64,000 bases of DNA from an uncultured Acidobacteriota bacterium (GTDB taxonomy: Bacteria > Acidobacteriota > Thermoanaerobaculia > Gp7-AA8). Position 1 is the first letter of the stretch. The number at the start of each line of letters is the position of its first letter. Shown piece after piece: positions 1-64,000 of the stretch. A program made the translations under genes and the position numbers. Where the stretch lies: the NCBI GenBank assembly GCA_963741955.1, contig CAVUKB010000006.1:128001-192000 (forward strand), written 5' to 3'. The notes below the pieces were generated by a model. That model made no database searches, was not told the DNA's origin, and saw only the letters and a list, made by a program, of their open reading frames with translations.

Positions 1-513
1 TTCGGCGGCGATGTTCGAGGCGGGTGGACGGCACGACACGACCGTCGCGACGGCGATTCTCGTCGCGGCGCTCGTTCTGGTGTACGTCTACGACCTTCTT
101 CTCAGGCTGATCCCCAGCCGCATCGCGGGGACGTCAGTGGCGATTCTCCTCCTGCTCGGAATCTACCTGGCGATGGAGAAGATCGGGAACTTCAACGGAC
201 GTGCGCTCTACATCCACACCGGAGCGATCCTCGGGAGTGCGATCGCACTGAACGCGATGATGCGGTGATTCCCTCGCAGAGGCGCATTCTCTCTGCGATG
301 CGGGAAGGAAGGGCCCCGGATCCGAAATGGGGGGCCATGTCTTCACTTCGGGCCAGGCAGAACGCGTACATGGCTCTTCCCGCCATCTTCTTCATGCTCA
401 GCAGCCACTTCGGAGCGATCTGGAGCAGCGAGTTTCGCGACCTCTACGCGGCGATCGTCTTCGTCTGCGGTCTACTGGTGGTGAAGCTGGTGTTTCTGAG
501 AGGAGAGAAGTAA
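1..513 (+). pseudogene. Urate hydroxylase PuuD-like membrane protein (Urate_ox_N family), 5'-partial, with a 1-nt frameshift at ~264
   Basis: ORF 11..268 (..GAILGSAIALNAMMR*) and ORF 265..513 (IPSQRRILSAMREGRAPDP..RARQNAYMALPAIFFMLSSHF) join into the PuuD-type motif if one G is added at CGG|TGATT. Confidence 0.6.
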
Positions 514-556
514 GAGGAGACACCGCAACTGCCGACCCGCGCCGTCGCGGCGGCTC

Positions 557-1582
557 TCAGTTCCAGGACCGCGGCACGAAGAGCTTCGAGTAGAGATTGA
601 TCGCGTAGCGGTCCGTCATCCCGGCGATGAAATCGATCGCCAGCCGCTCCACGGGCTCGCCGCTGCTCACGTCGAGATATTCGCCGGGGCGTTCCATCAC
701 GTGATGGAAGAGGGCGACGAGCATGTTCTGCGCCTTCTCGAACTCGTTTCTCACCTGCGGAATCAGGTAGACGTTCTGGAACATGAACGCCCGCAGCTCT
801 TCGAGCGCGCCGAGGACCTCGGGGGACATCGCAATCGCCTGGTAATCGCAGGCGAGCGTCTCGTCGATGACGTCGCGTACCATTCGATCGATGCGGCTCC
901 GGGGATTGAACCCGAGCACGTCCCGGATCGCTCGCGGAATCTCTTCTTCCCGGAGGAGGCCGGCGCGGATTCCGTCGTCGATGTCGTGATTCACGTAGGC
1001 GATGATGTCCGCGAGCCGCACCACGTCACCCTCGAGGGTGAGGGCCCGCGCCTTGGGACGGCTCCGGATGATCTCGCCTTTCTCCCCTTTGGAGTGCTTG
1101 AGAATGCCGTCCCGCACTTCCACGGTGAGGTTGAGGCCCTTCCCTTCGCGTTCGAGTACTTCCACCACCCGCACCGACTGCCGGTAGTGGTCGAAGCCTC
1201 CCTTGACCAGTTTGTTGAGCGCGGCCTCTCCCGCGTGACCGAATGGCGAATGCCCGAGGTCGTGGCCGAGCCCGATGGCTTCGGCCAGGACTTCGTTGAG
1301 GCGGAGAGACTTTGCGATGGTGCGCGCGATCTGAGTCACTTCGAGCACGTGAGTCAGACGTGTCCGATAGTGATCCCCTTCCGGCGCCAGGAAGACCTGC
1401 GTCTTGTGCTTGAGACGGCGGAACGATTTGCAGTGAATGATCCGGTCGCGGTCGCGCTGGTAGGACGGACGGATGTCGTCCTCCGGATCCTCCCGGTCAC
1501 GTCCGCGCGTCTCCGCACTTCGGGCCGCACGAGGGACGAGCGTCTCGAGCTCGATCCGCTCGAGCATCTCTCGAATGTTCAT
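557..1582 (-). CDS. dgt: Deoxyguanosinetriphosphate triphosphohydrolase-like HD protein
   Basis: YQRDRDRIIHCKSFRRLKHKTQVF, HYRTRLTH, GLGHDLGHSPFGHAGE, DFIAGMTDRYA motifs. Confidence 0.93.
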   Translation of the reverse strand: MNIREMLERIELETLVPRAARSAETRGRDREDPEDDIRPSYQRDRDRIIHCKSFRRLKHKTQVFLAPEGDHYRTRLTHVLEVTQIARTIAKSLRLNEVLAEAIGLGHDLGHSPFGHAGEAALNKLVKGGFDHYRQSVRVVEVLEREGKGLNLTVEVRDGILKHSKGEKGEIIRSRPKARALTLEGDVVRLADIIAYVNHDIDDGIRAGLLREEEIPRAIRDVLGFNPRSRIDRMVRDVIDETLACDYQAIAMSPEVLGALEELRAFMFQNVYLIPQVRNEFEKAQNMLVALFHHVMERPGEYLDVSSGEPVERLAIDFIAGMTDRYAINLYSKLFVPRSWN

Positions 1583-1596
1583 CCGGGAGATCCGAA

Positions 1597-1890
1597 TCAG
1601 CTCTGGTTCTTCTTATCGTTCAGCGTGTCACGCAGATCTTTTCCCGCTTTGAAGCGAACGCTTCGGCTCGCAGGGATGTGAATCTCTTCCTTCGTGCGGG
1701 GGTTCCGGCCGGTGCGCGCCTTCCGCTCGGAGACGGCAAACGTCCCCAGACCGGGCACCGAGCAGCGCTCGCCCCGGGTGCACGAGTCGGCGATGAAACT
1801 GACGAAGGCATCGTAAGCGTCGCTCGCTTCTTTCTTGGAGATTCCAGCCTTCTCGGCGATCGCACTGACGATGTCCGCTTTCCCTGCCAT
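1597..1890 (-). CDS. hup: HU family DNA-binding protein
   Basis: GLGTFAVSERKARTGRNPRTKEEIHIPASRSVRFKAGK; ATG at 1890 preceded by GAGGAGG RBS. Confidence 0.93.
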   Translation of the reverse strand: MAGKADIVSAIAEKAGISKKEASDAYDAFVSFIADSCTRGERCSVPGLGTFAVSERKARTGRNPRTKEEIHIPASRSVRFKAGKDLRDTLNDKKNQS

Positions 1891-1989
1891 ACGTTCCTCC
1901 TCAAATAGCACGTCGCACAACGCGACGGACATGCCGCCCAATCTAGGTAGTTTCCGGGATGAAGTCAACGCGCAGAGAGTGACGGCGGT

Positions 1990-2901
1990 TCACGGTGCGT
2001 CGCTCCATCGCGTCTCGATGGCGTTCTTGTGCACCTTGCGCAACGCGAGCTCGACCGCAGTCTGGAAGTCCATCGGCCTGACGTCGGGGAAGCAATCCGC
2101 GGCCCGGCGGAGGTCCGCCCGGACGCCGCGGTGCAGTGCTTCGATGGTCGGAAGGACCAGTCTTCCCGACAGCGGCGTGACGGCTCCGATCCAGAGCGCG
2201 GAAAGCCGCGGGAAAGAGAAAGGGATCGCGATGATCGCACGACGGAGATCCCTCAGTTCCGCGTATGTCTCCATCATGGAGCGAAACGTGATCGGATCGG
2301 CTCCGATCTCCACCACGCCGTTGACGTCTGATTCGATTCCTTCCACCAGAATCGAGAGAACGTCGCGGATGGCGATCGGCTGCACCGGGCGGTCGATCCA
2401 CGCCGGAGCAATCATCACCGCGGTCTCTTCGGTGATGCTTCGGACCATCTCGAAGAGAATCGAGCCGGAACCGACGATCGGCCCGGCACGGAGCTCGAGT
2501 GCGGGACGATCCCGGCGGAGAATCGCACCGACCCGCGCGCGGCTCTCGAGGCGAGGGGCACGTCGCCACTCCGGAAGAAGTGAGCCGAGGTAGACCAGGC
2601 GCGAGAGTGGCCGCGCGGCGCGGGCGAAGTTTTCCGCCAGCTGGAGATCCTTTTCATCGTATCGCGCGGTACGAAACGAGTGCACGAGGTAGTACGCCGC
2701 ATCGGCACCCGCCAGGGCTTGCCGGGTCGCCGCCTCGTCGAGAAGGTCCGCCACGCGCACCTCCACGTCGCGATGCCAGCGCCGCATCTCGACGTCCTGC
2801 GTCGCGCGCACGATCACCCTCAACTCGTGGCCACGCTCGAGGAGACGGGGCACCAGTCGTCCTCCCACGTAACCCGTTGCTCCGGTGACTGCGATCCTCA
2901 T
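1990..2901 (-). CDS. NAD(P)-binding SDR/epimerase-like oxidoreductase (YbjT-like, short form)
   Basis: MRIAVTGATGYVGGRLV Rossmann motif, AYYLVHS, GSGSILFEMVR, VQPIAIRDVL, ETRWSDA. Confidence 0.8.
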   Translation of the reverse strand: MRIAVTGATGYVGGRLVPRLLERGHELRVIVRATQDVEMRRWHRDVEVRVADLLDEAATRQALAGADAAYYLVHSFRTARYDEKDLQLAENFARAARPLSRLVYLGSLLPEWRRAPRLESRARVGAILRRDRPALELRAGPIVGSGSILFEMVRSITEETAVMIAPAWIDRPVQPIAIRDVLSILVEGIESDVNGVVEIGADPITFRSMMETYAELRDLRRAIIAIPFSFPRLSALWIGAVTPLSGRLVLPTIEALHRGVRADLRRAADCFPDVRPMDFQTAVELALRKVHKNAIETRWSDAP

Positions 2902-3209
2902 CGGTTCACCTGCTCCGCGCATCGCACCGGAGCCCGGCGCCATTTTCCTGCTCTTTCCGCGATGCGTCGAGAGAGCCGCACCGATCCTCGGAAAGAGGTG
3001 TCCGTGGCGAGGCTCGAGGCACTGAATTCACCGCCACTCGATTTATTCGTCAAGTACGATGAAAAACAGAATATTATTCGTGTAAAATGCCGCTTCTCAG
3101 TACTTTATTCTGTATTGTGGCCTCTACTGCGAACATCGATCTCAGCCCGGAGCGCCGGTGACGATAAGGTGGACCATGGTCGGTCCCATGCGGATCGCGT
3201 CCACGGCCC

Positions 3210-3373
3210 AGGAGTCTGCGCGATAGAAACGTCCGTAGCGAGAAAGCGGAGCGACGAGGCCAAATTCGTTCGGATTTGAGGTGCGTAGCGGTGGCTACTC
3301 GCCGAAAATCCGGACGGATTTGGACCGCTGATCCGCTTTCGCAGTTAGGACAGTTTCTACCGCGCAGACTCCT
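3210..3373. mobile_element. MITE-A: 164-bp non-autonomous element with IS1182-type terminal inverted repeats
   Basis: AGGAGTCTGCGCGATAGAAAC ... GTTTCTACCGCGCAGACTCCT; ends match the IS at 49276-50870; body near-identical to 24706-24850. Confidence 0.85.
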
Positions 3374-3406
3374 GGCTCGTCTTCGCTCACGTCGAGGAGC
3401 GTGAGC

Positions 3407-4699
3407 TCACAACGTGCGCGTCCGTCGCAATCCGAACGCGGTGAATCCGTCCGTTCCTGCGTCGGGAGTGAGCTGGAGCCAACCGTCCGTCAGCCACGGC
3501 GTGACCTCCGGGGATGCCGTCGACGCGAGATCGAACCGCTCGAACTCGGGATGATCGCCGAGGACCCGGGAGACGAGATCTTCGTTCTCCTCCGGTTCGA
3601 GCGAGCAGGTGGAGTAGATGCAGATCCGCTCGGTCAGTTCGAGTGCCTGATGGAGAAGCGCGCTCTGAAGCGCCACGTATCCGCGGATCGCCTCCTCGCT
3701 CGTCCGCCACTTGATCTCCGGATTCTTTCGGATGGTTCCGGTCGCGCTGCATGGCGCATCGACCAGTACGCCGTCGAAGCGATGGCGGAAGGGCGGCCGC
3801 CGGCCGTCGCCGGCGACGAGATGCGCCGGTGCGCCGCGGAAACGCGGCGCCGTCGACGAGAGAAGCCGCAGCCTTCGCCACGAGATGTCGTGACTGACTA
3901 CCCGGCGCGCACGCGCCATCAGCGCCAGCGACTTTCCTCCCGGCGCCGCGGCGAGGTCGAGCACATCGCCCATCCCGGACGGAAAGAGTCGCGCCACCGC
4001 GACGCTCCCCTCGTCCATCGGATAGACCAGGCCTTCCTCGATCTCCTTCTCGACCGCGTCGGTTCCCGTCCGGAGCCGCAGCATGTCCGGAAAGATCGGA
4101 GAACGCTCGTACGGGACGCTCCGTTCGTCGAGCCGCCCGGTCAGCGTCTCCATCGGGACGCGATCGCTGCGCACGAGGAGATCGGGATACGAGAGCTGCT
4201 GATTCGCCGCGACGATGGCGAGGGCACGATCGGCTCCGAAGCGGGCGATCCAGCGCTCGAGCAACCAGGGAGGATGTCCGTTCCGGACTGCCTCGCCCGC
4301 GACTCCGTCTCCCGCCGGGACGATGTTTTCGAGAGCGCTCGTGGACGCCCGGCGGAGCACCGCGTTGACGAAGCCGCTCGCCCGCGGCACCCGCCGTTTC
4401 GCAATCGCGACGCACTCGGAGACCGCCGCATACGGTGCGACGTCCATCCACATCAGCTGATAGATCCCGATGCGGAGGATCTGGCGTACGACCGGATCGA
4501 CCGACACGATCTTCCGGCCGGCGAGCTGCTCGATCACGTAGTCGAGACGGGAGCGCCAGCGGAGAACGCCGAGCACGAGGTGCCGGACGAACGCGGCACC
4601 GCGGACGAAGACCGCGTCGCTGTCGAGCTGAGGGGTCGCAGGGGCAGCATCGTTCTCGACACGCTCGAGAATGCGAAGAGCCTGATCGCGCTCACTCAC
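3407..4699 (-). CDS. rsmB: 16S rRNA m5C967 methyltransferase RsmB/Sun
   Basis: NusB-like N-terminus (ILRIGIYQL, SGFVNAVLRR), DLAAAPGGKS, VDAPCSATG, YSTCSLEPEENE; GTG start overlaps the fmt stop. Confidence 0.88.
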   Translation of the reverse strand: MSERDQALRILERVENDAAPATPQLDSDAVFVRGAAFVRHLVLGVLRWRSRLDYVIEQLAGRKIVSVDPVVRQILRIGIYQLMWMDVAPYAAVSECVAIAKRRVPRASGFVNAVLRRASTSALENIVPAGDGVAGEAVRNGHPPWLLERWIARFGADRALAIVAANQQLSYPDLLVRSDRVPMETLTGRLDERSVPYERSPIFPDMLRLRTGTDAVEKEIEEGLVYPMDEGSVAVARLFPSGMGDVLDLAAAPGGKSLALMARARRVVSHDISWRRLRLLSSTAPRFRGAPAHLVAGDGRRPPFRHRFDGVLVDAPCSATGTIRKNPEIKWRTSEEAIRGYVALQSALLHQALELTERICIYSTCSLEPEENEDLVSRVLGDHPEFERFDLASTASPEVTPWLTDGWLQLTPDAGTDGFTAFGLRRTRTL

Positions 4700-5685
4700 T
4701 CCAGACGGTCCCCGGACTTCATCCCGCGCGAACGGAGGAGTGACGCCGGATCGGAAGCGCGCTTCCCGGGCCGCTGAATCTTCGTAATGCGCACCGCGCC
4801 TGCGCCTGCCGCGACGACCACCGCGTCCCGTTCGACCCCGACGACCGTTCCGGGCGATTGCCGGCGAGCGTTCATCTCGAGCGGCAAATCGTCGGGGCCC
4901 GCGCCGCCCTCCTCCTCGGCTTCCCCTTCGGCGGCGATCACCGACATCTCCAGAATCTTCACCCGCTCGCCGCCGACCGTCGCACTCACGCCCGGCCACG
5001 GATCGAAGGCCCGGAACCGGTCGTAGATCCGTCGCGCCGGCTCCTCCCATCGCACTTCGCCTTCGCTCTTTTCGATCTTCGCCGCATACGTCGCGAGCTC
5101 GTGCTTCTGTTCCGACTCGACCGCGGTCCCCGCTTCCAGCCTGTCGATGGTCTCGAGCAGGAGCGGCCCGCCCGCTTCTGCGAGCTTCGCTGCGAGCGAC
5201 GGCGTGCGCTCATCCGTGCCGATCGGAATCGACTGCATCGCGAAAACGGGCCCGTGATCGAGCTCCGCGTCGACGCGCATGATGGTCACTCCCGTCACCG
5301 CCTCTCCATTCTGGATCGCCCGCTGGATCGGCGCAGCGCCGCGGTACTTCGGCAGGAGCGAGGCATGGACGTTGACGAAGCCGTGGCGCGGGACGTCCAG
5401 CAGCGCCTGCGGGAGGATCTTTCCGTACGCCACGACCACGCCGAGGTCGGGCCCGAAACCTCGTATTGCGTCGAGAAACTCCTCGTTGCGGATCTTCTCC
5501 GGCTGCATGAGCGGAATGCTCGCTTCGATCGCGAGCTGCGCGACGGGTGGTTTCTGCAGCTTCATCCCGCGGCCCGCGGGACGGTCCGGCTGCGCCGCCA
5601 CGCAGACCACTCGATGCTTCGACCCGATCAACGCCGCGAGAGCCGGCACCGCGAACTCCGGAGTCCCGAAGAAGACCACTTTCAT
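4696..5685 (-). CDS. fmt: Methionyl-tRNA formyltransferase
   Basis: MKVVFFGTPEFAVP, QPDRPAGRG, NVHASLLPKYRGAAPIQ. Confidence 0.96.
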   Translation of the reverse strand: MKVVFFGTPEFAVPALAALIGSKHRVVCVAAQPDRPAGRGMKLQKPPVAQLAIEASIPLMQPEKIRNEEFLDAIRGFGPDLGVVVAYGKILPQALLDVPRHGFVNVHASLLPKYRGAAPIQRAIQNGEAVTGVTIMRVDAELDHGPVFAMQSIPIGTDERTPSLAAKLAEAGGPLLLETIDRLEAGTAVESEQKHELATYAAKIEKSEGEVRWEEPARRIYDRFRAFDPWPGVSATVGGERVKILEMSVIAAEGEAEEEGGAGPDDLPLEMNARRQSPGTVVGVERDAVVVAAGAGAVRITKIQRPGKRASDPASLLRSRGMKSGDRLE

Positions 5686-5705
5686 CCGGGGGACGTTAGC
5701 ACAAC

Positions 5706-6050
5706 GATCGGGGATCAGGGGTCGGGGATCGGGGGTCGGAGGGGTACGCACAGACTTCGAGGAGCGAAGCGACCGACGAATGCAGAATGCAGAGTTCAGA
5801 ATTCAGGCGCCACCGGCGGCCGACGGCCATCTTTGATCAAACGAATGGCGAGAGCGAATTCAAAAATCGTCCTCCTGCCCCGAAGGGGCGACGGAGGTTA
5901 GCCGGTGGCTGCCGCGAAGCGGCCGCCACCGGAAAGAGAGGAGCGCGATCATTCGTCGCACCCCGAAGGGGTGCCGGAGTTTCGCAGCAGGTGAAAGAAG
6001 GGCGGCGTCCATTCTCAACTCTGAATTCTGCATTTTGCATTCTGCATTCG
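5706..6050. repeat. Intergenic repeat cluster: GATCGGG-type heptamers, inverted GAATGCA-type heptamer tracts and a central REP-like palindrome array
   Basis: 5706-5740 GATCGGG-like units; 5778-5806 GAATGCAGAATGCAGAGTTCAGAATTCAG; 6010-6050 its inverse; hairpins GCCCCGAAGGGGC (5877-5889) and GCACCCCGAAGGGGTGC (5958-5974). Confidence 0.75.
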
Positions 6051-6153
6051 TTGTTGCCGACCCGATTCCCACGCCCGTGCAGTCACGAGAAAGCCAAAGT
6101 CGGGGTTCGGATTGAGCGGCTGCCCGAACGTCAGCGTGCCGGAGCGCCTGCCG

Positions 6154-7629
6154 TCACCACAGCTCGCGCGGGAAGTCGCGGTAGAGGTTTCGGAAAGCGC
6201 GGTCGTAGGCGCTCTGGGCGTGGGCGATGCGCAGCATGTCCCCGGGGTGGACCGCACGTCTCGCGGCACGGCGCGGATTCTTCGCTCCCGCCTGATGGAT
6301 CTGCCGCCCGTACAGTTTACAGAAGCGCCGAAGCGAAAGCTTCGTCGGCGTGAGGGGATGCATGCAGTCGTGCACGTCATACGGTCTCGGCGCCCAGATC
6401 CGTTCGCGGATCCCTTCGTAGTCGTCCGTTCCCGGTGATGGTGTGCAGATGGTGATACTGAACTGCGCCGGAGGCATCGCTTCGATGTATCCGTGCAGTC
6501 TCGCGAAATCATCCTCGGTGAACTCGGGATCGAGCATGAAGGCCGCGTGCACCGCGATTCCTTCCGCCCGCAGTGCGTCGTGCGCACGTGCATTCTCTGC
6601 GACGGTCGATCCCTTCTTCGATCGCCGCAGCTCTTCGTCGGTGGAGAACTCGAATCCGAGGAATGCGGTGTCGAGCCCGAGCGCCCGCCAGCGGCGGAAG
6701 AGATCGGGAAAGCGGTTCACGGTCGTCGCGCGGGTCCAGGCGAAATAGCGTTTTCGAACCCCGCGCCGTTCGAGCGCCTCCGCCAACGCATGCGCGAAAT
6801 CGGGATCGATGAAGTTCTCGTCGTCGCAGAAGTAGACGTGATCGGTCGGGAGGGCGGCGATCTCTCGAGCGACCGCGCTCACCGGCCGCGGACGGTGCTC
6901 TCCATGGAAGAGTTTCGGGACGATGCAGAAGGAGCAGTTCATTCTGCAGCCGAACGAAGTGCGCACCATCGACGCCGGAACGAAGAGCCGCGAGAACATC
7001 GGAGCATCTTCCGTCGCCCAGACGCTGAAGTAGCTGCGTGCATTCCAAAGATCCCGCCGCGGCACCGGCATGGTGGCAGGGTCCGGAAACGACGGCCAGT
7101 TGTGAAGGGCGTAAGGCGTGAGCGATCCCGGAACGAGCACCCCCTCGATCGGTGCGAGCTCATGATGATGCGCGAGCGCGTCGACGATGCGGCGGAACGG
7201 CGCGCATCCTTCGCCGCGCACGATGGCGTCGATCTCCGGAATGTCGTAGTCGGCCGCGGCGACTGTCGCATGGTGTCCACCCACCACGATCTTCGTCTTC
7301 GGAAGCACCTCCCTCGCATCGCGCGCAAGCTGCTTGACCAGACTCGCCTCGTGCGTGTAGCCGGTGATCCCGACGAGGTCGGGATGCCATGCGTAGAGGA
7401 CGCGGCGGAACGCGAGATCCGCGAAGCGCTCCAGCCGCAGATCGAGCACCCGCACCTCGTGCTGCGTCGGAACGGCCGCAGCGAGATACCCGAGCTCGAT
7501 CGGCTCGAGCATCTGGAAACGGTGGAGCGCGACGATCGCGTCCAGACGCGGCTTCGGCTTGACCAGCAGGATCCGCAACCGCCGCGACGTGCGGATGGTG
7601 AGCGTCGGTTTCCGTTGGGTGTCGAGCAT
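6154..7629 (-). CDS. Cobalamin-binding radical SAM protein (class B methylase-like)
   Basis: N-terminal B12-binding domain (EPIELGYLAA, PDLVGITG, VVGGHHAT) and CxxxCxxC motif GCRMNCSFC. Confidence 0.85.
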   Translation of the reverse strand: MLDTQRKPTLTIRTSRRLRILLVKPKPRLDAIVALHRFQMLEPIELGYLAAAVPTQHEVRVLDLRLERFADLAFRRVLYAWHPDLVGITGYTHEASLVKQLARDAREVLPKTKIVVGGHHATVAAADYDIPEIDAIVRGEGCAPFRRIVDALAHHHELAPIEGVLVPGSLTPYALHNWPSFPDPATMPVPRRDLWNARSYFSVWATEDAPMFSRLFVPASMVRTSFGCRMNCSFCIVPKLFHGEHRPRPVSAVAREIAALPTDHVYFCDDENFIDPDFAHALAEALERRGVRKRYFAWTRATTVNRFPDLFRRWRALGLDTAFLGFEFSTDEELRRSKKGSTVAENARAHDALRAEGIAVHAAFMLDPEFTEDDFARLHGYIEAMPPAQFSITICTPSPGTDDYEGIRERIWAPRPYDVHDCMHPLTPTKLSLRRFCKLYGRQIHQAGAKNPRRAARRAVHPGDMLRIAHAQSAYDRAFRNLYRDFPRELW

Positions 7630-7664
7630 GGCGCGAGGACGCCGGGAGCCGTCAACGACATCTT

Positions 7665-7699
7665 AGCCCGAATTTCTCCCACCGTGAGAAATGCGGGCT
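7665..7699. mobile_element. Collapsed MITE-B (terminal inverted repeats only)
   Basis: AGCCCGAATTTCTCCCACCGTGAGAAATGCGGGCT equals the two ends of the 181-bp element at 24525-24705 and 50871-51051. Confidence 0.7.
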
Positions 7700-7742
7700 G
7701 GCTCGGAATCCGGGGACGCTTGCGGGGTCGTCGCGGAACGTT

Positions 7743-10700
7743 TCAATCCGCTCCCATCCGGACCAGCGGCACCCTCACGGTGAACGTGCTTCCCTTCCCG
7801 GACTCGCTTCTCACTGTGATGTCCCCGCCGAGGGCGAGCGCAATTCTCCGGCTGATGGCGAGGCCGATTCCGGCTCCGCTCTGGACTTCCGGGTCGAGGC
7901 GCATGAACTCGTGAAACAGGAGCTGCTGTTGATCCAACGGGATACCCGGACCGGTGTCGGAGACGTCGATCGCGATCCATCGCTTCTCTCGCGGCGCATC
8001 TTCGGCGTCGCGGATCTCGACCCGCAGAGAGATCCCTCCCTCCTTCGTGTACTTGATCGCGTTCGAGACGAGATTCCCGAGAACCTGTCTGAGACGCGCC
8101 GGGTCGCTGTCGATGAGCGGGAGCTGTTCCGGCACTTCGATCCCCATTCGGAGCCCTTTCGTGTCGGCCTGGGCGCGATACTCCTCCGCGACGCGATGCA
8201 CTGCCTCCCGCACGTCCGTCGGCAGGTGCCGGATCTCGATCTGCCCCGCCTCTGTGCGTCCGAGCTCGAGAAGATCCTCGATCAGCCGGAGCGCGTTGCC
8301 GAGTGAGCTGCGGATCTGCGCGACACTCTCTTTCTGCGACTCGTCGAGCTGACCCATCGACAGGAGCTGCGCGTAGCCGTCTGCCGCGCCGAGCGGATTC
8401 TTCACGTCGTGGCTGAAGCCGCGCATCAGCCGCGCGCGGCTCGCGGTGATCTGTTCGATCTCCTCCCGCCTGCGCTCCGCCTCCTCCAGCATGTGAACCT
8501 TCCGGAACGCGAGCGCAGCGAGATTGCCGAACGTGAACGTCCGTGCGAGCTCGTCCTCCCGGAATCCGCGTCGCTCCGGCGTCCGCAGCAGAACCAGCGA
8601 CCCGATCGGCTCCCCCAGATCGAGAAGCGGCACCACGACTGCCGAACAGTCGCCGCAGATGGAGCTGAGATCGACGGTGAGCGGAGGATCGGCATCCGAG
8701 ACGTTCGCCAGAATCTGTGGCTTCCGGCGCTCGATGACATGTTCGGTGAGTGATCCCGCGAAGGGAACTCTCTCCCCCGGCGCCGGAACTCTCTCCCCTG
8801 CCACCGCGACCACTTCCAGCTCCCCGTGCTCGAGGTCGAGCCGTTTGACGAATGCCCCGTCTGCGCCGGTTGCTTCCAGCGCGCTCCGTGCAATCTGGCG
8901 GACGACGTCATCAACCGTAAAACTCGCACTCACCGCTTCCGCCGCCTGACGGAGCGCCGCTTCCTCCGCGGCGCGCCGGCGCGTTTCTCCGTAGAGTCTC
9001 GCGTTGTCCACCGCCAGCGCCGCGCGACGGGCGAGCTCCTCGCCGATTGCGAGATCGTCCCGATCGTAGCGCCGCCGCGACTCCGCGCTCGCCAGAGTGA
9101 GAACTCCGAGCAGTTGGTGACGCGCGATCAGGGGGAGAAGCATCATCGACCGCGCTCCGAGCTGGTCGATCAGTCGTCGATGCTCCGCACTCGAGGCAAT
9201 CGCTTCGAGATCCGCCGATGAGAGCTCCGGAAAGAGAAGCGGCTCACCGCTCGCGAGAGATCGAGTGAGCGGACCGTTCGGGCTGGGCGGGTAATCGCGG
9301 GTGGCGTCTGCGAGGCGCTGCTTTGCGGGATCGCCGTGAGCAACCGCTGCCCGCACTACTTTTCCGTCATCGCCGACGATGTCAATCGAACAGAAGTCGC
9401 CGATGGATCGCGCCGCGACTCGGGCGACATCCGAGAGCATGGCCGGAGTGTCGAGTGACTCCGTCAGTACCCGTCCCGCTTCGGCGAGGAGCCCGAGCGC
9501 CCCCTCGTGATTCTTTCTCTCGGTGATGTCGTCGATCACTCCGACCGCACGGTACGTTTCGCCGCGCTCGTTGCGTACCGGAAAGCCGCGAATGCGGAGC
9601 CATCGAAGCGATCCATCGGGACGGAAGATCCGAAGCTCGATCGAAGCGTCTTCCCCGTTTTCGATGGCCCGCATCGCCTCGTGTGGCCGTTCGAGATCGT
9701 CCGGATGCACGGCATCGAGCCAGGAACCGGCATTGGCGTAGAGACTCTCGACCGAGCGCCCCCAGATCCTTTCGTACTCCGGACTGATGTAGAGGAACCG
9801 ACTGAATTTCGGATCGACGACCCAGAACACCTCACGCACATTCTCGGCGAGCTGACGGAACCGCTCTTCGCTCTCACGAATCTCCTCGTTGAACCGTGTG
9901 CGCCGGAGAGCGACGGACGCCGCATCGCCGAGTGCACGGACGAACGAAGCCTCTTCTTCACGGAAGGGTTCCTGTTCGGAGCTCCTGAGGAGAACCAGCG
10001 CCCCGAGCACGGTGTCCTGATATGCGAACGGGACGATCATTCCGGTGCAGCGGCGGCAACTTTCGTTCAGGAAACGCGCCATCGATTCGCCGATTGCACC
10101 GACTTCGGTCACCGTATGAGTCGCTCCCGATTCGATGATCTCTGCCGTGAGCGAACCGGGGTACGGGACGCGCGTGCCGAGTGGAGGAACCCCACTGCCG
10201 GATGCGGCAATCACTTCGACGTGTCCGTCCTCTCCCCGACTCTCCGTCTGTTCGGCATATCCACCGAACGCCCGAGTCTCCTCGACGGCTCGCGAAACGA
10301 CCGTCTCGATGATCTCGCTCGCATTCGCCGCCTTCCCGACGCTTCGCATCACTTCGGCGAGGGCGGATTCCCACCGCGCGGATTCGGCCGTCTCCTCGAC
10401 CGTCAGTCGCAATCGGATCTCCGTCACGATGGCCGCTCCGAGCTCCCTCAGTATGGCGATGTCGGTCTCACTCCACCTTCGCGGCTCGTCATGGATCGCC
10501 GCGAGTACACCAAGCACGATGCCGCTCCGGAGGACGAGAGGCACGCCGAGGTATGCCGCTGCACCGAGCTCACGGAGCACGGGATCCGTCGCCGGACCAC
10601 TGTGCTTCGGGATGTCTTCGATCGCGACCGGTTCGCCACTGACTGCGATGTCTCTACTGACTGCGATGTCTCTGCAGAAGGTCCGGGTGAGAGGAGTCTG

Positions 10701-10922
10701 ATCGGACGTGAGAAATGATTCCGGGAGCGGGGGCTCGGCTATGAAGTACTGGCGGCTCTCCTCGGCCAGCGCGACGAAGCAACGGGAGACGCCGAGACAA
10801 CGCGCGGCGAGACGGATCAGGCGTCGCAGCGGCTCCTCGGGCTGGCGATCGGCCGTCGACGAGGAACGAAGCTCCTCGCGCTTCGCACGATCTCGGAAAT
10901 GTTCGAATAGTCGGTCGGGCAT
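7743..10922 (-). CDS. Cytoplasmic multi-sensor histidine kinase (GAF-GAF-PAS-GAF-GAF-HisKA-HATPase)
   Basis: PAS (SEERFRQLAENVREVFW..DITERK), FSHDVKNPL H-box, QVLGNLVSNAIKYT, DTGPGI, GAGIGLAIS, GKGSTF; start 10922 has a GGAG RBS. Confidence 0.9.
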   Translation of the reverse strand: MPDRLFEHFRDRAKREELRSSSTADRQPEEPLRRLIRLAARCLGVSRCFVALAEESRQYFIAEPPLPESFLTSDQTPLTRTFCRDIAVSRDIAVSGEPVAIEDIPKHSGPATDPVLRELGAAAYLGVPLVLRSGIVLGVLAAIHDEPRRWSETDIAILRELGAAIVTEIRLRLTVEETAESARWESALAEVMRSVGKAANASEIIETVVSRAVEETRAFGGYAEQTESRGEDGHVEVIAASGSGVPPLGTRVPYPGSLTAEIIESGATHTVTEVGAIGESMARFLNESCRRCTGMIVPFAYQDTVLGALVLLRSSEQEPFREEEASFVRALGDAASVALRRTRFNEEIRESEERFRQLAENVREVFWVVDPKFSRFLYISPEYERIWGRSVESLYANAGSWLDAVHPDDLERPHEAMRAIENGEDASIELRIFRPDGSLRWLRIRGFPVRNERGETYRAVGVIDDITERKNHEGALGLLAEAGRVLTESLDTPAMLSDVARVAARSIGDFCSIDIVGDDGKVVRAAVAHGDPAKQRLADATRDYPPSPNGPLTRSLASGEPLLFPELSSADLEAIASSAEHRRLIDQLGARSMMLLPLIARHQLLGVLTLASAESRRRYDRDDLAIGEELARRAALAVDNARLYGETRRRAAEEAALRQAAEAVSASFTVDDVVRQIARSALEATGADGAFVKRLDLEHGELEVVAVAGERVPAPGERVPFAGSLTEHVIERRKPQILANVSDADPPLTVDLSSICGDCSAVVVPLLDLGEPIGSLVLLRTPERRGFREDELARTFTFGNLAALAFRKVHMLEEAERRREEIEQITASRARLMRGFSHDVKNPLGAADGYAQLLSMGQLDESQKESVAQIRSSLGNALRLIEDLLELGRTEAGQIEIRHLPTDVREAVHRVAEEYRAQADTKGLRMGIEVPEQLPLIDSDPARLRQVLGNLVSNAIKYTKEGGISLRVEIRDAEDAPREKRWIAIDVSDTGPGIPLDQQQLLFHEFMRLDPEVQSGAGIGLAISRRIALALGGDITVRSESGKGSTFTVRVPLVRMGAD

Positions 10923-11104
10923 GTGGTCACTCTCCGGCGTCGCATCACGAGCGCACCGCTGGAATCTTCGTTCCGCGATGGGATCAGACGCTTCAGACTC
11001 CCAGCCCGCGCGAGGAGTCGAAGCGACCCGGTGCCCTCCGCTTCCGTGCACGATCCGCTCCCGCGCGGTACGGCAGCGGCATCAGGAGAGAGCTGGAAAT
11101 GCGT

Positions 11105-11980
11105 TCATGAGACACCTGCCCAGAGGTGAAAGACGGCGTAGCCGCGCCAGGGCCGCCAGGCTTCGGCGCGGCGTTCGAGCTCTCGCACAGAGAGCGTTCC
11201 GGCCCCGCCACCCGCGGCGCGCCGCAGGATCAGATCGGCGGCGGGGAACGCGTCCGTCTCGCCCAGACCGCGAAGCGCGACGTACGCCGCAGTCCACGGT
11301 CCGATTCCCGGAATCTCCTGCAACGCTTCCATGACCTGGTTCACGGGAGCGTCGAACCGGACCCTCCCTTCCACGACGGCGGCAGCGAGCGCGCGGAGTG
11401 TGCGCACCCGCGCCTGCGTCAGGCCGATGCGGCCGAGATCCGCATGCGCAAGCTCGGTTGCGGAAGGAAAGATGTGCGTCAACCCGTGCGTGCCTTCGAT
11501 CGCCGTCCCGCACTCCCCGACCAGGCGCGTGGCGAACGTTCGTCCTGCCGCGACGCTGACCTGCTGGCCGAGAACCGCCCTCACCGCGCACTCGAACGGG
11601 TCCCACATTCCGGGAATTCGCAGCCCCGGCCTTCGCCGGATCATCGGTCCCAGGAGCGGATCCTTCCGGAGCCCCGCTCGGATCAACGCCGGATCTGCCG
11701 CGAGGTCGAACACCCGGCGCGCCGTGGTCGTCAGCTGGATCGAAGCATTCGGACTCGCGTTCCGTAACCGGATCTCGAGAGCGTCCTTCCGCGGCGATGG
11801 CTTCGCTTCGATGATCGCGTGCCCCTCGTCCGTCCGGACCACCCGCGCGTACCCTCGCTCGTCCGCGCGCTCGACTCCCGGAATCGCACGAGTGGCCAGA
11901 AACGCATGGATGTGCTCCCAGTCGTACGGCGGACGATACGCGAGTCGGAGCACGACTTCACCTTCGCCGTCCCGCTTCAT
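11105..11980 (-). CDS. alkA: DNA-3-methyladenine glycosylase II (AlkA N-terminal plus HhH-GPD), no Ada domain
   Basis: LAYRPPYDW, FDLAADP, RAVLGQQVSV, IPGIGPWTAAYVALRG, DAFPAADL, WRPWRGYA; start codon uncertain. Confidence 0.88.
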   Translation of the reverse strand: MKRDGEGEVVLRLAYRPPYDWEHIHAFLATRAIPGVERADERGYARVVRTDEGHAIIEAKPSPRKDALEIRLRNASPNASIQLTTTARRVFDLAADPALIRAGLRKDPLLGPMIRRRPGLRIPGMWDPFECAVRAVLGQQVSVAAGRTFATRLVGECGTAIEGTHGLTHIFPSATELAHADLGRIGLTQARVRTLRALAAAVVEGRVRFDAPVNQVMEALQEIPGIGPWTAAYVALRGLGETDAFPAADLILRRAAGGGAGTLSVRELERRAEAWRPWRGYAVFHLWAGVS

Positions 11981-12289
11981 CGACTCCCGCATCTTTCGAA
12001 TCTCATCCTGCCGCGAACAACTCCGGCCGCGGGGGCGTACCGCCCTCCCAGCACGTGCATGGAGAGAGTGTAGCAACTCGACCTCGTCGATCTCGCCGTT
12101 ATCGACCGGCAACAGGCCCGCTCGAAGAGGCGGCCCTGGAATCCGCCCAAAGCGCGCTCTCGGCAGAATCACTCCTGCTGCGCGAGGCACCGCGCCCTGG
12201 CCGTCACACGCGCCGGTGAGCGATGTCATCCCCTCCGCCACTCGTGCGGCTTAAGTTCAGTTCACAGACGGAAGGCGCAGGGCTAGCGC

Positions 12290-14569
12290 GTGAGCGATGA
12301 GCGCGCGAGGACGAACAGCGTGAGCAGAGCGGAGAGTCTGACGGCGACGGCCCCGGAGGCGAAAGAGAGCGCACCTCGTGCGGAGCGTCCGTTCGGTGAT
12401 CTGTGGGGAGGGCTGGCGGCGATGCTCGTCGCGTTCCCCTCGTCGATCGCGTTCGGTGTCGTCATCTACACCGCGGCATCTCCGGAGCTCGCGAGCATCG
12501 GTGCCCTCGCGGGGATCATCGGCGCCGCAGTCCTGGGGATCGTGGCGCCGCTCGTCAGTCGGAACGGCGGCTTCATCACGGCGCCGTGCGCTCCGGCCGC
12601 CGCCGTCCTGGCGGGAGTCGCACTGCAGTGGGGCCACGAGGCTCACGGAGATCTGGGGCGGGTTCTCGCTCTTCTCGCCTTCACGGCACTTCTCTCCGCG
12701 TTGTTTCAGATCGTGTACGGCGTTCTCCGCGCGGGACGGCTGATCAAGTACATTCCGTACCAGGTCGTCAACGGCTACCTCTCCGGCGTCGCGGTGATCA
12801 TCGCCCTCGCGCAGATCCCTCGTTTCCTCGGCGCACCAGCCGACGAGGGGCTCGGGGCCGTTCTCCTCACGCTGCGGCTGTGGAGCGTTCCCGCCATCGT
12901 CATCGGTCTCGCGACGATCGTAGCGATGATCGCCGCGACTCACCTGGTCCGCTCGGTCCCTGCGCCGATCGTCGGGCTCGGATTCGGAGTCGTCGCCTAC
13001 GGCGTCTTCGCGGCGATGCTCCCGGCACTCCGGACGGGGGAAGGAAACCCGTTCGTGATCGGACCGATTCGCGCAGGCGGATCGCTTCTCGCTGCGATGT
13101 CGGGACGTATCTCTTCGACTCTCTCCCTCAGCGCGAGCGATCTCGCTCTCGTGATCGGACCGGCTCTGACCCTCTCGGTGCTCCTTTCGATCGACACGCT
13201 GAAGACGGGAGTGGTGCTCGACGTTCTCACGCGACGGCGGCACGACTCGAACCGGGAGCTGATCGCACAGGGAGTGGCGAACCTCGGGTCGTTCACTGCG
13301 GGAGGGATGCCGGGAGCGGCGACGATGGGACCGACTCTCGTGAATGTCACCAGCGGCGGCCGGTCGCTCTGGAGCGGAGTCGCCGAGGGGACGTTCGTCC
13401 TGGTGGCATTCCTCCTGCTGGGGAAACTCGTGGCGTGGGTGCCGGTGGCGGCGCTGGCGGGAATTCTTCTGGTCATCGCATGGCGGATGTTTCACTTCGA
13501 GATGTTCCGTCTCGCGCTTCTTCCTGCGACGCGGCTCGACTTCTTCGTCATCGCTTCGGTGGTGCTGGTCGCGGCGACCGTCGGTCTGATCGAAGCATCG
13601 GTGGTCGGGATCTGCCTCGCGATCCTTCTCTTCATACGGAATCAGATGCGCGGCTCGGTGATCCTCCGCCGGACGGATCTGACTGTGGTGCGATCGAAGC
13701 GCCGTCGCTCCCGTGGAGAGGTGGCCCTCCTCGACCAGTATGGTACCGAGGCGATGGTGGTTCAGTTGAAAGACGATCTCTTCTTCGGAACCACGGACCA
13801 GCTCTTCATGGAGCTGGAGCACGATCTCGCGAGCCGCCGATGGATGCTCCTCGACTTCCGCCGCGTACAGTCGATGGATTACACCGCGGCACAGCTCTTC
13901 ACCCAGATGAACGAGCGGCTTCGCGAACGTGACGGGATGCTTCTGTTCAGCGGCATGCCTTCAGGAGTCGCGTCGCGACAGGACATCGAGCGGTACATGG
14001 GCGAGCTCGGGCTGGTCGGAAGGAGCAGCGGCCTCCGTGTCTTCGAAACGCGGGAGAGTGCACTGGAGTGGATGGAGCAGCGGGTGCTCGAGCTGGCTGG
14101 ATGGAGTGGCGAAGAGTCGGGTCGACCGCTTCGGATCGAGGAGATCGGGGTCCTTCGCAATCTCCATTCGGAGGTGATCGCGCACCTGGGTCACGTGATC
14201 ATGGAGCGCACGGCTGCAGGAGGGGAAAAGGTCTTCGCTGCCGGAACGAGCGGAGACGAGATCTTCTTCGTACGGCGCGGACGGGTGGACATCCTTCTTC
14301 CGCTGGAGGGAGGAAAGCGACATCACCTCGCGACGCTCTGCCGCGGCGAATTCTTCGGAGAGATGTCTTTTCTCGACCGGGGAGTCCGCTCGGCGGACGC
14401 GGAAGCGGCCGTGGAGTCGGAGCTGTTCGTCCTGTCGCGGAGCCGCTTCGACGAGGCGGCCCAGACCGGAGCGCGCTTCACGGCGCCTCTCTTCGAACAG
14501 CTCGCCCTCGCTCTCGCCCGGCGGATCCGTATCACCGATGCGGAGTTGCGGACGCTCGAAGAGCGCTGA
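12290..14569 (+). CDS. SulP/SLC26 anion transporter with STAS and cNMP-binding domains
   Basis: GDLWGGLAA, GRLIKYIPYQVVNGY, NRELIAQGVAN, STAS LFFGT..LDFRRVQSMD, cNMP GEFFGEMSFLDRGVRSADA. Confidence 0.9.
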   Translation: MSDERARTNSVSRAESLTATAPEAKESAPRAERPFGDLWGGLAAMLVAFPSSIAFGVVIYTAASPELASIGALAGIIGAAVLGIVAPLVSRNGGFITAPCAPAAAVLAGVALQWGHEAHGDLGRVLALLAFTALLSALFQIVYGVLRAGRLIKYIPYQVVNGYLSGVAVIIALAQIPRFLGAPADEGLGAVLLTLRLWSVPAIVIGLATIVAMIAATHLVRSVPAPIVGLGFGVVAYGVFAAMLPALRTGEGNPFVIGPIRAGGSLLAAMSGRISSTLSLSASDLALVIGPALTLSVLLSIDTLKTGVVLDVLTRRRHDSNRELIAQGVANLGSFTAGGMPGAATMGPTLVNVTSGGRSLWSGVAEGTFVLVAFLLLGKLVAWVPVAALAGILLVIAWRMFHFEMFRLALLPATRLDFFVIASVVLVAATVGLIEASVVGICLAILLFIRNQMRGSVILRRTDLTVVRSKRRRSRGEVALLDQYGTEAMVVQLKDDLFFGTTDQLFMELEHDLASRRWMLLDFRRVQSMDYTAAQLFTQMNERLRERDGMLLFSGMPSGVASRQDIERYMGELGLVGRSSGLRVFETRESALEWMEQRVLELAGWSGEESGRPLRIEEIGVLRNLHSEVIAHLGHVIMERTAAGGEKVFAAGTSGDEIFFVRRGRVDILLPLEGGKRHHLATLCRGEFFGEMSFLDRGVRSADAEAAVESELFVLSRSRFDEAAQTGARFTAPLFEQLALALARRIRITDAELRTLEER

Positions 14570-14641
14570 GGCGATGGCACCGGAGGGGGTGAAACAACGG
14601 GAGCGATGTCGCAGTGGCAAACCCGATCGGCACCGCGCCCG

Positions 14642-15307
14642 TCAACGAACGATCCGCACCTCGTCCAGACGTTTCTTCGGGATGTCCGGAACCCTGCACT
14701 CCTTCGCCGGATAGCCGACGGGGATGAGGACGAACGGCTTTTCGTTTCCGGGGCGCCCGAGGATCTCGCGGAGGAATCCCATCGGACTGGGAGTGTGAGT
14801 GAGTGTCGCGAGCCCGGCGGCGTTGAGGGCGGCGAGAAGGAATCCACACGCGATGCCGACCGACTCGTTGACGTAGTAGTGCGTGACTCGATGGCCGTCC
14901 TCAGCGACGCCGTGCTCCTGTTTGAAGACGACGAGGAGGAGCGGTGCGATCTCGAGGAACTCCTTGTGCCAGTCCGTACCGAGCGGGGCGAGCGCCTGGA
15001 GCCACTCGTCCGGCATCCGGCGCTCGTAGCTCTCGCGTTCTTCCTTCTCCGCGGCTTCGCGGATGGCGTGCTTGAGCGCAGGGTCGCGGACCACGACGAA
15101 CGTCCAGGGCTGCATGTTCGCGCCGGACGGCGCGGAGGCTGCGGCTTCGATCGCGAGATCGATCACCTCGTCGGGAACCGGATCGGAAGAGAACTCGCGT
15201 ACGCTGCGCCGCAGCGTCAGCGTGCCGAGGAACGCGCGCGCCGCAGCGACTGCCTCGACGTTGCTCTTCCGCGACCGTTCGTAGCGGACGGTGGGATACT
15301 CGTTCAT
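14642..15307 (-). CDS. Nitroreductase family protein, iodotyrosine deiodinase-like
   Basis: RRSVREFS, APSGANMQPW, EKEERESY..WLQALAPLGTDWHKEFLE, ESVGIACGFLLAAL, LTHTP. Confidence 0.85.
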   Translation of the reverse strand: MNEYPTVRYERSRKSNVEAVAAARAFLGTLTLRRSVREFSSDPVPDEVIDLAIEAAASAPSGANMQPWTFVVVRDPALKHAIREAAEKEERESYERRMPDEWLQALAPLGTDWHKEFLEIAPLLLVVFKQEHGVAEDGHRVTHYYVNESVGIACGFLLAALNAAGLATLTHTPSPMGFLREILGRPGNEKPFVLIPVGYPAKECRVPDIPKKRLDEVRIVR

Positions 15308-15458
15308 GCGCGGAATGGTAGCGCAGCGATCGGGGCGAGCGTTTGGGGAAGCGCCCATGGCGAGGATTCCCGCGCCCGTCTATCATGCACCTGTCTCCCG
15401 GCGGCAATGCGCCACCGAGTGAGGCCAAACTCGAACCATTCTGGAATCCGGAGGATCG

Positions 15459-16217
15459 ATGACATCAAAACGGACGACGGAAGCTGATGGCCGTGTCGTC
15501 ATAACCGAGGTCTTGCATGCAGCAGCGCCGCGTCCCGCGGACAATGCGTCAATCGACGAGAAAATCCGGTACGCAGTACGGTTTGCGGATGCGATGGCGC
15601 ATCGAATTGCGAAAGACCTCGCGCCCTTGTTGCGTGGGATCCAGGCAACGACGCAAAGGAGTGCCCGCTCCGAGCAGGCGCGAAAGCAACTCGATGTGAA
15701 TTTCTCCACCCCCGAATACGGGCTCGCTCTCGGTATCTCCCTCAAATCAGTACACATTCGCGACCAGAAGAATAGGCGTTATACCCACAACATGAAAAGA
15801 AACGAGGAAGAACTCAGGATTGAAGCTAGTGGCTACCACAAGAGGCAACCATACGCCGTCATGATCGGGTCACTCTTTCTTCCTTTCGACAGCTGCGAAG
15901 ATGCAAAGACCGTGCGGCACCCATCGTCATTCGGTAGTTGGGTCAAACATCTAAGGCCATATTGCGGCCGATCGGGTCCGAAAGACGACGCTGACCGCTT
16001 CGAAAAACTCTACATTGGCCTGTATGAGCTGGATGGTTCGGATCTCGCCTTCTTCGACGTGCAGGCGGCGCCGCCAAAGCACGGACGCCCCGGGACGCTC
16101 ATGACATACGCAGACTTCCTTTCAATGTCGTACCACGAGTACTTGCACCGGAATATGCTGGAGTTCGCTTGGGCGGAGGGCGAGGAGGAGCCGCTCGGCG
16201 CCGACGAAACGTACTGA
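15459..16217 (+). CDS. Putative Type II restriction endonuclease (PD-(D/E)xK-like)
   Basis: KQLDV..LGISLKS..NMKRNEEELRIEA..HKRQPYAV pattern; convergent with vsr and a C5 MTase; lower GC than flanks. Confidence 0.6.
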   Translation: MTSKRTTEADGRVVITEVLHAAAPRPADNASIDEKIRYAVRFADAMAHRIAKDLAPLLRGIQATTQRSARSEQARKQLDVNFSTPEYGLALGISLKSVHIRDQKNRRYTHNMKRNEEELRIEASGYHKRQPYAVMIGSLFLPFDSCEDAKTVRHPSSFGSWVKHLRPYCGRSGPKDDADRFEKLYIGLYELDGSDLAFFDVQAAPPKHGRPGTLMTYADFLSMSYHEYLHRNMLEFAWAEGEEEPLGADETY

Positions 16218-16265
16218 AACAAGTCAGAGCCTTGCCGCTGGACTAAATTGTTCCGCGCCTGAACC

Positions 16266-16730
16266 TTACGGCCGACGAAGGTGCCGAAGACGCCGTTCAA
16301 TCACTGTCGGATCGGAGGTTTCGCACTCCCAGATCACGACCGTCCGCCATCCGGCGCGCCTCAGCTCCCGCCGTACTCGCCGATCTCGCTCGACATTGGT
16401 TTCAAACTTTCTCATCCAGAAGGTGCGGTTTCGAGTGGGCGTCGTTGTGCGAGCACAGCTCTCGTGGCGGTGCCAGAAACAGCCATGGACGAAAACCGCC
16501 CATTGTTTCGATCGATTTGCGAGGTCGGGAGACCCGGGAAGATCGCGATTTCTGGTCCGGTATCGCAGCCCGATCGCGTACGCCACGTGCCGAACGACGA
16601 GTTCCGGTTCGGTTGCGCGCTGCCTCACGCGGCCCATTCGCACCGACGTCGGCTCGTCGGTGAATCCGAATACTCGACCGGGGCGGTTCGATTTGAATGC
16701 GACTCTTCTTGGTTTCGATGTCCGGGGCAC
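16266..16730 (-). CDS. vsr: Very short patch repair endonuclease
   Basis: RMGRVRQRATEPE, LPGSPDL, FVHGCFWHRH, FWMRKFETNVERD, IWECE. Confidence 0.92.
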   Translation of the reverse strand: MPRTSKPRRVAFKSNRPGRVFGFTDEPTSVRMGRVRQRATEPELVVRHVAYAIGLRYRTRNRDLPGSPDLANRSKQWAVFVHGCFWHRHESCARTTTPTRNRTFWMRKFETNVERDRRVRRELRRAGWRTVVIWECETSDPTVIERRLRHLRRP

Positions 16731-16733
16731 GTT

Positions 16734-17966
16734 CTAGATTATGCCGCGCCGCGGCTCGTCGAGCATCCGTTCGAGATGTTGCTCGACCGCGGCAATGAAG
16801 CCGTCGGGAAAACGAAGCGATGATCGACGTGTTCGTTCGAGAAACCCGGCCGTCGCTTTCACCGAGAGGAGTTCCGTCGGATAGTGGAGGAACTCGGCGA
16901 GCGGTTCAGCCTGCGTGAGCCGAGGGAACGTCGAGAGCGAGGCCGCAAATCGCCCATCTCCGACGTTGTACGCGGCGTTCGGCCATTTTCCGTTCCGGTG
17001 AAGAGGAACGTCGCCGGTAGCATCGTACGTGCCCGGTCTTCGGAGTTGCTCTCCGATCCATTCCGCCGACCGCACGGTGACGGCGTTTCCCACGAGTTTC
17101 CACCGCTGCCCGCGTTTGACCACCGTCTCCGCAGGCGCGGTCCAGTCATCGGGGAACCCCTGCATCCGTTCGGCGTCCCGAATGTCCGGTTTCGCGATCG
17201 TGCCGTCTGGAAAGAGTATGGCCGGTGGGGAGGGGATACCGATGCTGGATCCGCCCTTCAGTGTAGGAACCGAATCGACGGCCCAGCCGAGGCCTCGGAT
17301 TCCTTCGGTCCAATAGAATCCACAGGCGACTTCTCGGAAAGTGCGTGGGTCCTTCGGCTCGATCGCGTCGTCGACGAAGAGTACGTCCCGTGGGTCATCC
17401 TCTTTCATCGCAAGGAGATAAACCCGCTCTCTCCGCTGAGGTACGCCAAACGCCCGGCTGTTTACGACCCGATACGCCCAGCGGTACCCGAGCTCCTCGA
17501 GGTTGGAGACGATCACGTCTAGGGCCCTGCCTCGCGCAAGTTGCAGCATGAACGGAACATTCTCGATCAACACAGTCGGAACGCGTTTCCTCCGAAGAAG
17601 GCGGAAGACCTCGCCGACGAGCCCCGAGCGAGATCCTTCGATTCCGATGGTTCGCCCGGCCTGGCTTAGATCCTGGCAAGGAAAGCCGGCCGTCAGCAGA
17701 TCGGTGTCCGGCGGAAGGCTTTTCAACCGCGCTACGTCTTCCGGAATCGGAAGCGGTCCGAAACGCGCTGCGAGTACGGCTCGTGCCGCGGGGTCGATTT
17801 CGCACAGCAGCAATGTTTCATGCCCCCATACTGAGAGTCCCCTCTCTATTCCGCCGATACCCGCAAAGAGGCCTACGACTCGCTTCGGCGGCGTTTTCAT
17901 CTCGGGCGATGATTTTGACCGCTTTTGCGGTGTTTCGACGAGCCGAAGCTGCCTGGAGGATCGCAT
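16734..17966 (-). CDS. dcm: DNA (cytosine-5)-methyltransferase
   Basis: LFAGIGG, GFPCQDLS, ENV, PQRRERV, ERMQGFP, GNAV conserved motifs. Confidence 0.95.
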   Translation of the reverse strand: MRSSRQLRLVETPQKRSKSSPEMKTPPKRVVGLFAGIGGIERGLSVWGHETLLLCEIDPAARAVLAARFGPLPIPEDVARLKSLPPDTDLLTAGFPCQDLSQAGRTIGIEGSRSGLVGEVFRLLRRKRVPTVLIENVPFMLQLARGRALDVIVSNLEELGYRWAYRVVNSRAFGVPQRRERVYLLAMKEDDPRDVLFVDDAIEPKDPRTFREVACGFYWTEGIRGLGWAVDSVPTLKGGSSIGIPSPPAILFPDGTIAKPDIRDAERMQGFPDDWTAPAETVVKRGQRWKLVGNAVTVRSAEWIGEQLRRPGTYDATGDVPLHRNGKWPNAAYNVGDGRFAASLSTFPRLTQAEPLAEFLHYPTELLSVKATAGFLERTRRSSLRFPDGFIAAVEQHLERMLDEPRRGII

Positions 17967-18179
17967 GTACAGAGTTTACCTCGGAATTGTTTCGCGGGAA
18001 CGCCTTCTACTGATGGTGGAATTCGCCGACAACACACGCGGTCGTCTCATCGAGCTGCCGCGGGCGATGGCGGACGAGTTGGAGGTCGCTTCCTCCGACC
18101 ACGTGCATGGTTATAGAGTAGCAACTCAACCTCGCCTGTCAGGGCGGCAGTCCTTGGTGCGCCGCGCCGCGTTACGAGC

Positions 18180-21100
18180 CTACAGCGCTCCGCGCACCCA
18201 GTCGAGATCCGTCACCGCGGCGCGGTAGTTGCGCTGTGCGGTGGCGAGATTCGCTTCCGCCGCGCTGAGATTCAGCTGCGCGTCCTCGACCTCGAGCCGC
18301 GTCTTCACTCCAAGCTCGTATCCCTGTTCGGCCATTGCGAGAAGGCGTCGCGCCTGCTCTTCGGTTCCCGTCAACGCTTCGACGATCGAGAGTGACTCGC
18401 GCACCGCGTCCACCGTCGTCCTCGACGCAAGAGTCAGCTCGTCCTTCGCCTTCTCGAACGTGATCCGTGCCGTCTCGAAATTGCTCTTCGCCTCGGCGAC
18501 CCGTCCGCGTGTCGCCATCCCGTCGAAGATCGGGAAGACCATGTACACCCCGCCGTTCCAGTTCTTACCTTCCGTGTCGAACGCCCCCGCGGCGAGATTC
18601 GTCCAGCCGTAACCGGCCCGAAAATCGAGCCGCGGCTTGTCGTCCGCACCCGCGATCTTCACCAGCTCGTGATAGGCCGCCAGCTGGTGCTCGAGCTCTT
18701 TCAGATCCGGACGCTGGCGCAACGCCTCCGCGACGACCCGGTCGTACGGCGGGGGTTCGACGAGCGGCGCGTCGAGCGATCCGGTCACTTCCGCCTCGAG
18801 CTCCGGCTCCGCCAGCACCAGCCGCAAACGCTCCATCGCCGTCTTCACCAGGTTCGATGCGCGGATCACGTCCGGCCGCGCGTTGTCCACTGCGACCGAC
18901 CCCGAGAGCACGTCGTAATCGGTTGCGACGCCGAGCTCGTACCGCTTCTTCGCAGCATCGAGATGCCGCTCCCGCTGGGCAAGCGTCTCTTTTGCGATCG
19001 TCTCGATGCGCTTCGCGAGGAGGACGTCGAACCAGGCGACGGTCACGTCCCGTGCCGCCGTCTGCTGCGCCATCTCCAGGTGGTCATCTGCAGACATGAC
19101 CCCCTGCCGCGCTCCACGGATCGCAGCTCCGACCTTTCCCCAGGCGAAGAGGACCTGCGTGATGCTCGCATCCGCCGCATACGTCCGCTGCTCGGCCGGA
19201 TACATGTCGCCGAAGATCGCCTGGTACGTCTTGTCCGACGTCTTCGCGCCGCTCGCGTTCAGCGTGAGGTGAGGCAAGGCCGCGGCGCGCTCTTCGACGT
19301 ACTTCCCGTGGACCCAGTTCCGGTATTCCTTCGCCGCCTCGACGTCTCGATTCTTCGCTTTCGCCATGGCGACGGCGTCCTCCAGCGAGAGCGGTTCGGC
19401 TGCGCTCATCTGCCGCGCGACGGCGAAGATGGCGAGCGCGATCAGGAGAACGACGCCGATCGTCTTCGCCGTTCCGATCAGAGGGCGTGCCGGCGCTCCC
19501 GCCGCCGCCTCCTCGCCCTCGTGTACGACGCTCCCCGCCCACTTCCGGTGCAGCGCGGCGGCGAAGTCGTCGAGCAGTGTGTAGACGACCGGGACGACGA
19601 TGAGGGTGAGAAGCGTCGAGGTGATTAGTCCTCCGATCACCGCGCGGGCCATCGGGGCGCGCATCTCGGCGCCCTGTCCGATCCCGAGCGCAAGAGGCAT
19701 CATGCCGAAGATCATGGCGAGGGTGGTCATCATGATCGGCCGGAGCCGGGTGCGCCCCGCAGTGATCACCGCCTCGCGCCGCTCCATCCCACGCTTCTGC
19801 AGAACCTTCGCGAAATCGACCAGCAGAATCGCGTTCTTCGTGACCAGACCCATCAGGAGAATCAACCCGATCAGGGACATGATGTTCACCGTGTCGTGCG
19901 TCAGAGCGAGCATCCCCGCCATCCCCACGATCGATAGAGGAAGCGAGAGCATGATCGCGAACGGATCGACGAACGATTCGAACTGCGCGGCGAGAATGAG
20001 GTAGACGAAGATGATCGCGAGAATCAACGCCTCACCCATGTAGCCGAACGACTCGATCATGATCTCCGTGTCGCCGGCCATCTTCGTGCTGTAGCCCGCC
20101 TGCATCGGGACGCTCCCCGCACTCTCCAGCGCGCGCTCTGCGGCGGTGCCGAGCGGCAGCCGGTCGAGATTCGCCGAGATCTGCACCTGGCGCGACATGT
20201 CCTGCCGGCTGATCTCGGAAGGCGAAAAGGTCCGCTCGAAACGAACCAGATCCGAGATCGGGATGAGCGAGATCCCGTCGCGGCTCTCCTTTGCAATCCG
20301 GAGATCACCAACCTGACGGATGTCCTGCCTGAGTGAGTCGGGCAGCCGCAGCCGAACGTCGATCGCTTCTCCCGTCTCGTCCTCGAAGGTACTCACGACC
20401 TGACCCCCGACCAGCGCGCCGATCGTCTTCACCAGGGTATCGGTGCCGATCCCGCTGGTGCGGGCGCGCTCCCGGTCGACCACCAGGCGGTACTCGGGAA
20501 GCTCCTGCTCCAGCGTCGCTTCGAGGTCGACCAGACCTGCAACGCCGTACAGTTTCCGCTTCACGGCAGCGGCGTACTCCTTCAGTTTCGGGATCTCTTC
20601 GCCGCGCACCAGCAGGATGAATGGCTTCTGATTGTTGTCGGGATCCTCCTCCACCGACGGGATGATCCCCGGGATGGCGTGGAGCTTCTCCCGGATCTCC
20701 GGCATCAGCTCCTGCTGCGTGCGATCACGATCGCCCTTGTCGACGAGATGGACGTAGACCATCGCGTTGCGGATGGTGTCGCTCTCGGTTGGAGCGATCG
20801 CGGCGTACGTACGGTCGATCTCGGGATACGTCTTCAGCACGCCGAGGACCTTCTGCAGACGGTCTTTCGTCTCTTCGATCGACGCGTCGGGAGCGGACTT
20901 GAAGCGGACCATGAACTCGCCGTGGTCGTAGACCGGGAAGAACTCGCTCTCCAGAACGGCGAAGAGGCCCAGGCCTCCGATGAACGCGACGCCGGCGAGG
21001 GCAGCCACCGACTTGCGGTGGTCGAGTGCCCATCCGACCACGCTCTTGTAACGGTCGGCGGTGCGGTCGAACCAGTGGTTGAAGCGGTCGAGGAGCCGCG

Positions 21101-22607
21101 CAATCGGATGACGGTGCCCCGTCCGCTCGATGTCGGGATCGAACCAGCGGGAGGAGAGCATCGGGTCGAGAGTGAACGAGACGAAGAGGGAAACCGCGAC
21201 CGCGAACGCGACGGTCATCCCGAACTGGAAGAAGAAGCGCCCGACGATTCCCTTCATGAACGCGACCGGAATGAAGACCGCGATGATCGACATCGAGGTC
21301 GCGAGGACGGCGAGCCCGATCTCCGAGGTGCCTTCCCGCGCGGCGGTGTAGTGGTCCTGTCCGTGCTCGAGGTGCCGCACGATGTTCTCCCGCACCACGA
21401 TCGCGTCGTCGATGAGGAGTCCTATGGCGAGAGAGAGTGCCATCAGCGTCATCACGTTGATGGTCATCCCGAGGAAGTACATGGCGATGAACGAAGAGAT
21501 GACGGAGATCGGGAGAGTGAGGCCGGTGATCACCGTCGAGCGCCACGAATTCAGAAAGCAGAAGACGATCAGGATGGTCAGGAGTCCGCCGAGGAGCATG
21601 GTGGTCTCGACGTCATCGACGGACTCGCGGATGAAGATGGACGCATCGCGCACCAGCTCGATGTCGGTGCCCTCGGGGATCTCGCTTTTCAGCTTGGCGA
21701 TCTCGGCCTTCACCGCATCGGAGACGCCGACGGTGTTGGTCTTCGACTGTTTCAGGACGTCGATCACCACGGCGGGGACACCGTTGACGAGGGCGAGGGA
21801 GCGCTGCTCCTCGACCCCATCGACGACTCGGGCGACTTCGCCCAGACTCACCGGATGGTCGCCGCGACGGGCGATGACCATCGATTCGAAGCCGGAGACG
21901 GCCTCGGGCTTCCCTGAGATCCGGATCGGCGTCTCCACCCCACCGCGGTCGAGGCGTCCGAGCGGCGTGTTCACGTTCTCCCCGGCGATGCCGTTCATCA
22001 CGTCATCGACTCCGAGACCCAACGCCTGCAGCTTGACCGGATCGACGAAGACTCCGACCTCTCGCGTGGACGCCCCGACGAGACGCACCTCGCCGACGCC
22101 GGGGATGTTCTCGATCCGGCGCTTGATCTTCCGGTCGGCGAGAGTGGTGAGATCTCGCGGTGAGAGGCGATCGGAGCGGACGGCGAGCGAGATGATCGGC
22201 ATCGCACCGATCTCCATCTTCTGGATCACCGGCTCCTTCATCTGCTCCGGAAGCTGATTGCGGACGCCGTTGATCTTGGCGCGCACTTCCTGCGACGCTT
22301 CGTTGACCTTCACCTCGAGCTCGAACTCGACGATCACGGTCGAGAGACCTTCGCGGGAGGTGGAGTAGATGTGCTTCACGCCGGAGATCGGATTGACCGC
22401 CTCTTCCATCGGACGGGTGACTTCGCGCTCGACAGCTTCCGCGGACGCGCCCGGATACTCGGAGATGATGGTGAGGATCGGCATCTCGACGTCGGGCATC
22501 ATGTCGATGGCGAGACGGCGCCAGGAGAAGATGCCGAGCGTGACCAGCGTCAGCATCAGGACGCTGGCGAAGACGGGACGTTTGATCGAAAGGTTGGAAA
22601 GAAACAT
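18180..22607 (-). CDS. RND (AcrB/HAE1-type) efflux permease fused to a C-terminal TolC-like outer-membrane factor
   Basis: MFLSNLSIKRPV, GLLIDDAIVVREN, GLVTKNAILLVD, RLRPIMMTT, then ~400 aa OEP-like repeats (LSLEDAV..NRD, YELGVAT..D, PIFDG..GRV) in one ORF. Confidence 0.88.
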   Translation of the reverse strand: MFLSNLSIKRPVFASVLMLTLVTLGIFSWRRLAIDMMPDVEMPILTIISEYPGASAEAVEREVTRPMEEAVNPISGVKHIYSTSREGLSTVIVEFELEVKVNEASQEVRAKINGVRNQLPEQMKEPVIQKMEIGAMPIISLAVRSDRLSPRDLTTLADRKIKRRIENIPGVGEVRLVGASTREVGVFVDPVKLQALGLGVDDVMNGIAGENVNTPLGRLDRGGVETPIRISGKPEAVSGFESMVIARRGDHPVSLGEVARVVDGVEEQRSLALVNGVPAVVIDVLKQSKTNTVGVSDAVKAEIAKLKSEIPEGTDIELVRDASIFIRESVDDVETTMLLGGLLTILIVFCFLNSWRSTVITGLTLPISVISSFIAMYFLGMTINVMTLMALSLAIGLLIDDAIVVRENIVRHLEHGQDHYTAAREGTSEIGLAVLATSMSIIAVFIPVAFMKGIVGRFFFQFGMTVAFAVAVSLFVSFTLDPMLSSRWFDPDIERTGHRHPIARLLDRFNHWFDRTADRYKSVVGWALDHRKSVAALAGVAFIGGLGLFAVLESEFFPVYDHGEFMVRFKSAPDASIEETKDRLQKVLGVLKTYPEIDRTYAAIAPTESDTIRNAMVYVHLVDKGDRDRTQQELMPEIREKLHAIPGIIPSVEEDPDNNQKPFILLVRGEEIPKLKEYAAAVKRKLYGVAGLVDLEATLEQELPEYRLVVDRERARTSGIGTDTLVKTIGALVGGQVVSTFEDETGEAIDVRLRLPDSLRQDIRQVGDLRIAKESRDGISLIPISDLVRFERTFSPSEISRQDMSRQVQISANLDRLPLGTAAERALESAGSVPMQAGYSTKMAGDTEIMIESFGYMGEALILAIIFVYLILAAQFESFVDPFAIMLSLPLSIVGMAGMLALTHDTVNIMSLIGLILLMGLVTKNAILLVDFAKVLQKRGMERREAVITAGRTRLRPIMMTTLAMIFGMMPLALGIGQGAEMRAPMARAVIGGLITSTLLTLIVVPVVYTLLDDFAAALHRKWAGSVVHEGEEAAAGAPARPLIGTAKTIGVVLLIALAIFAVARQMSAAEPLSLEDAVAMAKAKNRDVEAAKEYRNWVHGKYVEERAAALPHLTLNASGAKTSDKTYQAIFGDMYPAEQRTYAADASITQVLFAWGKVGAAIRGARQGVMSADDHLEMAQQTAARDVTVAWFDVLLAKRIETIAKETLAQRERHLDAAKKRYELGVATDYDVLSGSVAVDNARPDVIRASNLVKTAMERLRLVLAEPELEAEVTGSLDAPLVEPPPYDRVVAEALRQRPDLKELEHQLAAYHELVKIAGADDKPRLDFRAGYGWTNLAAGAFDTEGKNWNGGVYMVFPIFDGMATRGRVAEAKSNFETARITFEKAKDELTLASRTTVDAVRESLSIVEALTGTEEQARRLLAMAEQGYELGVKTRLEVEDAQLNLSAAEANLATAQRNYRAAVTDLDWVRGAL

Positions 22608-22611
22608 GGCG

Positions 22612-23724
22612 TCAGGCTCCCGTACTCTCGACGACTCGGATCGAGTCGCCATCGCGGAGATCGAACGCACCGCGGGTGATCACGCGGTCGCCGGCGGCGA
22701 GTCCCTTCGCGATCTCGACGAGATCGGAGGAGGTGGCGCCCGTGGTGATGTTGCGCAGTTTCGCGCGTCCCTCGCTGACGACGTAGACGCTTCCACTGCG
22801 TGACTCCGGGTCCCAGGTGAGGAGCGCAGTACGAGGAATGCTGAGGACTCCGGTGCGGTGGCCGGTGACGATCGATCCTTTGGCGAAGAGGCCCGCCTTC
22901 AACGCTCCGTCGGCATTGTCGACGAGGGCCACGACTTTCACCGTGCGGCTCGAGGCATCGGCGGCGGGGTTGATGAAGCTGACGTGCCCTTCGAACGTGC
23001 GGCCGGGGATCGCGTCGCTGGTGAACGAGATCGGCTGGCCGAGTGCGACGCTCGCAATCTTCGACGAGGGCACCGTGACCGTGAGCTCGAGACGGCGGTT
23101 GTCGACGATGGTGAACATCGGCGAAGGCGATCCCATGTTCTCGATGAAGTCCCCGGGATTGACGGTGCGAGCGGCGACCACGCCGTCCATCGGAGCGATG
23201 ACATCGGTCTTCGTGAGACGCGTGCGGGCCATCCGTTCCTGCGCCGCTGCGGCCTCGACGCGGGCGACCGCAGCCTCGGCGGCGGTGCGCGCGTCGTCGA
23301 CGTTCTGACGCGTGGCGAGGCCCGCCGCGAGAAGCTTCTCCATCCGCTCCAGCTCACGCTCTGCGCGGGTCTGCTCGACTTCCGCCTGTTTGCGTCCGGC
23401 GATGGCGCCCGAGAGTGCAGCATCGATCTCCCGACGATCGAAGCGGGCGAGGACCTGGCCTTTCTTCACCCGAACCCATTCGCTGACCAGAACCTCGGCG
23501 ATGGTGCCGCTGTATTCGGCTTTCACTTCACCTTCGAACTTCGGAGTGAGGGAACCGACCACTTCGACAGATTCGGCGACGTCGCCAGGGGCAACGTTTG
23601 CGGCTTCGACGGCGACGGGAGGACGCTCGACGGTTGCGGTCTGATCCGCGCTTCCGCGCGAGCAGCCCGCAGCGACCGTGAGGGCGGCGAGAAGGAAAGG
23701 GATCGATCGGCGGAGAGAGATCAT
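22612..23724 (-). CDS. RND periplasmic adaptor (MFP) lipoprotein
   Basis: Lipobox VAAGC, VKKGQVLARFD, IAPMDGVV, INPAADASSRT, GLAAGDRVI. Confidence 0.92.
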   Translation of the reverse strand: MISLRRSIPFLLAALTVAAGCSRGSADQTATVERPPVAVEAANVAPGDVAESVEVVGSLTPKFEGEVKAEYSGTIAEVLVSEWVRVKKGQVLARFDRREIDAALSGAIAGRKQAEVEQTRAERELERMEKLLAAGLATRQNVDDARTAAEAAVARVEAAAAQERMARTRLTKTDVIAPMDGVVAARTVNPGDFIENMGSPSPMFTIVDNRRLELTVTVPSSKIASVALGQPISFTSDAIPGRTFEGHVSFINPAADASSRTVKVVALVDNADGALKAGLFAKGSIVTGHRTGVLSIPRTALLTWDPESRSGSVYVVSEGRAKLRNITTGATSSDLVEIAKGLAAGDRVITRGAFDLRDGDSIRVVESTGA

Positions 23725-24368
23725 CAGTGATTCTCCTGTCTGCTATTGCTGGTGCGGACGGAGGCGATTCCGTCCATGACGATGTCGAGAAGGTGGTCGA
23801 GATCGCGAGGGCTGAAGTGGCGCTCCGGCTCGATGAGAAGGAGCTGCATGGAAATGCTCATGACCGCCTCGATCGCGGTGACCGCCGTGCAGAGAGCTTC
23901 GGGACGGAGCTTCGCAGGCGCGGCGGAGCGACGGACGAGATCTCCGGTCACTTCGCGGAAGCGGACGATGAACCGTTGCACGTCGACCGCGGGTGCGCCC
24001 TGGGGTGGCCCGTAGTGAACGGCGTAGAAGAGGCGGACCGCGGCGACGTGCTGCCGGACGAAGGAAAAGATCTCGCGGCAGATGGTGCGCAGCGTCTCGC
24101 GCGCATCGAGGTCGGGATCGGGCGAATCGGCGACGATCGACTCGAATTCGGCGAAGAGCCCGTCGAGGAGATCGCGGTAGAGCGCTTCCTTGCTCCCGAA
24201 GTGGTCGTACAGGGTCGGCTTGGTCACGCCGGCGGCGGCGACGATCTCGCGGACGGACGTCGCGGCGTAACCGCGCTCCGCGAACAGAGTCGTCGCGGCT
24301 CGGAGGAGTCGCGTGCGGGAGGAATCGGTGATCGCGCCGGTCGCGAGACCGGCTGCAGTGGACGTCAT
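23724..24368 (-). CDS. TetR/AcrR family regulator
   Basis: LFAERGYAATSVREIVAAAGVTKPTLYDHFGSKEAL HTH. Confidence 0.93.
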   Translation of the reverse strand: MTSTAAGLATGAITDSSRTRLLRAATTLFAERGYAATSVREIVAAAGVTKPTLYDHFGSKEALYRDLLDGLFAEFESIVADSPDPDLDARETLRTICREIFSFVRQHVAAVRLFYAVHYGPPQGAPAVDVQRFIVRFREVTGDLVRRSAAPAKLRPEALCTAVTAIEAVMSISMQLLLIEPERHFSPRDLDHLLDIVMDGIASVRTSNSRQENH

Positions 24369-24423
24369 GTGAGCTCCAGGGAGGGAGACCGTCCGAACGG
24401 GAGAATCCGGTGCGGGGAGCGTT

Positions 24424-24437
24424 TTACCGAACGGTAA
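24424..24437. promoter_or_regulatory. Candidate TetR operator
   Basis: Palindrome TTACCG-AA-CGGTAA ~56 bp upstream of tetR in an AT-rich patch. Confidence 0.55.
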
Positions 24438-24524
24438 GTTAAGTTAGAATGACTTAAGGCGCAAGGGGAGAAACCGGTGTTCACAGGACCTTTACGTCGC
24501 CGACATCCCGGTCGCGAAGCTCCA

Positions 24525-24705
24525 AGCCCGCATTTCTCACACCGTCTCGTCGCGAGGAGGCGGAGAGTGGCGTGGATGCAAGGCGCGCGCAGCTTCGGCG
24601 ACGAAGGCATAGTGGTGACTATGTCGAGGAGCCGAAGCCGGGCGCAACGCAGCAGACAGGCCGCCATCCGTCTCCGCAGCAGAGATGGTGTGAGAAATGC
24701 GGGCT
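24525..24705. mobile_element. MITE-B copy 1 (181 bp)
   Basis: TIRs AGCCCGCATTTCTCACAC / GTGTGAGAAATGCGGGCT, central hairpin CATAGTGGTGACTATG; same length as inverted copy 50871-51051. Confidence 0.85.
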
Positions 24706-24958
24706 AGGAGTCTGCGCGGTAGAAACGTCCGTAGCGAGAAAGCGGAGCAGCGAGGCCAAATTCGTTCGGATTTGAGGTGCGTAGCGGTGGCTACTCGCCG
24801 AAAATCCGGGCGGATTTGGACCGTTGATCCGCTTTCGCAGTAGGACAGTTTTCCATCAACCCCAAGGCGCTTCGATGGCCCGGTTCTGCCGCTCGCGAGC
24901 GGACGTCACCCGAGATCATCAGGAAGCGCCGAACTTACGTCCTATCGCGCAGACTCCT
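24706..24958. mobile_element. Hybrid MITE: MITE-A body fused to ~110 bp of the IS1182 right end
   Basis: 24706-~24850 matches 3210-~3355; ~24853-24958 is the reverse complement of 49276-~49381. Confidence 0.85.
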
Positions 24959-24963
24959 AGGGC

Positions 24964-25117
24964 CAATGGCCCGAACTTAAGGGGTGTGGCACCATAGGAA
25001 GCGGGAGGGCGGGAGTGATGGGGCGAACCGAATATCGAGCTTCGGAGGTGCGGTTGGAGGTATTCGACGAAGCGTTTCCGGCGAAGAAGGTGGAAGCGAT
25101 CCTCGAGGAGCTGGGGC
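24964..25117 (+). pseudogene. IS4-family left end and transposase N-terminal remnant
   Basis: CAATGG..CTTAAG end-like sequence; EVRLEVFDEAFPAKKVEAILEELGR resembles the IS4 N-terminal domain. Confidence 0.45.
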
Positions 25118-26013
25118 GCTCGAGCCGTACCGAGAGCTCGTCTCGGCCGTCGCTGTCGAATCGACCTACAACTGGTACTGGCTTGTGGATGGCCTCCAGG
25201 ATGCCGGATACCCGGTGAAGCTGGTCAACACCTCGGCGGTGCGGCAATACGAAGGGCTGAAGTTCAGCGACGATCGTCACGACGCGATCCGGCTCGCCCA
25301 TCTCGACCGGTTGGGGATTCTTCCGACCGGTTTCATCATGCCGCGCGAGAGGCGCGGGATTCGAGATCTGGTCCGGAAAAGAATGCGGCTGGTTCAGATG
25401 CGGACTGCCTGCATCACGAGCAATCAGGGGATTCAGAGTCGAGTGCTGGGTGCTCGCATGAACGTTCGCGAGATCAAGAAGATGGATCGCGACTCCATCT
25501 CCGAGAATATTTCGGATCCCTTCGTCGCGATGTCGCTCGGGAGCACCCAGGCGATCATCATCGCACTCTCGCGCGAGATTGACCAGATCGAACGTGCGGT
25601 GCTCGGCCAGATCCGACGAACTCCGGAGTGGAAGCGACTCACCTCGATCTGGGGCATCGGCGAGGTCCTGGCCAGTATCATTCAGCTCGAGACCGGACCG
25701 ATCGAGCGGTTCCTCGGAGCGGGAGAATACGCTTCGTACTGCCGCTGCGTCCCAACGCGCTACACCAGCAACGACAGGAAAAAGGGCGAAGGGAACGCCA
25801 AGAACGGGAACCGCTATCTCGCCTGGGCCTTCATCGAAGCCGCGGCGCGCCCTGCGAGGCTATCCGCTCGCCCGCCGCTGGTACGCGAAGAAAACCCGCA
25901 AGGCCAGCCCGATCCTCGCGCGAAAAGCTCTCGCACACAAGATCAGCCGGAGCGCCTTCTACGTGATGAGGGACGGGGTGCCGTTCCGTCCCGAGCTGCT
26001 GTTCGGATCATGA
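25115..26013 (+). pseudogene. IS110-family transposase, 5'-truncated and frameshifted at ~25850
   Basis: AVESTYNWYWLVDGL, KFSDDRHDA, IWGIGEVLA, YASYCRCV, KNGNRYLAWAFIEAA; C-terminus KALAHKISR in another frame; first catalytic GIDLH motif missing. Confidence 0.85.
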
Positions 26014-26380
26014 GCTTGGCCGGGACGAGAAACCACGAATGGGGTTGGGTGAAAGTCCCCCGGGCCTGATTGGACTCGTCCCGGCCGGGATCTTCCCTTC
26101 CGGTCCGCGACGTCGGCGTGAGCCATTCCAGGGTTGGACCCGCGGCAACTTGCCGCGGTGAGCCACAGGTTCTGTCACTCGAATTTCTTGGACACGCCCG
26201 CGCACCGATCGCGTTTCTGGGGTCTCGAACGAGACCAGGGACGGCCCTCACCGGCTGTCTTGATCCTGATGGGTGACTGATGCGGACCCGATCCGACATC
26301 GAACGCACGAAACGCCAGGGATCGCGTGAACGGAAAGGACGATCAACACATCACCGGCAACGCCGAGTCTTGGGACACCA

Positions 26381-26444
26381 GCCTGTGGAAGCCGTGGAAA
26401 ACGCCTTCCACCGGCCCACCGCGTTTTCCACCGCTCCCACAGGC
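26381..26444. repeat. Long palindrome (CTGTGGAA..GTGGAAAACGC..GCGTTTTCCAC..CCACAG) of the kind seen near IS ends
   Basis: Arms GCCTGTGG/CCACAGGC and GTGGAAAACGC/GCGTTTTCCAC seen directly. Confidence 0.6.
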
Positions 26445-26506
26445 TCCGCCGCCGCCTGGTCTCGCCAGCGGCCTATCCGGCCGCAAAAAAAAGCTGCGAC
26501 GGAACG

Positions 26507-27504
26507 GTGATGAAGCATCGCGAATGGCGTCATCTCGGCCTCTGGGGATGCCGGGTGATGCTGCGGGCGGATCTGCCGCGGGTGCGTTGCCGCCGCTGCG
26601 GGGTGCGAACGGCCGCGGTTCCGTGGGCACGGCCTGGTTCGATGTTCACCCGCGCGTTCGAAGACGAGCTTGCCTGGTTTCTGCAGCGATCCAATCAAAC
26701 CGCGGTCTCGGCGTACTTCAAGGTCAGCTGGCTCACGGCCGGACGGATCGCCGCTCGAGTGGTTGCCGAAAAACGCGACCCGAACGCGCTCGAGAATCTG
26801 ACCCGGATCGGCATCGACGAGATCTGCTGGGGGCGGCCGAAGAAGTTCATGACCGTGGTCACGAACCACGAGACCGGGCAGATGATCTGGGCGGCGAAGG
26901 GTAAAAGTGCAGAGGTTCTCGACGGGCTGTTCGATCTGCTCGGCCCCGAGCGCTGCGCGCGAATCCGTCTGGTGAGCATCGACATGAGCGCGGCCTTCGA
27001 GAAAGCTGTTCGCGACCGACTGCCGAACGCCGAGGTCGTTTTCGATCGGTTCCACGTGGTCCAACTCCTCGGGAATGCGATCGATCAGGTGAGGCGGGAC
27101 GAGATGCGAAAGGCCACCGGCGAGGAGCGCTCCGCTCTCAAATCCACTCGGTTCGTCCTCCTGAAGAACCCCTGGAACCTGCGTGATGCCGAGGAGGCGA
27201 AACTCTCGGAGCTCGCGCGGATGAATCACACCCTCTTTCGCAGTTACCTGGTCAAGGAATCCTTTCAGGACATCTATGACTCCTCGTCCGTCCGCCAAGC
27301 TGATCGACGGTTCAAGCGCTGGTATCAGTCCGCGGTTCATAGCCGCATTCAACCCCTCGTTCGCTTCGCGCGAACCGTCGCGGCGAAATGGCCTGGCATC
27401 CGCCGTTACTTCGAGTATCGACTCACGAATGCAGTTGCTGAAGGCTGCAACAACAAGATCCGAATGCTCAGTCACCGCGCTTTCGGCTTTCACACCGCGG
27501 AACC
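26507..27504 (+). pseudogene. ISL3-family transposase, truncated at both ends
   Basis: WRHL, RVRCRRCG, PWARPGSMFT, IGIDE, SIDMS, VFDRFHV, EGCNNKIR..AFGF; N-terminal zinc ribbon and C-terminus missing, no TIRs found. Confidence 0.85.
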
Positions 27505-27552
27505 CCATTTTGCCGCCCACCTTGACAATGCGCCCAATGGGCGCCCAATGGG

Positions 27553-27702
27553 TGACCCTCATCCTTGAACCTCATCCTTCCTGACCCTCATCCTTCCGGG
27601 AGCGCGAAGCTCGGCCGACGTCGAATCGCTCACCGACTCGTGCGGTCCGGCGCGCCTTTTCCAACCGTCGCTCCGAGTTTTTTCTTGTTTAGGTCTGACC
27701 CT
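27553..27702. repeat. TGACCC-anchored stutter repeats and a REP-like AGGTCTGACCCT copy
   Basis: TGACCCTCATCCTT / TGAACCTCATCCTT / TGACCCTCATCCTT at 27553-27597; AGGTCTGACCCT at 27691-27702. Confidence 0.6.
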
Positions 27703-27856
27703 CGAGGCCCCGCTACAGCCGACCCACGCGTGTGGTGCGACCGTCCGGGACCGAGGTTCCCTCGGTCGGGAGGTCCTGCAAAGTCCGAGAACCCTCCTCC
27801 CGTGCGCGATCGGATTCCCGTGCGTCCGCTTCGATCCTCGGCCCTCGCGCTCCTGC

Positions 27857-28624
27857 TCAATGATCCGAATGTTCGCGAAGGAAGACCTCGACCTGAGAGA
27901 GGTATTCGGTCTCATCCGGGGTAAGATTGGTTCCGAGGAGTTCCGTGTACGCGTGTCTGAGCTGCCGCACGGCGTCGGTCGGCGGCGCCCCCGGGTGGGC
28001 GTGCTCTTCTGCCTCGACGATCGCCATGAGAATCGATAGTCTGGATCCGCCTCGAGGCATCGCGTGCGCAACCCGCCGGAGCGCGGAAGCGGCCTTCCCG
28101 TACTCTCCCCGTGACTGGTAGTACAGCGCCGCGTCCTGAAGAACCGCCCGCCCGTGTATCGTCGAGAGGTCGGAGTCCCGGATCTTTGCTGCGACTTCGT
28201 CCATCGTACGATCGCCTTCACCGCCCCTCCCGAGATCCCTCAGCGCCTTCGCTTCGACGACGCCGAAACGGGGATCGTCCGGCGACATCGCCTTTCCGGT
28301 CCGCACCTTCTCGAGCGCCTCCTCGTACATCGTGGCGGTGGAGTAGAACTTCGCGAGCTGCAGGTAGGATTCGGCGACGGCCGGCCGATCGTCGGGCCAG
28401 GCCCTCTGAACGTACTCGAGGTTGAGCACGGTCTCGGCGAACGCGATGGTTTTCGCCTCACCCGAGCTTGCGACGTACTTTCTGGCGAGGCCCTGCGAGT
28501 ACGTCAGCTGTTCGCGCGGGGTGGCATGAGCGAGCACGGTGACGTGGATCTTCGGCGGCGTTTGTGCGAGGAGGGAAGCGGCCGCGGTCGAGATCAGCAG
28601 AACGAATAGCATTCGTCGTTTCAA
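27857..28624 (-). CDS. Secreted TPR-like helical protein
   Basis: Signal peptide (LKRRMLFVLLISTAAASLLA-Q), TPR-like helices; TTG start overlaps the upstream stop (alternative ATG 28612). Confidence 0.65.
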   Translation of the reverse strand: MKRRMLFVLLISTAAASLLAQTPPKIHVTVLAHATPREQLTYSQGLARKYVASSGEAKTIAFAETVLNLEYVQRAWPDDRPAVAESYLQLAKFYSTATMYEEALEKVRTGKAMSPDDPRFGVVEAKALRDLGRGGEGDRTMDEVAAKIRDSDLSTIHGRAVLQDAALYYQSRGEYGKAASALRRVAHAMPRGGSRLSILMAIVEAEEHAHPGAPPTDAVRQLRHAYTELLGTNLTPDETEYLSQVEVFLREHSDH

Positions 28625-29316
28625 AAGAACACCTCTCTTCCTTTTGGCGGGATGAAGCGTGGGTCGGACGCGTGAAATCCGAGCCGGCCGACGAGCGAAT
28701 CCACGTATTCGTCGGCCGCTTCCGCAGGTGTGATTCCGGTGGCGGCCGCTCGTGCCTCGAGCATGCGCCGGACGCACAGGACCGTAGCGCGTCGTCGGGC
28801 CGTCTTCTCCAGAGTCTCGCGGGTCATCGCGACGAAGTCTTTGGCCAGATAGGCTTCCAACTGCTCGCGCGTACCGTATGCCGGAATGATCGCCTCGAAC
28901 TGAGCGAGAGTCATCACCCGAGACAGTTTTGCCTCCCAGACAGCACGCGGCTCTTCTCCCTTCAGAACCCGAAGTACCGCCTCGGGAACGATACGTTGCT
29001 CCGCCGCGGCGCGTGCGATCGTAGCCTCGTCGAGCGTCCCTTTGGCCAGAAAACTCGGAAGATCCCCGCGTGCTATGGAACAGCCGATGTCGCGACCGGC
29101 CTCGTCGATCACGATCTGCAACATGAGCCGCGTGAAGTTGCTCTCTTCGCACCTCGCAAGCCGCTCGGAATCGAGGTCATCCGCAAACGTACAAGCGATT
29201 CGGGCCGAGCGTATTTCGTGTCGCCCCAGGGAGGCGACGATTTGTGATGGCGCCGCCACACTCTGAAAGTTCGCGGCCACCACCAGCAGCGCTGGGATGA
29301 TGGATCTACGGCGCAA
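28621..29316 (-). CDS. Secreted hypothetical protein
   Basis: Signal-like RRRSIIPALLVVAANFQSVA; overlaps both neighbours. Confidence 0.6.
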   Translation of the reverse strand: MRRRSIIPALLVVAANFQSVAAPSQIVASLGRHEIRSARIACTFADDLDSERLARCEESNFTRLMLQIVIDEAGRDIGCSIARGDLPSFLAKGTLDEATIARAAAEQRIVPEAVLRVLKGEEPRAVWEAKLSRVMTLAQFEAIIPAYGTREQLEAYLAKDFVAMTRETLEKTARRRATVLCVRRMLEARAAATGITPAEAADEYVDSLVGRLGFHASDPRFIPPKGREVFF

Positions 29317-30268
29317 TGGTCACCTCATGTCCGTCGAGGATCGTGATGACAAGAAATGCACGACCGAACACGCCGATGTCGTCGACGAAGACAGTGGCAT
29401 TCGGCTCTCCGCCCCTGGCGAACGTGTTCGGGTCGTAGCAGACGGTTCCTCCATATGAGGACGTTGCGGGGCAGGGGTAGGCCTGCCAACGGTCCGCGAC
29501 GTCGGGAGCAGAGACACTATACGTCGCTCCCTCGATCCGGGCGGTCGGACCTTGCGCAGCGGCGATCAGCCGCTGTCGAGCCGAGCGATGCTGGTGTTCC
29601 CCGTTCCGGTCGTGTACCGTCTGGACGTCATAGACAGTATGCACGAGATTTGCCGTGACGGTATTCGTCCATTCTCCATACTCCTGAACAGGCTCTTCGC
29701 CGACTTTTGGAACCGTCCAGACGGCGTGGAGGAGCGTTTCTCCCGAGCGTTGAATCATGATCCGCGACACACTCATGTCGGCGGTCATGGTTTGTCCAAG
29801 CGCATCCCGCACGCGGAACGAAACCATCGTGAGTCCAAGCGGAAACTCGTCTACGGGCGGCAGGGCGACCAACGTGCTTGCTGCAAGTCCGCCGTTCCTC
29901 AGAGATCCACCGATGAGCAGATCCATCGACGTGACGTCTGAGCTGATCTCCAGCCTCACGACGGGTCTGTAGATATCGTAGTCGGAAACGGAGACGATGC
30001 TGACTTGGGGAGGCGGATCTACGACCGTACCAGTTCCGCTTCCGCCACCACCACCCGGTGGATAGTATGGAGCGGAGACGTCACAGTAACCGACCACGAT
30101 CCACTCGTACTCGAAGTGGCAGTTCGTTTCACCGGTCGTGTGATACGTGACGCAGATCTCCGTTCGCATCAGCAAGGTTGTTTCACCACAGGTCGCTCGA
30201 ACGCTCGTAGCGGCGGCGAGCGCGAGCAGAATGATCACCAGGGAGATACTAATCGAATGCCGCGTCAT
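29306..30268 (-). CDS. Secreted hypothetical protein (Cys-rich N-domain, Gly/Pro linker, beta-rich C-part)
   Basis: MTRHSISISLVIILLALAAATSVRA signal, GGAGGG RBS, PPGGGGGSGTGT linker. Confidence 0.65.
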   Translation of the reverse strand: MTRHSISISLVIILLALAAATSVRATCGETTLLMRTEICVTYHTTGETNCHFEYEWIVVGYCDVSAPYYPPGGGGGSGTGTVVDPPPQVSIVSVSDYDIYRPVVRLEISSDVTSMDLLIGGSLRNGGLAASTLVALPPVDEFPLGLTMVSFRVRDALGQTMTADMSVSRIMIQRSGETLLHAVWTVPKVGEEPVQEYGEWTNTVTANLVHTVYDVQTVHDRNGEHQHRSARQRLIAAAQGPTARIEGATYSVSAPDVADRWQAYPCPATSSYGGTVCYDPNTFARGGEPNATVFVDDIGVFGRAFLVITILDGHEVTIAP

Positions 30269-30556
30269 ATTGCCCTCCGCTACCAGGGGGTCGCTCCAGG
30301 CCACCAGCACGGGTGGGATCATGGAATCGAATGTCGTGATCGAGTCAAAGCAGTCGTGACGACGGGCTGCCGTCGTCCCAAGACATGGGTCTTGTGAGTC
30401 CGTACGGGAACGCGGGCGCGGGACCGAGGAACAGATCGAATCTGTTGCGAGGTGCGACCTCGATCACCTCAACAAAAGTATTGTGCCCGTAGAGCGATGG
30501 GGCAACCACGAACACTTGGTACGAGCTGCTATTGTTTGGTGTGAGCTGCCATTCTC

Positions 30557-30650
30557 GGAATGGGGTCGGGAAGAATGTGAGTGGCAAGAATGGGGTCCTG
30601 AGCGGCAAGAATGGAGTCAAGCGGCAAGAATGGGATCAGACCTTCGCTTC
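30557..30650. repeat. Tandem GGCAAGAATGGGGTC-like units ending in REP-like GGGATCAGACCTTCGC
   Basis: 4-5 imperfect units seen directly upstream of the RAYT-like gene. Confidence 0.75.
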
Positions 30651-31335
30651 TCTGTGGACTCGCCTAAGCCGCTGAGTCACAAATGCTTCCCTCGTCTCTT
30701 CATTCGTGGATGTTGGCAGACTCACCGCCACACCACGCTCGACTGATGACGCGACTCCGCATCCGTCGGAGCGTACCGATTCTACAACGGCACATATGCG
30801 CTGTGGTACAACCGCCGGTACAAGCGCGTCGGCACCTCCTGCAGGGACGGTTCAGCAGCTTTCTGATCGAGAAGGAGACGTACCTCGCGGAAGTAATGCG
30901 GTACGTCGTGCTGAATCCCGTTCGTGCGAAGATGGTCGAACTGCCGGAGCAGTACCGCTGGTCGAGCTACCGCGCAATGGAAGGTTTCGAGCCCGCGCCC
31001 GAGTGGCTCTGCCTCGACTGGATGCTCCGCCGCGGTGCGACTCGAGACGAAACGCAGGAGAACTACCGCGCGTTCGTCTACGAGAAGCTCCACGACCAAA
31101 CCCGCCTCTGGGACAAGCTCGTGAACCAGATCTACCTGGGCAGCGAGCCGTGGGGCGAGAAAATGCGCGCGATCGTCGAAGCGAAACCGCGGAGCGATGA
31201 GCATCCGAAGACGCAGCGCACGGTCGGTCGCGCGAAGCTCGGCAAAGTCGTCGACACGGTCGCCTCGGTGTTCGACATCGATCAGCGCGACATCCGCCAC
31301 GGTCGCGGCGGCGCGGCGCAAATGCTGACCGCCTA

Positions 31336-32486
31336 GTGTAGTGTTACAGAAATAACTAGACTTATGACGCGGAATGCGCGACAATAAGTCATGCGCGTCG
31401 CACCGAAAATTGAGTTGGATGCTGAAGCCACTGCTGCACTGGAACGCCTGGCGCGGGGCCGACGGACCGAGGTCCGGGTTGTGCTGCGCGCAAGGATCAT
31501 ACTGCTCGCTGCAAAAGGGCTGGAGAATGCTGTAATCGCCGCCCGGGTCAAGACCTCTCGAGCGACGGTGGGACTCTGGCGTGAGCGGTATGCCCGAGGG
31601 GGCATCCCCGCGATCCTTAAGGATGCGACGCGTCCGGGACGGCCGAGACAGAATCGGGCGAGGATCGAACTCGAGGTGATCCGGTTGACCACGCAGACAG
31701 TCCCGGAAAACGCCACGCACTGGACGACCCGAACGTTGGCGGCAAGGCTGGGAGTTGATCATGTTTTCGTACACAGGGTCTGGCGTGCGCACGGGCTTCA
31801 ACCTCACCGGGTCAGAACATTCAAGCTCAGCAACGATCCGAAATTTGTGGAGAAGCTCACGGATGTGGTGGGACTCTATCTCAACCCTCCCGACCACGCG
31901 ATCGTCCTCTGCGCTGACGAGAAGTCGCAGATTCAGGCGCTCGACCGCACGCAACCGGGTCTTCCGATCAAGCGTGGACGATGCGGGACGATGACTCACG
32001 ACTACAAACGGAATGGCACGACGACTTTGTTCGCCGCCTTGGATACCCTCGAAGGTCGGGTCATCGCCGAATGCATGCCACGTCATCGCCACCAGGAATG
32101 GATCCGGTTTCTCAAGAAGATCGACGCTGAGGTCCCGGCGGAACTCGACGTTCACTTGATCGCAGACAACTACGCGACTCACAAGCACCCGAAGGTCCGG
32201 CGATGGTTGGACCGGAATCCTCGCTTTCACATGCACTTCACTCCGACGAGCAGTTCCTGGCTCAATCTGGTCGAGCGATTCTTCCGAGATTTGACGGACA
32301 AGAGAATTCGCCGAGGCGCCTTCCATTCCGTAGATCAGCTGGTTGCAGCGATTCTCAGCTATATCGATGCGCATAACGAAGCCCCTTGGCCCTTCGTTTG
32401 GTGCGCTCGCTCGGAGGAGATCATCGAGAAGGTTGGGCGAGCCCGTTTCGCCATGCAAAAGTCAATAACTGAATGAAACACTACAC
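31336..32486 (+). mobile_element. IS630-family insertion sequence
   Basis: TIR GTGTAGTGTT(A/T)CA, TA on both flanks (31334-35, 32487-88), CTAG target. Confidence 0.92.
31391..32476 (+). CDS. IS630 transposase
   Basis: ADEKSQIQAL, YKRNGTT, DNYATHK, SSWLNLVERFF (DDE). Confidence 0.95.
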   Translation: MRVAPKIELDAEATAALERLARGRRTEVRVVLRARIILLAAKGLENAVIAARVKTSRATVGLWRERYARGGIPAILKDATRPGRPRQNRARIELEVIRLTTQTVPENATHWTTRTLAARLGVDHVFVHRVWRAHGLQPHRVRTFKLSNDPKFVEKLTDVVGLYLNPPDHAIVLCADEKSQIQALDRTQPGLPIKRGRCGTMTHDYKRNGTTTLFAALDTLEGRVIAECMPRHRHQEWIRFLKKIDAEVPAELDVHLIADNYATHKHPKVRRWLDRNPRFHMHFTPTSSSWLNLVERFFRDLTDKRIRRGAFHSVDQLVAAILSYIDAHNEAPWPFVWCARSEEIIEKVGRARFAMQKSITE

Positions 32487-32941
32487 TAGCTCGGGCGCTA
32501 CGAAAACGCGGAGCAGCTCCGCCCGATCGCGGCGACTCTCCGCCTCGGAAGCACCGCCCACGTCTCGAACCTGATCTCGCGTTGCGAGCGCGAGCTCGCG
32601 AATGATCCTCTCCTCCGCGTTCTCGCCAACCAGTGCCTCGCGTCGCTCCAGGCCGGAGTTCCCGAATCCCCCGAGCGGCCCGTCCCGATCTGGCCGATGC
32701 TCCCGGTGGCAGACGTTGTCCGCGACTCGCCGGGCCCGCCGCCGTTCTGACGCGAACCGAGCTCCCCGAAAACCAGAAACCGATCCGTTCCGGCGTGGCT
32801 TAGCACTGTCCGAGATCGAACGAAATCCTGGTACTTGCACGAGAACCACAGCATATCGCGCGCGTTTTGGGCCCGTGCGGCAGTTCGGTGCGATTTGAGC
32901 CATCGCTTACCTCACCATTCAAGGCTCCTCCGACGAACTTA

Positions 32942-33043
32942 ACCGACAAGCGAAGTCGTGACCCTCTTCTTTCCACTTCTAAGTGGCGCCGTGGCAAAGG
33001 TTTATGATGGCCGACCGACGAGCGAAGGTTTGACCCTGTTCTT
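32942..33043. repeat. Two REP-like direct repeats, inverted relative to the one at 30626-30650
   Basis: ACCGACAAGCGAAGTCGTGACCCTCTTCTT (32942) and ACCGACGAGCGAAGGTTTGACCCTGTTCTT (33014); 72-bp period. Confidence 0.7.
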
Positions 33044-33052
33044 GGGTGAGGT

Positions 33053-33245
33053 GAAATTGCCCGCATCGCCGAAGCACTCGAGATCTCAGCCGACGAGCTC
33101 CTCGGCATGAAGGAGGCTCGCCTCGGACCGAAAGCCAGCCGCCGCGTGCTCCGCCGCGTCGAGCGCGTCGAAGAGCTCCCACCCTCAGCAGCAGGCGACT
33201 CTGCTTCGCACCATCGACACCTTCCTCAAAGCTGCCGGAAAGTGA
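33053..33245 (+). pseudogene. XRE-family regulator C-terminal remnant (not in ORF track)
   Basis: EIARIAEALEISADELLG..RRVLRRVERVEELPP/QQQATLLRTIDTFLKAAGK* with one extra base at ~33185. Confidence 0.7.
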
Positions 33246-33292
33246 GAACGGCGGTTTCCCGCGCCGCAATGCGATTGCACTGATCGGTCTTC

Positions 33293-33560
33293 TCAGATGA
33301 ACGGCCGTTGGTATCCGATCATCTCGATGACTCCAGCGCAACCCGCAAGAGCGAACCACAACAGAATAGCCACCGCGACAACCAGGCACGTTCCCAGGCG
33401 CGTGCGTCCCCACAGTCGTATCGAGTAGAACACTGTTATCGCGAGAATGACCGCTGTTGAAGCGTAAAACGGCACGGCAACTGACCGGAAGTGATAGCGA
33501 TCTCCCCGCGGCGCCGCAAAGATGGCAGCCGCAGCCTCCTGGCCCCGGAACTTCGAGAAA
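33293..33560 (-). pseudogene. 3' fragment of a small membrane protein (possible RHS immunity gene)
   Basis: Open frame with two hydrophobic helices directly downstream of the RHS fragment; 5' end missing. Confidence 0.35.
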
Positions 33561-33564
33561 AAGC

Positions 33565-35000
33565 CTATACGCTCGTGAGGCGGTTGAGGGCGTCGAAGAC
33601 GTAGATCGTATTCGCGGAGGCGTGTCGCTCGTCACGAACGGTGAGGAGATTTCCGCGCGTGTCGTACGTGTAGGCGATGCTGCTCGCGTCCGGATGCGTC
33701 ACGGTCACGAGACGTCCCTCGGCGTCGTAGCCGAACGTATCGCTTCGTTTCGACACCCAGCTGCCGCAGCTCGCTGCGGGGGTGGAGCATTCCTCGTACG
33801 ATTCATGAGTCTTCCGCCCGATCGTGTTGAGGGTGTAGACGACGCGCTCGTGCTGGTTGCCGCTCGCGTCGAGACGCGTCACGCCGAGGAGCCGGTTCGT
33901 GCCGTCTTCCCATGAGCTCACGGTGGCGTTGCCGAGGGGGAGAGTGGTTTGCGTGAGCCGGTCGCGACCATCGTACGAGAAGCCCGTGACGTAGTCGGCC
34001 CGTTCGGCCGCATCTCCGGCGGACTGAACCGAGCGGATCTCGGTGACGCGGCCGCGAGCGTCGAGTGTGCGACGGGTCTCGACTCCGTTCGGATCGAGCG
34101 TGGATCGCGCGGTGCCGTAGACGTCGTAGTCGTCGAACGAGGTAGTGAGCGATGACGAGGCGCCGGTCGTCACGACGGTCTGGAGAAGGCGTCCCCGGCG
34201 GTCGAGGTTCGCGTCGGCGTCGGAGGCGTGGCTCCACGGATTTTCGTGACGAACCGCGGCCAGGAGGCGAGGGCGTACTCGTACGTGGAACACCGGCGAG
34301 ACCGTCCTCACCGAGACCATCTCAGGGTATCTTGCCTCCACGGATTCCTCTCCCACCACACGCACCACGACCACGAGCTTCGACTCGCGCTGGATCATCC
34401 GGTGTTGATCAGGCGTACGGTGAATGTGGCGCTCGAGCCATCGCACGCCGCGGCTGTTTCAGGCATCCAGAGGCCTCGTTCGAAGAGTGCCGGTTGAGTA
34501 CTCGTGAACACTGGCGAGCCGTTCTTTCTCAGTGATAGCGCGATGTTGTATGAGTCGTCCCGCATCGGCCAGACGGACCACCCGCAGGTTGTCCCGAAGC
34601 CGTCATCCCAGAATTGACAATAATTGCAGGGAAACGTGTAGCTCGCGAAGAATCGAATCCGCAGAGTCCCATCGGCGGCGGGAACGAACTGATAGGTCGG
34701 TGCCGATTCCAGGGTCGGATCCGAATCGCACCACATGTTGAAGTTCGAACAAAGGCCGCTCGAGTCGGGGTTGCACGTCGGATTGGCCCGCTTCATCTGG
34801 AACGCCGCGCGCTTTTCATACGCGGAGCACATGTAGCAGCTAGCGTTGCCGGGGGGTGGTTCGACCGTAGCCGAATCACAGGGATAGATCTGGTACGGAG
34901 GAATTGGCCACACCGCAAGGAGCGGTGTCGCATTGATCGCCAGAAACAACAGAGGAGCCCAGCGTGCAATGAGGCGAAGCGAACGGATTCTCGACATCAC
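33565..35000 (-). pseudogene. Decayed RHS/YD-repeat protein (secreted Cys-rich N-terminus 34395-35000; YD core 33565-~34230)
   Basis: YDVYG, LDARGR, YDGRDR, YDAEGR, YDTRGN, FDALNR repeats; stops and frame breaks between parts; no PxxxxDPxG or toxin tip. Confidence 0.75.
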
Positions 35001-35145
35001 TCACTTCCTTTTCGTTCGGAGTCGTCGAATCGGGGCGGACCCGATCCCTTCTACCCGGGGAGTTCCCGCAGCGGGGCAAAACGGTACCCTTGGTGACGAA
35101 TGGCGACGAAACAGGTGAGTAGCGCGAGCTACCCGGCACCCGACG

Positions 35146-35283
35146 GACGAGATGGGTGTGAGCATCAACAAGCTGCGGAACCACATCCGGTCGATCTACG
35201 ACAAGCTCCACGTCAATTCGAATTCGGAAGCGGTCAGCAGGCCGATGCGCGGGAAGATCGTGCAGGTCATTACCACGACTTGA
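35146..35283 (+). pseudogene. LuxR/NarL-type HTH remnant (not in ORF track)
   Basis: DEMGVSINKLRNHIRSIYDKLHVNSNSEAVSR matches a response-regulator C-terminal HTH. Confidence 0.65.
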
Positions 35284-35328
35284 AAGCTCGGCCACAACGC
35301 ATATGCTTGTCGCGGAGGTGAACTTCCG

Positions 35329-36384
35329 ATGAAACAGCTTCTCTGGATACTCCCGATCCTGATGGTCACGCCGCTGTTCGCCCAGAAGCGTCCGGTGCAC
35401 ACCTTCTCCATCGTCGCGCGCGACGCGACGAGCGGCGAGATGGGCGTCGCGGTGCAGTCGCACTGGTTCGCGGTGGGACAGATCGTCCCGTGGGCGGAAG
35501 CCGGAGTCGGCGCGATCGCGACGCAGAGCTTCGTCGATCCTTCGTATGGAAAGCTCGGGCTGGAGATGATGCGCACCGGAAAAAGCGCGCCCGACGCTCT
35601 CCGCGGCCTCCTCCAGTCGGACCGGTCGTGCCAGGTCCGTCAGGTGGCGATGATCGACACCGCGGGAAACGTTGCGACGTTCACCGGCTCGAAGAACATT
35701 CAGGCCGCTGGAGGGATTGCGGGAGGAGAGAAGACGGAGAGCGTTCACTTCGACTGCGGCACCGGAGGAGGGACGATTTCCGTCGGGAAGGACTTTTCGG
35801 TTCAGGCGAACCTCATGTCGAACGACCGGATCTGGCCGGCGATGGAAAAGGCGTTCCGCGAGACGAAGGGCGACCTTGCCGACCGGATGCTCGCCGCGCT
35901 CGATGCCGCACAGGCGGTCGGAGGCGACATCCGCGGGAAGCAGTCGGCCGCACTGATCGTGGTGAAGGCGCAGTCGTCCGGAAAGCCGTGGGAGGATCAG
36001 ATTTTCAACCTCCGGGTCGACGATGCTCCCGAGCCGCTTCCCGAACTGCGGCGGCTGGTCGCGCTGCAGCGTGCCTACAATCACATGAACGCCGGCGATC
36101 TCGCGACGGAGCACGGCGACAACGCGGGCGCTCTCCGCGAGTACTCGACTGCGGAACAGATCGCGGCGACGACGCCCGGGATCCCGCAGAGCCGTTACGC
36201 GGAGATGATCTACTGGCACGCGGCGGCGCTGGTGAACATGAACCGCGTCGACGAAGCGATGCCGCTCTTCGCGAAGGCGTTCGCGATGGAGCCCGGCTGG
36301 CGGACGCTGACCCCGCGTCTTCCGGCGGCGGGACTCCTTCCGGACGACCCGGCACTGATCCGCAGGATCGTCGGCGCGAAGTGA
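35329..36384 (+). CDS. DUF1028 (Ntn-hydrolase-like) secreted protein with C-terminal TPR
   Basis: Signal peptide, HTFSIVARD..GVAVQS, GAIATQS, GGDIRGKQSAAL, LRVDD. Confidence 0.88.
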   Translation: MKQLLWILPILMVTPLFAQKRPVHTFSIVARDATSGEMGVAVQSHWFAVGQIVPWAEAGVGAIATQSFVDPSYGKLGLEMMRTGKSAPDALRGLLQSDRSCQVRQVAMIDTAGNVATFTGSKNIQAAGGIAGGEKTESVHFDCGTGGGTISVGKDFSVQANLMSNDRIWPAMEKAFRETKGDLADRMLAALDAAQAVGGDIRGKQSAALIVVKAQSSGKPWEDQIFNLRVDDAPEPLPELRRLVALQRAYNHMNAGDLATEHGDNAGALREYSTAEQIAATTPGIPQSRYAEMIYWHAAALVNMNRVDEAMPLFAKAFAMEPGWRTLTPRLPAAGLLPDDPALIRRIVGAK

Positions 36385-36530
36385 TCCGCGGCAGACCGTC
36401 CGGCACGAGTGTGGTGCGTTTCCCCCGCACGCGAGCGAAGAGAGCCGCAGCATTGTGTCTGCCTGGGAGTCTCCCTGATCGCGTGCGATCGCGACCATCG
36501 CACCACACTCGGCCCCGGCTCCGGGCAGAC

Positions 36531-36539
36531 TGATACAAT
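36531..36539 (+). promoter_or_regulatory. Candidate extended -10 promoter for the sigma/CHAT operon
   Basis: TG-A-TACAAT 36 bp upstream of the sigma start. Confidence 0.45.
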
Positions 36540-36575
36540 CGAGGCGTCCGCACCGACTGCTGATACCGCGAGCCG

Positions 36576-37424
36576 ATGACTCCCGAAGAGCTGTTTCTGA
36601 AGAACCTTCCCCGCATCGAGCGCCTGGCGCGCTCGATCTGCGTGCGTCACCGTGCCTCCCCTGACGAGACGGAAGAGTTCCTCTCGAATCTGCGCCTGAA
36701 GCTGATCGACGACGATTACCGCGCTCTCCGCTCGTTCGAAGGGAAGAGCTCTCTGGAGACCTTTCTCTTCGTCACCATCCAGCGGGCTTTCTACGACTAT
36801 CGAGATCAGCAGTGGGGACGGTGGCGCCCCTCGACCGAAGCGACCAGGATGGGTGAAGCGGCTGTGACTCTGGAGAGGTTGATCTGGAGGGACGGATGGT
36901 CCTTTCCCGAAGCGCGCGACCATCTGATCCAGAGGGATCCTTCCCTCACCCCGGAGGAGGTCGAGACGATCCATGCCGGCCTTCCGGCCCGGTGGCGGCG
37001 GCCTCGCGCAGAGCCCGATCCCGAGCCGGCACTGGAGAAGGCCGTCGGGGCGGAGGGGGCCGACGCGCCGCTGATCGAACGGGAGAGACGTGAGCGTGCG
37101 GCGAGGCTCAGCACCACGGTGAGCGCCGCGCTCCAGTCACTGGACGAGGAGGATCAGCTGATCCTCCGGATGCGTTTCGCGAGCGGCCTCAAGATCGTCA
37201 CCATTGCGACGGTCCTCGGGCTCGATCAACGCCGTCTCTACCGGAGAGTGGAATCACTGATCGCGACTTTGCGGAGAGCCCTGGAGGGGGGCGGACATTC
37301 GGCGGAAGAGGTCCGGGAAATTCTGGAACATGGATGTGATGGATTCGAAGTCGACTTTCGGCCGGCGGAGGAAATTTCCCCGCTGCATCCGTCCAACGAC
37401 CGAAGGGGACTGGATCGTGACTGA
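36576..37424 (+). CDS. Sigma-70 family (ECF-like) RNA polymerase sigma factor
   Basis: Region 2-like (IERLARSI..FEGKSSLETFL..FYDYR) and region 4 (LQSLDEEDQLILRMRF..IATVLG). Confidence 0.85.
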   Translation: MTPEELFLKNLPRIERLARSICVRHRASPDETEEFLSNLRLKLIDDDYRALRSFEGKSSLETFLFVTIQRAFYDYRDQQWGRWRPSTEATRMGEAAVTLERLIWRDGWSFPEARDHLIQRDPSLTPEEVETIHAGLPARWRRPRAEPDPEPALEKAVGAEGADAPLIERERRERAARLSTTVSAALQSLDEEDQLILRMRFASGLKIVTIATVLGLDQRRLYRRVESLIATLRRALEGGGHSAEEVREILEHGCDGFEVDFRPAEEISPLHPSNDRRGLDRD

Positions 37425-37445
37425 GCGGGCGGAAGGAGTCAGGCG

Positions 37446-40400
37446 ATGACCTCAGGAAGTCATCCGCCAGCCGGAACGCTGGCCGCATTTGCGGAAGGGC
37501 GCCTCGACGGGCAAGAGCGACGCGACGTAGTCGAGCATCTCGCCGGGTGCCGCGGGTGCTACGAGCTGTTCGAGGCGACCGCGCGCTTCGTCGAAGAGAG
37601 AGATGCGACGGGCGGCGAAACCGGGACAGTGGTCCAGTTGAGGAAGGAGTCCGGCGTATCCCTCCGCTGGGTCGCCGCGATCGCGGCGATGCTCCTCCTG
37701 ATCGCCGCGGCGGCGCTGGTACTCCGTACACGAGTCGCCTCGCCGTTCGACACGCTGGTCGCGTCGGCGAATGATCTCCCCAACCGAGTCACCACAGGAC
37801 GTCTGGATGCGGATTTCGCGTACCGGCCACCTCCAGTGGTGACCCGCGGGGCGACCGACGAGCAGAGCCGGAATCCTAAGTGGCTGAAGCTGGAAGGATC
37901 CGCGGGAGATGTACTGGAAGAGAATTCGGCGTCCGCACGCGAGCGGGCGGTCGCGATGCTGCTGACGGGCGACCCGCAGCGGGCGATCGATCTTCTGGAG
38001 AGTGAAGTTCGGAAGCATCCTGACGATGCGTCGGCGTGGAACGATCTTTCCGCAGCGAGGCTGGCGGCAGGCGAGAAGCTGCGAGACCCGTCACTGGCGG
38101 TGAAGGCGCTCGCCGCGGCGGACCAGGCCCTGAGGATCGAGCCGAACATGGCGCCGGCAGTGTTCAACCGTGCGCTCGCTCTGGAGGAGATGGGCCTGCT
38201 CGTACAGGCTCGCGAAGCGTGGCAGCACTTTCTCGAGCTCGATTCGTCGTCGGGGTGGGCTGCGGAGGCGGAGGCACACGTCCGGAAGCTGTCGTTCCAG
38301 AGCGAATCGAAGCGATGGAAGGAATCGATTCCAGAGCTCGAGTCGGCTGCGGTGGGAGGGAATTCGAAGCAGGTGAGCCGAATCGTCGCCGAATTCCCCG
38401 AGGAAGCGCGCCGGTGGGGAGAGGCGGTGTACCTCGGCGCGTGGGCTGATGCCCGGCAGAAGGGAGATGCGACGGGCGCCGCGAGGCAACTGACCATCGC
38501 GCGCGAGCTCGGAGAGGCCCTGCACGAAGTGAATGGGGAATCGATGCTGCGCGATGCGGTGGCGGCGATCGACTCGAGTCGCGGCGACGCGCTCGACGCT
38601 CTCACCCGCGGCGAGTTCCTCTATCGGGAGGGGCGGATTCTCCACAGCCGTAATCAGGCGACTGCCGCCGAGAAAATGCTGCGCGATTCGGAGAGTCTCC
38701 TCCGCCGTGGCGGCAGCCCCATGGCCCTCGTCGCGCGCTACTACGTCGGCAGCACCCTGTACGCTCAGACGAGGATCAGAGAGTGCGCGGACCTTCTCGA
38801 CCAGCTGGCGGCGGAGCCGCTCGAGTCGAAAGGGTACGACGCGCTTGCGGCCCAGATCGCATGGGAGAGAGGGCTTTCACATTGGGTGATGGGAGAAGCG
38901 GACGACGCGCTGGAGATCCTGACCGCCGGACGCGATCTCGCCAGCCGTCAATCGGAAAACGATCTGCGTGCATCGTTCGACGTATTCCTCGCGGACTACC
39001 ACGAGCATCTCGCCGAGCCGGCGCTGGCGTGGACCTACCGGCGCGAAGCACTGGAGTCGCTCGCGCGGCAGGGCAACGTGTTCCGGTCGAACGTCTGCCT
39101 CGACGCTCTGAGCAGGACGCTCGCCGAGCGCGACGACTGGGCCGGAGTGACGTCGGTGGCATCTCTTCTGGTGGAGCAGGGCGACGCGGAGAATCCGCTT
39201 CCGAACCACCATGCGCTCCTGTGGCGCGCGATGGCCTATCTGGAGAGGGGCGATGCGGCGTCCGCACGCGCGGACCTTGCACAGCTCGACCGGTGGATTG
39301 CGATGGAAAAGGACCAGGCGATTCACGAAGGACTGGTCTCGGATCGGGAGAGGCTCGAAGCGCTGATCGACGGCGAGAGCGATCCGTTGCGAGGAGCGGA
39401 GGAGATCAGCCGTACCATCGATTACGCGTCATCGCGGGATCTCGACGTCGCGGTACCTCAGCTTCTGCTCGAGCGAGGGCTGCTGGAGCGGAAGGGAGGA
39501 GCGTTCGAGAAGGCGCAGAGCGATCTCGACCAGGGTCTCCGGCTGGCGGAGGAGGAACGAGGAAAGGTCTCGGATCTCACGAACCGCGCCTCGCTCGACA
39601 CTACATGGGACGGACTCTTCGACGCGGCGATCGATCTCGCCGTCGAACGGAGAGAGGATGATCGAGCGTTTTCCCTGGCGGAGCGCCGCCTTTCCCGCGA
39701 CTTCATCGACGCATCGAAAGGAGATGCGATCGCCGCGACACCGGCGTCGCTCCACGATCTGGAGACCGCGTTGTCGGCGGACGCGGCATTGCTCGAGCTC
39801 TCGTCACTTCCGGACAGCGTCGCAGTGACTCTCGTCCGTCGCGGGTCATCGATCACCTGGCGACGGCCGGTCGGGCGGCAGGATCTCTCGTCGCGAGCCG
39901 GCGCGTTGCTGAGCGAGGAGCCGAACCGTTCCCGCGAGGCGGCAGAATCACTTTTCTCCGAGCTGATCGCCCCGGCGACGCAAAGTCTCGCCGGGGTCAG
40001 GTCTCTCGCGATCGTCGCGGATGCGCATTTCCGGAAGATTCCCTTCGCTGCCCTGATCGATCCGGCCGATGGGAAGCTGCTCGTCGAGAAGTTCCAGCTG
40101 ATCGAACCCCCGTGTGCCAGCATTGCCCTCGAGGCATCTCAGAAAATCAAGCGCAAAGTGCGCCACGACGGGATCGCCCTGCTGGTCGATCCGCAGTCGA
40201 GAGATCCGCGGTACGCCGCGCTTTCCGGGGCGGAGGCAGAGGTGGACCGGCTCGCAGCGCTCTATCCGAATGCGGTGACGCTGCGCGGCGACGACGCGAC
40301 GCGAGAACGGGTGCTGGCGATGCTCCCCACTGCTGCCCTGGTCCATTTCGCAGGACACGGAGAGGCCGATCCGGCTCACCCGCGGAGGTCGAGCCTTCTT

Positions 40401-40781
40401 CTCTCCGGTCCGCACGGCGCCGCGACGCGCCTCGAGGCTGCGGAGATCGCATCGCTGAGGCTCCCCGCCACCGCTCTGGTGGTCCTCGGCGCGTGCGATT
40501 CCGGGAAGAGTCTCGGGCGGAACGGGATCGACAGCGTCGGCGCGGCGTTCCTCGCCGCCGGTGCGACTCGGGTTGTGGCCTCACGCTGGAAGATCGAAGA
40601 CGCTGGCGCGGCGGAGCTCCTCTCGCGTTTTCACCGGCGGCTGACCCGCGGGGAGACGCCCATCGCCGCTCTCCGCGGCGTGCAGATCGACGCGGCACGG
40701 GCGAGCGACGGAAGCTTGCGACCTCTTCGCGAGTGGGCGGCGCTCTACCTGATGGGCGGTTCCGAAGAACTGCTAAACTGA
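37446..40781 (+). CDS. zf-HC2 anti-sigma domain - TM - TPR - CHAT (caspase-like) protein
   Basis: HLAGCRGC zinc motif; TM WVAAIAAMLLLIAAAALVL; TPRs (AWNDLSAA, AVFNRALALE); CHAT His HFAGHG and Cys LGACDSG; VVASRWKIED; WAAL. Confidence 0.92.
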   Translation: MTSGSHPPAGTLAAFAEGRLDGQERRDVVEHLAGCRGCYELFEATARFVEERDATGGETGTVVQLRKESGVSLRWVAAIAAMLLLIAAAALVLRTRVASPFDTLVASANDLPNRVTTGRLDADFAYRPPPVVTRGATDEQSRNPKWLKLEGSAGDVLEENSASARERAVAMLLTGDPQRAIDLLESEVRKHPDDASAWNDLSAARLAAGEKLRDPSLAVKALAAADQALRIEPNMAPAVFNRALALEEMGLLVQAREAWQHFLELDSSSGWAAEAEAHVRKLSFQSESKRWKESIPELESAAVGGNSKQVSRIVAEFPEEARRWGEAVYLGAWADARQKGDATGAARQLTIARELGEALHEVNGESMLRDAVAAIDSSRGDALDALTRGEFLYREGRILHSRNQATAAEKMLRDSESLLRRGGSPMALVARYYVGSTLYAQTRIRECADLLDQLAAEPLESKGYDALAAQIAWERGLSHWVMGEADDALEILTAGRDLASRQSENDLRASFDVFLADYHEHLAEPALAWTYRREALESLARQGNVFRSNVCLDALSRTLAERDDWAGVTSVASLLVEQGDAENPLPNHHALLWRAMAYLERGDAASARADLAQLDRWIAMEKDQAIHEGLVSDRERLEALIDGESDPLRGAEEISRTIDYASSRDLDVAVPQLLLERGLLERKGGAFEKAQSDLDQGLRLAEEERGKVSDLTNRASLDTTWDGLFDAAIDLAVERREDDRAFSLAERRLSRDFIDASKGDAIAATPASLHDLETALSADAALLELSSLPDSVAVTLVRRGSSITWRRPVGRQDLSSRAGALLSEEPNRSREAAESLFSELIAPATQSLAGVRSLAIVADAHFRKIPFAALIDPADGKLLVEKFQLIEPPCASIALEASQKIKRKVRHDGIALLVDPQSRDPRYAALSGAEAEVDRLAALYPNAVTLRGDDATRERVLAMLPTAALVHFAGHGEADPAHPRRSSLLLSGPHGAATRLEAAEIASLRLPATALVVLGACDSGKSLGRNGIDSVGAAFLAAGATRVVASRWKIEDAGAAELLSRFHRRLTRGETPIAALRGVQIDAARASDGSLRPLREWAALYLMGGSEELLN

Positions 40782-40843
40782 CCCCACGCAGATACCGCAG
40801 GAAAAGGGTCCGCGAATTCCTTGATCCCGAAGGAGGAGGAGCC

Positions 40844-41599
40844 ATGCAGTTTCGCATTCGGTTTTTCGGAATGGTCTGTCACGTTCTCGACGGCGAACCG
40901 GTCCGGGCAGTGTTCCTGAAAGAACCGTCCGGGGAAGATCCGAACCACAAGGCACGCATGATCATCGACGAAGATCTCGTCGATCCGCAAAGCGTGCAGC
41001 AGATCTTCCCGGGCACCACGCCGACTGGAGGAAAGTACACTCTTCCACTGACCCATCGCGGACTCGCTTTCGCTGGTGCCACGACAACGAAGCCGCAGGC
41101 GGCGGGATCGTTCAGTGATCTCGTTCCGAGCCTCGTCCAGATCACCGAAACGATGATGAGCGAGATCAATGCGGGAGTGTACGCGTCCGACACGACGGCG
41201 TGGGACGTGATACAGGCGTGGTTCGATTATCCCGGCGGATCATTGACTGCAACGCCCTATCCGCAGCAGGGAAAGGTGGTGTGGGACCACCACCCGGGGC
41301 GGCCGTCCTACCTTCGCCCGGTCGGGAAAGAGGTCTATCTCCAGTGCGAGAACGACGAGGCCGTTCTCCTGGTCACCGACGGGTCGACCGATCCGGCGAA
41401 GAGGCTGATTCTGACGCCCCGGGGGCAGCGTCTCGACTTCAGCCTGGAGAACGGATCGACGTACGGCAGCGGTCACTGGAAGCTGAACTACTCGTTGAGC
41501 GTGAAGCCTGTTCCGGACGACCCCGATCTCCTCCCCGAGAGCGACGGTCCGACGCTGCAGAGTGACGTTCCGGGTTGCTCGAATTCGCAGTTCCCCTGA
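40844..41599 (+). CDS. 251-aa hypothetical protein ending PGCSNSQFP, CHAT-associated
   Basis: ATG 40844 with strong AGGAGGAGG RBS, 62 bp after the CHAT stop; the ORF-track start at 40112 is spurious. Confidence 0.8.
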   Translation: MQFRIRFFGMVCHVLDGEPVRAVFLKEPSGEDPNHKARMIIDEDLVDPQSVQQIFPGTTPTGGKYTLPLTHRGLAFAGATTTKPQAAGSFSDLVPSLVQITETMMSEINAGVYASDTTAWDVIQAWFDYPGGSLTATPYPQQGKVVWDHHPGRPSYLRPVGKEVYLQCENDEAVLLVTDGSTDPAKRLILTPRGQRLDFSLENGSTYGSGHWKLNYSLSVKPVPDDPDLLPESDGPTLQSDVPGCSNSQFP

Positions 41600-42363
41600 G
41601 GGGGAATGGAAATTTCCGGCGTTCGTCCGTCCAACCGACGGGAGCAGTCATCGAGACGCTCCCGTCGGAGGCCGAGATGTCGCGCAAGCTCGAATCTTTT
41701 CATCGGATTACGTCGACGAGTGCCCATCACATGGTGCTCCGGCGGCGGCTGGTCGCACTCTGGAGATCCCGACGCCTCGCTGCCGGAGCCATCGATCATC
41801 TCGCGTTCGGCGTGGTGATTCTCGACGGCGGCCGGCGCGTGCTCTCGATGAACAGGGCCGCGAGCGCGATCGTGGATCGCCGCGATGGGCTCTCGCTCAG
41901 CGAAGGGTCGATTCACCCGACCGACCGGCGCACCCGTTGCGCGTTCGACGAGTTCGTCAGAGAGGCGCTCGCACCGCGCTCCAGGCCATCCGGTGACGAC
42001 GCCGTGCTGACCATCGATCGCGCTTCGGGCTCACGCCCCTACACCGTGGTGGTTTGCCCGTTGAACGATCAGGCCTCGTTTCACGGCTCGTTCCGAGCCG
42101 CGGTCGCACTTTTCATCATGGATCCCGATGCGCCGGTGGAGCTCAGGCCGCAACGTCTGCGAGCGCTCTATTCGCTCACCCCCCGTGAGACGGAGCTCGC
42201 CAGCCGCCTCCTCGGAGGTTCGACGCTGGACGACATCGCACACCAGCTGGGAGTCACCATGAACACCGTCCGCTGCCAGCTCAAGAGAATCTTTCAGAAG
42301 ACCGGCACCAGTCGCCAGTCGGAGCTGGTGATTCTGCTCGGCTCACTGCGCATGGTCGCGTGA
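41575..42363 (+). CDS. PAS-like plus LuxR HTH transcriptional regulator
   Basis: GVVILDGGRRVLSMNRAA; YSLTPRETELA..IAHQLGVTMNTVRCQLKRIFQKTGTSRQSELV; start uncertain (ATG 41678 possible). Confidence 0.85.
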   Translation: MLEFAVPLRGNGNFRRSSVQPTGAVIETLPSEAEMSRKLESFHRITSTSAHHMVLRRRLVALWRSRRLAAGAIDHLAFGVVILDGGRRVLSMNRAASAIVDRRDGLSLSEGSIHPTDRRTRCAFDEFVREALAPRSRPSGDDAVLTIDRASGSRPYTVVVCPLNDQASFHGSFRAAVALFIMDPDAPVELRPQRLRALYSLTPRETELASRLLGGSTLDDIAHQLGVTMNTVRCQLKRIFQKTGTSRQSELVILLGSLRMVA

Positions 42364-42461
42364 GGCCGCTGCCGCCGCACCTGCTGCGGCGGAATGCGGC
42401 GCAAACTCAGCGAAGGAGCAGAGCAGCGGGGAGGAATGCGAATCCTTTCAGCGGGATCCGA

Positions 42462-42850
42462 AGGTGTCTCGACCGTACCGGTCGGACGAAGGCTTCGCTC
42501 GAGCCACAAGGATCCTCTCGATCCGCTCTGAACGTGATCGCCGCGGCGGATCTGAGGATCCGCACCCCACAGCTACATCTCTCTTTGGAGTGCAGGTGTC
42601 TCGACCGTACCCGTCGGACGAAGGCTTCGCTTTCAGCCACATGAGTCCTCTCGATCTGTTCCGAACGTGATCGCCGCGGCGGATCTGAGGATCCGCACCC
42701 CACAGCTACATCTCTCTTTGGAGTGCAGGTGTCTCGACCGTACCCGGTCGGACGAAGGCTTCGCTCGAGCCACAAGGATCCTCTCGATCCGCTCTGAACG
42801 TGATCGCCGCGGCGGATCTGAGGATCCGCACCCCATAGCGACATCTCTCC
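42462..42850. repeat. Tandem array of ~3 x 132-133 bp REP/BIME-like units
   Basis: Units start 42462, 42594, 42727; each holds hairpin GCGGATCTGAGGATCCGC and GACCGTAC(C)CGGTC-like palindromes; between convergent genes. Confidence 0.88.
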
Positions 42851-42894
42851 CTGGGGCAGAGTCCTCCGATCCGCGTCGAGAATCGGCGACGGCC

Positions 42895-43437
42895 TCACGG
42901 CCATCCTCTCATCGGCTGCAACCTCGCCGCGTCGCGGCAGGCGGGACAGAACCTCGGTTCTTTGACGTCGATCAGCTCGACCGAATGCGCAGATGCCATC
43001 ACGCAACGGTAATCGTCGCAGTGCCTGAGACCGAGCATGTGTCCGGTCTCGTGGATCGCTTCCTTCAGGAGGCGACCGGTAAGGAGGGGCAGCTCTTCTT
43101 CGAGCCCGTAGAACGTCTGCCGGAGACGGTGATAAGAGACGACTCCGGCGACCCCTCCGAGCTGGGCCTCACCGAAGACGAACGTGAGAATCGGGATGTA
43201 GAGGTCGAGGGGAGTGACTCCGAGAACGAGCTCGCGTCCGTTCTTCCTGGCAGCCAGCTTCTCGATCAGCTCCGATGAATGGAACTGCTGCCGCTCGGGA
43301 TGCAGAGTTCCCGACGGATCGAGCGGAGATTCGTCGATGCGGGCGCTGTATCCGAGCTCCTGGAACATCGGAAAACGGATCGCGTCCACCAGCGGAGGAT
43401 CGGGCGAGCCGATCCTGACGAGGCGGATCGTTTTCAT
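42895..43437 (-). CDS. Archaemetzincin (peptidase M54) zinc metalloprotease
   Basis: FVFGEA, KEAIHETGHMLGLRHC..CVM..S..D.K..FCPAC; ATGA overlap with upstream gene. Confidence 0.92.
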   Translation of the reverse strand: MKTIRLVRIGSPDPPLVDAIRFPMFQELGYSARIDESPLDPSGTLHPERQQFHSSELIEKLAARKNGRELVLGVTPLDLYIPILTFVFGEAQLGGVAGVVSYHRLRQTFYGLEEELPLLTGRLLKEAIHETGHMLGLRHCDDYRCVMASAHSVELIDVKEPRFCPACRDAARLQPMRGWP

Positions 43438-44795
43438 CGTGCGTGCGCAGTCTGCCGAGACCAGCCGTACTTCTTGAGCTTGTTGTGCAGCGTCACCCGG
43501 TCGATGGCGAGAATCTCCGCCGCCCTGGTCTGATTCCCTCCGCACTCCTCCACGACCTGGAGGATGTAGGCACGCTCGATGTCCTCCAGCTTCTTGATCT
43601 CGCTCTCGTGGCCGTCTCCATTCGGACGGACCGCGAAGTCGTTCTCCCTCAGCTCTGACGCTGTGGCCACGACCATGGCTCGCTCGACGGCATTCTCGAG
43701 CTCCCGGATGTTGCCGGGCCAGTCGCAGCGCTGCAGCAACTCCATTGCAGCAGGGGTGATCCCTGAGACCTTCTTGTTCATCGACATCGCAAACTTGCGG
43801 ATGAAGTGCGCGGTGAGGAGCGGAATGTCCTGCTTCCGTTCGCGGAGAGGCGGGAGCTCCACCCGGAAGACGTTCAGCCGGTAGAAGAGGTCCGGACGGA
43901 ACTTCCCTTCCTCGATCAACGTCTCGAGGTTCTTGTTCGTCGCGGCGACACAGCGGAAATCGACTTTGATCGCCTGGTGACCTCCGACTCTCGTCACCTC
44001 GCGCTCCTGGAGGACGCGCAGCAGATCCGTCTGGGTCTTCAGGGAGATGTCCCCGATCTCGTCGAGAAAGACCGTTCCCCCTTCGGCGACCTCGAATTTT
44101 CCCTTCTTCCGGTACTGCGCGCCGGTGAAGGCCCCTTTCTCGTGACCGAAAAGCTCGCTCTCGAGAAGCGTCTCAGTGAGTGCGCCGCAATGGATGGCAA
44201 CGAGAGGGTGGAATCTCCGGGGACTCGCAGCATGGACTGCGCGCGCGACGAGCTCTTTCCCGGTGCCACTCTCGCCGGTGATCAGCACGGTTGCATCCGT
44301 GGGGCCGACCGTTTCGATCGAGTCGAGCACCTTGCGCATGGGGGGACTCTGTCCCACGAGCTCGGAAGGAAGAACGCTGCTGGCGATGGTGTCGCGCATC
44401 CGGAGATTCTCGGCTTGTGCGTGTCGCAGGTTCAGAGCGTTCCGGACGATGTGAGTGATGTCGTCGGGGTCGAGCGGTTTGGTCACGTAGTCGAACGCGC
44501 CGTTCTTCAATGCGGTGACGGCGGTGTCCACCGAGGCGTAGCCGGTCATGATGATCACCGAAAGATCCGGGTCGATCTCGTGGATCCGTCGCTGGAGCTC
44601 GATCCCATCGGTGCCGCGCATCTTGATGTCGACCAGCGCCACGTCCCAGCGCCGCTCCGCGAGACGGGTCAGTGCGGCGTTCGCGTCTTCGGCCGATCCG
44701 ACCTCGTAATCCTCGTCACGGAACCAGCGTCCGAGTGAATCGCGGACACTCAGCTCGTCGTCGACGATCAGTATGCTTCCTTTCGATTGGCTCAC
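43434..44795 (-). CDS. Sigma-54-dependent response regulator (NtrC/AtoC family)
   Basis: REC domain, [33 protein letters not shown], Fis HTH. Confidence 0.95.
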
Positions 44796-44811
44796 GGGAT
44801 CCTCCTTGGTC

Positions 44812-46455
44812 TCAAACCGCGCACGACTCGGGGACGGGATCGGTTGCTGCGACTTCGGCCGGGAAGATCACCGTGAACTTCGTCCCTCTTCCGGGAGACG
44901 AGTCGACTTCGATCCTTCCGCCGTGTCTTTCGACGATTCGTTTACTGATTGCGAGCCCCAGTCCGACTCCATGTCCGTCGCCTTTCGTCGTGACGAACGG
45001 CTCGAAAAGATTCGGGAGAACGTCGTCGGGAATGCCGCAGCCGTTGTCTTCGACCACCAGCGCGACCTCGTGCGGCTCGCTTCGGGATGACGTCGCGATC
45101 CGCAGCGCACCCTCCTGGTCCATCGCGTCGATCGCATTGATCACCAGAGCCAGGAGAACCTGCTCGATCTGAGACGGATCGCCGTGAACGGTCGGAAGGT
45201 CGTCACTCAGATCGAGAGTGGCGGTGATGTTCGCCAGCTCCAGCTTGTGGGCCACGAGCTGCATGCAGCGGCGCACCACCGGATTCACCTCCACGTGCTG
45301 GAGGTTCATGGGCGAGGTACGGGCAAAGGTGAGGAGGTTCCTCACGATCTCCCCGCAGCGGCGGCTCTCGCTCTCGATCAGCTGGAGCGATTCGCTCATG
45401 TCGGTCCGTCGATCCTCGATCCGCTCTCCCCGGTCGATCCATTTCCGGATCAGTTTCGCGTAGGTGAGAATGCCCGAGAGGGGGTTGTTGATCTCATGGG
45501 CCACGACTGCGGCCATCTTTCCGAGTGAGGCGAGCTTCTCCGCCTGCAGCATCTGAGCGTGTATCGACTTCAGCTCGTTGCTCTTCTCTTCCACCCGGTC
45601 CTCGAGCGTGCGTGCCCACGCGGTGCTCTCCTCGTGGGCTTCGGCCAGCTGCCGGCTCATCTGGTTGAACGAGAGTGAGAGCTCACCGAGCTCGTCGCTC
45701 GACGAGACGTGAATCTGGACTCCGAGCTGGCCGCCGCCGAGCCGGTCCGTCGCTCTGCGTAGTGCGCGAACGGGGCGATGGACCACACCCCACACGAAGA
45801 GGCCGATGAAGATCGCGACCGCGAGAGCGCCGAGGAGACTGTAGAGGAAAAGCCGGTGAAAGCTGCTGGCGAGATTCGCATCTGCAGAAGCGAGAGAGAG
45901 ATTCGTGTCGAGTACGCCGAGTACTTTCTGGTCCGGCGAGTGGGCGTGGCATGCGGCATTCCAGCAGCTCGGCTGGTTGTAGATGGGATTGATGATTCCG
46001 AGCACCCGTTCACCGCCCGCCTGGTAGATGCGGAAGCGGTCCGGGCGGGTCAGGTGAGTCAGCGGTTGGGATTGAGCGTGACAGCCATAGCAGGCTTCGG
46101 CACTCTTGTCGACGTAGCGGTCCACTTCAGAGGGGTGACTGGAGAAGCTGATCTTTCCTTCCCGGTTGAAGATCCGCACCCGGACCATGCCCGGTTCGTC
46201 GGCCATGGTCCGGATGATGTGATAAAGCCCGTCGCGATCGTTCCGCAGCATGTAGTACGTCGTGCTGCGGTGAAGCACGTCGCTGACCCGGCCGGCGCTC
46301 TGGAGCGTCGCCGATTCGAGGTCACGACGGTGGAGGCGGATGGTGAGGAAGCCGAGCGTCGAGATCACCAGCAGAAGCGTGGCGAGAAGCATGAAGAAAA
46401 GCTTCCCGCCGACACTCCGGCGAATCCGGTTGAACGCTGACATTCGCTTCCGCAC
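44812..46455 (-). CDS. Membrane HAMP histidine kinase with heme-c-like motifs in the periplasmic domain
   Basis: Two TMs; CYGCH and CWNAACH; HAMP; AHEINNPL; DNGCGI; GVGLGL. Confidence 0.9.
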   Translation of the reverse strand: MRKRMSAFNRIRRSVGGKLFFMLLATLLLVISTLGFLTIRLHRRDLESATLQSAGRVSDVLHRSTTYYMLRNDRDGLYHIIRTMADEPGMVRVRIFNREGKISFSSHPSEVDRYVDKSAEACYGCHAQSQPLTHLTRPDRFRIYQAGGERVLGIINPIYNQPSCWNAACHAHSPDQKVLGVLDTNLSLASADANLASSFHRLFLYSLLGALAVAIFIGLFVWGVVHRPVRALRRATDRLGGGQLGVQIHVSSSDELGELSLSFNQMSRQLAEAHEESTAWARTLEDRVEEKSNELKSIHAQMLQAEKLASLGKMAAVVAHEINNPLSGILTYAKLIRKWIDRGERIEDRRTDMSESLQLIESESRRCGEIVRNLLTFARTSPMNLQHVEVNPVVRRCMQLVAHKLELANITATLDLSDDLPTVHGDPSQIEQVLLALVINAIDAMDQEGALRIATSSRSEPHEVALVVEDNGCGIPDDVLPNLFEPFVTTKGDGHGVGLGLAISKRIVERHGGRIEVDSSPGRGTKFTVIFPAEVAATDPVPESCAV

Positions 46456-46466
46456 GTGGCTCTCCC

Positions 46467-47633
46467 CTACTGCGCGACCGCCGGTTCTCCGGCGACCATC
46501 GGTTCCTCTTCCACCGTTCCGACTTCATGCGAGAAGATCGGAAGGTACTTCACTGCGAGGGCGAAAAGAGTGACGCCGACCGCGACGATGCTCATCGTGA
46601 TCGCGACCTCCGGCCACTTCGGGACGTAGGTCACCCCGGCTGCGCCTTCCATTCCGGTGATACTGATGTTCAGCCGGTTGATGACGAACCCGAACACCAC
46701 GAGGATGGAGATCAGATAGAGACCCTTCGGATTCTCACGGAACTTCGGGATGAGAAGAAGGATGATCGGAATGATCAACGCGGTCGCGATCTCGAGGAGG
46801 AAGAGATTCGCTTCGTAAGAGCCGTCGAAGATGTACTTCAGTGCGTCTCTCCGATAGAGGCTCTGGAAGCGCATCACCGCGTAGAGGATCAGAACCACGG
46901 TCAGGATCTTCCCGAGCCTGGCGAGAATCGACGGCTGCAGCTGATGCCCGAAGTGTCGCGCGGACATGGTCGACTCGAAGATGGTCATCGCGATTCCGAC
47001 CGCGATCGCGGAGATGAAGAAGAACACCGGCAGAAGGCTGCTGTACCACAGCGGGTGGAGTTTGCCGGCCATGATCAGGTAGAGGCTTCCGAGAGACGAC
47101 TGATGGAGAGTCGAAAGAAGGACGCCGAGGATGACGATCGGAAGCGAGATCGCATGGATGATCCGCAGCGGCCGCTCCATCCGGAAACGCTCGAACACCA
47201 CTGGCAGGAACTCCAGCGTCAGGACCGTGGTGTAGAGCATCACACACCAGCCGACCTCGAACATCACCGAATGGGGATTCCACATCACCAGCGGATGCCA
47301 GATGTTCCATGGCTTGCCGAGATCGAACATCAGCGCCGCGCAGACCAGCAGATATCCGAGGTATGCAGTGAGCAGCGCAGGTCGTGAGACCGGCTTGAAT
47401 CGTTCGGCGTGAAAGATGTGCACGAATGCCATCAGGGTGAAACCGCCGGCGGCCAGCATCACGCCGCAGAGGACGTCGAAGCCGACCCAGATACCCCAGG
47501 GAAAGTCGTCGCTGAGGTGAGTCGCACCGCCCAGCCCCTGGGTGAAGCGGATCCAGGTGGCCCAGGCGCCGGCTGCGAGGATGAGGACGAGCACCACGCG
47601 CCAGAAAGTGATTCTGGGGGCTCGGAATGTCAT
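46467..47633 (-). CDS. NrfD/PsrC-family (HybB/HmcC-like) polytopic membrane subunit
   Basis: LSDDFPWGIWVGFDV, DLGKPWNIWHP..SVMFEV, LSTLHQSSLG, KLHPLW. Confidence 0.88.
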   Translation of the reverse strand: MTFRAPRITFWRVVLVLILAAGAWATWIRFTQGLGGATHLSDDFPWGIWVGFDVLCGVMLAAGGFTLMAFVHIFHAERFKPVSRPALLTAYLGYLLVCAALMFDLGKPWNIWHPLVMWNPHSVMFEVGWCVMLYTTVLTLEFLPVVFERFRMERPLRIIHAISLPIVILGVLLSTLHQSSLGSLYLIMAGKLHPLWYSSLLPVFFFISAIAVGIAMTIFESTMSARHFGHQLQPSILARLGKILTVVLILYAVMRFQSLYRRDALKYIFDGSYEANLFLLEIATALIIPIILLLIPKFRENPKGLYLISILVVFGFVINRLNISITGMEGAAGVTYVPKWPEVAITMSIVAVGVTLFALAVKYLPIFSHEVGTVEEEPMVAGEPAVAQ

Positions 47634-48415
47634 TCTGCACCTCCTTCGTCCCGCGGCTCACGATGGCGTTTCTCTTCACGCTCGACTGCGGCGACGTCGT
47701 TGCGTCGGTTGGTGATCCAGTAGATTCCGCCCAGCAGGACGAACCCGAGACTGGTGATGTCCGGGATCTTGGAAAGGGCCTGGTGGGTGAGCAGAGGCAT
47801 CGCCTCCTGATCGTAGTCGGGCTTGAAGCCGAATTTCTCGAACGGGATCGGAGAGAGGAGAAAGACCGACGTCCCGCCGACTTCCCGCTCGCCGAAGAGA
47901 TGGTTCATGTACTGGCCCGGGTTGTCCCGGATTCTCTTGCGGGCCTCGGCGAGGAGCTCGCCGCGGTCGCCGGAGATGGTCGCGCCGGTCGGGCAGGCAT
48001 CGGAACAGGAGGTCGCTTTACCGGCCGCGGTCAGGTCGGGGCACATGATGCACTTGCGGACGCGCGGAATCACCGCGTTCCATTCGTACTTCGGAACGCC
48101 GAACGGGCAGGCGACCATGCAGTACCGGCAGCCCATGCACTTGTCGGCGTCGTAGAGCACCGGGCCCCAGGCGGTCTTGTACAGCGCCCCGACCGGGCAG
48201 ACGGAGGCGCAGGAGGGATCCTCGCAATGCATGCAGAGCTTCCGCATGAACTTCTCATCGCCCGCGGTGAGAACGGTGGTGAACTTGTGCTCCGAGGTCC
48301 TGGTTTCTTCGGCGATCGCCGAATCGTAGGGGAGTGAGTTTTTTTGGGCGCAGGCCTCCTCGCATTGCTTGCAGCCGATGCAGAGTGTCGCGTCGTAGAG
48401 TAACGCTCTCGTCAT
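47630..48415 (-). CDS. 4Fe-4S dicluster protein (HybA/FdnH/HmcB-like) with C-terminal TM
   Basis: CIGCKQCEEAC, CMHCEDPSCASVCP, CMGCRYCMVACP, KCIMC..CSDACP; GEREVGGT. Confidence 0.9.
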   Translation of the reverse strand: MTRALLYDATLCIGCKQCEEACAQKNSLPYDSAIAEETRTSEHKFTTVLTAGDEKFMRKLCMHCEDPSCASVCPVGALYKTAWGPVLYDADKCMGCRYCMVACPFGVPKYEWNAVIPRVRKCIMCPDLTAAGKATSCSDACPTGATISGDRGELLAEARKRIRDNPGQYMNHLFGEREVGGTSVFLLSPIPFEKFGFKPDYDQEAMPLLTHQALSKIPDITSLGFVLLGGIYWITNRRNDVAAVEREEKRHREPRDEGGAE

Positions 48416-48505
48416 TTCACAGTCTCCTGCGCAGGCCGGCGGGAGTCGCGCTGCGCAAATTCGTTCGGAGCGGAGGAGGTCCCGGGTGGTGGGAGTCCCC
48501 TTTCG

Positions 48506-48841
48506 CTACTTCTCGAGAGTGCGGATGAAGCTCACCAGAGCCTTGATCTGTTCGCCGCTCACGCCTTTCTTCGCGAAAGCGTGAGAAGCCTTGCCGTCTT
48601 TTCCTTCGCTGATGATTTTCGTCAGCTCGGCGTCCGAAAGGCTCTGGACTTCGGGCGAGCCGAGATCAGCGAGCTGGTTCTTCTTCCCGAACATGGTGTC
48701 GCCGCTCCCGTCCGGCCCGTGACAGGCGGCGCACCTGGCCTTGAAGATCGCCGCGCCGTCTTCGGCCGCGAGGGCAGTCGCCGGCACGGCTGCGATCGCG
48801 GCGAGGAGCGCGACGAGGCAGAGAGTTGCAGTCCTTTTCAT
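48506..48841 (-). CDS. Monoheme cytochrome c
   Basis: Signal peptide, DGAAIFKARCAACHGPDG. Confidence 0.9.
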   Translation of the reverse strand: MKRTATLCLVALLAAIAAVPATALAAEDGAAIFKARCAACHGPDGSGDTMFGKKNQLADLGSPEVQSLSDAELTKIISEGKDGKASHAFAKKGVSGEQIKALVSFIRTLEK

Positions 48842-49052
48842 CGATTGTCCTTTCATATCGTTCAAACTTCGGCGGCGCTGACGGGCGGCGTTCACTTTTC
48901 ATCGGCGGGAACGCTTCCCGAGCTCGCGCCTGCGTGAATATTGATCGGTCCGCGGAAGGCGAAAGGGTGTGATTCAAACACCCGGCAATTGTGACGGAGA
49001 CCCTCGGGAGCCCGGTCAGTCGCTGTGATTCGCCACATCCGTACACGCGAAT

Positions 49053-49070
49053 CTGATGCAAACGCATCAG
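49053..49070. promoter_or_regulatory. Palindromic candidate activator site upstream of the cytochrome c operon
   Basis: CTGATGC-AAAC-GCATCAG, ~210 bp upstream of the start. Confidence 0.35.
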
Positions 49071-49275
49071 GGAGAGCATGAGAATCGCGCGCTGTGGCCG
49101 TCCTCCGCGCCTGATGTCTCTGATTTGTGAACAAACGTAAACTAATACCCCGATGGGAGTGTCGCAGGGAAGCGCGATTCTCGACGCGCACGGTTGCACG
49201 CTTTCACGCTGCGAAATTCTCCTCCGTCCGGCGTCACGCCGCCCCGCTTTCGTTGCACGGCGCCGCAGTTGTCCC

Positions 49276-50870
49276 AGGAGTCTGCGCGATAGGACGTAAG
49301 TTCGGCGCTTCCTGATGATCTCGGGTGACGTCCGCTCGCGAGCGGCAGAACCGGGCCATCGAAGCGCCTTGGGGTTGATGGAGCCGTTCTCGGGGAGGTG
49401 GCAGCGCGAAACACTTGCTCGGCGGGACTTTTCGGGGTTGGATACTGCTCTGCCGGGGCTATTCGACCGCAACCAGAGCGCTCATTCGCTTCAGATTGAT
49501 CACCAGGCACACCAGAGCCCATTCGCCGGCAACTTTGCGCGTCCCGCGGAGACTGAATCGTCGAAAGCCGAGAACGTTTTTGACCCAGCCAAACACCGGC
49601 TCAACGATCGCCTTTCGCCGGCGATAGACCGCCTTGCCTGCAGGTGAGTCCAACTTCTGCTTCATCCGCAGAGTAGCGGGGAGCGTCGTCTCAGCTGCGG
49701 TTTCTTTGCCTTCTCGTCCGAGAGAAACATACGCATCGATCTTCTTCTCCTCCAACTCGATGAACGAGCTTTCCGACTTGTAACCGGTGTCGGCAACAAC
49801 CTGGTCGGGGCTTGTTTCGCAATTCTGTTCGACCACCTCGACCAAAGGCACGAGTGATCCGCTGTCCGCCGCAGATTGTGTGATCTCGAATCCGACGATG
49901 AGTTGGTTATCGGCATCGACTGCGATCTGCGCGTTGTAGCACTGCTGAAATCCTTCCTGGGACTTCATGATTCGGCTCTCGGAATCGGTGAAGTTCTCTT
50001 GCGCTTTGTCCTCAGGTACGCCGAACTTCCGTTTGAATGGCTTACCCTTCTTCCTGGCCGGATCATCGTCGCCTTCGGAGCGACCAGCCTTCGTGTCCAG
50101 TTCCCGCTGTCGCTGTTCGAGTCGCTCTCGTGCATCTCTGATCTTTCGGATGCGTGTTTCCCGGCGCTGGAGCTCTTCGGGCAACTCATCCCCGCGTCGA
50201 TCAACCCCGTACTCGGCATCCTCCCGGGCATCCTCTTCCGCCGCTGTGGCCAAAATCTCCGCGATCTCCTTCTCGAGCTTCGCTTCTTCCTTCTTCATCC
50301 GATCGTAGCTCATCGCCTTGTGCTTGCTGGCATTCGCTCGCACCTTCGACCCGTCGATTGCGATCCTCCCGAGCGTAACTAACCCTGCCTCCTGAGCGGT
50401 CCGAATGATCTGGACCAGCAATGAGCTGAATGCGTCCACGTTTTCAAGCCGAAAGTCGCAGATGGTCCGATGCGATGGAAAGTTCCCGGCTGCAAGATAC
50501 CGGACGGCGATATCTTCATCGATCCGCCGGGCAATCTTGCGCGAGGAGAACGTTCCCGTCAGGTACGAATAGGTGATCAACTTGAGCATCATCCTCGGCT
50601 CGTAGGGCTGCTTCCGCCTGCCGTCGCCCTTGTACCGCTCGTAGAATGCACTCAGATCAAGCTGATCGATCATGTCGGAAACGAAGTGCGCCAAGTGACC
50701 CTCAGGGAGCCACTCGTATGGCGAGGGCGGAAGCAGCAGCGACTGCTCCGGTCGGTATGGCCTATACGTGGTCGGCATGACCTAATCTTAACATATTATC
50801 GTTACTACTAACCATTCACCTTTTATCATGCCGATTTGCCGCGAACCGGGTTTCTACCGCGCAGACTCCT
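49276..50870 (-). mobile_element. IS1182-family insertion sequence
   Basis: TIRs AGGAGTCTGCGCG(A/G)TAG; lower GC; encloses the transposase. Confidence 0.9.
49459..50778 (-). CDS. IS1182 transposase
   Basis: LLPPS..WLPEGHLA, YEPRMMLK, SSRKIA, IDGSKVRANASKHK, TDSESRIM, ADTGY, YRRRKAIVEPVFG. Confidence 0.95.
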   Translation of the reverse strand: MPTTYRPYRPEQSLLLPPSPYEWLPEGHLAHFVSDMIDQLDLSAFYERYKGDGRRKQPYEPRMMLKLITYSYLTGTFSSRKIARRIDEDIAVRYLAAGNFPSHRTICDFRLENVDAFSSLLVQIIRTAQEAGLVTLGRIAIDGSKVRANASKHKAMSYDRMKKEEAKLEKEIAEILATAAEEDAREDAEYGVDRRGDELPEELQRRETRIRKIRDARERLEQRQRELDTKAGRSEGDDDPARKKGKPFKRKFGVPEDKAQENFTDSESRIMKSQEGFQQCYNAQIAVDADNQLIVGFEITQSAADSGSLVPLVEVVEQNCETSPDQVVADTGYKSESSFIELEEKKIDAYVSLGREGKETAAETTLPATLRMKQKLDSPAGKAVYRRRKAIVEPVFGWVKNVLGFRRFSLRGTRKVAGEWALVCLVINLKRMSALVAVE

Positions 50871-51051
50871 AGCCTGCATTTCTCACACTATCTCTGCTGC
50901 GGAGACGGATAGCGGCCTGTCTACTACGTTGTGCACATCTTCGGCTCCTCGACATAGTCACCACTATGCCTTCGTCGCCGAAGCTGCGCGCACCTTGTAT
51001 CCAGGCCGTTCTCCGCCCCCTCGCGACGAGACGGTGTGAGAAATGCGGGCT
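50871..51051. mobile_element. MITE-B copy 2 (181 bp)
   Basis: Diverged inverted copy of 24525-24705 directly abutting the IS1182 left end. Confidence 0.85.
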
Positions 51052-51117
51052 GGAGGCGACCGCTGGCACCGTCCCTGAATCGGCGATTGCTGAGCCAGCA
51101 CCGGGAAGAGATCACTC

Positions 51118-52080
51118 ATGCCTTTCGAACATCCAGCCGATCTCCCTTCGTTCATCGAATCGCAGCTGCCGTTTCGGCGGCGGAGGTATCGTCTCGAGAC
51201 GGGTGGATATCGGGAAGAGCGGATGAGCTTTCTCGAGCAGCCTCCGGACGACGGCGCCGCAGTCCTCCTCCTCCATGGAAACCCGACCTGGAGCTTTCTG
51301 TGGAGAAAGGTGATGGTGCGTCTGCCCGGGTTCCATTGCGTGGCACCCGACCTGATCGGCTTCGGCCTCTCGGACCGTCTCCGCCGGATCGAGGAGCACT
51401 CGCTCGCCGGGCATGCGGACGCGGTGGCCGAGTTGGTGGCGCGGCTCGACCTGAGAGACGTCATCCTCGTCGGACAGGACTGGGGAGGCCCGATCGCGGC
51501 GGCAGTGGGTTCACGCCTGCCGGATCGGGTTCGCGGCCTGTTGCTCGCCAACACGTCGGTACTCGTTCCGCATCGATGGCGGGGAACGAAGTTTCACCGC
51601 TTCGCGCGGATGCCGGTCGTGAGCGACATCGCGTTCCGTCTGCTGGGGTTTCCCCAGAACCGGCTGGACCGGGTACAGGGAGATCCGGCGTCCATTCGTG
51701 GCGAGGTGGCACGCGCTTACCGCTGGCCTCTTTCGCGCTGGCGCGATCGGGCCGGCCCTCTCGCGCTCGCCAGAATGGTGCCTGACTCCGAATCTCACCC
51801 GAGCGTGGCCGAGATCCGGAGGGGTGAAGAGTGGGCCCGCGGATTCGGGGGACCGATCGCCCTCGTCTGGGGAGAGCGCGATCCGATTCTCGGGCGGATG
51901 CTTCGGAGACACGAAGAAGCATTTCCTTCCGCGCACGTGGTGCGAACCGAGGCGGGACATTTCCTGCAGGAAGAAGTGCCCGACGCGATCGCATCTGCGA
52001 TCGTCGAGCTCGATCGCGCGATTTCTCCGGAAATTCCGCCCGAAACGAGCGCGACGAAGCTGCCCGAAGCTCAGGTGTAA
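51118..52080 (+). CDS. Alpha/beta hydrolase, haloalkane dehalogenase-like
   Basis: LLHGNPTWSFLWR, APDLIGFGLSD, GQDWGG, AGHFLQEE. Confidence 0.88.
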   Translation: MPFEHPADLPSFIESQLPFRRRRYRLETGGYREERMSFLEQPPDDGAAVLLLHGNPTWSFLWRKVMVRLPGFHCVAPDLIGFGLSDRLRRIEEHSLAGHADAVAELVARLDLRDVILVGQDWGGPIAAAVGSRLPDRVRGLLLANTSVLVPHRWRGTKFHRFARMPVVSDIAFRLLGFPQNRLDRVQGDPASIRGEVARAYRWPLSRWRDRAGPLALARMVPDSESHPSVAEIRRGEEWARGFGGPIALVWGERDPILGRMLRRHEEAFPSAHVVRTEAGHFLQEEVPDAIASAIVELDRAISPEIPPETSATKLPEAQV

Positions 52081-52269
52081 AGATCGTATTCCTCAGGCTC
52101 GGCTCCTCGTCAGCGGTGGCTCGATCGTTGCTCCCTTACTGAGGTGGCGGCTGTTCCTCGCGGTACGAACGCGGCCATCCCCCGCTGCGTCGGAGGGAGT
52201 GGTCCACCTCCGCGCCGGACCGGCGGCCATGAACCCGAACTGTTCAACTACGACCTGAAAGGAGGCCTC

Positions 52270-52791
52270 ATGTTTCCTCCGAACCGAGAGACCGGCCGGA
52301 ACCGCATTCCGAGTCAGGGGACCGAAGCGAATGGAAACCTTCCGGAGAAACTTTCCATGCACGGAGCTCAGGAGAAGCTCCGAGAGAAATCAGGCGAGAT
52401 CGTCCGCACGGCTCGCGACGCGATGCGCTCGTCGCTCGCCGAGGGATTGAGAACTTCCGCGGACGAATTTTCGGCGGCCTCACGCGTGCTGCGCGACGGA
52501 TCGCAGACGCTTCGTTCCGAAGAGCACCGCACGGCCGCGCGGGCCATCGATTCGATTGCCACATTCTGTGATCAGGCGTCGGGACGGCTCGGAAGGACCT
52601 CTGCCGACGACGTGATCGACCGTTCGGCGGATTTCGTCCGGCGGCACAGCAGTGTGGTTCTCGCCGGATCGATGCTCGCCGGCTTCGTTGCAGCGCGTGC
52701 GATGAAGGGGATGGCCGCACAGCCGCGCCCGGTCTCCCGTCTCCAGGATCGCGAGACGGACCGCTGGATCCAGCGCGGAATCGAGAGCTGA
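52270..52791 (+). CDS. Hypothetical helical protein (general-stress/ElaB-like C-terminal anchor)
   Basis: AAGGAGG RBS; DFVRRHSSVVLAGSMLAGFVAAR motif. Confidence 0.6.
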   Translation: MFPPNRETGRNRIPSQGTEANGNLPEKLSMHGAQEKLREKSGEIVRTARDAMRSSLAEGLRTSADEFSAASRVLRDGSQTLRSEEHRTAARAIDSIATFCDQASGRLGRTSADDVIDRSADFVRRHSSVVLAGSMLAGFVAARAMKGMAAQPRPVSRLQDRETDRWIQRGIES

Positions 52792-52807
52792 ACGAAAGGA
52801 GCCGCTG

Positions 52808-53290
52808 ATGATTGACGAATCGAACCAGGCGACCGGCGATGAAAACCAGGAGCAGAGGCGCGAAGAGCGGCAGACCCGGATCGCTCAGGCGAAAGAGCGG
52901 GCCTCGGAACTGACCGAAAGCGCGAGACAGAGCGTTCAACACGCACGGCAGGAGGCGGCGGAACGCGTCCGGCAGACTCGTGAGACGGCGAAACGGAGGG
53001 CCGGCGCATCGACACGCCGCGCGATCGATTTCGCCCACGACAATCCCCTCGTCGTTGCTGCCGCCGGTATTGCGGCAGGCGCGGTGATCGGGCTGATCCT
53101 TCCGGAGAGTGAACGGGAAAGGAGGACCTTCTCCCCTGCAGGCGAACGCATCCGCGATCGCGGCCGAAAGGCATTGGATCAAGCGAAGGAGCATGGGCGA
53201 TCGATCGCGAAAGAAGCCGCGGACGCCGCCGGAGAGGCAATCCGCGAATCGGTGAACAGGCAGGTGGAAGAGGCGCGGAACCGCCGATGA
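52808..53290 (+). CDS. ElaB/YqjD/DUF3618-like stress protein
   Basis: Coiled-coil plus DNPLVVAAAGIAAGAVIGLILPESERE; AAGGAG RBS. Confidence 0.7.
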   Translation: MIDESNQATGDENQEQRREERQTRIAQAKERASELTESARQSVQHARQEAAERVRQTRETAKRRAGASTRRAIDFAHDNPLVVAAAGIAAGAVIGLILPESERERRTFSPAGERIRDRGRKALDQAKEHGRSIAKEAADAAGEAIRESVNRQVEEARNRR

Positions 53291-53329
53291 GGGTACCGGT
53301 GCCGGCGGGCGCGCGCGACGGGAGTTGAC

Positions 53330-54277
53330 GTGGCACAGGAGGGATCGAAAGTCGTCGTCTACGCAGCGCTCGCCGGAAACGGCGCGATCGCCGTGAGCAA
53401 GTTCGCGGCGGCTGCGTTCACCGGCAGCTCGTCCATGCTCAGCGAAGCGATGCACTCGACCGTCGACACCGGAAACGAGGCGCTGATGCTTCTCGGGTTG
53501 AAGAAGAGCCGAAAGCCCGCCGACCGGAGTCACCCGTTCGGCTACGGAAAAGAGCTCTACTTCTGGACGTTCGTCGTCGCAATCTCGATCTTCGCGGTCG
53601 GCGGCGGGATGTCGATCTACGAAGGAATCAAACACATCCTCCGGCCGGAAAAGCTCGAGAGTCCGCTCTGGGCCTATGCCGTGCTCGGGATCGCATTCGT
53701 CTTCGAGGGAATCAGCTGGTTCATCGCACTCCGGAAAGTCCTTCACCGGAAGAGTGACGACGAGAGCATCCTGGATCGGATCCACCGAAGCAAGGACCCG
53801 ACCGTCTTCACGGTGCTCCTCGAGGACTCCGCCGCGCTGGTCGGGATCATCTTTGCGTTCGCAGGGGTCGCGCTCTCACACCTGTTCGAGAAACCGTGGA
53901 TCGACGGAGCGGCATCGATCGCCATCGGTCTGACTCTGGTCGCAGTCTCCCTCGTGCTCGCCTACGAGAGTAAAGCGCTGCTGGTTGGTGAGAGCGCCAG
54001 CCAGTCGATGATCGACGAGATCCACCAGATCGTGAACGAGGACCCCGACGTCGAACGCGCCGGCATCCCCCTGACCATGCAGCTCGCACCGGAGGAGGTC
54101 CTGCTGAATCTGGAGATCGGGTTCCGGGACGGAATCTCGTCGCGCGATCTGGAGAAGGTCATCGACCGGCTGGAAGCTGCGATCCGCGAGAAGCACTCGC
54201 AAGTCGGGCGGATCTTCATCGAAGTGGAAGGACTGAAGGAGCTCGATTCGAGAGACGACTTCGCCGATATTCGGTGA
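53330..54277 (+). CDS. Cation diffusion facilitator (CDF) transporter
   Basis: SEAMHSTVDTGN, HPFGYGKELYFW, EDSAALVG, dimerisation domain. Confidence 0.93.
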   Translation: MAQEGSKVVVYAALAGNGAIAVSKFAAAAFTGSSSMLSEAMHSTVDTGNEALMLLGLKKSRKPADRSHPFGYGKELYFWTFVVAISIFAVGGGMSIYEGIKHILRPEKLESPLWAYAVLGIAFVFEGISWFIALRKVLHRKSDDESILDRIHRSKDPTVFTVLLEDSAALVGIIFAFAGVALSHLFEKPWIDGAASIAIGLTLVAVSLVLAYESKALLVGESASQSMIDEIHQIVNEDPDVERAGIPLTMQLAPEEVLLNLEIGFRDGISSRDLEKVIDRLEAAIREKHSQVGRIFIEVEGLKELDSRDDFADIR

Positions 54278-54292
54278 AGCATCCGGTGAAGC

Positions 54293-54378
54293 ATCTATTA
54301 TCTATTATCTATTATCTATTATCTATTATCTATTAGCATATACTTAAGCTATCAGTTAATAGATAACAGATAATAGGT
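54293..54378. repeat. (ATCTATT)6 heptamer tract with partial inverted copies
   Basis: Six perfect units 54293-54334; AATAGAT/AACAGAT/AATAGGT at 54358-54378. Confidence 0.9.
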
Positions 54379-54384
54379 GTCTTG

Positions 54385-55842
54385 TTAGAGATTGAGTACG
54401 GGGCGGGCGATGGTGAACAGGATCGCGTTGATCAGCACGATGAAGATCAGGTTCAGCCACAAGCCGGCCTTCGCCATCTGCGGGATGGTGACGTCGCCGC
54501 TTGCGTAGACGAGCGCATTCGGCGGTGTCGCGACCGGCATCATGAACGCACAACTCGCGCCGAGAGCAGCAGGGACCGCGAGGAACAGCGGATTCATTCC
54601 GAGACCGATCGCAAGCGATCCGACCAGCGGGAGGAAGGCCGCCGCGGTCGCGGTGTTGCTGGTCAGCTCCGTCAGAAACACGATCACGGTCGTGACCACC
54701 AGGGTGATCACGACCACCGGGAGCCCTTCCAGGCCCGACATCCTTCCGCCGATCCATTCCGCGAGACCAGTGCTCTCGACCGCGTGAGCCAGGGAGAGGC
54801 CGCCGCCGAAGAGGATCAGCACTCCCCACGGAAGACGTTCCACGTCTTTCCACGAGATCACGCGCTCCCCACTGCGCCAGCGGGTGGGAATCACGAAGAG
54901 TGCGAGTCCTCCCGCAATCGCAATTCCGGTATCGGAGAGCCCGTGAACGAACCTGGCCAGAAGTGGCCGGAACATCCAGGCGAGTGCGGTCAGGCTCCCG
55001 ACGATCGCCACGATCGCTTCGCTTCGCCCGAACGCGCCGAGAGAACGGATCTCCCGCGCAATGATCTCGGCGCCCCCTTCGATCTCGCGGTTCCGGGCAG
55101 GGTAGAGAATCTTCGCGAGAAGCAGCCAGCAGAGAGGGAGCGAGATTGCGACCAGGGGGACGCCGACCAGCATCCACTGCCCGAAGCCGATCTCGACGTG
55201 GTAGCTCTCCTTCACGAATCCTGCGAGGAGCGCATTCGGCGGCGTTCCGATCAGTGTGCCGAGACCTCCGATACTTGCGGCGTACGCGATGCCGAGCAGC
55301 AACGAAGTGGCGAGATTCCGGTCCGGCTCGGCGCTCCGTTCGTTGGTCAGGCGGATCACCGAGAGAGTGATCGGAAGCATCATCATCACCGTCGCGGTGT
55401 TGCTCACCCACATGCTCAGCAGGGCTGTGGCGATCATGAAGCCGCCGACCAGATTTGCAGACCTGGTCCCGACCACCCGGATGATCGAGAGGGCGATGCG
55501 GCGATGCAGCCCTGATTCTTCCAGCCCCGCCGCGAGGATGAACCCGCCGAGGAAGAGGAAGATGATCGGATTCGCATAGGGGGCCGCAGCTGCATCGATC
55601 TTCAGCACCCCGAGGAGCGGAAAAAGCACCAGCGGCAGGAGCGCAGTCGCGGCGATCGGAAGGGCCTCGGAGATCCACCAGATCGCCATGAAGATGCCGC
55701 ACGCGGAGGTATGCCAGGCCGGGAGGGTCATCCCCGAGGGAGGGTTCGCGGAGAGCATCAGGGCGAATATGACCGGCCCGGCGATCAGGCCGATTCGCTC
55801 CCGGGTCATGAGCGAGCGCTCATTCGGACTCGCGTCAGGCAT
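54385..55842 (-). CDS. DASS/SLC13 sodium-coupled dicarboxylate or sulfate symporter
   Basis: LHRRIAL, SMWVSNTAT, IGTPPN, TELTSNTAT, MPVATPPNA. Confidence 0.95.
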   Translation of the reverse strand: MPDASPNERSLMTRERIGLIAGPVIFALMLSANPPSGMTLPAWHTSACGIFMAIWWISEALPIAATALLPLVLFPLLGVLKIDAAAAPYANPIIFLFLGGFILAAGLEESGLHRRIALSIIRVVGTRSANLVGGFMIATALLSMWVSNTATVMMMLPITLSVIRLTNERSAEPDRNLATSLLLGIAYAASIGGLGTLIGTPPNALLAGFVKESYHVEIGFGQWMLVGVPLVAISLPLCWLLLAKILYPARNREIEGGAEIIAREIRSLGAFGRSEAIVAIVGSLTALAWMFRPLLARFVHGLSDTGIAIAGGLALFVIPTRWRSGERVISWKDVERLPWGVLILFGGGLSLAHAVESTGLAEWIGGRMSGLEGLPVVVITLVVTTVIVFLTELTSNTATAAAFLPLVGSLAIGLGMNPLFLAVPAALGASCAFMMPVATPPNALVYASGDVTIPQMAKAGLWLNLIFIVLINAILFTIARPVLNL

Positions 55843-55961
55843 GGACGTGCTTCATTCTGCTGCACGAGCCGGCTGGAGCGCAAACCCGGGGAAATCGATC
55901 GGGTGCGCAGCGCGGGTGCAGCGACGCGTCACGAACCGGAATCCCACCCCTGCCGGATCGC

Positions 55962-56678
55962 CTACTCCACCATGCTGCCGTAACGCACGACCTGATACGA
56001 CGGGGGGAGCGCCTCGATCGAAGAACTTTCGGGATGATAGATCCAGAGAACGTCGTGGTCGATGCAATCGGGCCCGTAGAGACGGTCGCCTGCAGGAGAG
56101 GTCCGTATCACCAGGTGCCCTTCGGGAGTGAAACCTTCGGGTTCGCGCCAGACCGAGCACTTCTTCGCATACTTCCCCCGCAGCAACCCGTCGATGTCGA
56201 CCTGTGTCACCCGATGTGCGAGCGCGTCGTAGAGAAGAATCAGCGGAGGATTCTCTTCCGTGTGATACGTCCAGGTGGGCATCCGGAGAAGGAGGGTCCG
56301 GCCGTCCGGCGCCCAGTCGACGATCGACAGCGAATTGCCGTTCTCCCCCTCCGCGGTGGGATTCTGAGTGAACACGTTCTCGAAATGATTCGAAGGGCCC
56401 GAGACGTAGAGTCGCGACACGTTGTGACAGGTCCTTCGATCGGGATCGTTCGTATCTTCGGCGAGGGCTTCCACCACCGCATACGCCTGAAACTGGCGAT
56501 CCGGCGAGACGACTACCGGACTCTGCGCGAATCGCGGTCCGAACGGGGCGCCGGGCGAACTGCCCCAGCAGCTCACGCGTGACGTGTCGGAAAGGACCTC
56601 TACGTATCGGTGCCCGCGCATGGTGGAGCACGATGCCGCGGTCACGAGGGCGGCAAAGGCCGCGGCGAGGGGAAGCAT
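55962..56678 (-). CDS. Hypothetical lipoprotein (beta-propeller-like fragments)
   Basis: Lipobox TAASC; SPDRQ, WAPDGR, FTPEG motifs; start uncertain. Confidence 0.6.
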   Translation of the reverse strand: MLPLAAAFAALVTAASCSTMRGHRYVEVLSDTSRVSCWGSSPGAPFGPRFAQSPVVVSPDRQFQAYAVVEALAEDTNDPDRRTCHNVSRLYVSGPSNHFENVFTQNPTAEGENGNSLSIVDWAPDGRTLLLRMPTWTYHTEENPPLILLYDALAHRVTQVDIDGLLRGKYAKKCSVWREPEGFTPEGHLVIRTSPAGDRLYGPDCIDHDVLWIYHPESSSIEALPPSYQVVRYGSMVE

Positions 56679-56790
56679 TCTCGTCTGCACGCTCGTGGCC
56701 GGTGCGAATGATGTGCCCACGAGAGGACAGTACCGGGCAACCCGCCGGGTCTATACTGCGAGATACCGAATGGTTGGAGGAGATCTGACG

Positions 56791-57219
56791 ATGAAGATGA
56801 CCCGATTCGCGTTTCTTGCCGTGTCCGCTCTCGTGCTGCTGCCACTCTCCGCAAGCGCGGCCGACCACCCGAATATGAAGCCCGGCAAATGGGAGGTCAC
56901 CACGAAAATGGAGATGGAAGGAATGCCGATGGCCATGCCTCCGGTCACCGTGACCCATTGCTACAAGCAGGAAGACATCGAGAATCCTGAGAAGTCGCTG
57001 CCGAAGGGATCCAATCAGGGCGACTGCAAGATGCTCGACTACAAGCTCGACGGAAACAAGGTGACCTGGAAGGTCGAGTGCACCGGCAAGCAGAAAGTGA
57101 CCGGATCGGGCGAGGTCGTCTACAGCGGCGACTCGTACGAAGGCACCATGAACATGGAAATGGAACAGCACAAGATGAAGATGAACTTCAAGGCGCACCG
57201 GCTCGGCGATTGTGAATAG
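56791..57219 (+). CDS. DUF3617 family secreted protein
   Basis: Signal peptide, MKPGKWEVTTKMEMEGMP, C..C..C, HRLGDC; GGAGGAG RBS. Confidence 0.88.
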   Translation: MKMTRFAFLAVSALVLLPLSASAADHPNMKPGKWEVTTKMEMEGMPMAMPPVTVTHCYKQEDIENPEKSLPKGSNQGDCKMLDYKLDGNKVTWKVECTGKQKVTGSGEVVYSGDSYEGTMNMEMEQHKMKMNFKAHRLGDCE

Positions 57220-57245
57220 CCGTTTCCTTCAGCGTGCACCGGTTC

Positions 57246-57270
57246 AGGGGCTCCGTTGGAGCCCCTTTTT
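57246..57270 (+). terminator. Rho-independent terminator
   Basis: GGGGCTCC-GTT-GGAGCCCC-TTTTT. Confidence 0.85.
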
Positions 57271-57464
57271 CGTATGCAAATGGAGTCGAACCGACCTCGA
57301 AAAAATATATTGCAGGAGAGGGGTAGGGAAACACCATGCTCCGGACACTCCTGTAGTGAGACCCGATTGTCGGGTTGAACTCGCCGGGCATCGTACCGGC
57401 TCGTCGATGGGCGGATTGACGAGCGGGCGATGTCTGGCGACTTTACGCGTCCCAGGAGGACAAA

Positions 57465-58277
57465 ATGAAACGTAGAATTCTTCTGATTGCCTGCTGTGCA
57501 TTTCTTTCATCGATGTTTCTCCATGCAGCGGCCCCCACCGTTCCCGCGGGGCATCACGCTCTCACTCTTCCGGTGGTCGGTGACGTGGAGGGAGGCGGTG
57601 GAGCCCATTTCCGCACCGATGTGACGATCTCGAATACCCGCGAGATGCCGCAGATGGTGCGGCTCGAATGGCTACCCCGTGCGGGCGAAGCGGCGCCGGT
57701 CACGAAGACCGTGACTCTCGACCGCTACACCATCCGGGTCTTTCGCGACTTCACGACCGACGTTCTGCAGACCACCGGACTCGGTTCGCTCCGCGTGACC
57801 GCACTTCTGGCGGACGGAGCGACGCTCGACGAGGGGAGCGCGATCGATGGATTCGCGAGGATCTATGCCACGGTCGGAGACGGCGAGGGAACGGTCTCGC
57901 AGTCGTTCTCTGCGGTGTACGACTCTCAGCTGGTCGATCCCAACAGCGCGGTTCCGAACGTCGTGCTGATGGGGCTCAGGCAGGACGCGGACTTCAGGAC
58001 GAATATCGGCATCGTGAATCTCGATTCCGAACGACGCCACCAGTTCTACGTCGTCCTCCACGGAAGCAATGGCGATGACACGTTCGTCGTGACGGTCGAG
58101 CCGAATTCGCTCGCGCAGGTCGCACTCCCGGATGGCGACTTCGGAGACCTGACCCTCAACATCGTCGAACACGATTCTCCGGGCGGCTACTGGACGGCGT
58201 ATGCGTCGACGGTGGACAACCGGAGCGCGGACGGCTGGATCTCTCAGGACGCTCATCGCCAGTTCCGGGGAGATTGA
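57465..58277 (+). CDS. Secreted two-domain beta-sandwich hypothetical protein
   Basis: Signal peptide; FRTDVTISN / FRTNIGIVN internal repeat; YASTVDNRSADG; AGGAGG RBS. Confidence 0.75.
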   Translation: MKRRILLIACCAFLSSMFLHAAAPTVPAGHHALTLPVVGDVEGGGGAHFRTDVTISNTREMPQMVRLEWLPRAGEAAPVTKTVTLDRYTIRVFRDFTTDVLQTTGLGSLRVTALLADGATLDEGSAIDGFARIYATVGDGEGTVSQSFSAVYDSQLVDPNSAVPNVVLMGLRQDADFRTNIGIVNLDSERRHQFYVVLHGSNGDDTFVVTVEPNSLAQVALPDGDFGDLTLNIVEHDSPGGYWTAYASTVDNRSADGWISQDAHRQFRGD

Positions 58278-58466
58278 GGCCCGCACCGATCCGGATCGCC
58301 GCAGTTCTGCAAGTGGTTCGTTCCTCCGGAATGCAACGGTTCGGCGCCATGCGCCGGACCGCTGCTTCAGGAGACGCCGCTCCGGCACTCGCCCGGGCGC
58401 CGTGAGTGAGAACCGAACGACCGATTCCGGTCGACGCGAGATTGCACGGAGCGATACACTCGCCGG

Positions 58467-59366
58467 ATGCCGGCGCCAGGAGCTCCGCCTCATCACCCAG
58501 GGCCCCATCTCCTCGTCGCCGGGCGCGTCATCGGGATCGGCTGCCTTCTGGCTCTCTCCGTCGCGTTCCTCGGCGCCGCCACCGTCGGACTCATACGTGC
58601 CCTGGGGGCATCCAGGCCAACCCTCGATCCGGACATGGCGGTGCTTCTCGTGGCCGGAGGGCTTCTCTTCGCTCTCATCGGCGCCGCGGCTCTCCTTTCC
58701 GCCATACGGTCTCTCACCACCGTTCGAAGCGACGCCGCGGGATCCTATCCTGCACGGATCCGCGCGAGAGGAAGCAGGCCTGCCGCAGTTCTCTGGCTGC
58801 TCGCCGCAGTCTGGTGGGGCGTGGCGATCCCCGGTGCGATTCCATGGCTCCGCGGTCATGGACAGGGGGTGCTCGGCGTCGTTGCCCTGGTGATCCTCGG
58901 GTTTTTCGGAGCGGCTCTGGTGATCCTCGCGAGTGAGACGACGGTCAGGAATCTCCGGTTCGGGAAATCGGTGCTGACCCTCCGGAAAGCGCCCCGTGTC
59001 GGCATGCAGCTCGACGGGTTGGTCACTCTCCCCCGTCGGGCCGTCTCCGGAGAGGTTCGGGCCGAGCTGAGGTGCCGCCGCAAGTTGCCGGAGGGGAGCG
59101 ATGGCGCCGACGAGATCCTCTGGACGTCGTCCGATGGGACCCGGATGGACGAAGGCGGCGCGGACGGCCGGAACCTCCGGATTCCCGTCATGGTCGAGAT
59201 TCCCGCAGGCCTCCCCGGAAGTGGCGACGCGGTGCATTGGATTCTTCGGGTCAGCGGTTCCCGTCAGGGGACCGGCTACCGGGCGATCTTCGACGTCGAG
59301 GTAAATCCGGAACGCCGTTCGGCGGGCTTGTCTGGTGCCGAACTTGAAAGCGGTGAGGGAGAGTAG
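58467..59366 (+). CDS. Hypothetical membrane protein (4 TM plus soluble C-domain)
   Basis: Four hydrophobic helices, RFGKSVLTL, HWILRV. Confidence 0.6.
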   Translation: MPAPGAPPHHPGPHLLVAGRVIGIGCLLALSVAFLGAATVGLIRALGASRPTLDPDMAVLLVAGGLLFALIGAAALLSAIRSLTTVRSDAAGSYPARIRARGSRPAAVLWLLAAVWWGVAIPGAIPWLRGHGQGVLGVVALVILGFFGAALVILASETTVRNLRFGKSVLTLRKAPRVGMQLDGLVTLPRRAVSGEVRAELRCRRKLPEGSDGADEILWTSSDGTRMDEGGADGRNLRIPVMVEIPAGLPGSGDAVHWILRVSGSRQGTGYRAIFDVEVNPERRSAGLSGAELESGEGE

Positions 59367-59440
59367 ACCGGCGCGATCGAAGCCCTTTCTTCCGCGCAGG
59401 CTCCGAGGACGCACCCAATCGTTCGAATCGAGGTGAAACG

Positions 59441-60445
59441 ATGCATGCAGTGGAAATCGAGCGGCACGGAGGCCCCGAAGCGCTCACGTGGAAGGAAATG
59501 GCAAGACCTGACCCCGGGAAGGGCGAGGTTCTGGTCCGTGTCGGCGCAGCCGGAGTCAACTTCATCGACGTTTATCACCGCACCGGCCGCTACCCGACGG
59601 AGCTTCCGTACCGGATGGGACTCGAAGGATGCGGCGTCGTGGAAGAGCTCGGGCGCGATGTGAGCGGTCTCGAGCCGGGGGACCGAGTTGCGTGGTCCTC
59701 CGTTCCGGGGAGCTACGCCGAGTTCGTCAGGGCTCCCGCCGATAAGCTGGTCAAGGTGCCGAAAGGAATCTCCGATCAGGAAGCGGCCGCGGTGATGCTC
59801 CAGGGGATGACCGCGCAGTACCTCAGCGCTTCGACGTTTCCCCTGAAAAAGGGCGATGTGGCTCTCGTGCACGCCGCGGCCGGCGGGGTGGGGCTCCTCC
59901 TGGTGCAGATGGCGAAGTCTCGTGGAGCGAAAGTCATCGGCACTGCCTCCACGAGAGAGAAGGCGAAACTCGCGACGGACGCGGGCGCGGACCAGGTGAT
60001 CCTCTACACCGAGCTCGATTTCGAGCTGGAGGTCAAACGGCTCACCGGAGGTGGAGGGGTCGACGTGGTATACGACGGAGTGGGGAAAGCGACATTTCTC
60101 AAGGGCCTCGACTCTCTTCGGCCGCTCGGGATGATGGTTCTCTTCGGCGGGGCGAGCGGTGCGGTCGAGCCGTTCGATCCGATTCTTCTGAGTCAGAAGG
60201 GATCACTCTTCCTCACCCGCCCGACGCTCTTCCATTACACCGGGGACCGGGAGAGCCTGGTCAAGCGGGCGACCGAGGTGCTGGAGATGGTTGCTTCGAA
60301 GCGGTTGAGGGTCCGCATCGAGCGGACCTATCCGCTCGAAGACGCGTCCCTGGCGCACCGGGATCTCGAGTCGAGGAAGACCACCGGAAAGCTTCTCCTG
60401 ATTCCTCCCGGAGAGAACTCTCAGGCCGGGGCGTCGCGGAAGTAG
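59441..60445 (+). CDS. qor: NADPH:quinone oxidoreductase
   Basis: GGPEAL, GVNFIDVYHRTG, LQGMTA, HAAAGGVG, KGSLFLTRPTL, RKTTGK. Confidence 0.93.
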   Translation: MHAVEIERHGGPEALTWKEMARPDPGKGEVLVRVGAAGVNFIDVYHRTGRYPTELPYRMGLEGCGVVEELGRDVSGLEPGDRVAWSSVPGSYAEFVRAPADKLVKVPKGISDQEAAAVMLQGMTAQYLSASTFPLKKGDVALVHAAAGGVGLLLVQMAKSRGAKVIGTASTREKAKLATDAGADQVILYTELDFELEVKRLTGGGGVDVVYDGVGKATFLKGLDSLRPLGMMVLFGGASGAVEPFDPILLSQKGSLFLTRPTLFHYTGDRESLVKRATEVLEMVASKRLRVRIERTYPLEDASLAHRDLESRKTTGKLLLIPPGENSQAGASRK

Positions 60446-60768
60446 CGCGCCCGGAGTTTCCGGTTCGAAAAGACGAGTCCAGAGAGCGCGGTGAAGAGAG
60501 CCACGCCGCCGAGGATCGCGGCCATTCGGATCCAGGGCGCGCCGAGCGTCGAGCGGATGGCGTAGATCGACAGGAGTGTGTGAATCCATTCCGCCGCGCC
60601 GAGAATGAGTGCGAGCTGGACGGTGCGCACGGCCCATCGCCGGGGGACGAGGAGCAGAAGAGGAAGCGCAAGTGCCACGGCGACGAACAGGTAATTTCCG
60701 GCTCGAAAAAAGTGCGCGCCGAGGAGCAGTGAGGAGAGAGTGACCGGGAGCGTTCGAATCGCGTTCAT
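60421..60768 (-). CDS. Small membrane protein
   Basis: LLLGAHFFRAG..GAAEW..GAPWIRMAAILG; four hydrophobic segments. Confidence 0.7.
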   Translation of the reverse strand: MNAIRTLPVTLSSLLLGAHFFRAGNYLFVAVALALPLLLLVPRRWAVRTVQLALILGAAEWIHTLLSIYAIRSTLGAPWIRMAAILGGVALFTALSGLVFSNRKLRARYFRDAPA

Positions 60769-61092
60769 CAGACCATTCTGATCCGATGGAGAGCAGAGAG
60801 CTGTGACTTTGGTCGCGCCCCGGTCAGGGAACCGGACAGATCCCGTGCAGCATCTGCCAGACGAACGCTCCCGAGATCGCAGCGATGACCACTCCGTAAA
60901 AGAGCAGTGTGGATCGAGAAAAACGGGGGGGACGACTCGAGATGTCAGCCATACGAAAATCAGAACGCGGCCGGCGATGATGGCGATTCCATCACTCCCC
61001 CATCAGCACGCAGCGATTTTTTCGCCGGATTGGAAATCCGCTCGCCACGTTGCGGCCGCCTTGCGGCCCCGGAGTGCGGACGGGCAGAGAAT

Positions 61093-61123
61093 GAAAAACC
61101 GGGCCCTCGCGGACCCGGTTTTC
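61093..61123 (-). terminator. Rho-independent terminator after gltA (possibly bidirectional)
   Basis: GAAAAACCGGG..CCCGGTTTTC hairpin. Confidence 0.75.
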
Positions 61124-61145
61124 ACGAGCTGATTCGGATGTCCGA

Positions 61146-62432
61146 TCAGACTTCGACCATCACCTGCTCGCGCTCGTCGACCGGAACGAAATTCCGCTCG
61201 GTGGCGCCGGTGTAGATCTGTCGCGGACGGTAGATGCGCATCTTCGGATCGTCCAGAAGCTCTTTCCACTGAGCGATCCACCCCGGAAGCCGGCCGAGTG
61301 CGAACATCACCGTGAACATCTCGGTGGGGATGTTCATCGCGCGATAGATGATGCCGCTGTAGAAGTCGACGTTCGGGTAGAGCTTCTTGTCGATGAAGTA
61401 CGGATCGGTGAGAGCGACTTCCTCGAGGTGCCGTGCGATATCGAGGAGAGGGTCCTTCCGCCCGAGGCCGGCCAGCACCTCGTCCGCCGCGTTCTTGAGG
61501 ATGCGCGCGCGAGGATCGAAGTTCTTGTAGACGCGGTGACCGAATCCCATCAGTTTGAAGCCGGAGTTCTTGTCCTTCGCCTTCTCGACCCAGACTTTGT
61601 AGTTCTCGCCGCTGTCGCGGATCATCTGCAGCATCTGGATCACTTCCTGGTTCGCGCCGCCGTGCCACGCACCCCAGAGGGCGCAGACGCCGGCGGAGAT
61701 CGAGGCGAAGAGGTTGGCCTGGCTGCTGCCGACCATCCGGACCGTCGAGGTCGAGCAGTTCTGCTCGTGATCGGCGTGGAGGATGAGGAGGAGGTTGAGC
61801 GCGCGGTCGAGCACCGGGTTGATCACGTACGGCTCGGCGGGGACCGCGAACATCATGTGCAGGAAGTTCTGGGTGTAGCTGAGGTCATTCCGCGGATACA
61901 TGAAGGGCTGACCGATCGACTTCTTGTACGAGAAGGCAGCGATGGTCTTCGCCTTCGAGAGGAGGCGGATGATGTTCAGGTCGCGATCCTCTTCGTTCGT
62001 GTAGTACGCGGAGAGCGATGCGATCATCGCCGAGAGGATCGCCATCGGGTGAGCCGAAGTGGAGAATCCCTCGAAGAACTTCTTCATGTCCTCGTGGATC
62101 AGGCTGTGCCGGGTGAGGTTCTCGTTGAACGTGTCGAGCTCGGCGCGATTGGGAAGCTTGCCGTAGATCAGCAGATAGCAGACCTCGACGAAGCTCGCGT
62201 TCGCGGCGAGCTGCTCGATCGGATAGCCGCGGTAGCGGAGGATTCCCTTCTCTCCGTCGATGAAGGTGATCCCGCTCGCGCACGATCCTGTGTTGCCGTA
62301 GCTCGGGTCGAAGGTGACCGCACCGCTCTGCGCGCGCAGAGCCTGAATATCGATCGCTACTTCGTTCTCCGTCCCTACGATGACTGGAAGTTGGTACTCC
62401 TTACCGTTGAGAAGCAGTGTGGCAGTTGTCAT
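61146..62432 (-). CDS. gltA: Citrate synthase (type II)
   Basis: LHADHEQNCSTSTVR, HGGANQ, MGFGHRVYKNFDPRA, YPNVDFYSG, RPRQIY. Confidence 0.97.
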   Translation of the reverse strand: MTTATLLLNGKEYQLPVIVGTENEVAIDIQALRAQSGAVTFDPSYGNTGSCASGITFIDGEKGILRYRGYPIEQLAANASFVEVCYLLIYGKLPNRAELDTFNENLTRHSLIHEDMKKFFEGFSTSAHPMAILSAMIASLSAYYTNEEDRDLNIIRLLSKAKTIAAFSYKKSIGQPFMYPRNDLSYTQNFLHMMFAVPAEPYVINPVLDRALNLLLILHADHEQNCSTSTVRMVGSSQANLFASISAGVCALWGAWHGGANQEVIQMLQMIRDSGENYKVWVEKAKDKNSGFKLMGFGHRVYKNFDPRARILKNAADEVLAGLGRKDPLLDIARHLEEVALTDPYFIDKKLYPNVDFYSGIIYRAMNIPTEMFTVMFALGRLPGWIAQWKELLDDPKMRIYRPRQIYTGATERNFVPVDEREQVMVEV

Positions 62433-62773
62433 CGATCCTCTCCGATCTCCTGGTGCCGCGGGCTCCGGGAAGTCTCGTTGCGACAGCAGCGTCCTCCGCG
62501 AAGCTCTTGGCCCGAAATGTCTTCATCCGCGATTCCGCACCGGCGAAGTCGCTGAGCCCCGATAGGTATCCGGGGTGTCTCGAATGAGCTGGTCATGCCG
62601 GCTCGGATCCGACGGGTCCGATGAACCGGCTGTACTGGTGATTCAATGCTAGTTCCAGATCACACCCCGTGACGTTACGAGAGTCACAAATATGTGTGAT
62701 CCATGGGCTCGGAACCGGTGAGAAGAGATGGTTAGGATGGGGCCGGAAGAATTTCTTCCGCGAGGTGTGACCC

Positions 62774-63388
62774 ATGGGACTCAAATCACAGGCGGAAGCC
62801 GTGGAAGGAAGACCGCGCCCGGCGGTGGCGAGCTGGCTCGAGCCACGCCCCGCGTTGTCGATCGAGATGATCGGCTGCACGGGAGCGGAGCTGTCCGCCG
62901 CGGTGCTCGACGTCGGCGGCGCAGCATCGAACCTGGTCGATTATCTGATCGACCTCGGCTACGAGGATCTGACGGTTCTGGACCGCTCACGCGATGCGTT
63001 GGACCGCGCGCGGCAACGTCTCGGATCGTGGGCCGGACAGGTCCAGTGGATCCATTCGGAGCTCATCGGCTCGAAGCTGCCCCCGCTCCGTTACGACATC
63101 TGGCACGATCGGTCGATGTTTCTCCGTATGACTCAGCCCGAAACACGGAAACGGTACGTGGAGCTCGTCTGGCGGGAAGTCAAGCCGGAAGGCCATGTGA
63201 TCATCGCCACGCCGGGCCCGGACGGTGAGCTCGAGATCGAGGGCGAACCCGTCGTCCGCTTTTCTCCCGACCAGCTCGTCGACGAGCTCGGACCCGGGTT
63301 CGAGCTGCTGGAGCACTGCTTCGAGACGCTTCCCGGACCGAACGGAATGCAGCCGGGACTTCTCTACTCCCTCTTCCGGAAGGAGTGA
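62774..63388 (+). CDS. Class I SAM-dependent methyltransferase (divergent)
   Basis: VLDVGGAASNLVD, LTVLDRS, YDIWHDR, IIATPGPDG. Confidence 0.75.
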   Translation: MGLKSQAEAVEGRPRPAVASWLEPRPALSIEMIGCTGAELSAAVLDVGGAASNLVDYLIDLGYEDLTVLDRSRDALDRARQRLGSWAGQVQWIHSELIGSKLPPLRYDIWHDRSMFLRMTQPETRKRYVELVWREVKPEGHVIIATPGPDGELEIEGEPVVRFSPDQLVDELGPGFELLEHCFETLPGPNGMQPGLLYSLFRKE

Positions 63389-63415
63389 ATCCTTCGCCGC
63401 GGTGACGGCTCCCGG

Positions 63416-64000
63416 TCAGCGCGTACGTGCGCGTACGACGACGAACGTCATGTCGTCGTTGAGCACGGCGTCTTTCTTCCATCGATCCGCGGCCGCGACG
63501 AGCTGCTCGATCACCTGAGCCGGATCGGCGGAGAGCGTCTCGCGGAACGCGTTCTGCGCAGCGACGTAGCCGAGCGGATCGCCTGCGGGATTCAGCAGTT
63601 CCGGGAAACCGTCCGACATGAGGAGGACGATGTCGTCCGGCGCGAGTGTGACCTCGACCTCTTCGTAATCCTTCGCGAACGTCCCGAGAGGGGACGCATC
63701 GATCGAGAGCTCCGTCACCTCGCCGGTGCTGCGCAGAACCAGCGCGGGGGGCATGCCGGCGGTGGCGAGGGTCATCCGATTTCCCTCCAGCCGCACGAGC
63801 GAGAGGGCCATCGCCATCCGGCCGAGATCCATCCGGCGGATGGTGTGATTGGCCTCGGTGAGGAACGTCGAGAGCCTCTTCTCCGGCGGAAGCGAAGAAA
63901 AGAGGCTCTTGATCACCGTGACCATCGTCCCGGCGCGCGCGCCGTGCCCCGTCGCATCTCCGACCGCGATGGTCAGTGCTCCGTCGTCGCTCTTGTGGAA
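63416..64000 (-). CDS. PP2C/SpoIIE-type phosphatase, 5'-partial
   Basis: AVGDATGHG, AGMPP, MSDGFPE, DDMTFVVV; frame runs off the window end. Confidence 0.9.
   Translation of the reverse strand, partial: FHKSDDGALTIAVGDATGHGARAGTMVTVIKSLFSSLPPEKRLSTFLTEANHTIRRMDLGRMAMALSLVRLEGNRMTLATAGMPPALVLRSTGEVTELSIDASPLGTFAKDYEEVEVTLAPDDIVLLMSDGFPELLNPAGDPLGYVAAQNAFRETLSADPAQVIEQLVAAADRWKKDAVLNDDMTFVVVRARTR

What the first reader, a model, noticed from the sequence alone, without database searches (positions are those of the whole stretch)
36576..41599. Sigma factor + zinc anti-sigma-TM-TPR-CHAT protease + dedicated partner: candidate uncharacterised proteolytic signalling or defence system
Seen: a co-oriented cassette with 21-bp and 62-bp gaps. 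The 1111-aa protein joins an HxxxCxxC anti-sigma domain, one TM, TPR arrays and a CHAT domain with intact His (HFAGHG) and Cys (GACDSG). Established: zf-HC2 domains sequester ECF sigmas; TPR-CHAT proteases are ligand-gated, and in type III-E CRISPR Csx29 cleaves Csx30, which binds a sigma factor. Inference: a one-component transmembrane receptor in which the TPR senses a ligand, CHAT cleaves itself or the partner, and the sigma is released, independent of CRISPR. Predicted topology puts the caspase-like domain outside the cytoplasm, which is unusual.
Basis: partly seen in the sequence, partly recalled or inferred. Interest (0 to 1): 0.85.

Follow-up and report, generated by a model that had tools for sequence, protein, structure and literature searches.

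The report
DdvA-like sigma/anti-sigma protease operon, extra gene
This is a three-gene operon for a sigma factor, a membrane anti-sigma factor carrying a caspase-like protease outside the cytoplasm, and an unnamed companion protein; the first two resemble the published DdvS/DdvA system of Myxococcus, while the companion appears to be undescribed.

Summary
Three co-oriented genes lie 21 and 62 bp apart. They encode a 282-aa sigma-70-family factor, a 1111-aa zf-HC2/one-TM/TPR/CHAT protein with its His/Cys dyad intact, and a 251-aa protein with no family.

"Uncharacterised" is only partly right. The sigma plus ZAS-TM-TPR-CHAT design is the published DdvS/DdvA pair of Myxococcus xanthus (PMC6061681, PMC11506125). 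That work includes a cryo-EM structure with a periplasmic CHAT and the same self-cleavage model. The DdvA chain is the best natural PDB hit (E 3.5e-17; family profile 3.9e-43).

Three points go beyond that work:
- **Distribution.** The family is large and often multi-copy in Thermoanaerobaculia (78 of 121 genomes of the window's family). The paper reports it only in Myxococcota and one Comamonas.
- **Sigma.** It is not recognisably ECF-like in shape. The model has an extra folded domain, and the best fold matches are three-domain sigmas.
- **Third gene.** It belongs to a divergent family genetically tied to these CHAT genes, with no PDB fold match and a conserved C-terminus, C-x-[N/D]-x-x-[W/F/Y]-P.

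No defence genes were found among the flanking ORFs scanned. Binding, cleavage, signal and regulon are untested.

Verdict: a new variant of a known kind, of moderate interest.

The parts
36576..37424 (+). Sigma-70-family factor, 282 aa. The model has sigma2 (about residues 3-80), an extra folded helical domain (87-135), a disordered linker (136-163), sigma4 (164-238) and a C-terminal tail.
   Evidence: TIGR02937, 72 bits. AF2 model with pLDDT 86. Best Foldseek matches are the three-domain sigmas SigB, SigD and sigma28. 137 homologues, the 119 listed being 229-384 aa long.
37446..40781 (+). Transmembrane anti-sigma factor with an extracytoplasmic TPR-CHAT module, 1111 aa. DdvA-like.
37446..37625 (+). 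Cytoplasmic zinc-type anti-sigma domain. H31, C35 and C38 are encoded at 37536-37559. The likely fourth ligand is His6.
   Evidence: zf-HC2 above its cut-off. H31/C35/C38 are invariant in 35 of 35 aligned relatives. Position 6 is Cys in 20, His in 11, Phe in 2 and a gap in 2.
37668..37724 (+). Single transmembrane helix, about residues 75-93.
   Evidence: The only hydrophobic window in the protein. It aligns with the DdvA segment that the paper gives as TM helix W71-L92.
37743..37895 (+). Conserved juxtamembrane segment, residues 100-150 (L104, R114, R119, F124, R134). Candidate self-cleavage region.
   Evidence: L104 and R114 are invariant; R119, F124 and R134 are nearly invariant in 35 relatives. 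The segment aligns with the DdvA linker that faces the opposite protomer's active site. The motif also follows the anchor in lipoprotein-anchored relatives.
37893..39935 (+). Helical scaffold and TPR region, about residues 150-830.
   Evidence: TPR models in Pfam. Residues 154-292 align with the DdvA scaffold.
39936..40757 (+). CHAT caspase-like domain, residues 831-1104. The dyad is His971 (40356-40358) and Cys1017 (40494-40496).
   Evidence: PF12770, E 2.9e-50. The dyad aligns with DdvA H862/C907. His and Cys are each present in 34 of 35 relatives.
40832..40839 (+). Shine-Dalgarno sequence GGAGGAGG for the third gene.
   Evidence: Read directly from the sequence.
40844..41599 (+). Companion protein, 251 aa. 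It has no signal peptide, is beta-rich with a fold unmatched in the PDB, and belongs to a family genetically linked to these CHAT genes.
41576..41596 (+). Conserved extreme C-terminus of the companion, C-S-N-S-Q-F-P.
   Evidence: The motif C-x-[N/D]-x-x-[W/F/Y]-P-COOH ends 15 of 15 library relatives and 30 of 45 locus ORFs. Seven of those 45 were found through the motif itself.

Best explanation
This is a DdvS/DdvA-type transmembrane signalling operon with one added component.

**Proposed mechanism.** At rest, the cytoplasmic zinc anti-sigma domain (His6?, His31, Cys35, Cys38) of the 1111-aa protein holds the sigma factor at the membrane. The bulky TPR-CHAT module outside the cytoplasm senses a signal, probably a protein. 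Activation of the His971/Cys1017 dyad then removes the TPR-CHAT module by cutting in the conserved juxtamembrane segment (residues about 100-150; the nearly invariant Arg134 is my candidate). A site-2 protease of the RseP type cuts the membrane helix, the stub is degraded, and the sigma factor is freed.

**The third gene.** It is co-transcribed and belongs to the TPR-CHAT module rather than to the sigma. My preferred reading is that its conserved free C-terminal tail is what the TPR or CHAT part recognises, as ligand or substrate.

**Shown:** the architecture, homology to DdvA, conservation of the zinc and catalytic residues, three-gene synteny, and an RseP-type gene in the genome.

**Inferred:** all binding, all cleavage, the signal, and the regulon.
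For: - Domains and motifs are as described.
- The DdvA chain 8rot_B is the best natural PDB match. The single sequence gives E 3.5e-17, covering 6-292 and 945-1082 with the dyads in register. The profile of 35 relatives gives E 3.9e-43.
- H31/C35/C38 are present in 35 of 35 relatives, and H971 and C1017 in 34 of 35 each.
- The juxtamembrane motif is conserved and aligns with the DdvA linker. The authors place that linker next to the other protomer's active site.
- The DdvA papers show sigma sequestration by the N-terminal domain and RseP-dependent loss of DdvA once its TPR-CHAT is removed.
- The window's genome has a Peptidase_M50 gene (E 3e-66).
- A P0001-like sigma gene lies next to a CHAT homologue in 13 of 30 loci from a phylum-wide sample.
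- The triad recurs in all 4 other genomes first found through the companion, and only the three genes are shared between those loci.
- The companion family lies within 1.5 kb of a CHAT homologue in 20 of 29 loci; 2 more are cut by a contig end. It also lies beside 12 of 30 CHAT-homologue loci.
- By my reading of the tables, all 56 companion-positive genomes of the window's family are among the 77 CHAT-positive ones.
Against: - The sigma is not detectably DdvS-like and not a typical two-domain ECF.
- No binding or cleavage evidence exists here. Even for DdvA, self-cleavage is only proposed by its authors.
- The window's companion has no signal peptide, while the TPR-CHAT module lies outside the cytoplasm. 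Of 45 companion ORFs, 26 scored as leaderless and 18 as having a Sec- or lipoprotein-type leader, with 1 unplaced.
- The juxtamembrane motif is also kept in lipoprotein-anchored relatives that have no anti-sigma domain. It therefore cannot exist only to release a sigma.
- No regulon or autoregulated promoter was identified.
Confidence: 0.7

Rival explanations
1. The companion is simply the output. It would be the first or only gene transcribed by the freed sigma factor, or a co-transcribed effector, and would not touch the receptor.
For: It is co-oriented, has its own strong ribosome-binding site and has no terminator before it. The window's copy and about half the family have no export signal, so they would stay in the cytoplasm away from TPR-CHAT. 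Tandem arrays of 2 to 4 copies occur.
Against: The family also follows lipoprotein-anchored CHAT relatives that have no anti-sigma domain and no sigma gene nearby, for example L017. The linkage is therefore to the CHAT module, not to a sigma regulon. A conserved free C-terminal tail on an otherwise very divergent protein (mean column identity 21%) looks like a recognition element.
Confidence: 0.25
2. The companion is a CHAT substrate. The protease would cut, or transfer, the tail after the conserved Asn/Asp four residues from the C-terminus, and this event would gate sigma release.
For: Asn or Asp sits at a fixed distance from the C-terminus in 15 of 15 library relatives and 30 of 45 locus ORFs. 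Linkage to CHAT genes is tight. From recall, not from any call: clan CD peptidases choose their site mainly by the P1 residue (Asp for caspases, Asn for legumain).
Against: The compartments do not match for leaderless copies, including the window's. The specificity of this CHAT is unknown. No cleavage data exist.
Confidence: 0.15
3. It is a phage-sensing switch for defence genes, as in Myxococcus, where DdvS drives a CBASS/CRISPR island.
For: It is homologous to DdvA. The many diverged paralogues per genome in relatives (6 matches, the most that are scored per genome, in many genomes) would suit a repertoire of sensors.
Against: PADLOC scanned the three gene products and five neighbouring ORFs and gave only a weak BovA-type hit on the CHAT domain and a weak CARF-type hit on the LuxR-type neighbour. 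Pfam found no defence genes among the 20 flanking ORFs scanned between 18 and 54 kb. Flanks are not conserved between loci. The DdvA paper itself says only a subset of such pairs lie near defence systems.
Confidence: 0.2
4. The CHAT domain does not cut anything here. It would be a sensor or steric plug, and another site-1 protease would start the cascade.
For: In DdvA the resting dyad is misaligned, and the authors state that mutating the dyad should have no effect if CHAT is inactive in unperturbed cells.
Against: The dyad is kept in 34 of 35 relatives despite roughly 30% overall identity.
Confidence: 0.15

Closest known systems
DdvS/DdvA of Myxococcus xanthus (ECF sigma plus transmembrane TPR-CHAT anti-sigma; PDB 8ROT/8RW5; PMC6061681, PMC11506125)
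   Same: Both have an N-terminal zinc anti-sigma domain, a single TM helix at the same position, a long juxtamembrane linker, a helical scaffold, TPR and CHAT with a His/Cys dyad outside the cytoplasm, and the sigma gene directly upstream. Sequence homology is detectable at both ends.
   Different: - The phylum differs. This is Acidobacteriota, class Thermoanaerobaculia, where the family is abundant and multi-copy. The paper reports only Myxococcota and one Comamonas (its table S7 was not visible to me).
- The anti-sigma is 120 aa longer.
- The sigma has an extra folded domain and no detectable DdvS likeness.
- A conserved third gene is present.
- No CBASS or CRISPR genes were found among the flanking ORFs scanned.
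Type III-E Craspase (Cas7-11/gRAMP with the TPR-CHAT protein Csx29, acting on putative anti-sigma factors)
   Same: A TPR-CHAT protease is coupled to sigma/anti-sigma control. Seen in search listings, abstracts and the DdvA paper's text.
   Different: Craspase is cytoplasmic, RNA-guided and monomeric, and the protease and anti-sigma are separate proteins. The Csx29 model scores only 24.5 bits here against a cut-off of 300.
Canonical regulated intramembrane proteolysis of single-pass anti-sigma factors (RseA/DegS/RseP type)
   Same: A single-pass anti-sigma factor, a bulky outer domain that blocks the site-2 protease, and an RseP-type gene present in the genome. The logic is as described in the DdvA paper.
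   Different: The site-1 protease would be part of the anti-sigma factor itself.
ECF54-type contexts (sigma genes with separate CHAT, subtilase or carboxypeptidase neighbours; review PMC8999054)
   Same: A CHAT protein is genetically linked to a sigma factor. The window's genome holds such a split arrangement on another contig.
   Different: In ECF54 contexts the CHAT protein is a separate secreted protein and no anti-sigma factor is assumed. Here it is fused to the anti-sigma domain.

Membership tests
DdvA-type transmembrane TPR-CHAT anti-sigma factor | N-terminal zinc-associated anti-sigma domain (H-x3-C-x2-C plus a fourth ligand) | tested here: met
   zf-HC2 scores 23.8 bits against a cut-off of 22.2. 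H31/C35/C38 are invariant in 35 of 35 relatives. The fourth position is His6 here; across the 35 it is Cys in 20 and His in 11. Zinc binding itself was not tested.
DdvA-type transmembrane TPR-CHAT anti-sigma factor | Single TM helix separating the anti-sigma domain from a large C-terminal region | tested here: met
   One hydrophobic window, about residues 75-93. It aligns with the DdvA TM region (W71-L92).
DdvA-type transmembrane TPR-CHAT anti-sigma factor | Scaffold, TPR and CHAT with a canonical His/Cys dyad | tested here: met
   CHAT E 2.9e-50 and TPR models. H971/C1017 are in register with DdvA H862/C907.
DdvA-type transmembrane TPR-CHAT anti-sigma factor | Sequence homology to DdvA itself | tested here: met
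   8rot_B gives E 3.5e-17 with the single sequence and E 3.9e-43 with the family profile, where it is the top hit. The central TPR part was not aligned by HMMER.
DdvA-type transmembrane TPR-CHAT anti-sigma factor | Cognate ECF sigma gene adjacent and bound by the N-terminal domain | tested here: inconclusive
   A sigma-70-family gene lies 21 bp upstream. It has a third folded domain and its best fold matches are three-domain sigmas. No DdvS match was seen in PDB searches, and I do not know whether a DdvS sequence is in that copy. Binding was not tested.
DdvA-type transmembrane TPR-CHAT anti-sigma factor | Dimeric arrow-shaped periplasmic domain; CHAT lacking the three-helix motif | not tested
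DdvA-type transmembrane TPR-CHAT anti-sigma factor | RseP-dependent degradation once TPR-CHAT is removed | not testable with these tools
   Only the presence of a Peptidase_M50 gene could be shown (E 3e-66).
Type III-E Craspase protease Csx29 | Match to the Csx29 family model | tested here: not met
   NF041237 scores 24.5 bits against a cut-off of 300, and only over the catalytic core 964-1061. CRISPR arrays and cas genes were not searched for specifically.
ECF (group 4) sigma factor | Only sigma2 and sigma4, joined by a short linker; about 170-200 aa (recalled definition) | tested here: not met
   The protein is 282 aa. The AF2 model shows a confident four-helix domain at 87-135 between sigma2 and sigma4. 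Foldseek ranks SigB, SigD and sigma28 first, ahead of ECF sigmas. It does pass the broad TIGR02937 superfamily model.
Companion protein: any described family | Match to a curated family or a solved fold | tested here: not met
   - Pfam, NCBIfam and PADLOC gave no hit.
- No Pfam family was shared by more than 1 of 28 members.
- PDB sequence search: best E 0.78.
- Foldseek: best E 0.039 with TM about 0.1.
- ESM Atlas: no usable hit.

The most novel reading that the evidence does not exclude
The three genes form a three-part receptor. A hypervariable companion protein carries an invariant C-terminal tag (C-x-N/D-x-x-aromatic-Pro-COOH), and the TPR-CHAT module reads or cuts that tag to decide whether the sigma factor is released. 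Thermoanaerobaculia have multiplied this receptor/companion pair into repertoires, with 6 CHAT matches (the scoring limit) in many genomes and tandem companion arrays. Leaderless companions might even serve as cytoplasmic markers whose appearance outside the cytoplasm reports membrane breach.
Probability: 0.15. Interest if true: 0.75.

Novelty: new variant of a known kind. Interest (0 to 1): 0.55.

Why it matters
DdvA is so far the only characterised anti-sigma factor with a TPR-CHAT sensor. Its signal and its cleavage step are still unknown, and it was thought to be nearly confined to myxobacteria.

The calls here show hundreds of relatives in soil Acidobacteriota, many with a conserved companion gene that the Myxococcus work does not mention. 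This gives a candidate for the missing ligand or substrate and a much larger comparative set. It also supplies testable residues: Arg134, Cys1017 and the companion's tail.

If the companion proves irrelevant, the locus is an ordinary member of a recently described regulator class.

Tried and rejected
- **The search for related loci** with the companion alignment and with the CHAT alignment failed for lack of a conserved stretch. I used profile searches of genomes and a degenerate DNA pattern instead.
- **Complex prediction** on TPR-CHAT residues 363-1111 with the companion scored 0.00 with no verdict. This is no evidence either way.
- **Sequencing runs:** no RNA holder was listed, so expression and co-transcription could not be examined. 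No reads were laid.
- **Fold and feature searches for the companion** gave nothing usable.
- **Motif scan of viral contigs:** one match, and it is not a companion gene.
- **Literature:** the string CSNSQWP appears in no paper of the library. Searches combining CHAT, ECF, anti-sigma, Acidobacteria or Thermoanaerobaculia found only the DdvA papers, CRISPR protease papers and one ECF review.
- **Promoters:** I looked by eye for a shared promoter upstream of 16 sigma genes and saw only housekeeping-like -10 elements. No statistics were done, so no claim is made.
- **Rejected readings:**
  - Chance ORFs: E-values and synteny exclude this.
  - A CRISPR-linked Craspase: the Csx29 model fails.
  - A duplicate triad in the window's own genome: only one companion was found, and the second CHAT gene is a different, secreted type.


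Full report
**1. What is there**

The window lies at G000:C6:128001-192000. Three co-oriented ORFs occupy 36576-37424, 37446-40781 and 40844-41599, with gaps of 21 and 62 bp. The third gene has a strong ribosome-binding site, GGAGGAGG, ending four bases before its ATG. No terminator-like site lies on the + strand between the genes, so a single transcript is likely but was not shown.

Pfam and NCBIfam gave the following:
- **Sigma.** Regions 2 and 4, and the broad TIGR02937 model at 72 bits.
- **Long protein.** zf-HC2, several TPR models, and CHAT at E 2.9e-50.
- **Third protein.** Nothing.

There is one hydrophobic helix, at about residues 75-93.

**2. It is a known kind**

A full-text search for CHAT, anti-sigma and ECF led to two papers.
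- PMC6061681 (passages read) describes DdvS/DdvA.
- PMC11506125 (abstract, passages and section 7 read) describes DdvA of Myxococcus xanthus as a single-pass anti-sigma factor. It has a cytoplasmic zinc domain that traps the ECF sigma DdvS and a roughly 900-residue periplasmic scaffold-TPR-CHAT domain solved by cryo-EM.

The authors propose that a signal activates CHAT to cut the linker of the neighbouring protomer. RseP then cuts the membrane helix and the sigma is released. [quoted passage not shown]

So neither the design nor the topology is unprecedented.

**3. Homology to DdvA**

Against PDB sequences, the best natural match of the 1111-aa protein is 8rot_B. It is a 991-aa "CHAT domain-containing protein" whose length and residue numbers fit DdvA in the paper. 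The match has E 3.5e-17 in two colinear blocks, 6-292 to 3-291 and 945-1082 to 836-973.

In that alignment His971 and Cys1017 fall on DdvA H862 and C907, the dyad named in the paper. A profile of 35 relatives raises the match to E 3.9e-43 and puts it first. The central TPR part did not align at sequence level.

**4. Conservation within the family**

A word-indexed search found 216 relatives at E below 1e-5. Those that carry names are Thermoanaerobaculia or Acidobacteriota. Of the 120 listed, 87 have H-x3-C-x2-C in the first 80 residues, and 86 of those also have a hydrophobic helix in the first 200.

In an alignment of 35 of the relatives that carry the zinc motif:
- His31, Cys35 and Cys38 are invariant.
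- Position 6 is Cys in 20 and His in 11, and it is His here. This gives a plausible fourth zinc ligand.
- His971 and Cys1017 are each kept in 34 of 35.

The stretch just outside the membrane is unexpectedly conserved. L104 and R114 are invariant, and R119, F124 and R134 are nearly so. It aligns with the DdvA linker around V129-P140, which the authors place next to the opposite active site. I take it as the likeliest cleavage region, with Arg134 as a candidate. This is inference.

There is a caution. The same motif follows the anchor in relatives that have only a lipoprotein signal or a plain TM helix and no anti-sigma domain.

**5. Distribution**

The DdvA paper states that DdvA-like anti-sigma factors occur in several Myxococcota and one Comamonas. 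Its table S7 is a supplement that I could not see.

Genome searches here gave a different picture.
- **Phylum sample.** The protein matches 74 of 401 genomes at E 1e-20 or better. Only two candidates per genome were scored, and many matches cover the CHAT part alone.
- **Window's own family.** It matches 78 of 121 genomes at E 1e-40 or better. Many genomes show 6 matches, the most that are scored per genome. Two genera are positive in 19 of 19 and 32 of 32 genomes.
- **Window's own genome.** There is a single copy plus one unrelated secreted TPR-CHAT.

Named records place this family in class Thermoanaerobaculia. One same-family genome (handle G397) matches the contig length and gene layout of a record titled Thermoanaerobaculia bacterium.

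The counts include genomes flagged as unpublished (G152, G537, G783). Locus L083 from G537 is one of the loci counted.

**6. The sigma factor**

It has no PDB match below E 0.01 as a single sequence. At looser thresholds the hits are a mix of AlgU/SigH-type and FliA sigmas. The homologue search found 137 relatives in Thermoanaerobaculia, Longimicrobiaceae and Gemmatimonadetes records, the 119 listed being 229-384 aa long. Some are labelled FliA by one source.

An AF2 model from 33 sequences (pLDDT 86) shows five parts:
- sigma2
- a confident extra four-helix domain at residues 87-135
- a disordered linker
- sigma4
- a short C-terminal helix

Foldseek ranks the three-domain sigmas first (S. aureus SigB, B. 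subtilis SigD and SigB models, sigma28). ECF sigmas come just behind. Overall TM scores are low because the domains are free to move.

I therefore call it a sigma-70-family factor with a sigma3-like middle domain, not a canonical ECF. I could not compare it with DdvS directly.

A P0001-like sigma gene lies beside a CHAT homologue in 13 of 30 loci from the phylum sample.

**7. The third gene**

The word-indexed search found only the protein itself. Exhaustive HMMER over 1.84 billion representatives found 15 relatives, the best at E 7.5e-20.

Their alignment, widened with copies from loci, shows very low overall identity (mean 21% per column). It also shows:
- a conserved first strand, I-x-F-x-G-x-I-x-H
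- a nearly invariant His35, Gly132 and Cys245
- an invariant last residue, Pro

The C-terminus C-x-[N/D]-x-x-[W/F/Y]-P ends 15 of 15 library relatives and 30 of 45 distinct locus ORFs. Seven of those 45 were found through the motif, which leaves 23 of 38.

The AF2 model is confident (pLDDT 87.7, pTM 0.88), beta-rich, and has a floppy tail. It matches nothing described:
- Foldseek: best E 0.039, TM about 0.1.
- ESM Atlas: no usable hit.
- Pfam: no family shared by more than 1 of 28 members.

**8. Linkage of the third gene to CHAT**

- **Phylum search.** With the first profile, 5 of 401 phylum genomes matched. In all 4 besides the window's genome, the gene sits right after a sigma plus CHAT pair. 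Nothing else is shared between the five loci.
- **Motif scan of species genomes.** A scan of all species genomes for the strict tail motif gave 17 places. Nine have no ORF ending in the motif, close to my own rough estimate of about 9 chance matches. Eight are real and are all Thermoanaerobaculia or Acidobacteriota records. Six of the eight show a CHAT gene end directly upstream, and one has three tandem copies.
- **Class search.** With the wider profile, 65 of 401 genomes of the class matched. That is 56 of 96 in the window's family against 8 of 304 elsewhere, with up to 5 matches listed per genome.
- **Loci returned.** Of 29 loci, 20 hold a CHAT homologue within 1.5 kb, 2 are cut by a contig end, and 7 have none.
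- **From the CHAT side.** Twelve of 30 CHAT-homologue loci have a companion-family ORF beside them.
- **Cross-check.** By my reading of the two tables, all 56 companion-positive genomes are CHAT-positive.
- **Metagenome contigs.** Of 35 motif matches, 23 are companion genes, and 11 of those have CHAT within the DNA held.

Because the gene also follows a lipoprotein-anchored CHAT with no sigma nearby (L017), the tie is to the TPR-CHAT module.

**9. The difficulty**

The window's companion has no signal peptide, and no hydrophobic stretch exists upstream in frame. Across 45 ORFs, a crude hydrophobicity test called 18 with a Sec- or lipoprotein-type leader, 26 leaderless and 1 unplaced. A few calls are doubtful.

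In two operons, a leaderless copy is followed by a copy with a leader. A direct meeting with the extracytoplasmic TPR-CHAT is thus easy for some family members and unexplained for the window's own.

I still rank "tail recognised by TPR-CHAT" first among the roles. A conserved free C-terminus on an otherwise fast-evolving protein is what TPR domains typically bind, and the conserved Asn/Asp at a fixed distance from the end would suit a caspase-like P1 site. Both points are recalled general knowledge. My confidence is low, and the plain "co-transcribed output" reading is about as likely.

**10. Context**

- **Upstream:** a DUF1028 gene (35329-36384), an RHS-repeat fragment and two transposase genes.
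- **Downstream:** a PAS-LuxR regulator, a sigma54-type response regulator and a histidine kinase. Further out are NrfD and Fe-S proteins and another transposase.
- **Defence genes:** PADLOC scanned the three gene products and five neighbours. It gave only a weak BovA-type hit on the CHAT core and a weak CARF-type hit on the LuxR-type neighbour. Nothing here supports a defence role. The DdvA paper notes that only some such pairs lie near defence systems.
- **Site-2 protease:** an RseP-type gene exists elsewhere in the genome.

**11. Verdict**

The core is a member of the recently described DdvA class, not an uncharacterised system. It differs in lineage, in its sigma type, and above all in a conserved, undescribed third component.

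I found no mention of that third component in print. The searches behind that statement were made, and the supplements were not visible.

All mechanistic steps remain inference.

Noticed in passing
L003 (G000:C10:30000-46000) 6192-9329, 9369-10034, 10041-10946: The genome's second CHAT gene encodes a signal-peptide TPR-CHAT protein (1045 aa, CHAT E 6e-65). Next come an ECF-like sigma (TIGR02937, E 4e-8, below cut-off) and a 301-aa protein with one hydrophobic segment. This looks like a split version of the same theme and recalls the ECF54-type contexts described in PMC8999054.
   Followed up: partly
window 18180-22670 (-): One 1496-aa open frame joins a complete AcrB-type RND pump (residues 25-1033) to an outer-membrane efflux protein (OEP) domain (1310-1489). 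HlyD-type and TetR genes lie next to it. It may be a fused pump/channel gene, or two genes read as one ORF.
   Followed up: no
window 24984-26069 (+), 31391-32476 (+), 33565-34446 (-), 49459-50778 (-): The region around the operon holds an IS110-family transposase, a DDE_3 transposase, an RHS-repeat fragment and a DDE_Tnp_1 transposase. This suggests a rearranged or mobile neighbourhood.
   Followed up: no
window 36531-36539: TGATACAAT, an extended -10-like element, lies 37 nt before the sigma start codon. Similar TAnnnT elements seemed present upstream of sigma genes in related loci. This was judged by eye only, without statistics.
   Followed up: no
window 41575-42363 (+): A PAS-LuxR regulator ORF overlaps the companion's last 25 bases if its TTG start is used. 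It is co-oriented but not conserved in the other triad loci.
   Followed up: partly
L049 6355-7923; L096 2-2108; L108 6144-9251: Companion genes occur as tandem arrays: three tail-motif matches in a row in L049 (two of them ORFs matching the family profile), four in 2.1 kb in L096, and two in L108. Most copies end in the same C-terminal motif.
   Followed up: partly
L017 1099-4458; L019 1429-4680; L022 1495-4803: Relatives of the CHAT protein have no anti-sigma domain. They are anchored by a lipoprotein-type or plain signal sequence, yet keep the same juxtamembrane motif (R-x-hydrophobic-E-x-R-L-x-G-x-F). L017 is still followed by a companion gene.
   Followed up: partly
L082 1-2559; L095 1-1948; L107 5283-9239; L084 1-3731: In some loci the companion gene lies upstream of a CHAT gene rather than downstream. 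In L084 it lies between an anti-sigma-like N-terminal fragment and a CHAT fragment, which may reflect a rearrangement or an assembly break.
   Followed up: no
G419:C1:1858057-1861305, G397:C52:4030-7269 and others: Several CHAT paralogues in related genomes carry one in-frame stop codon (TAA, TGA or TAG) inside the match. These may be pseudogenes among the expanded copies, or the gene's own terminal stop may have been counted.
   Followed up: no
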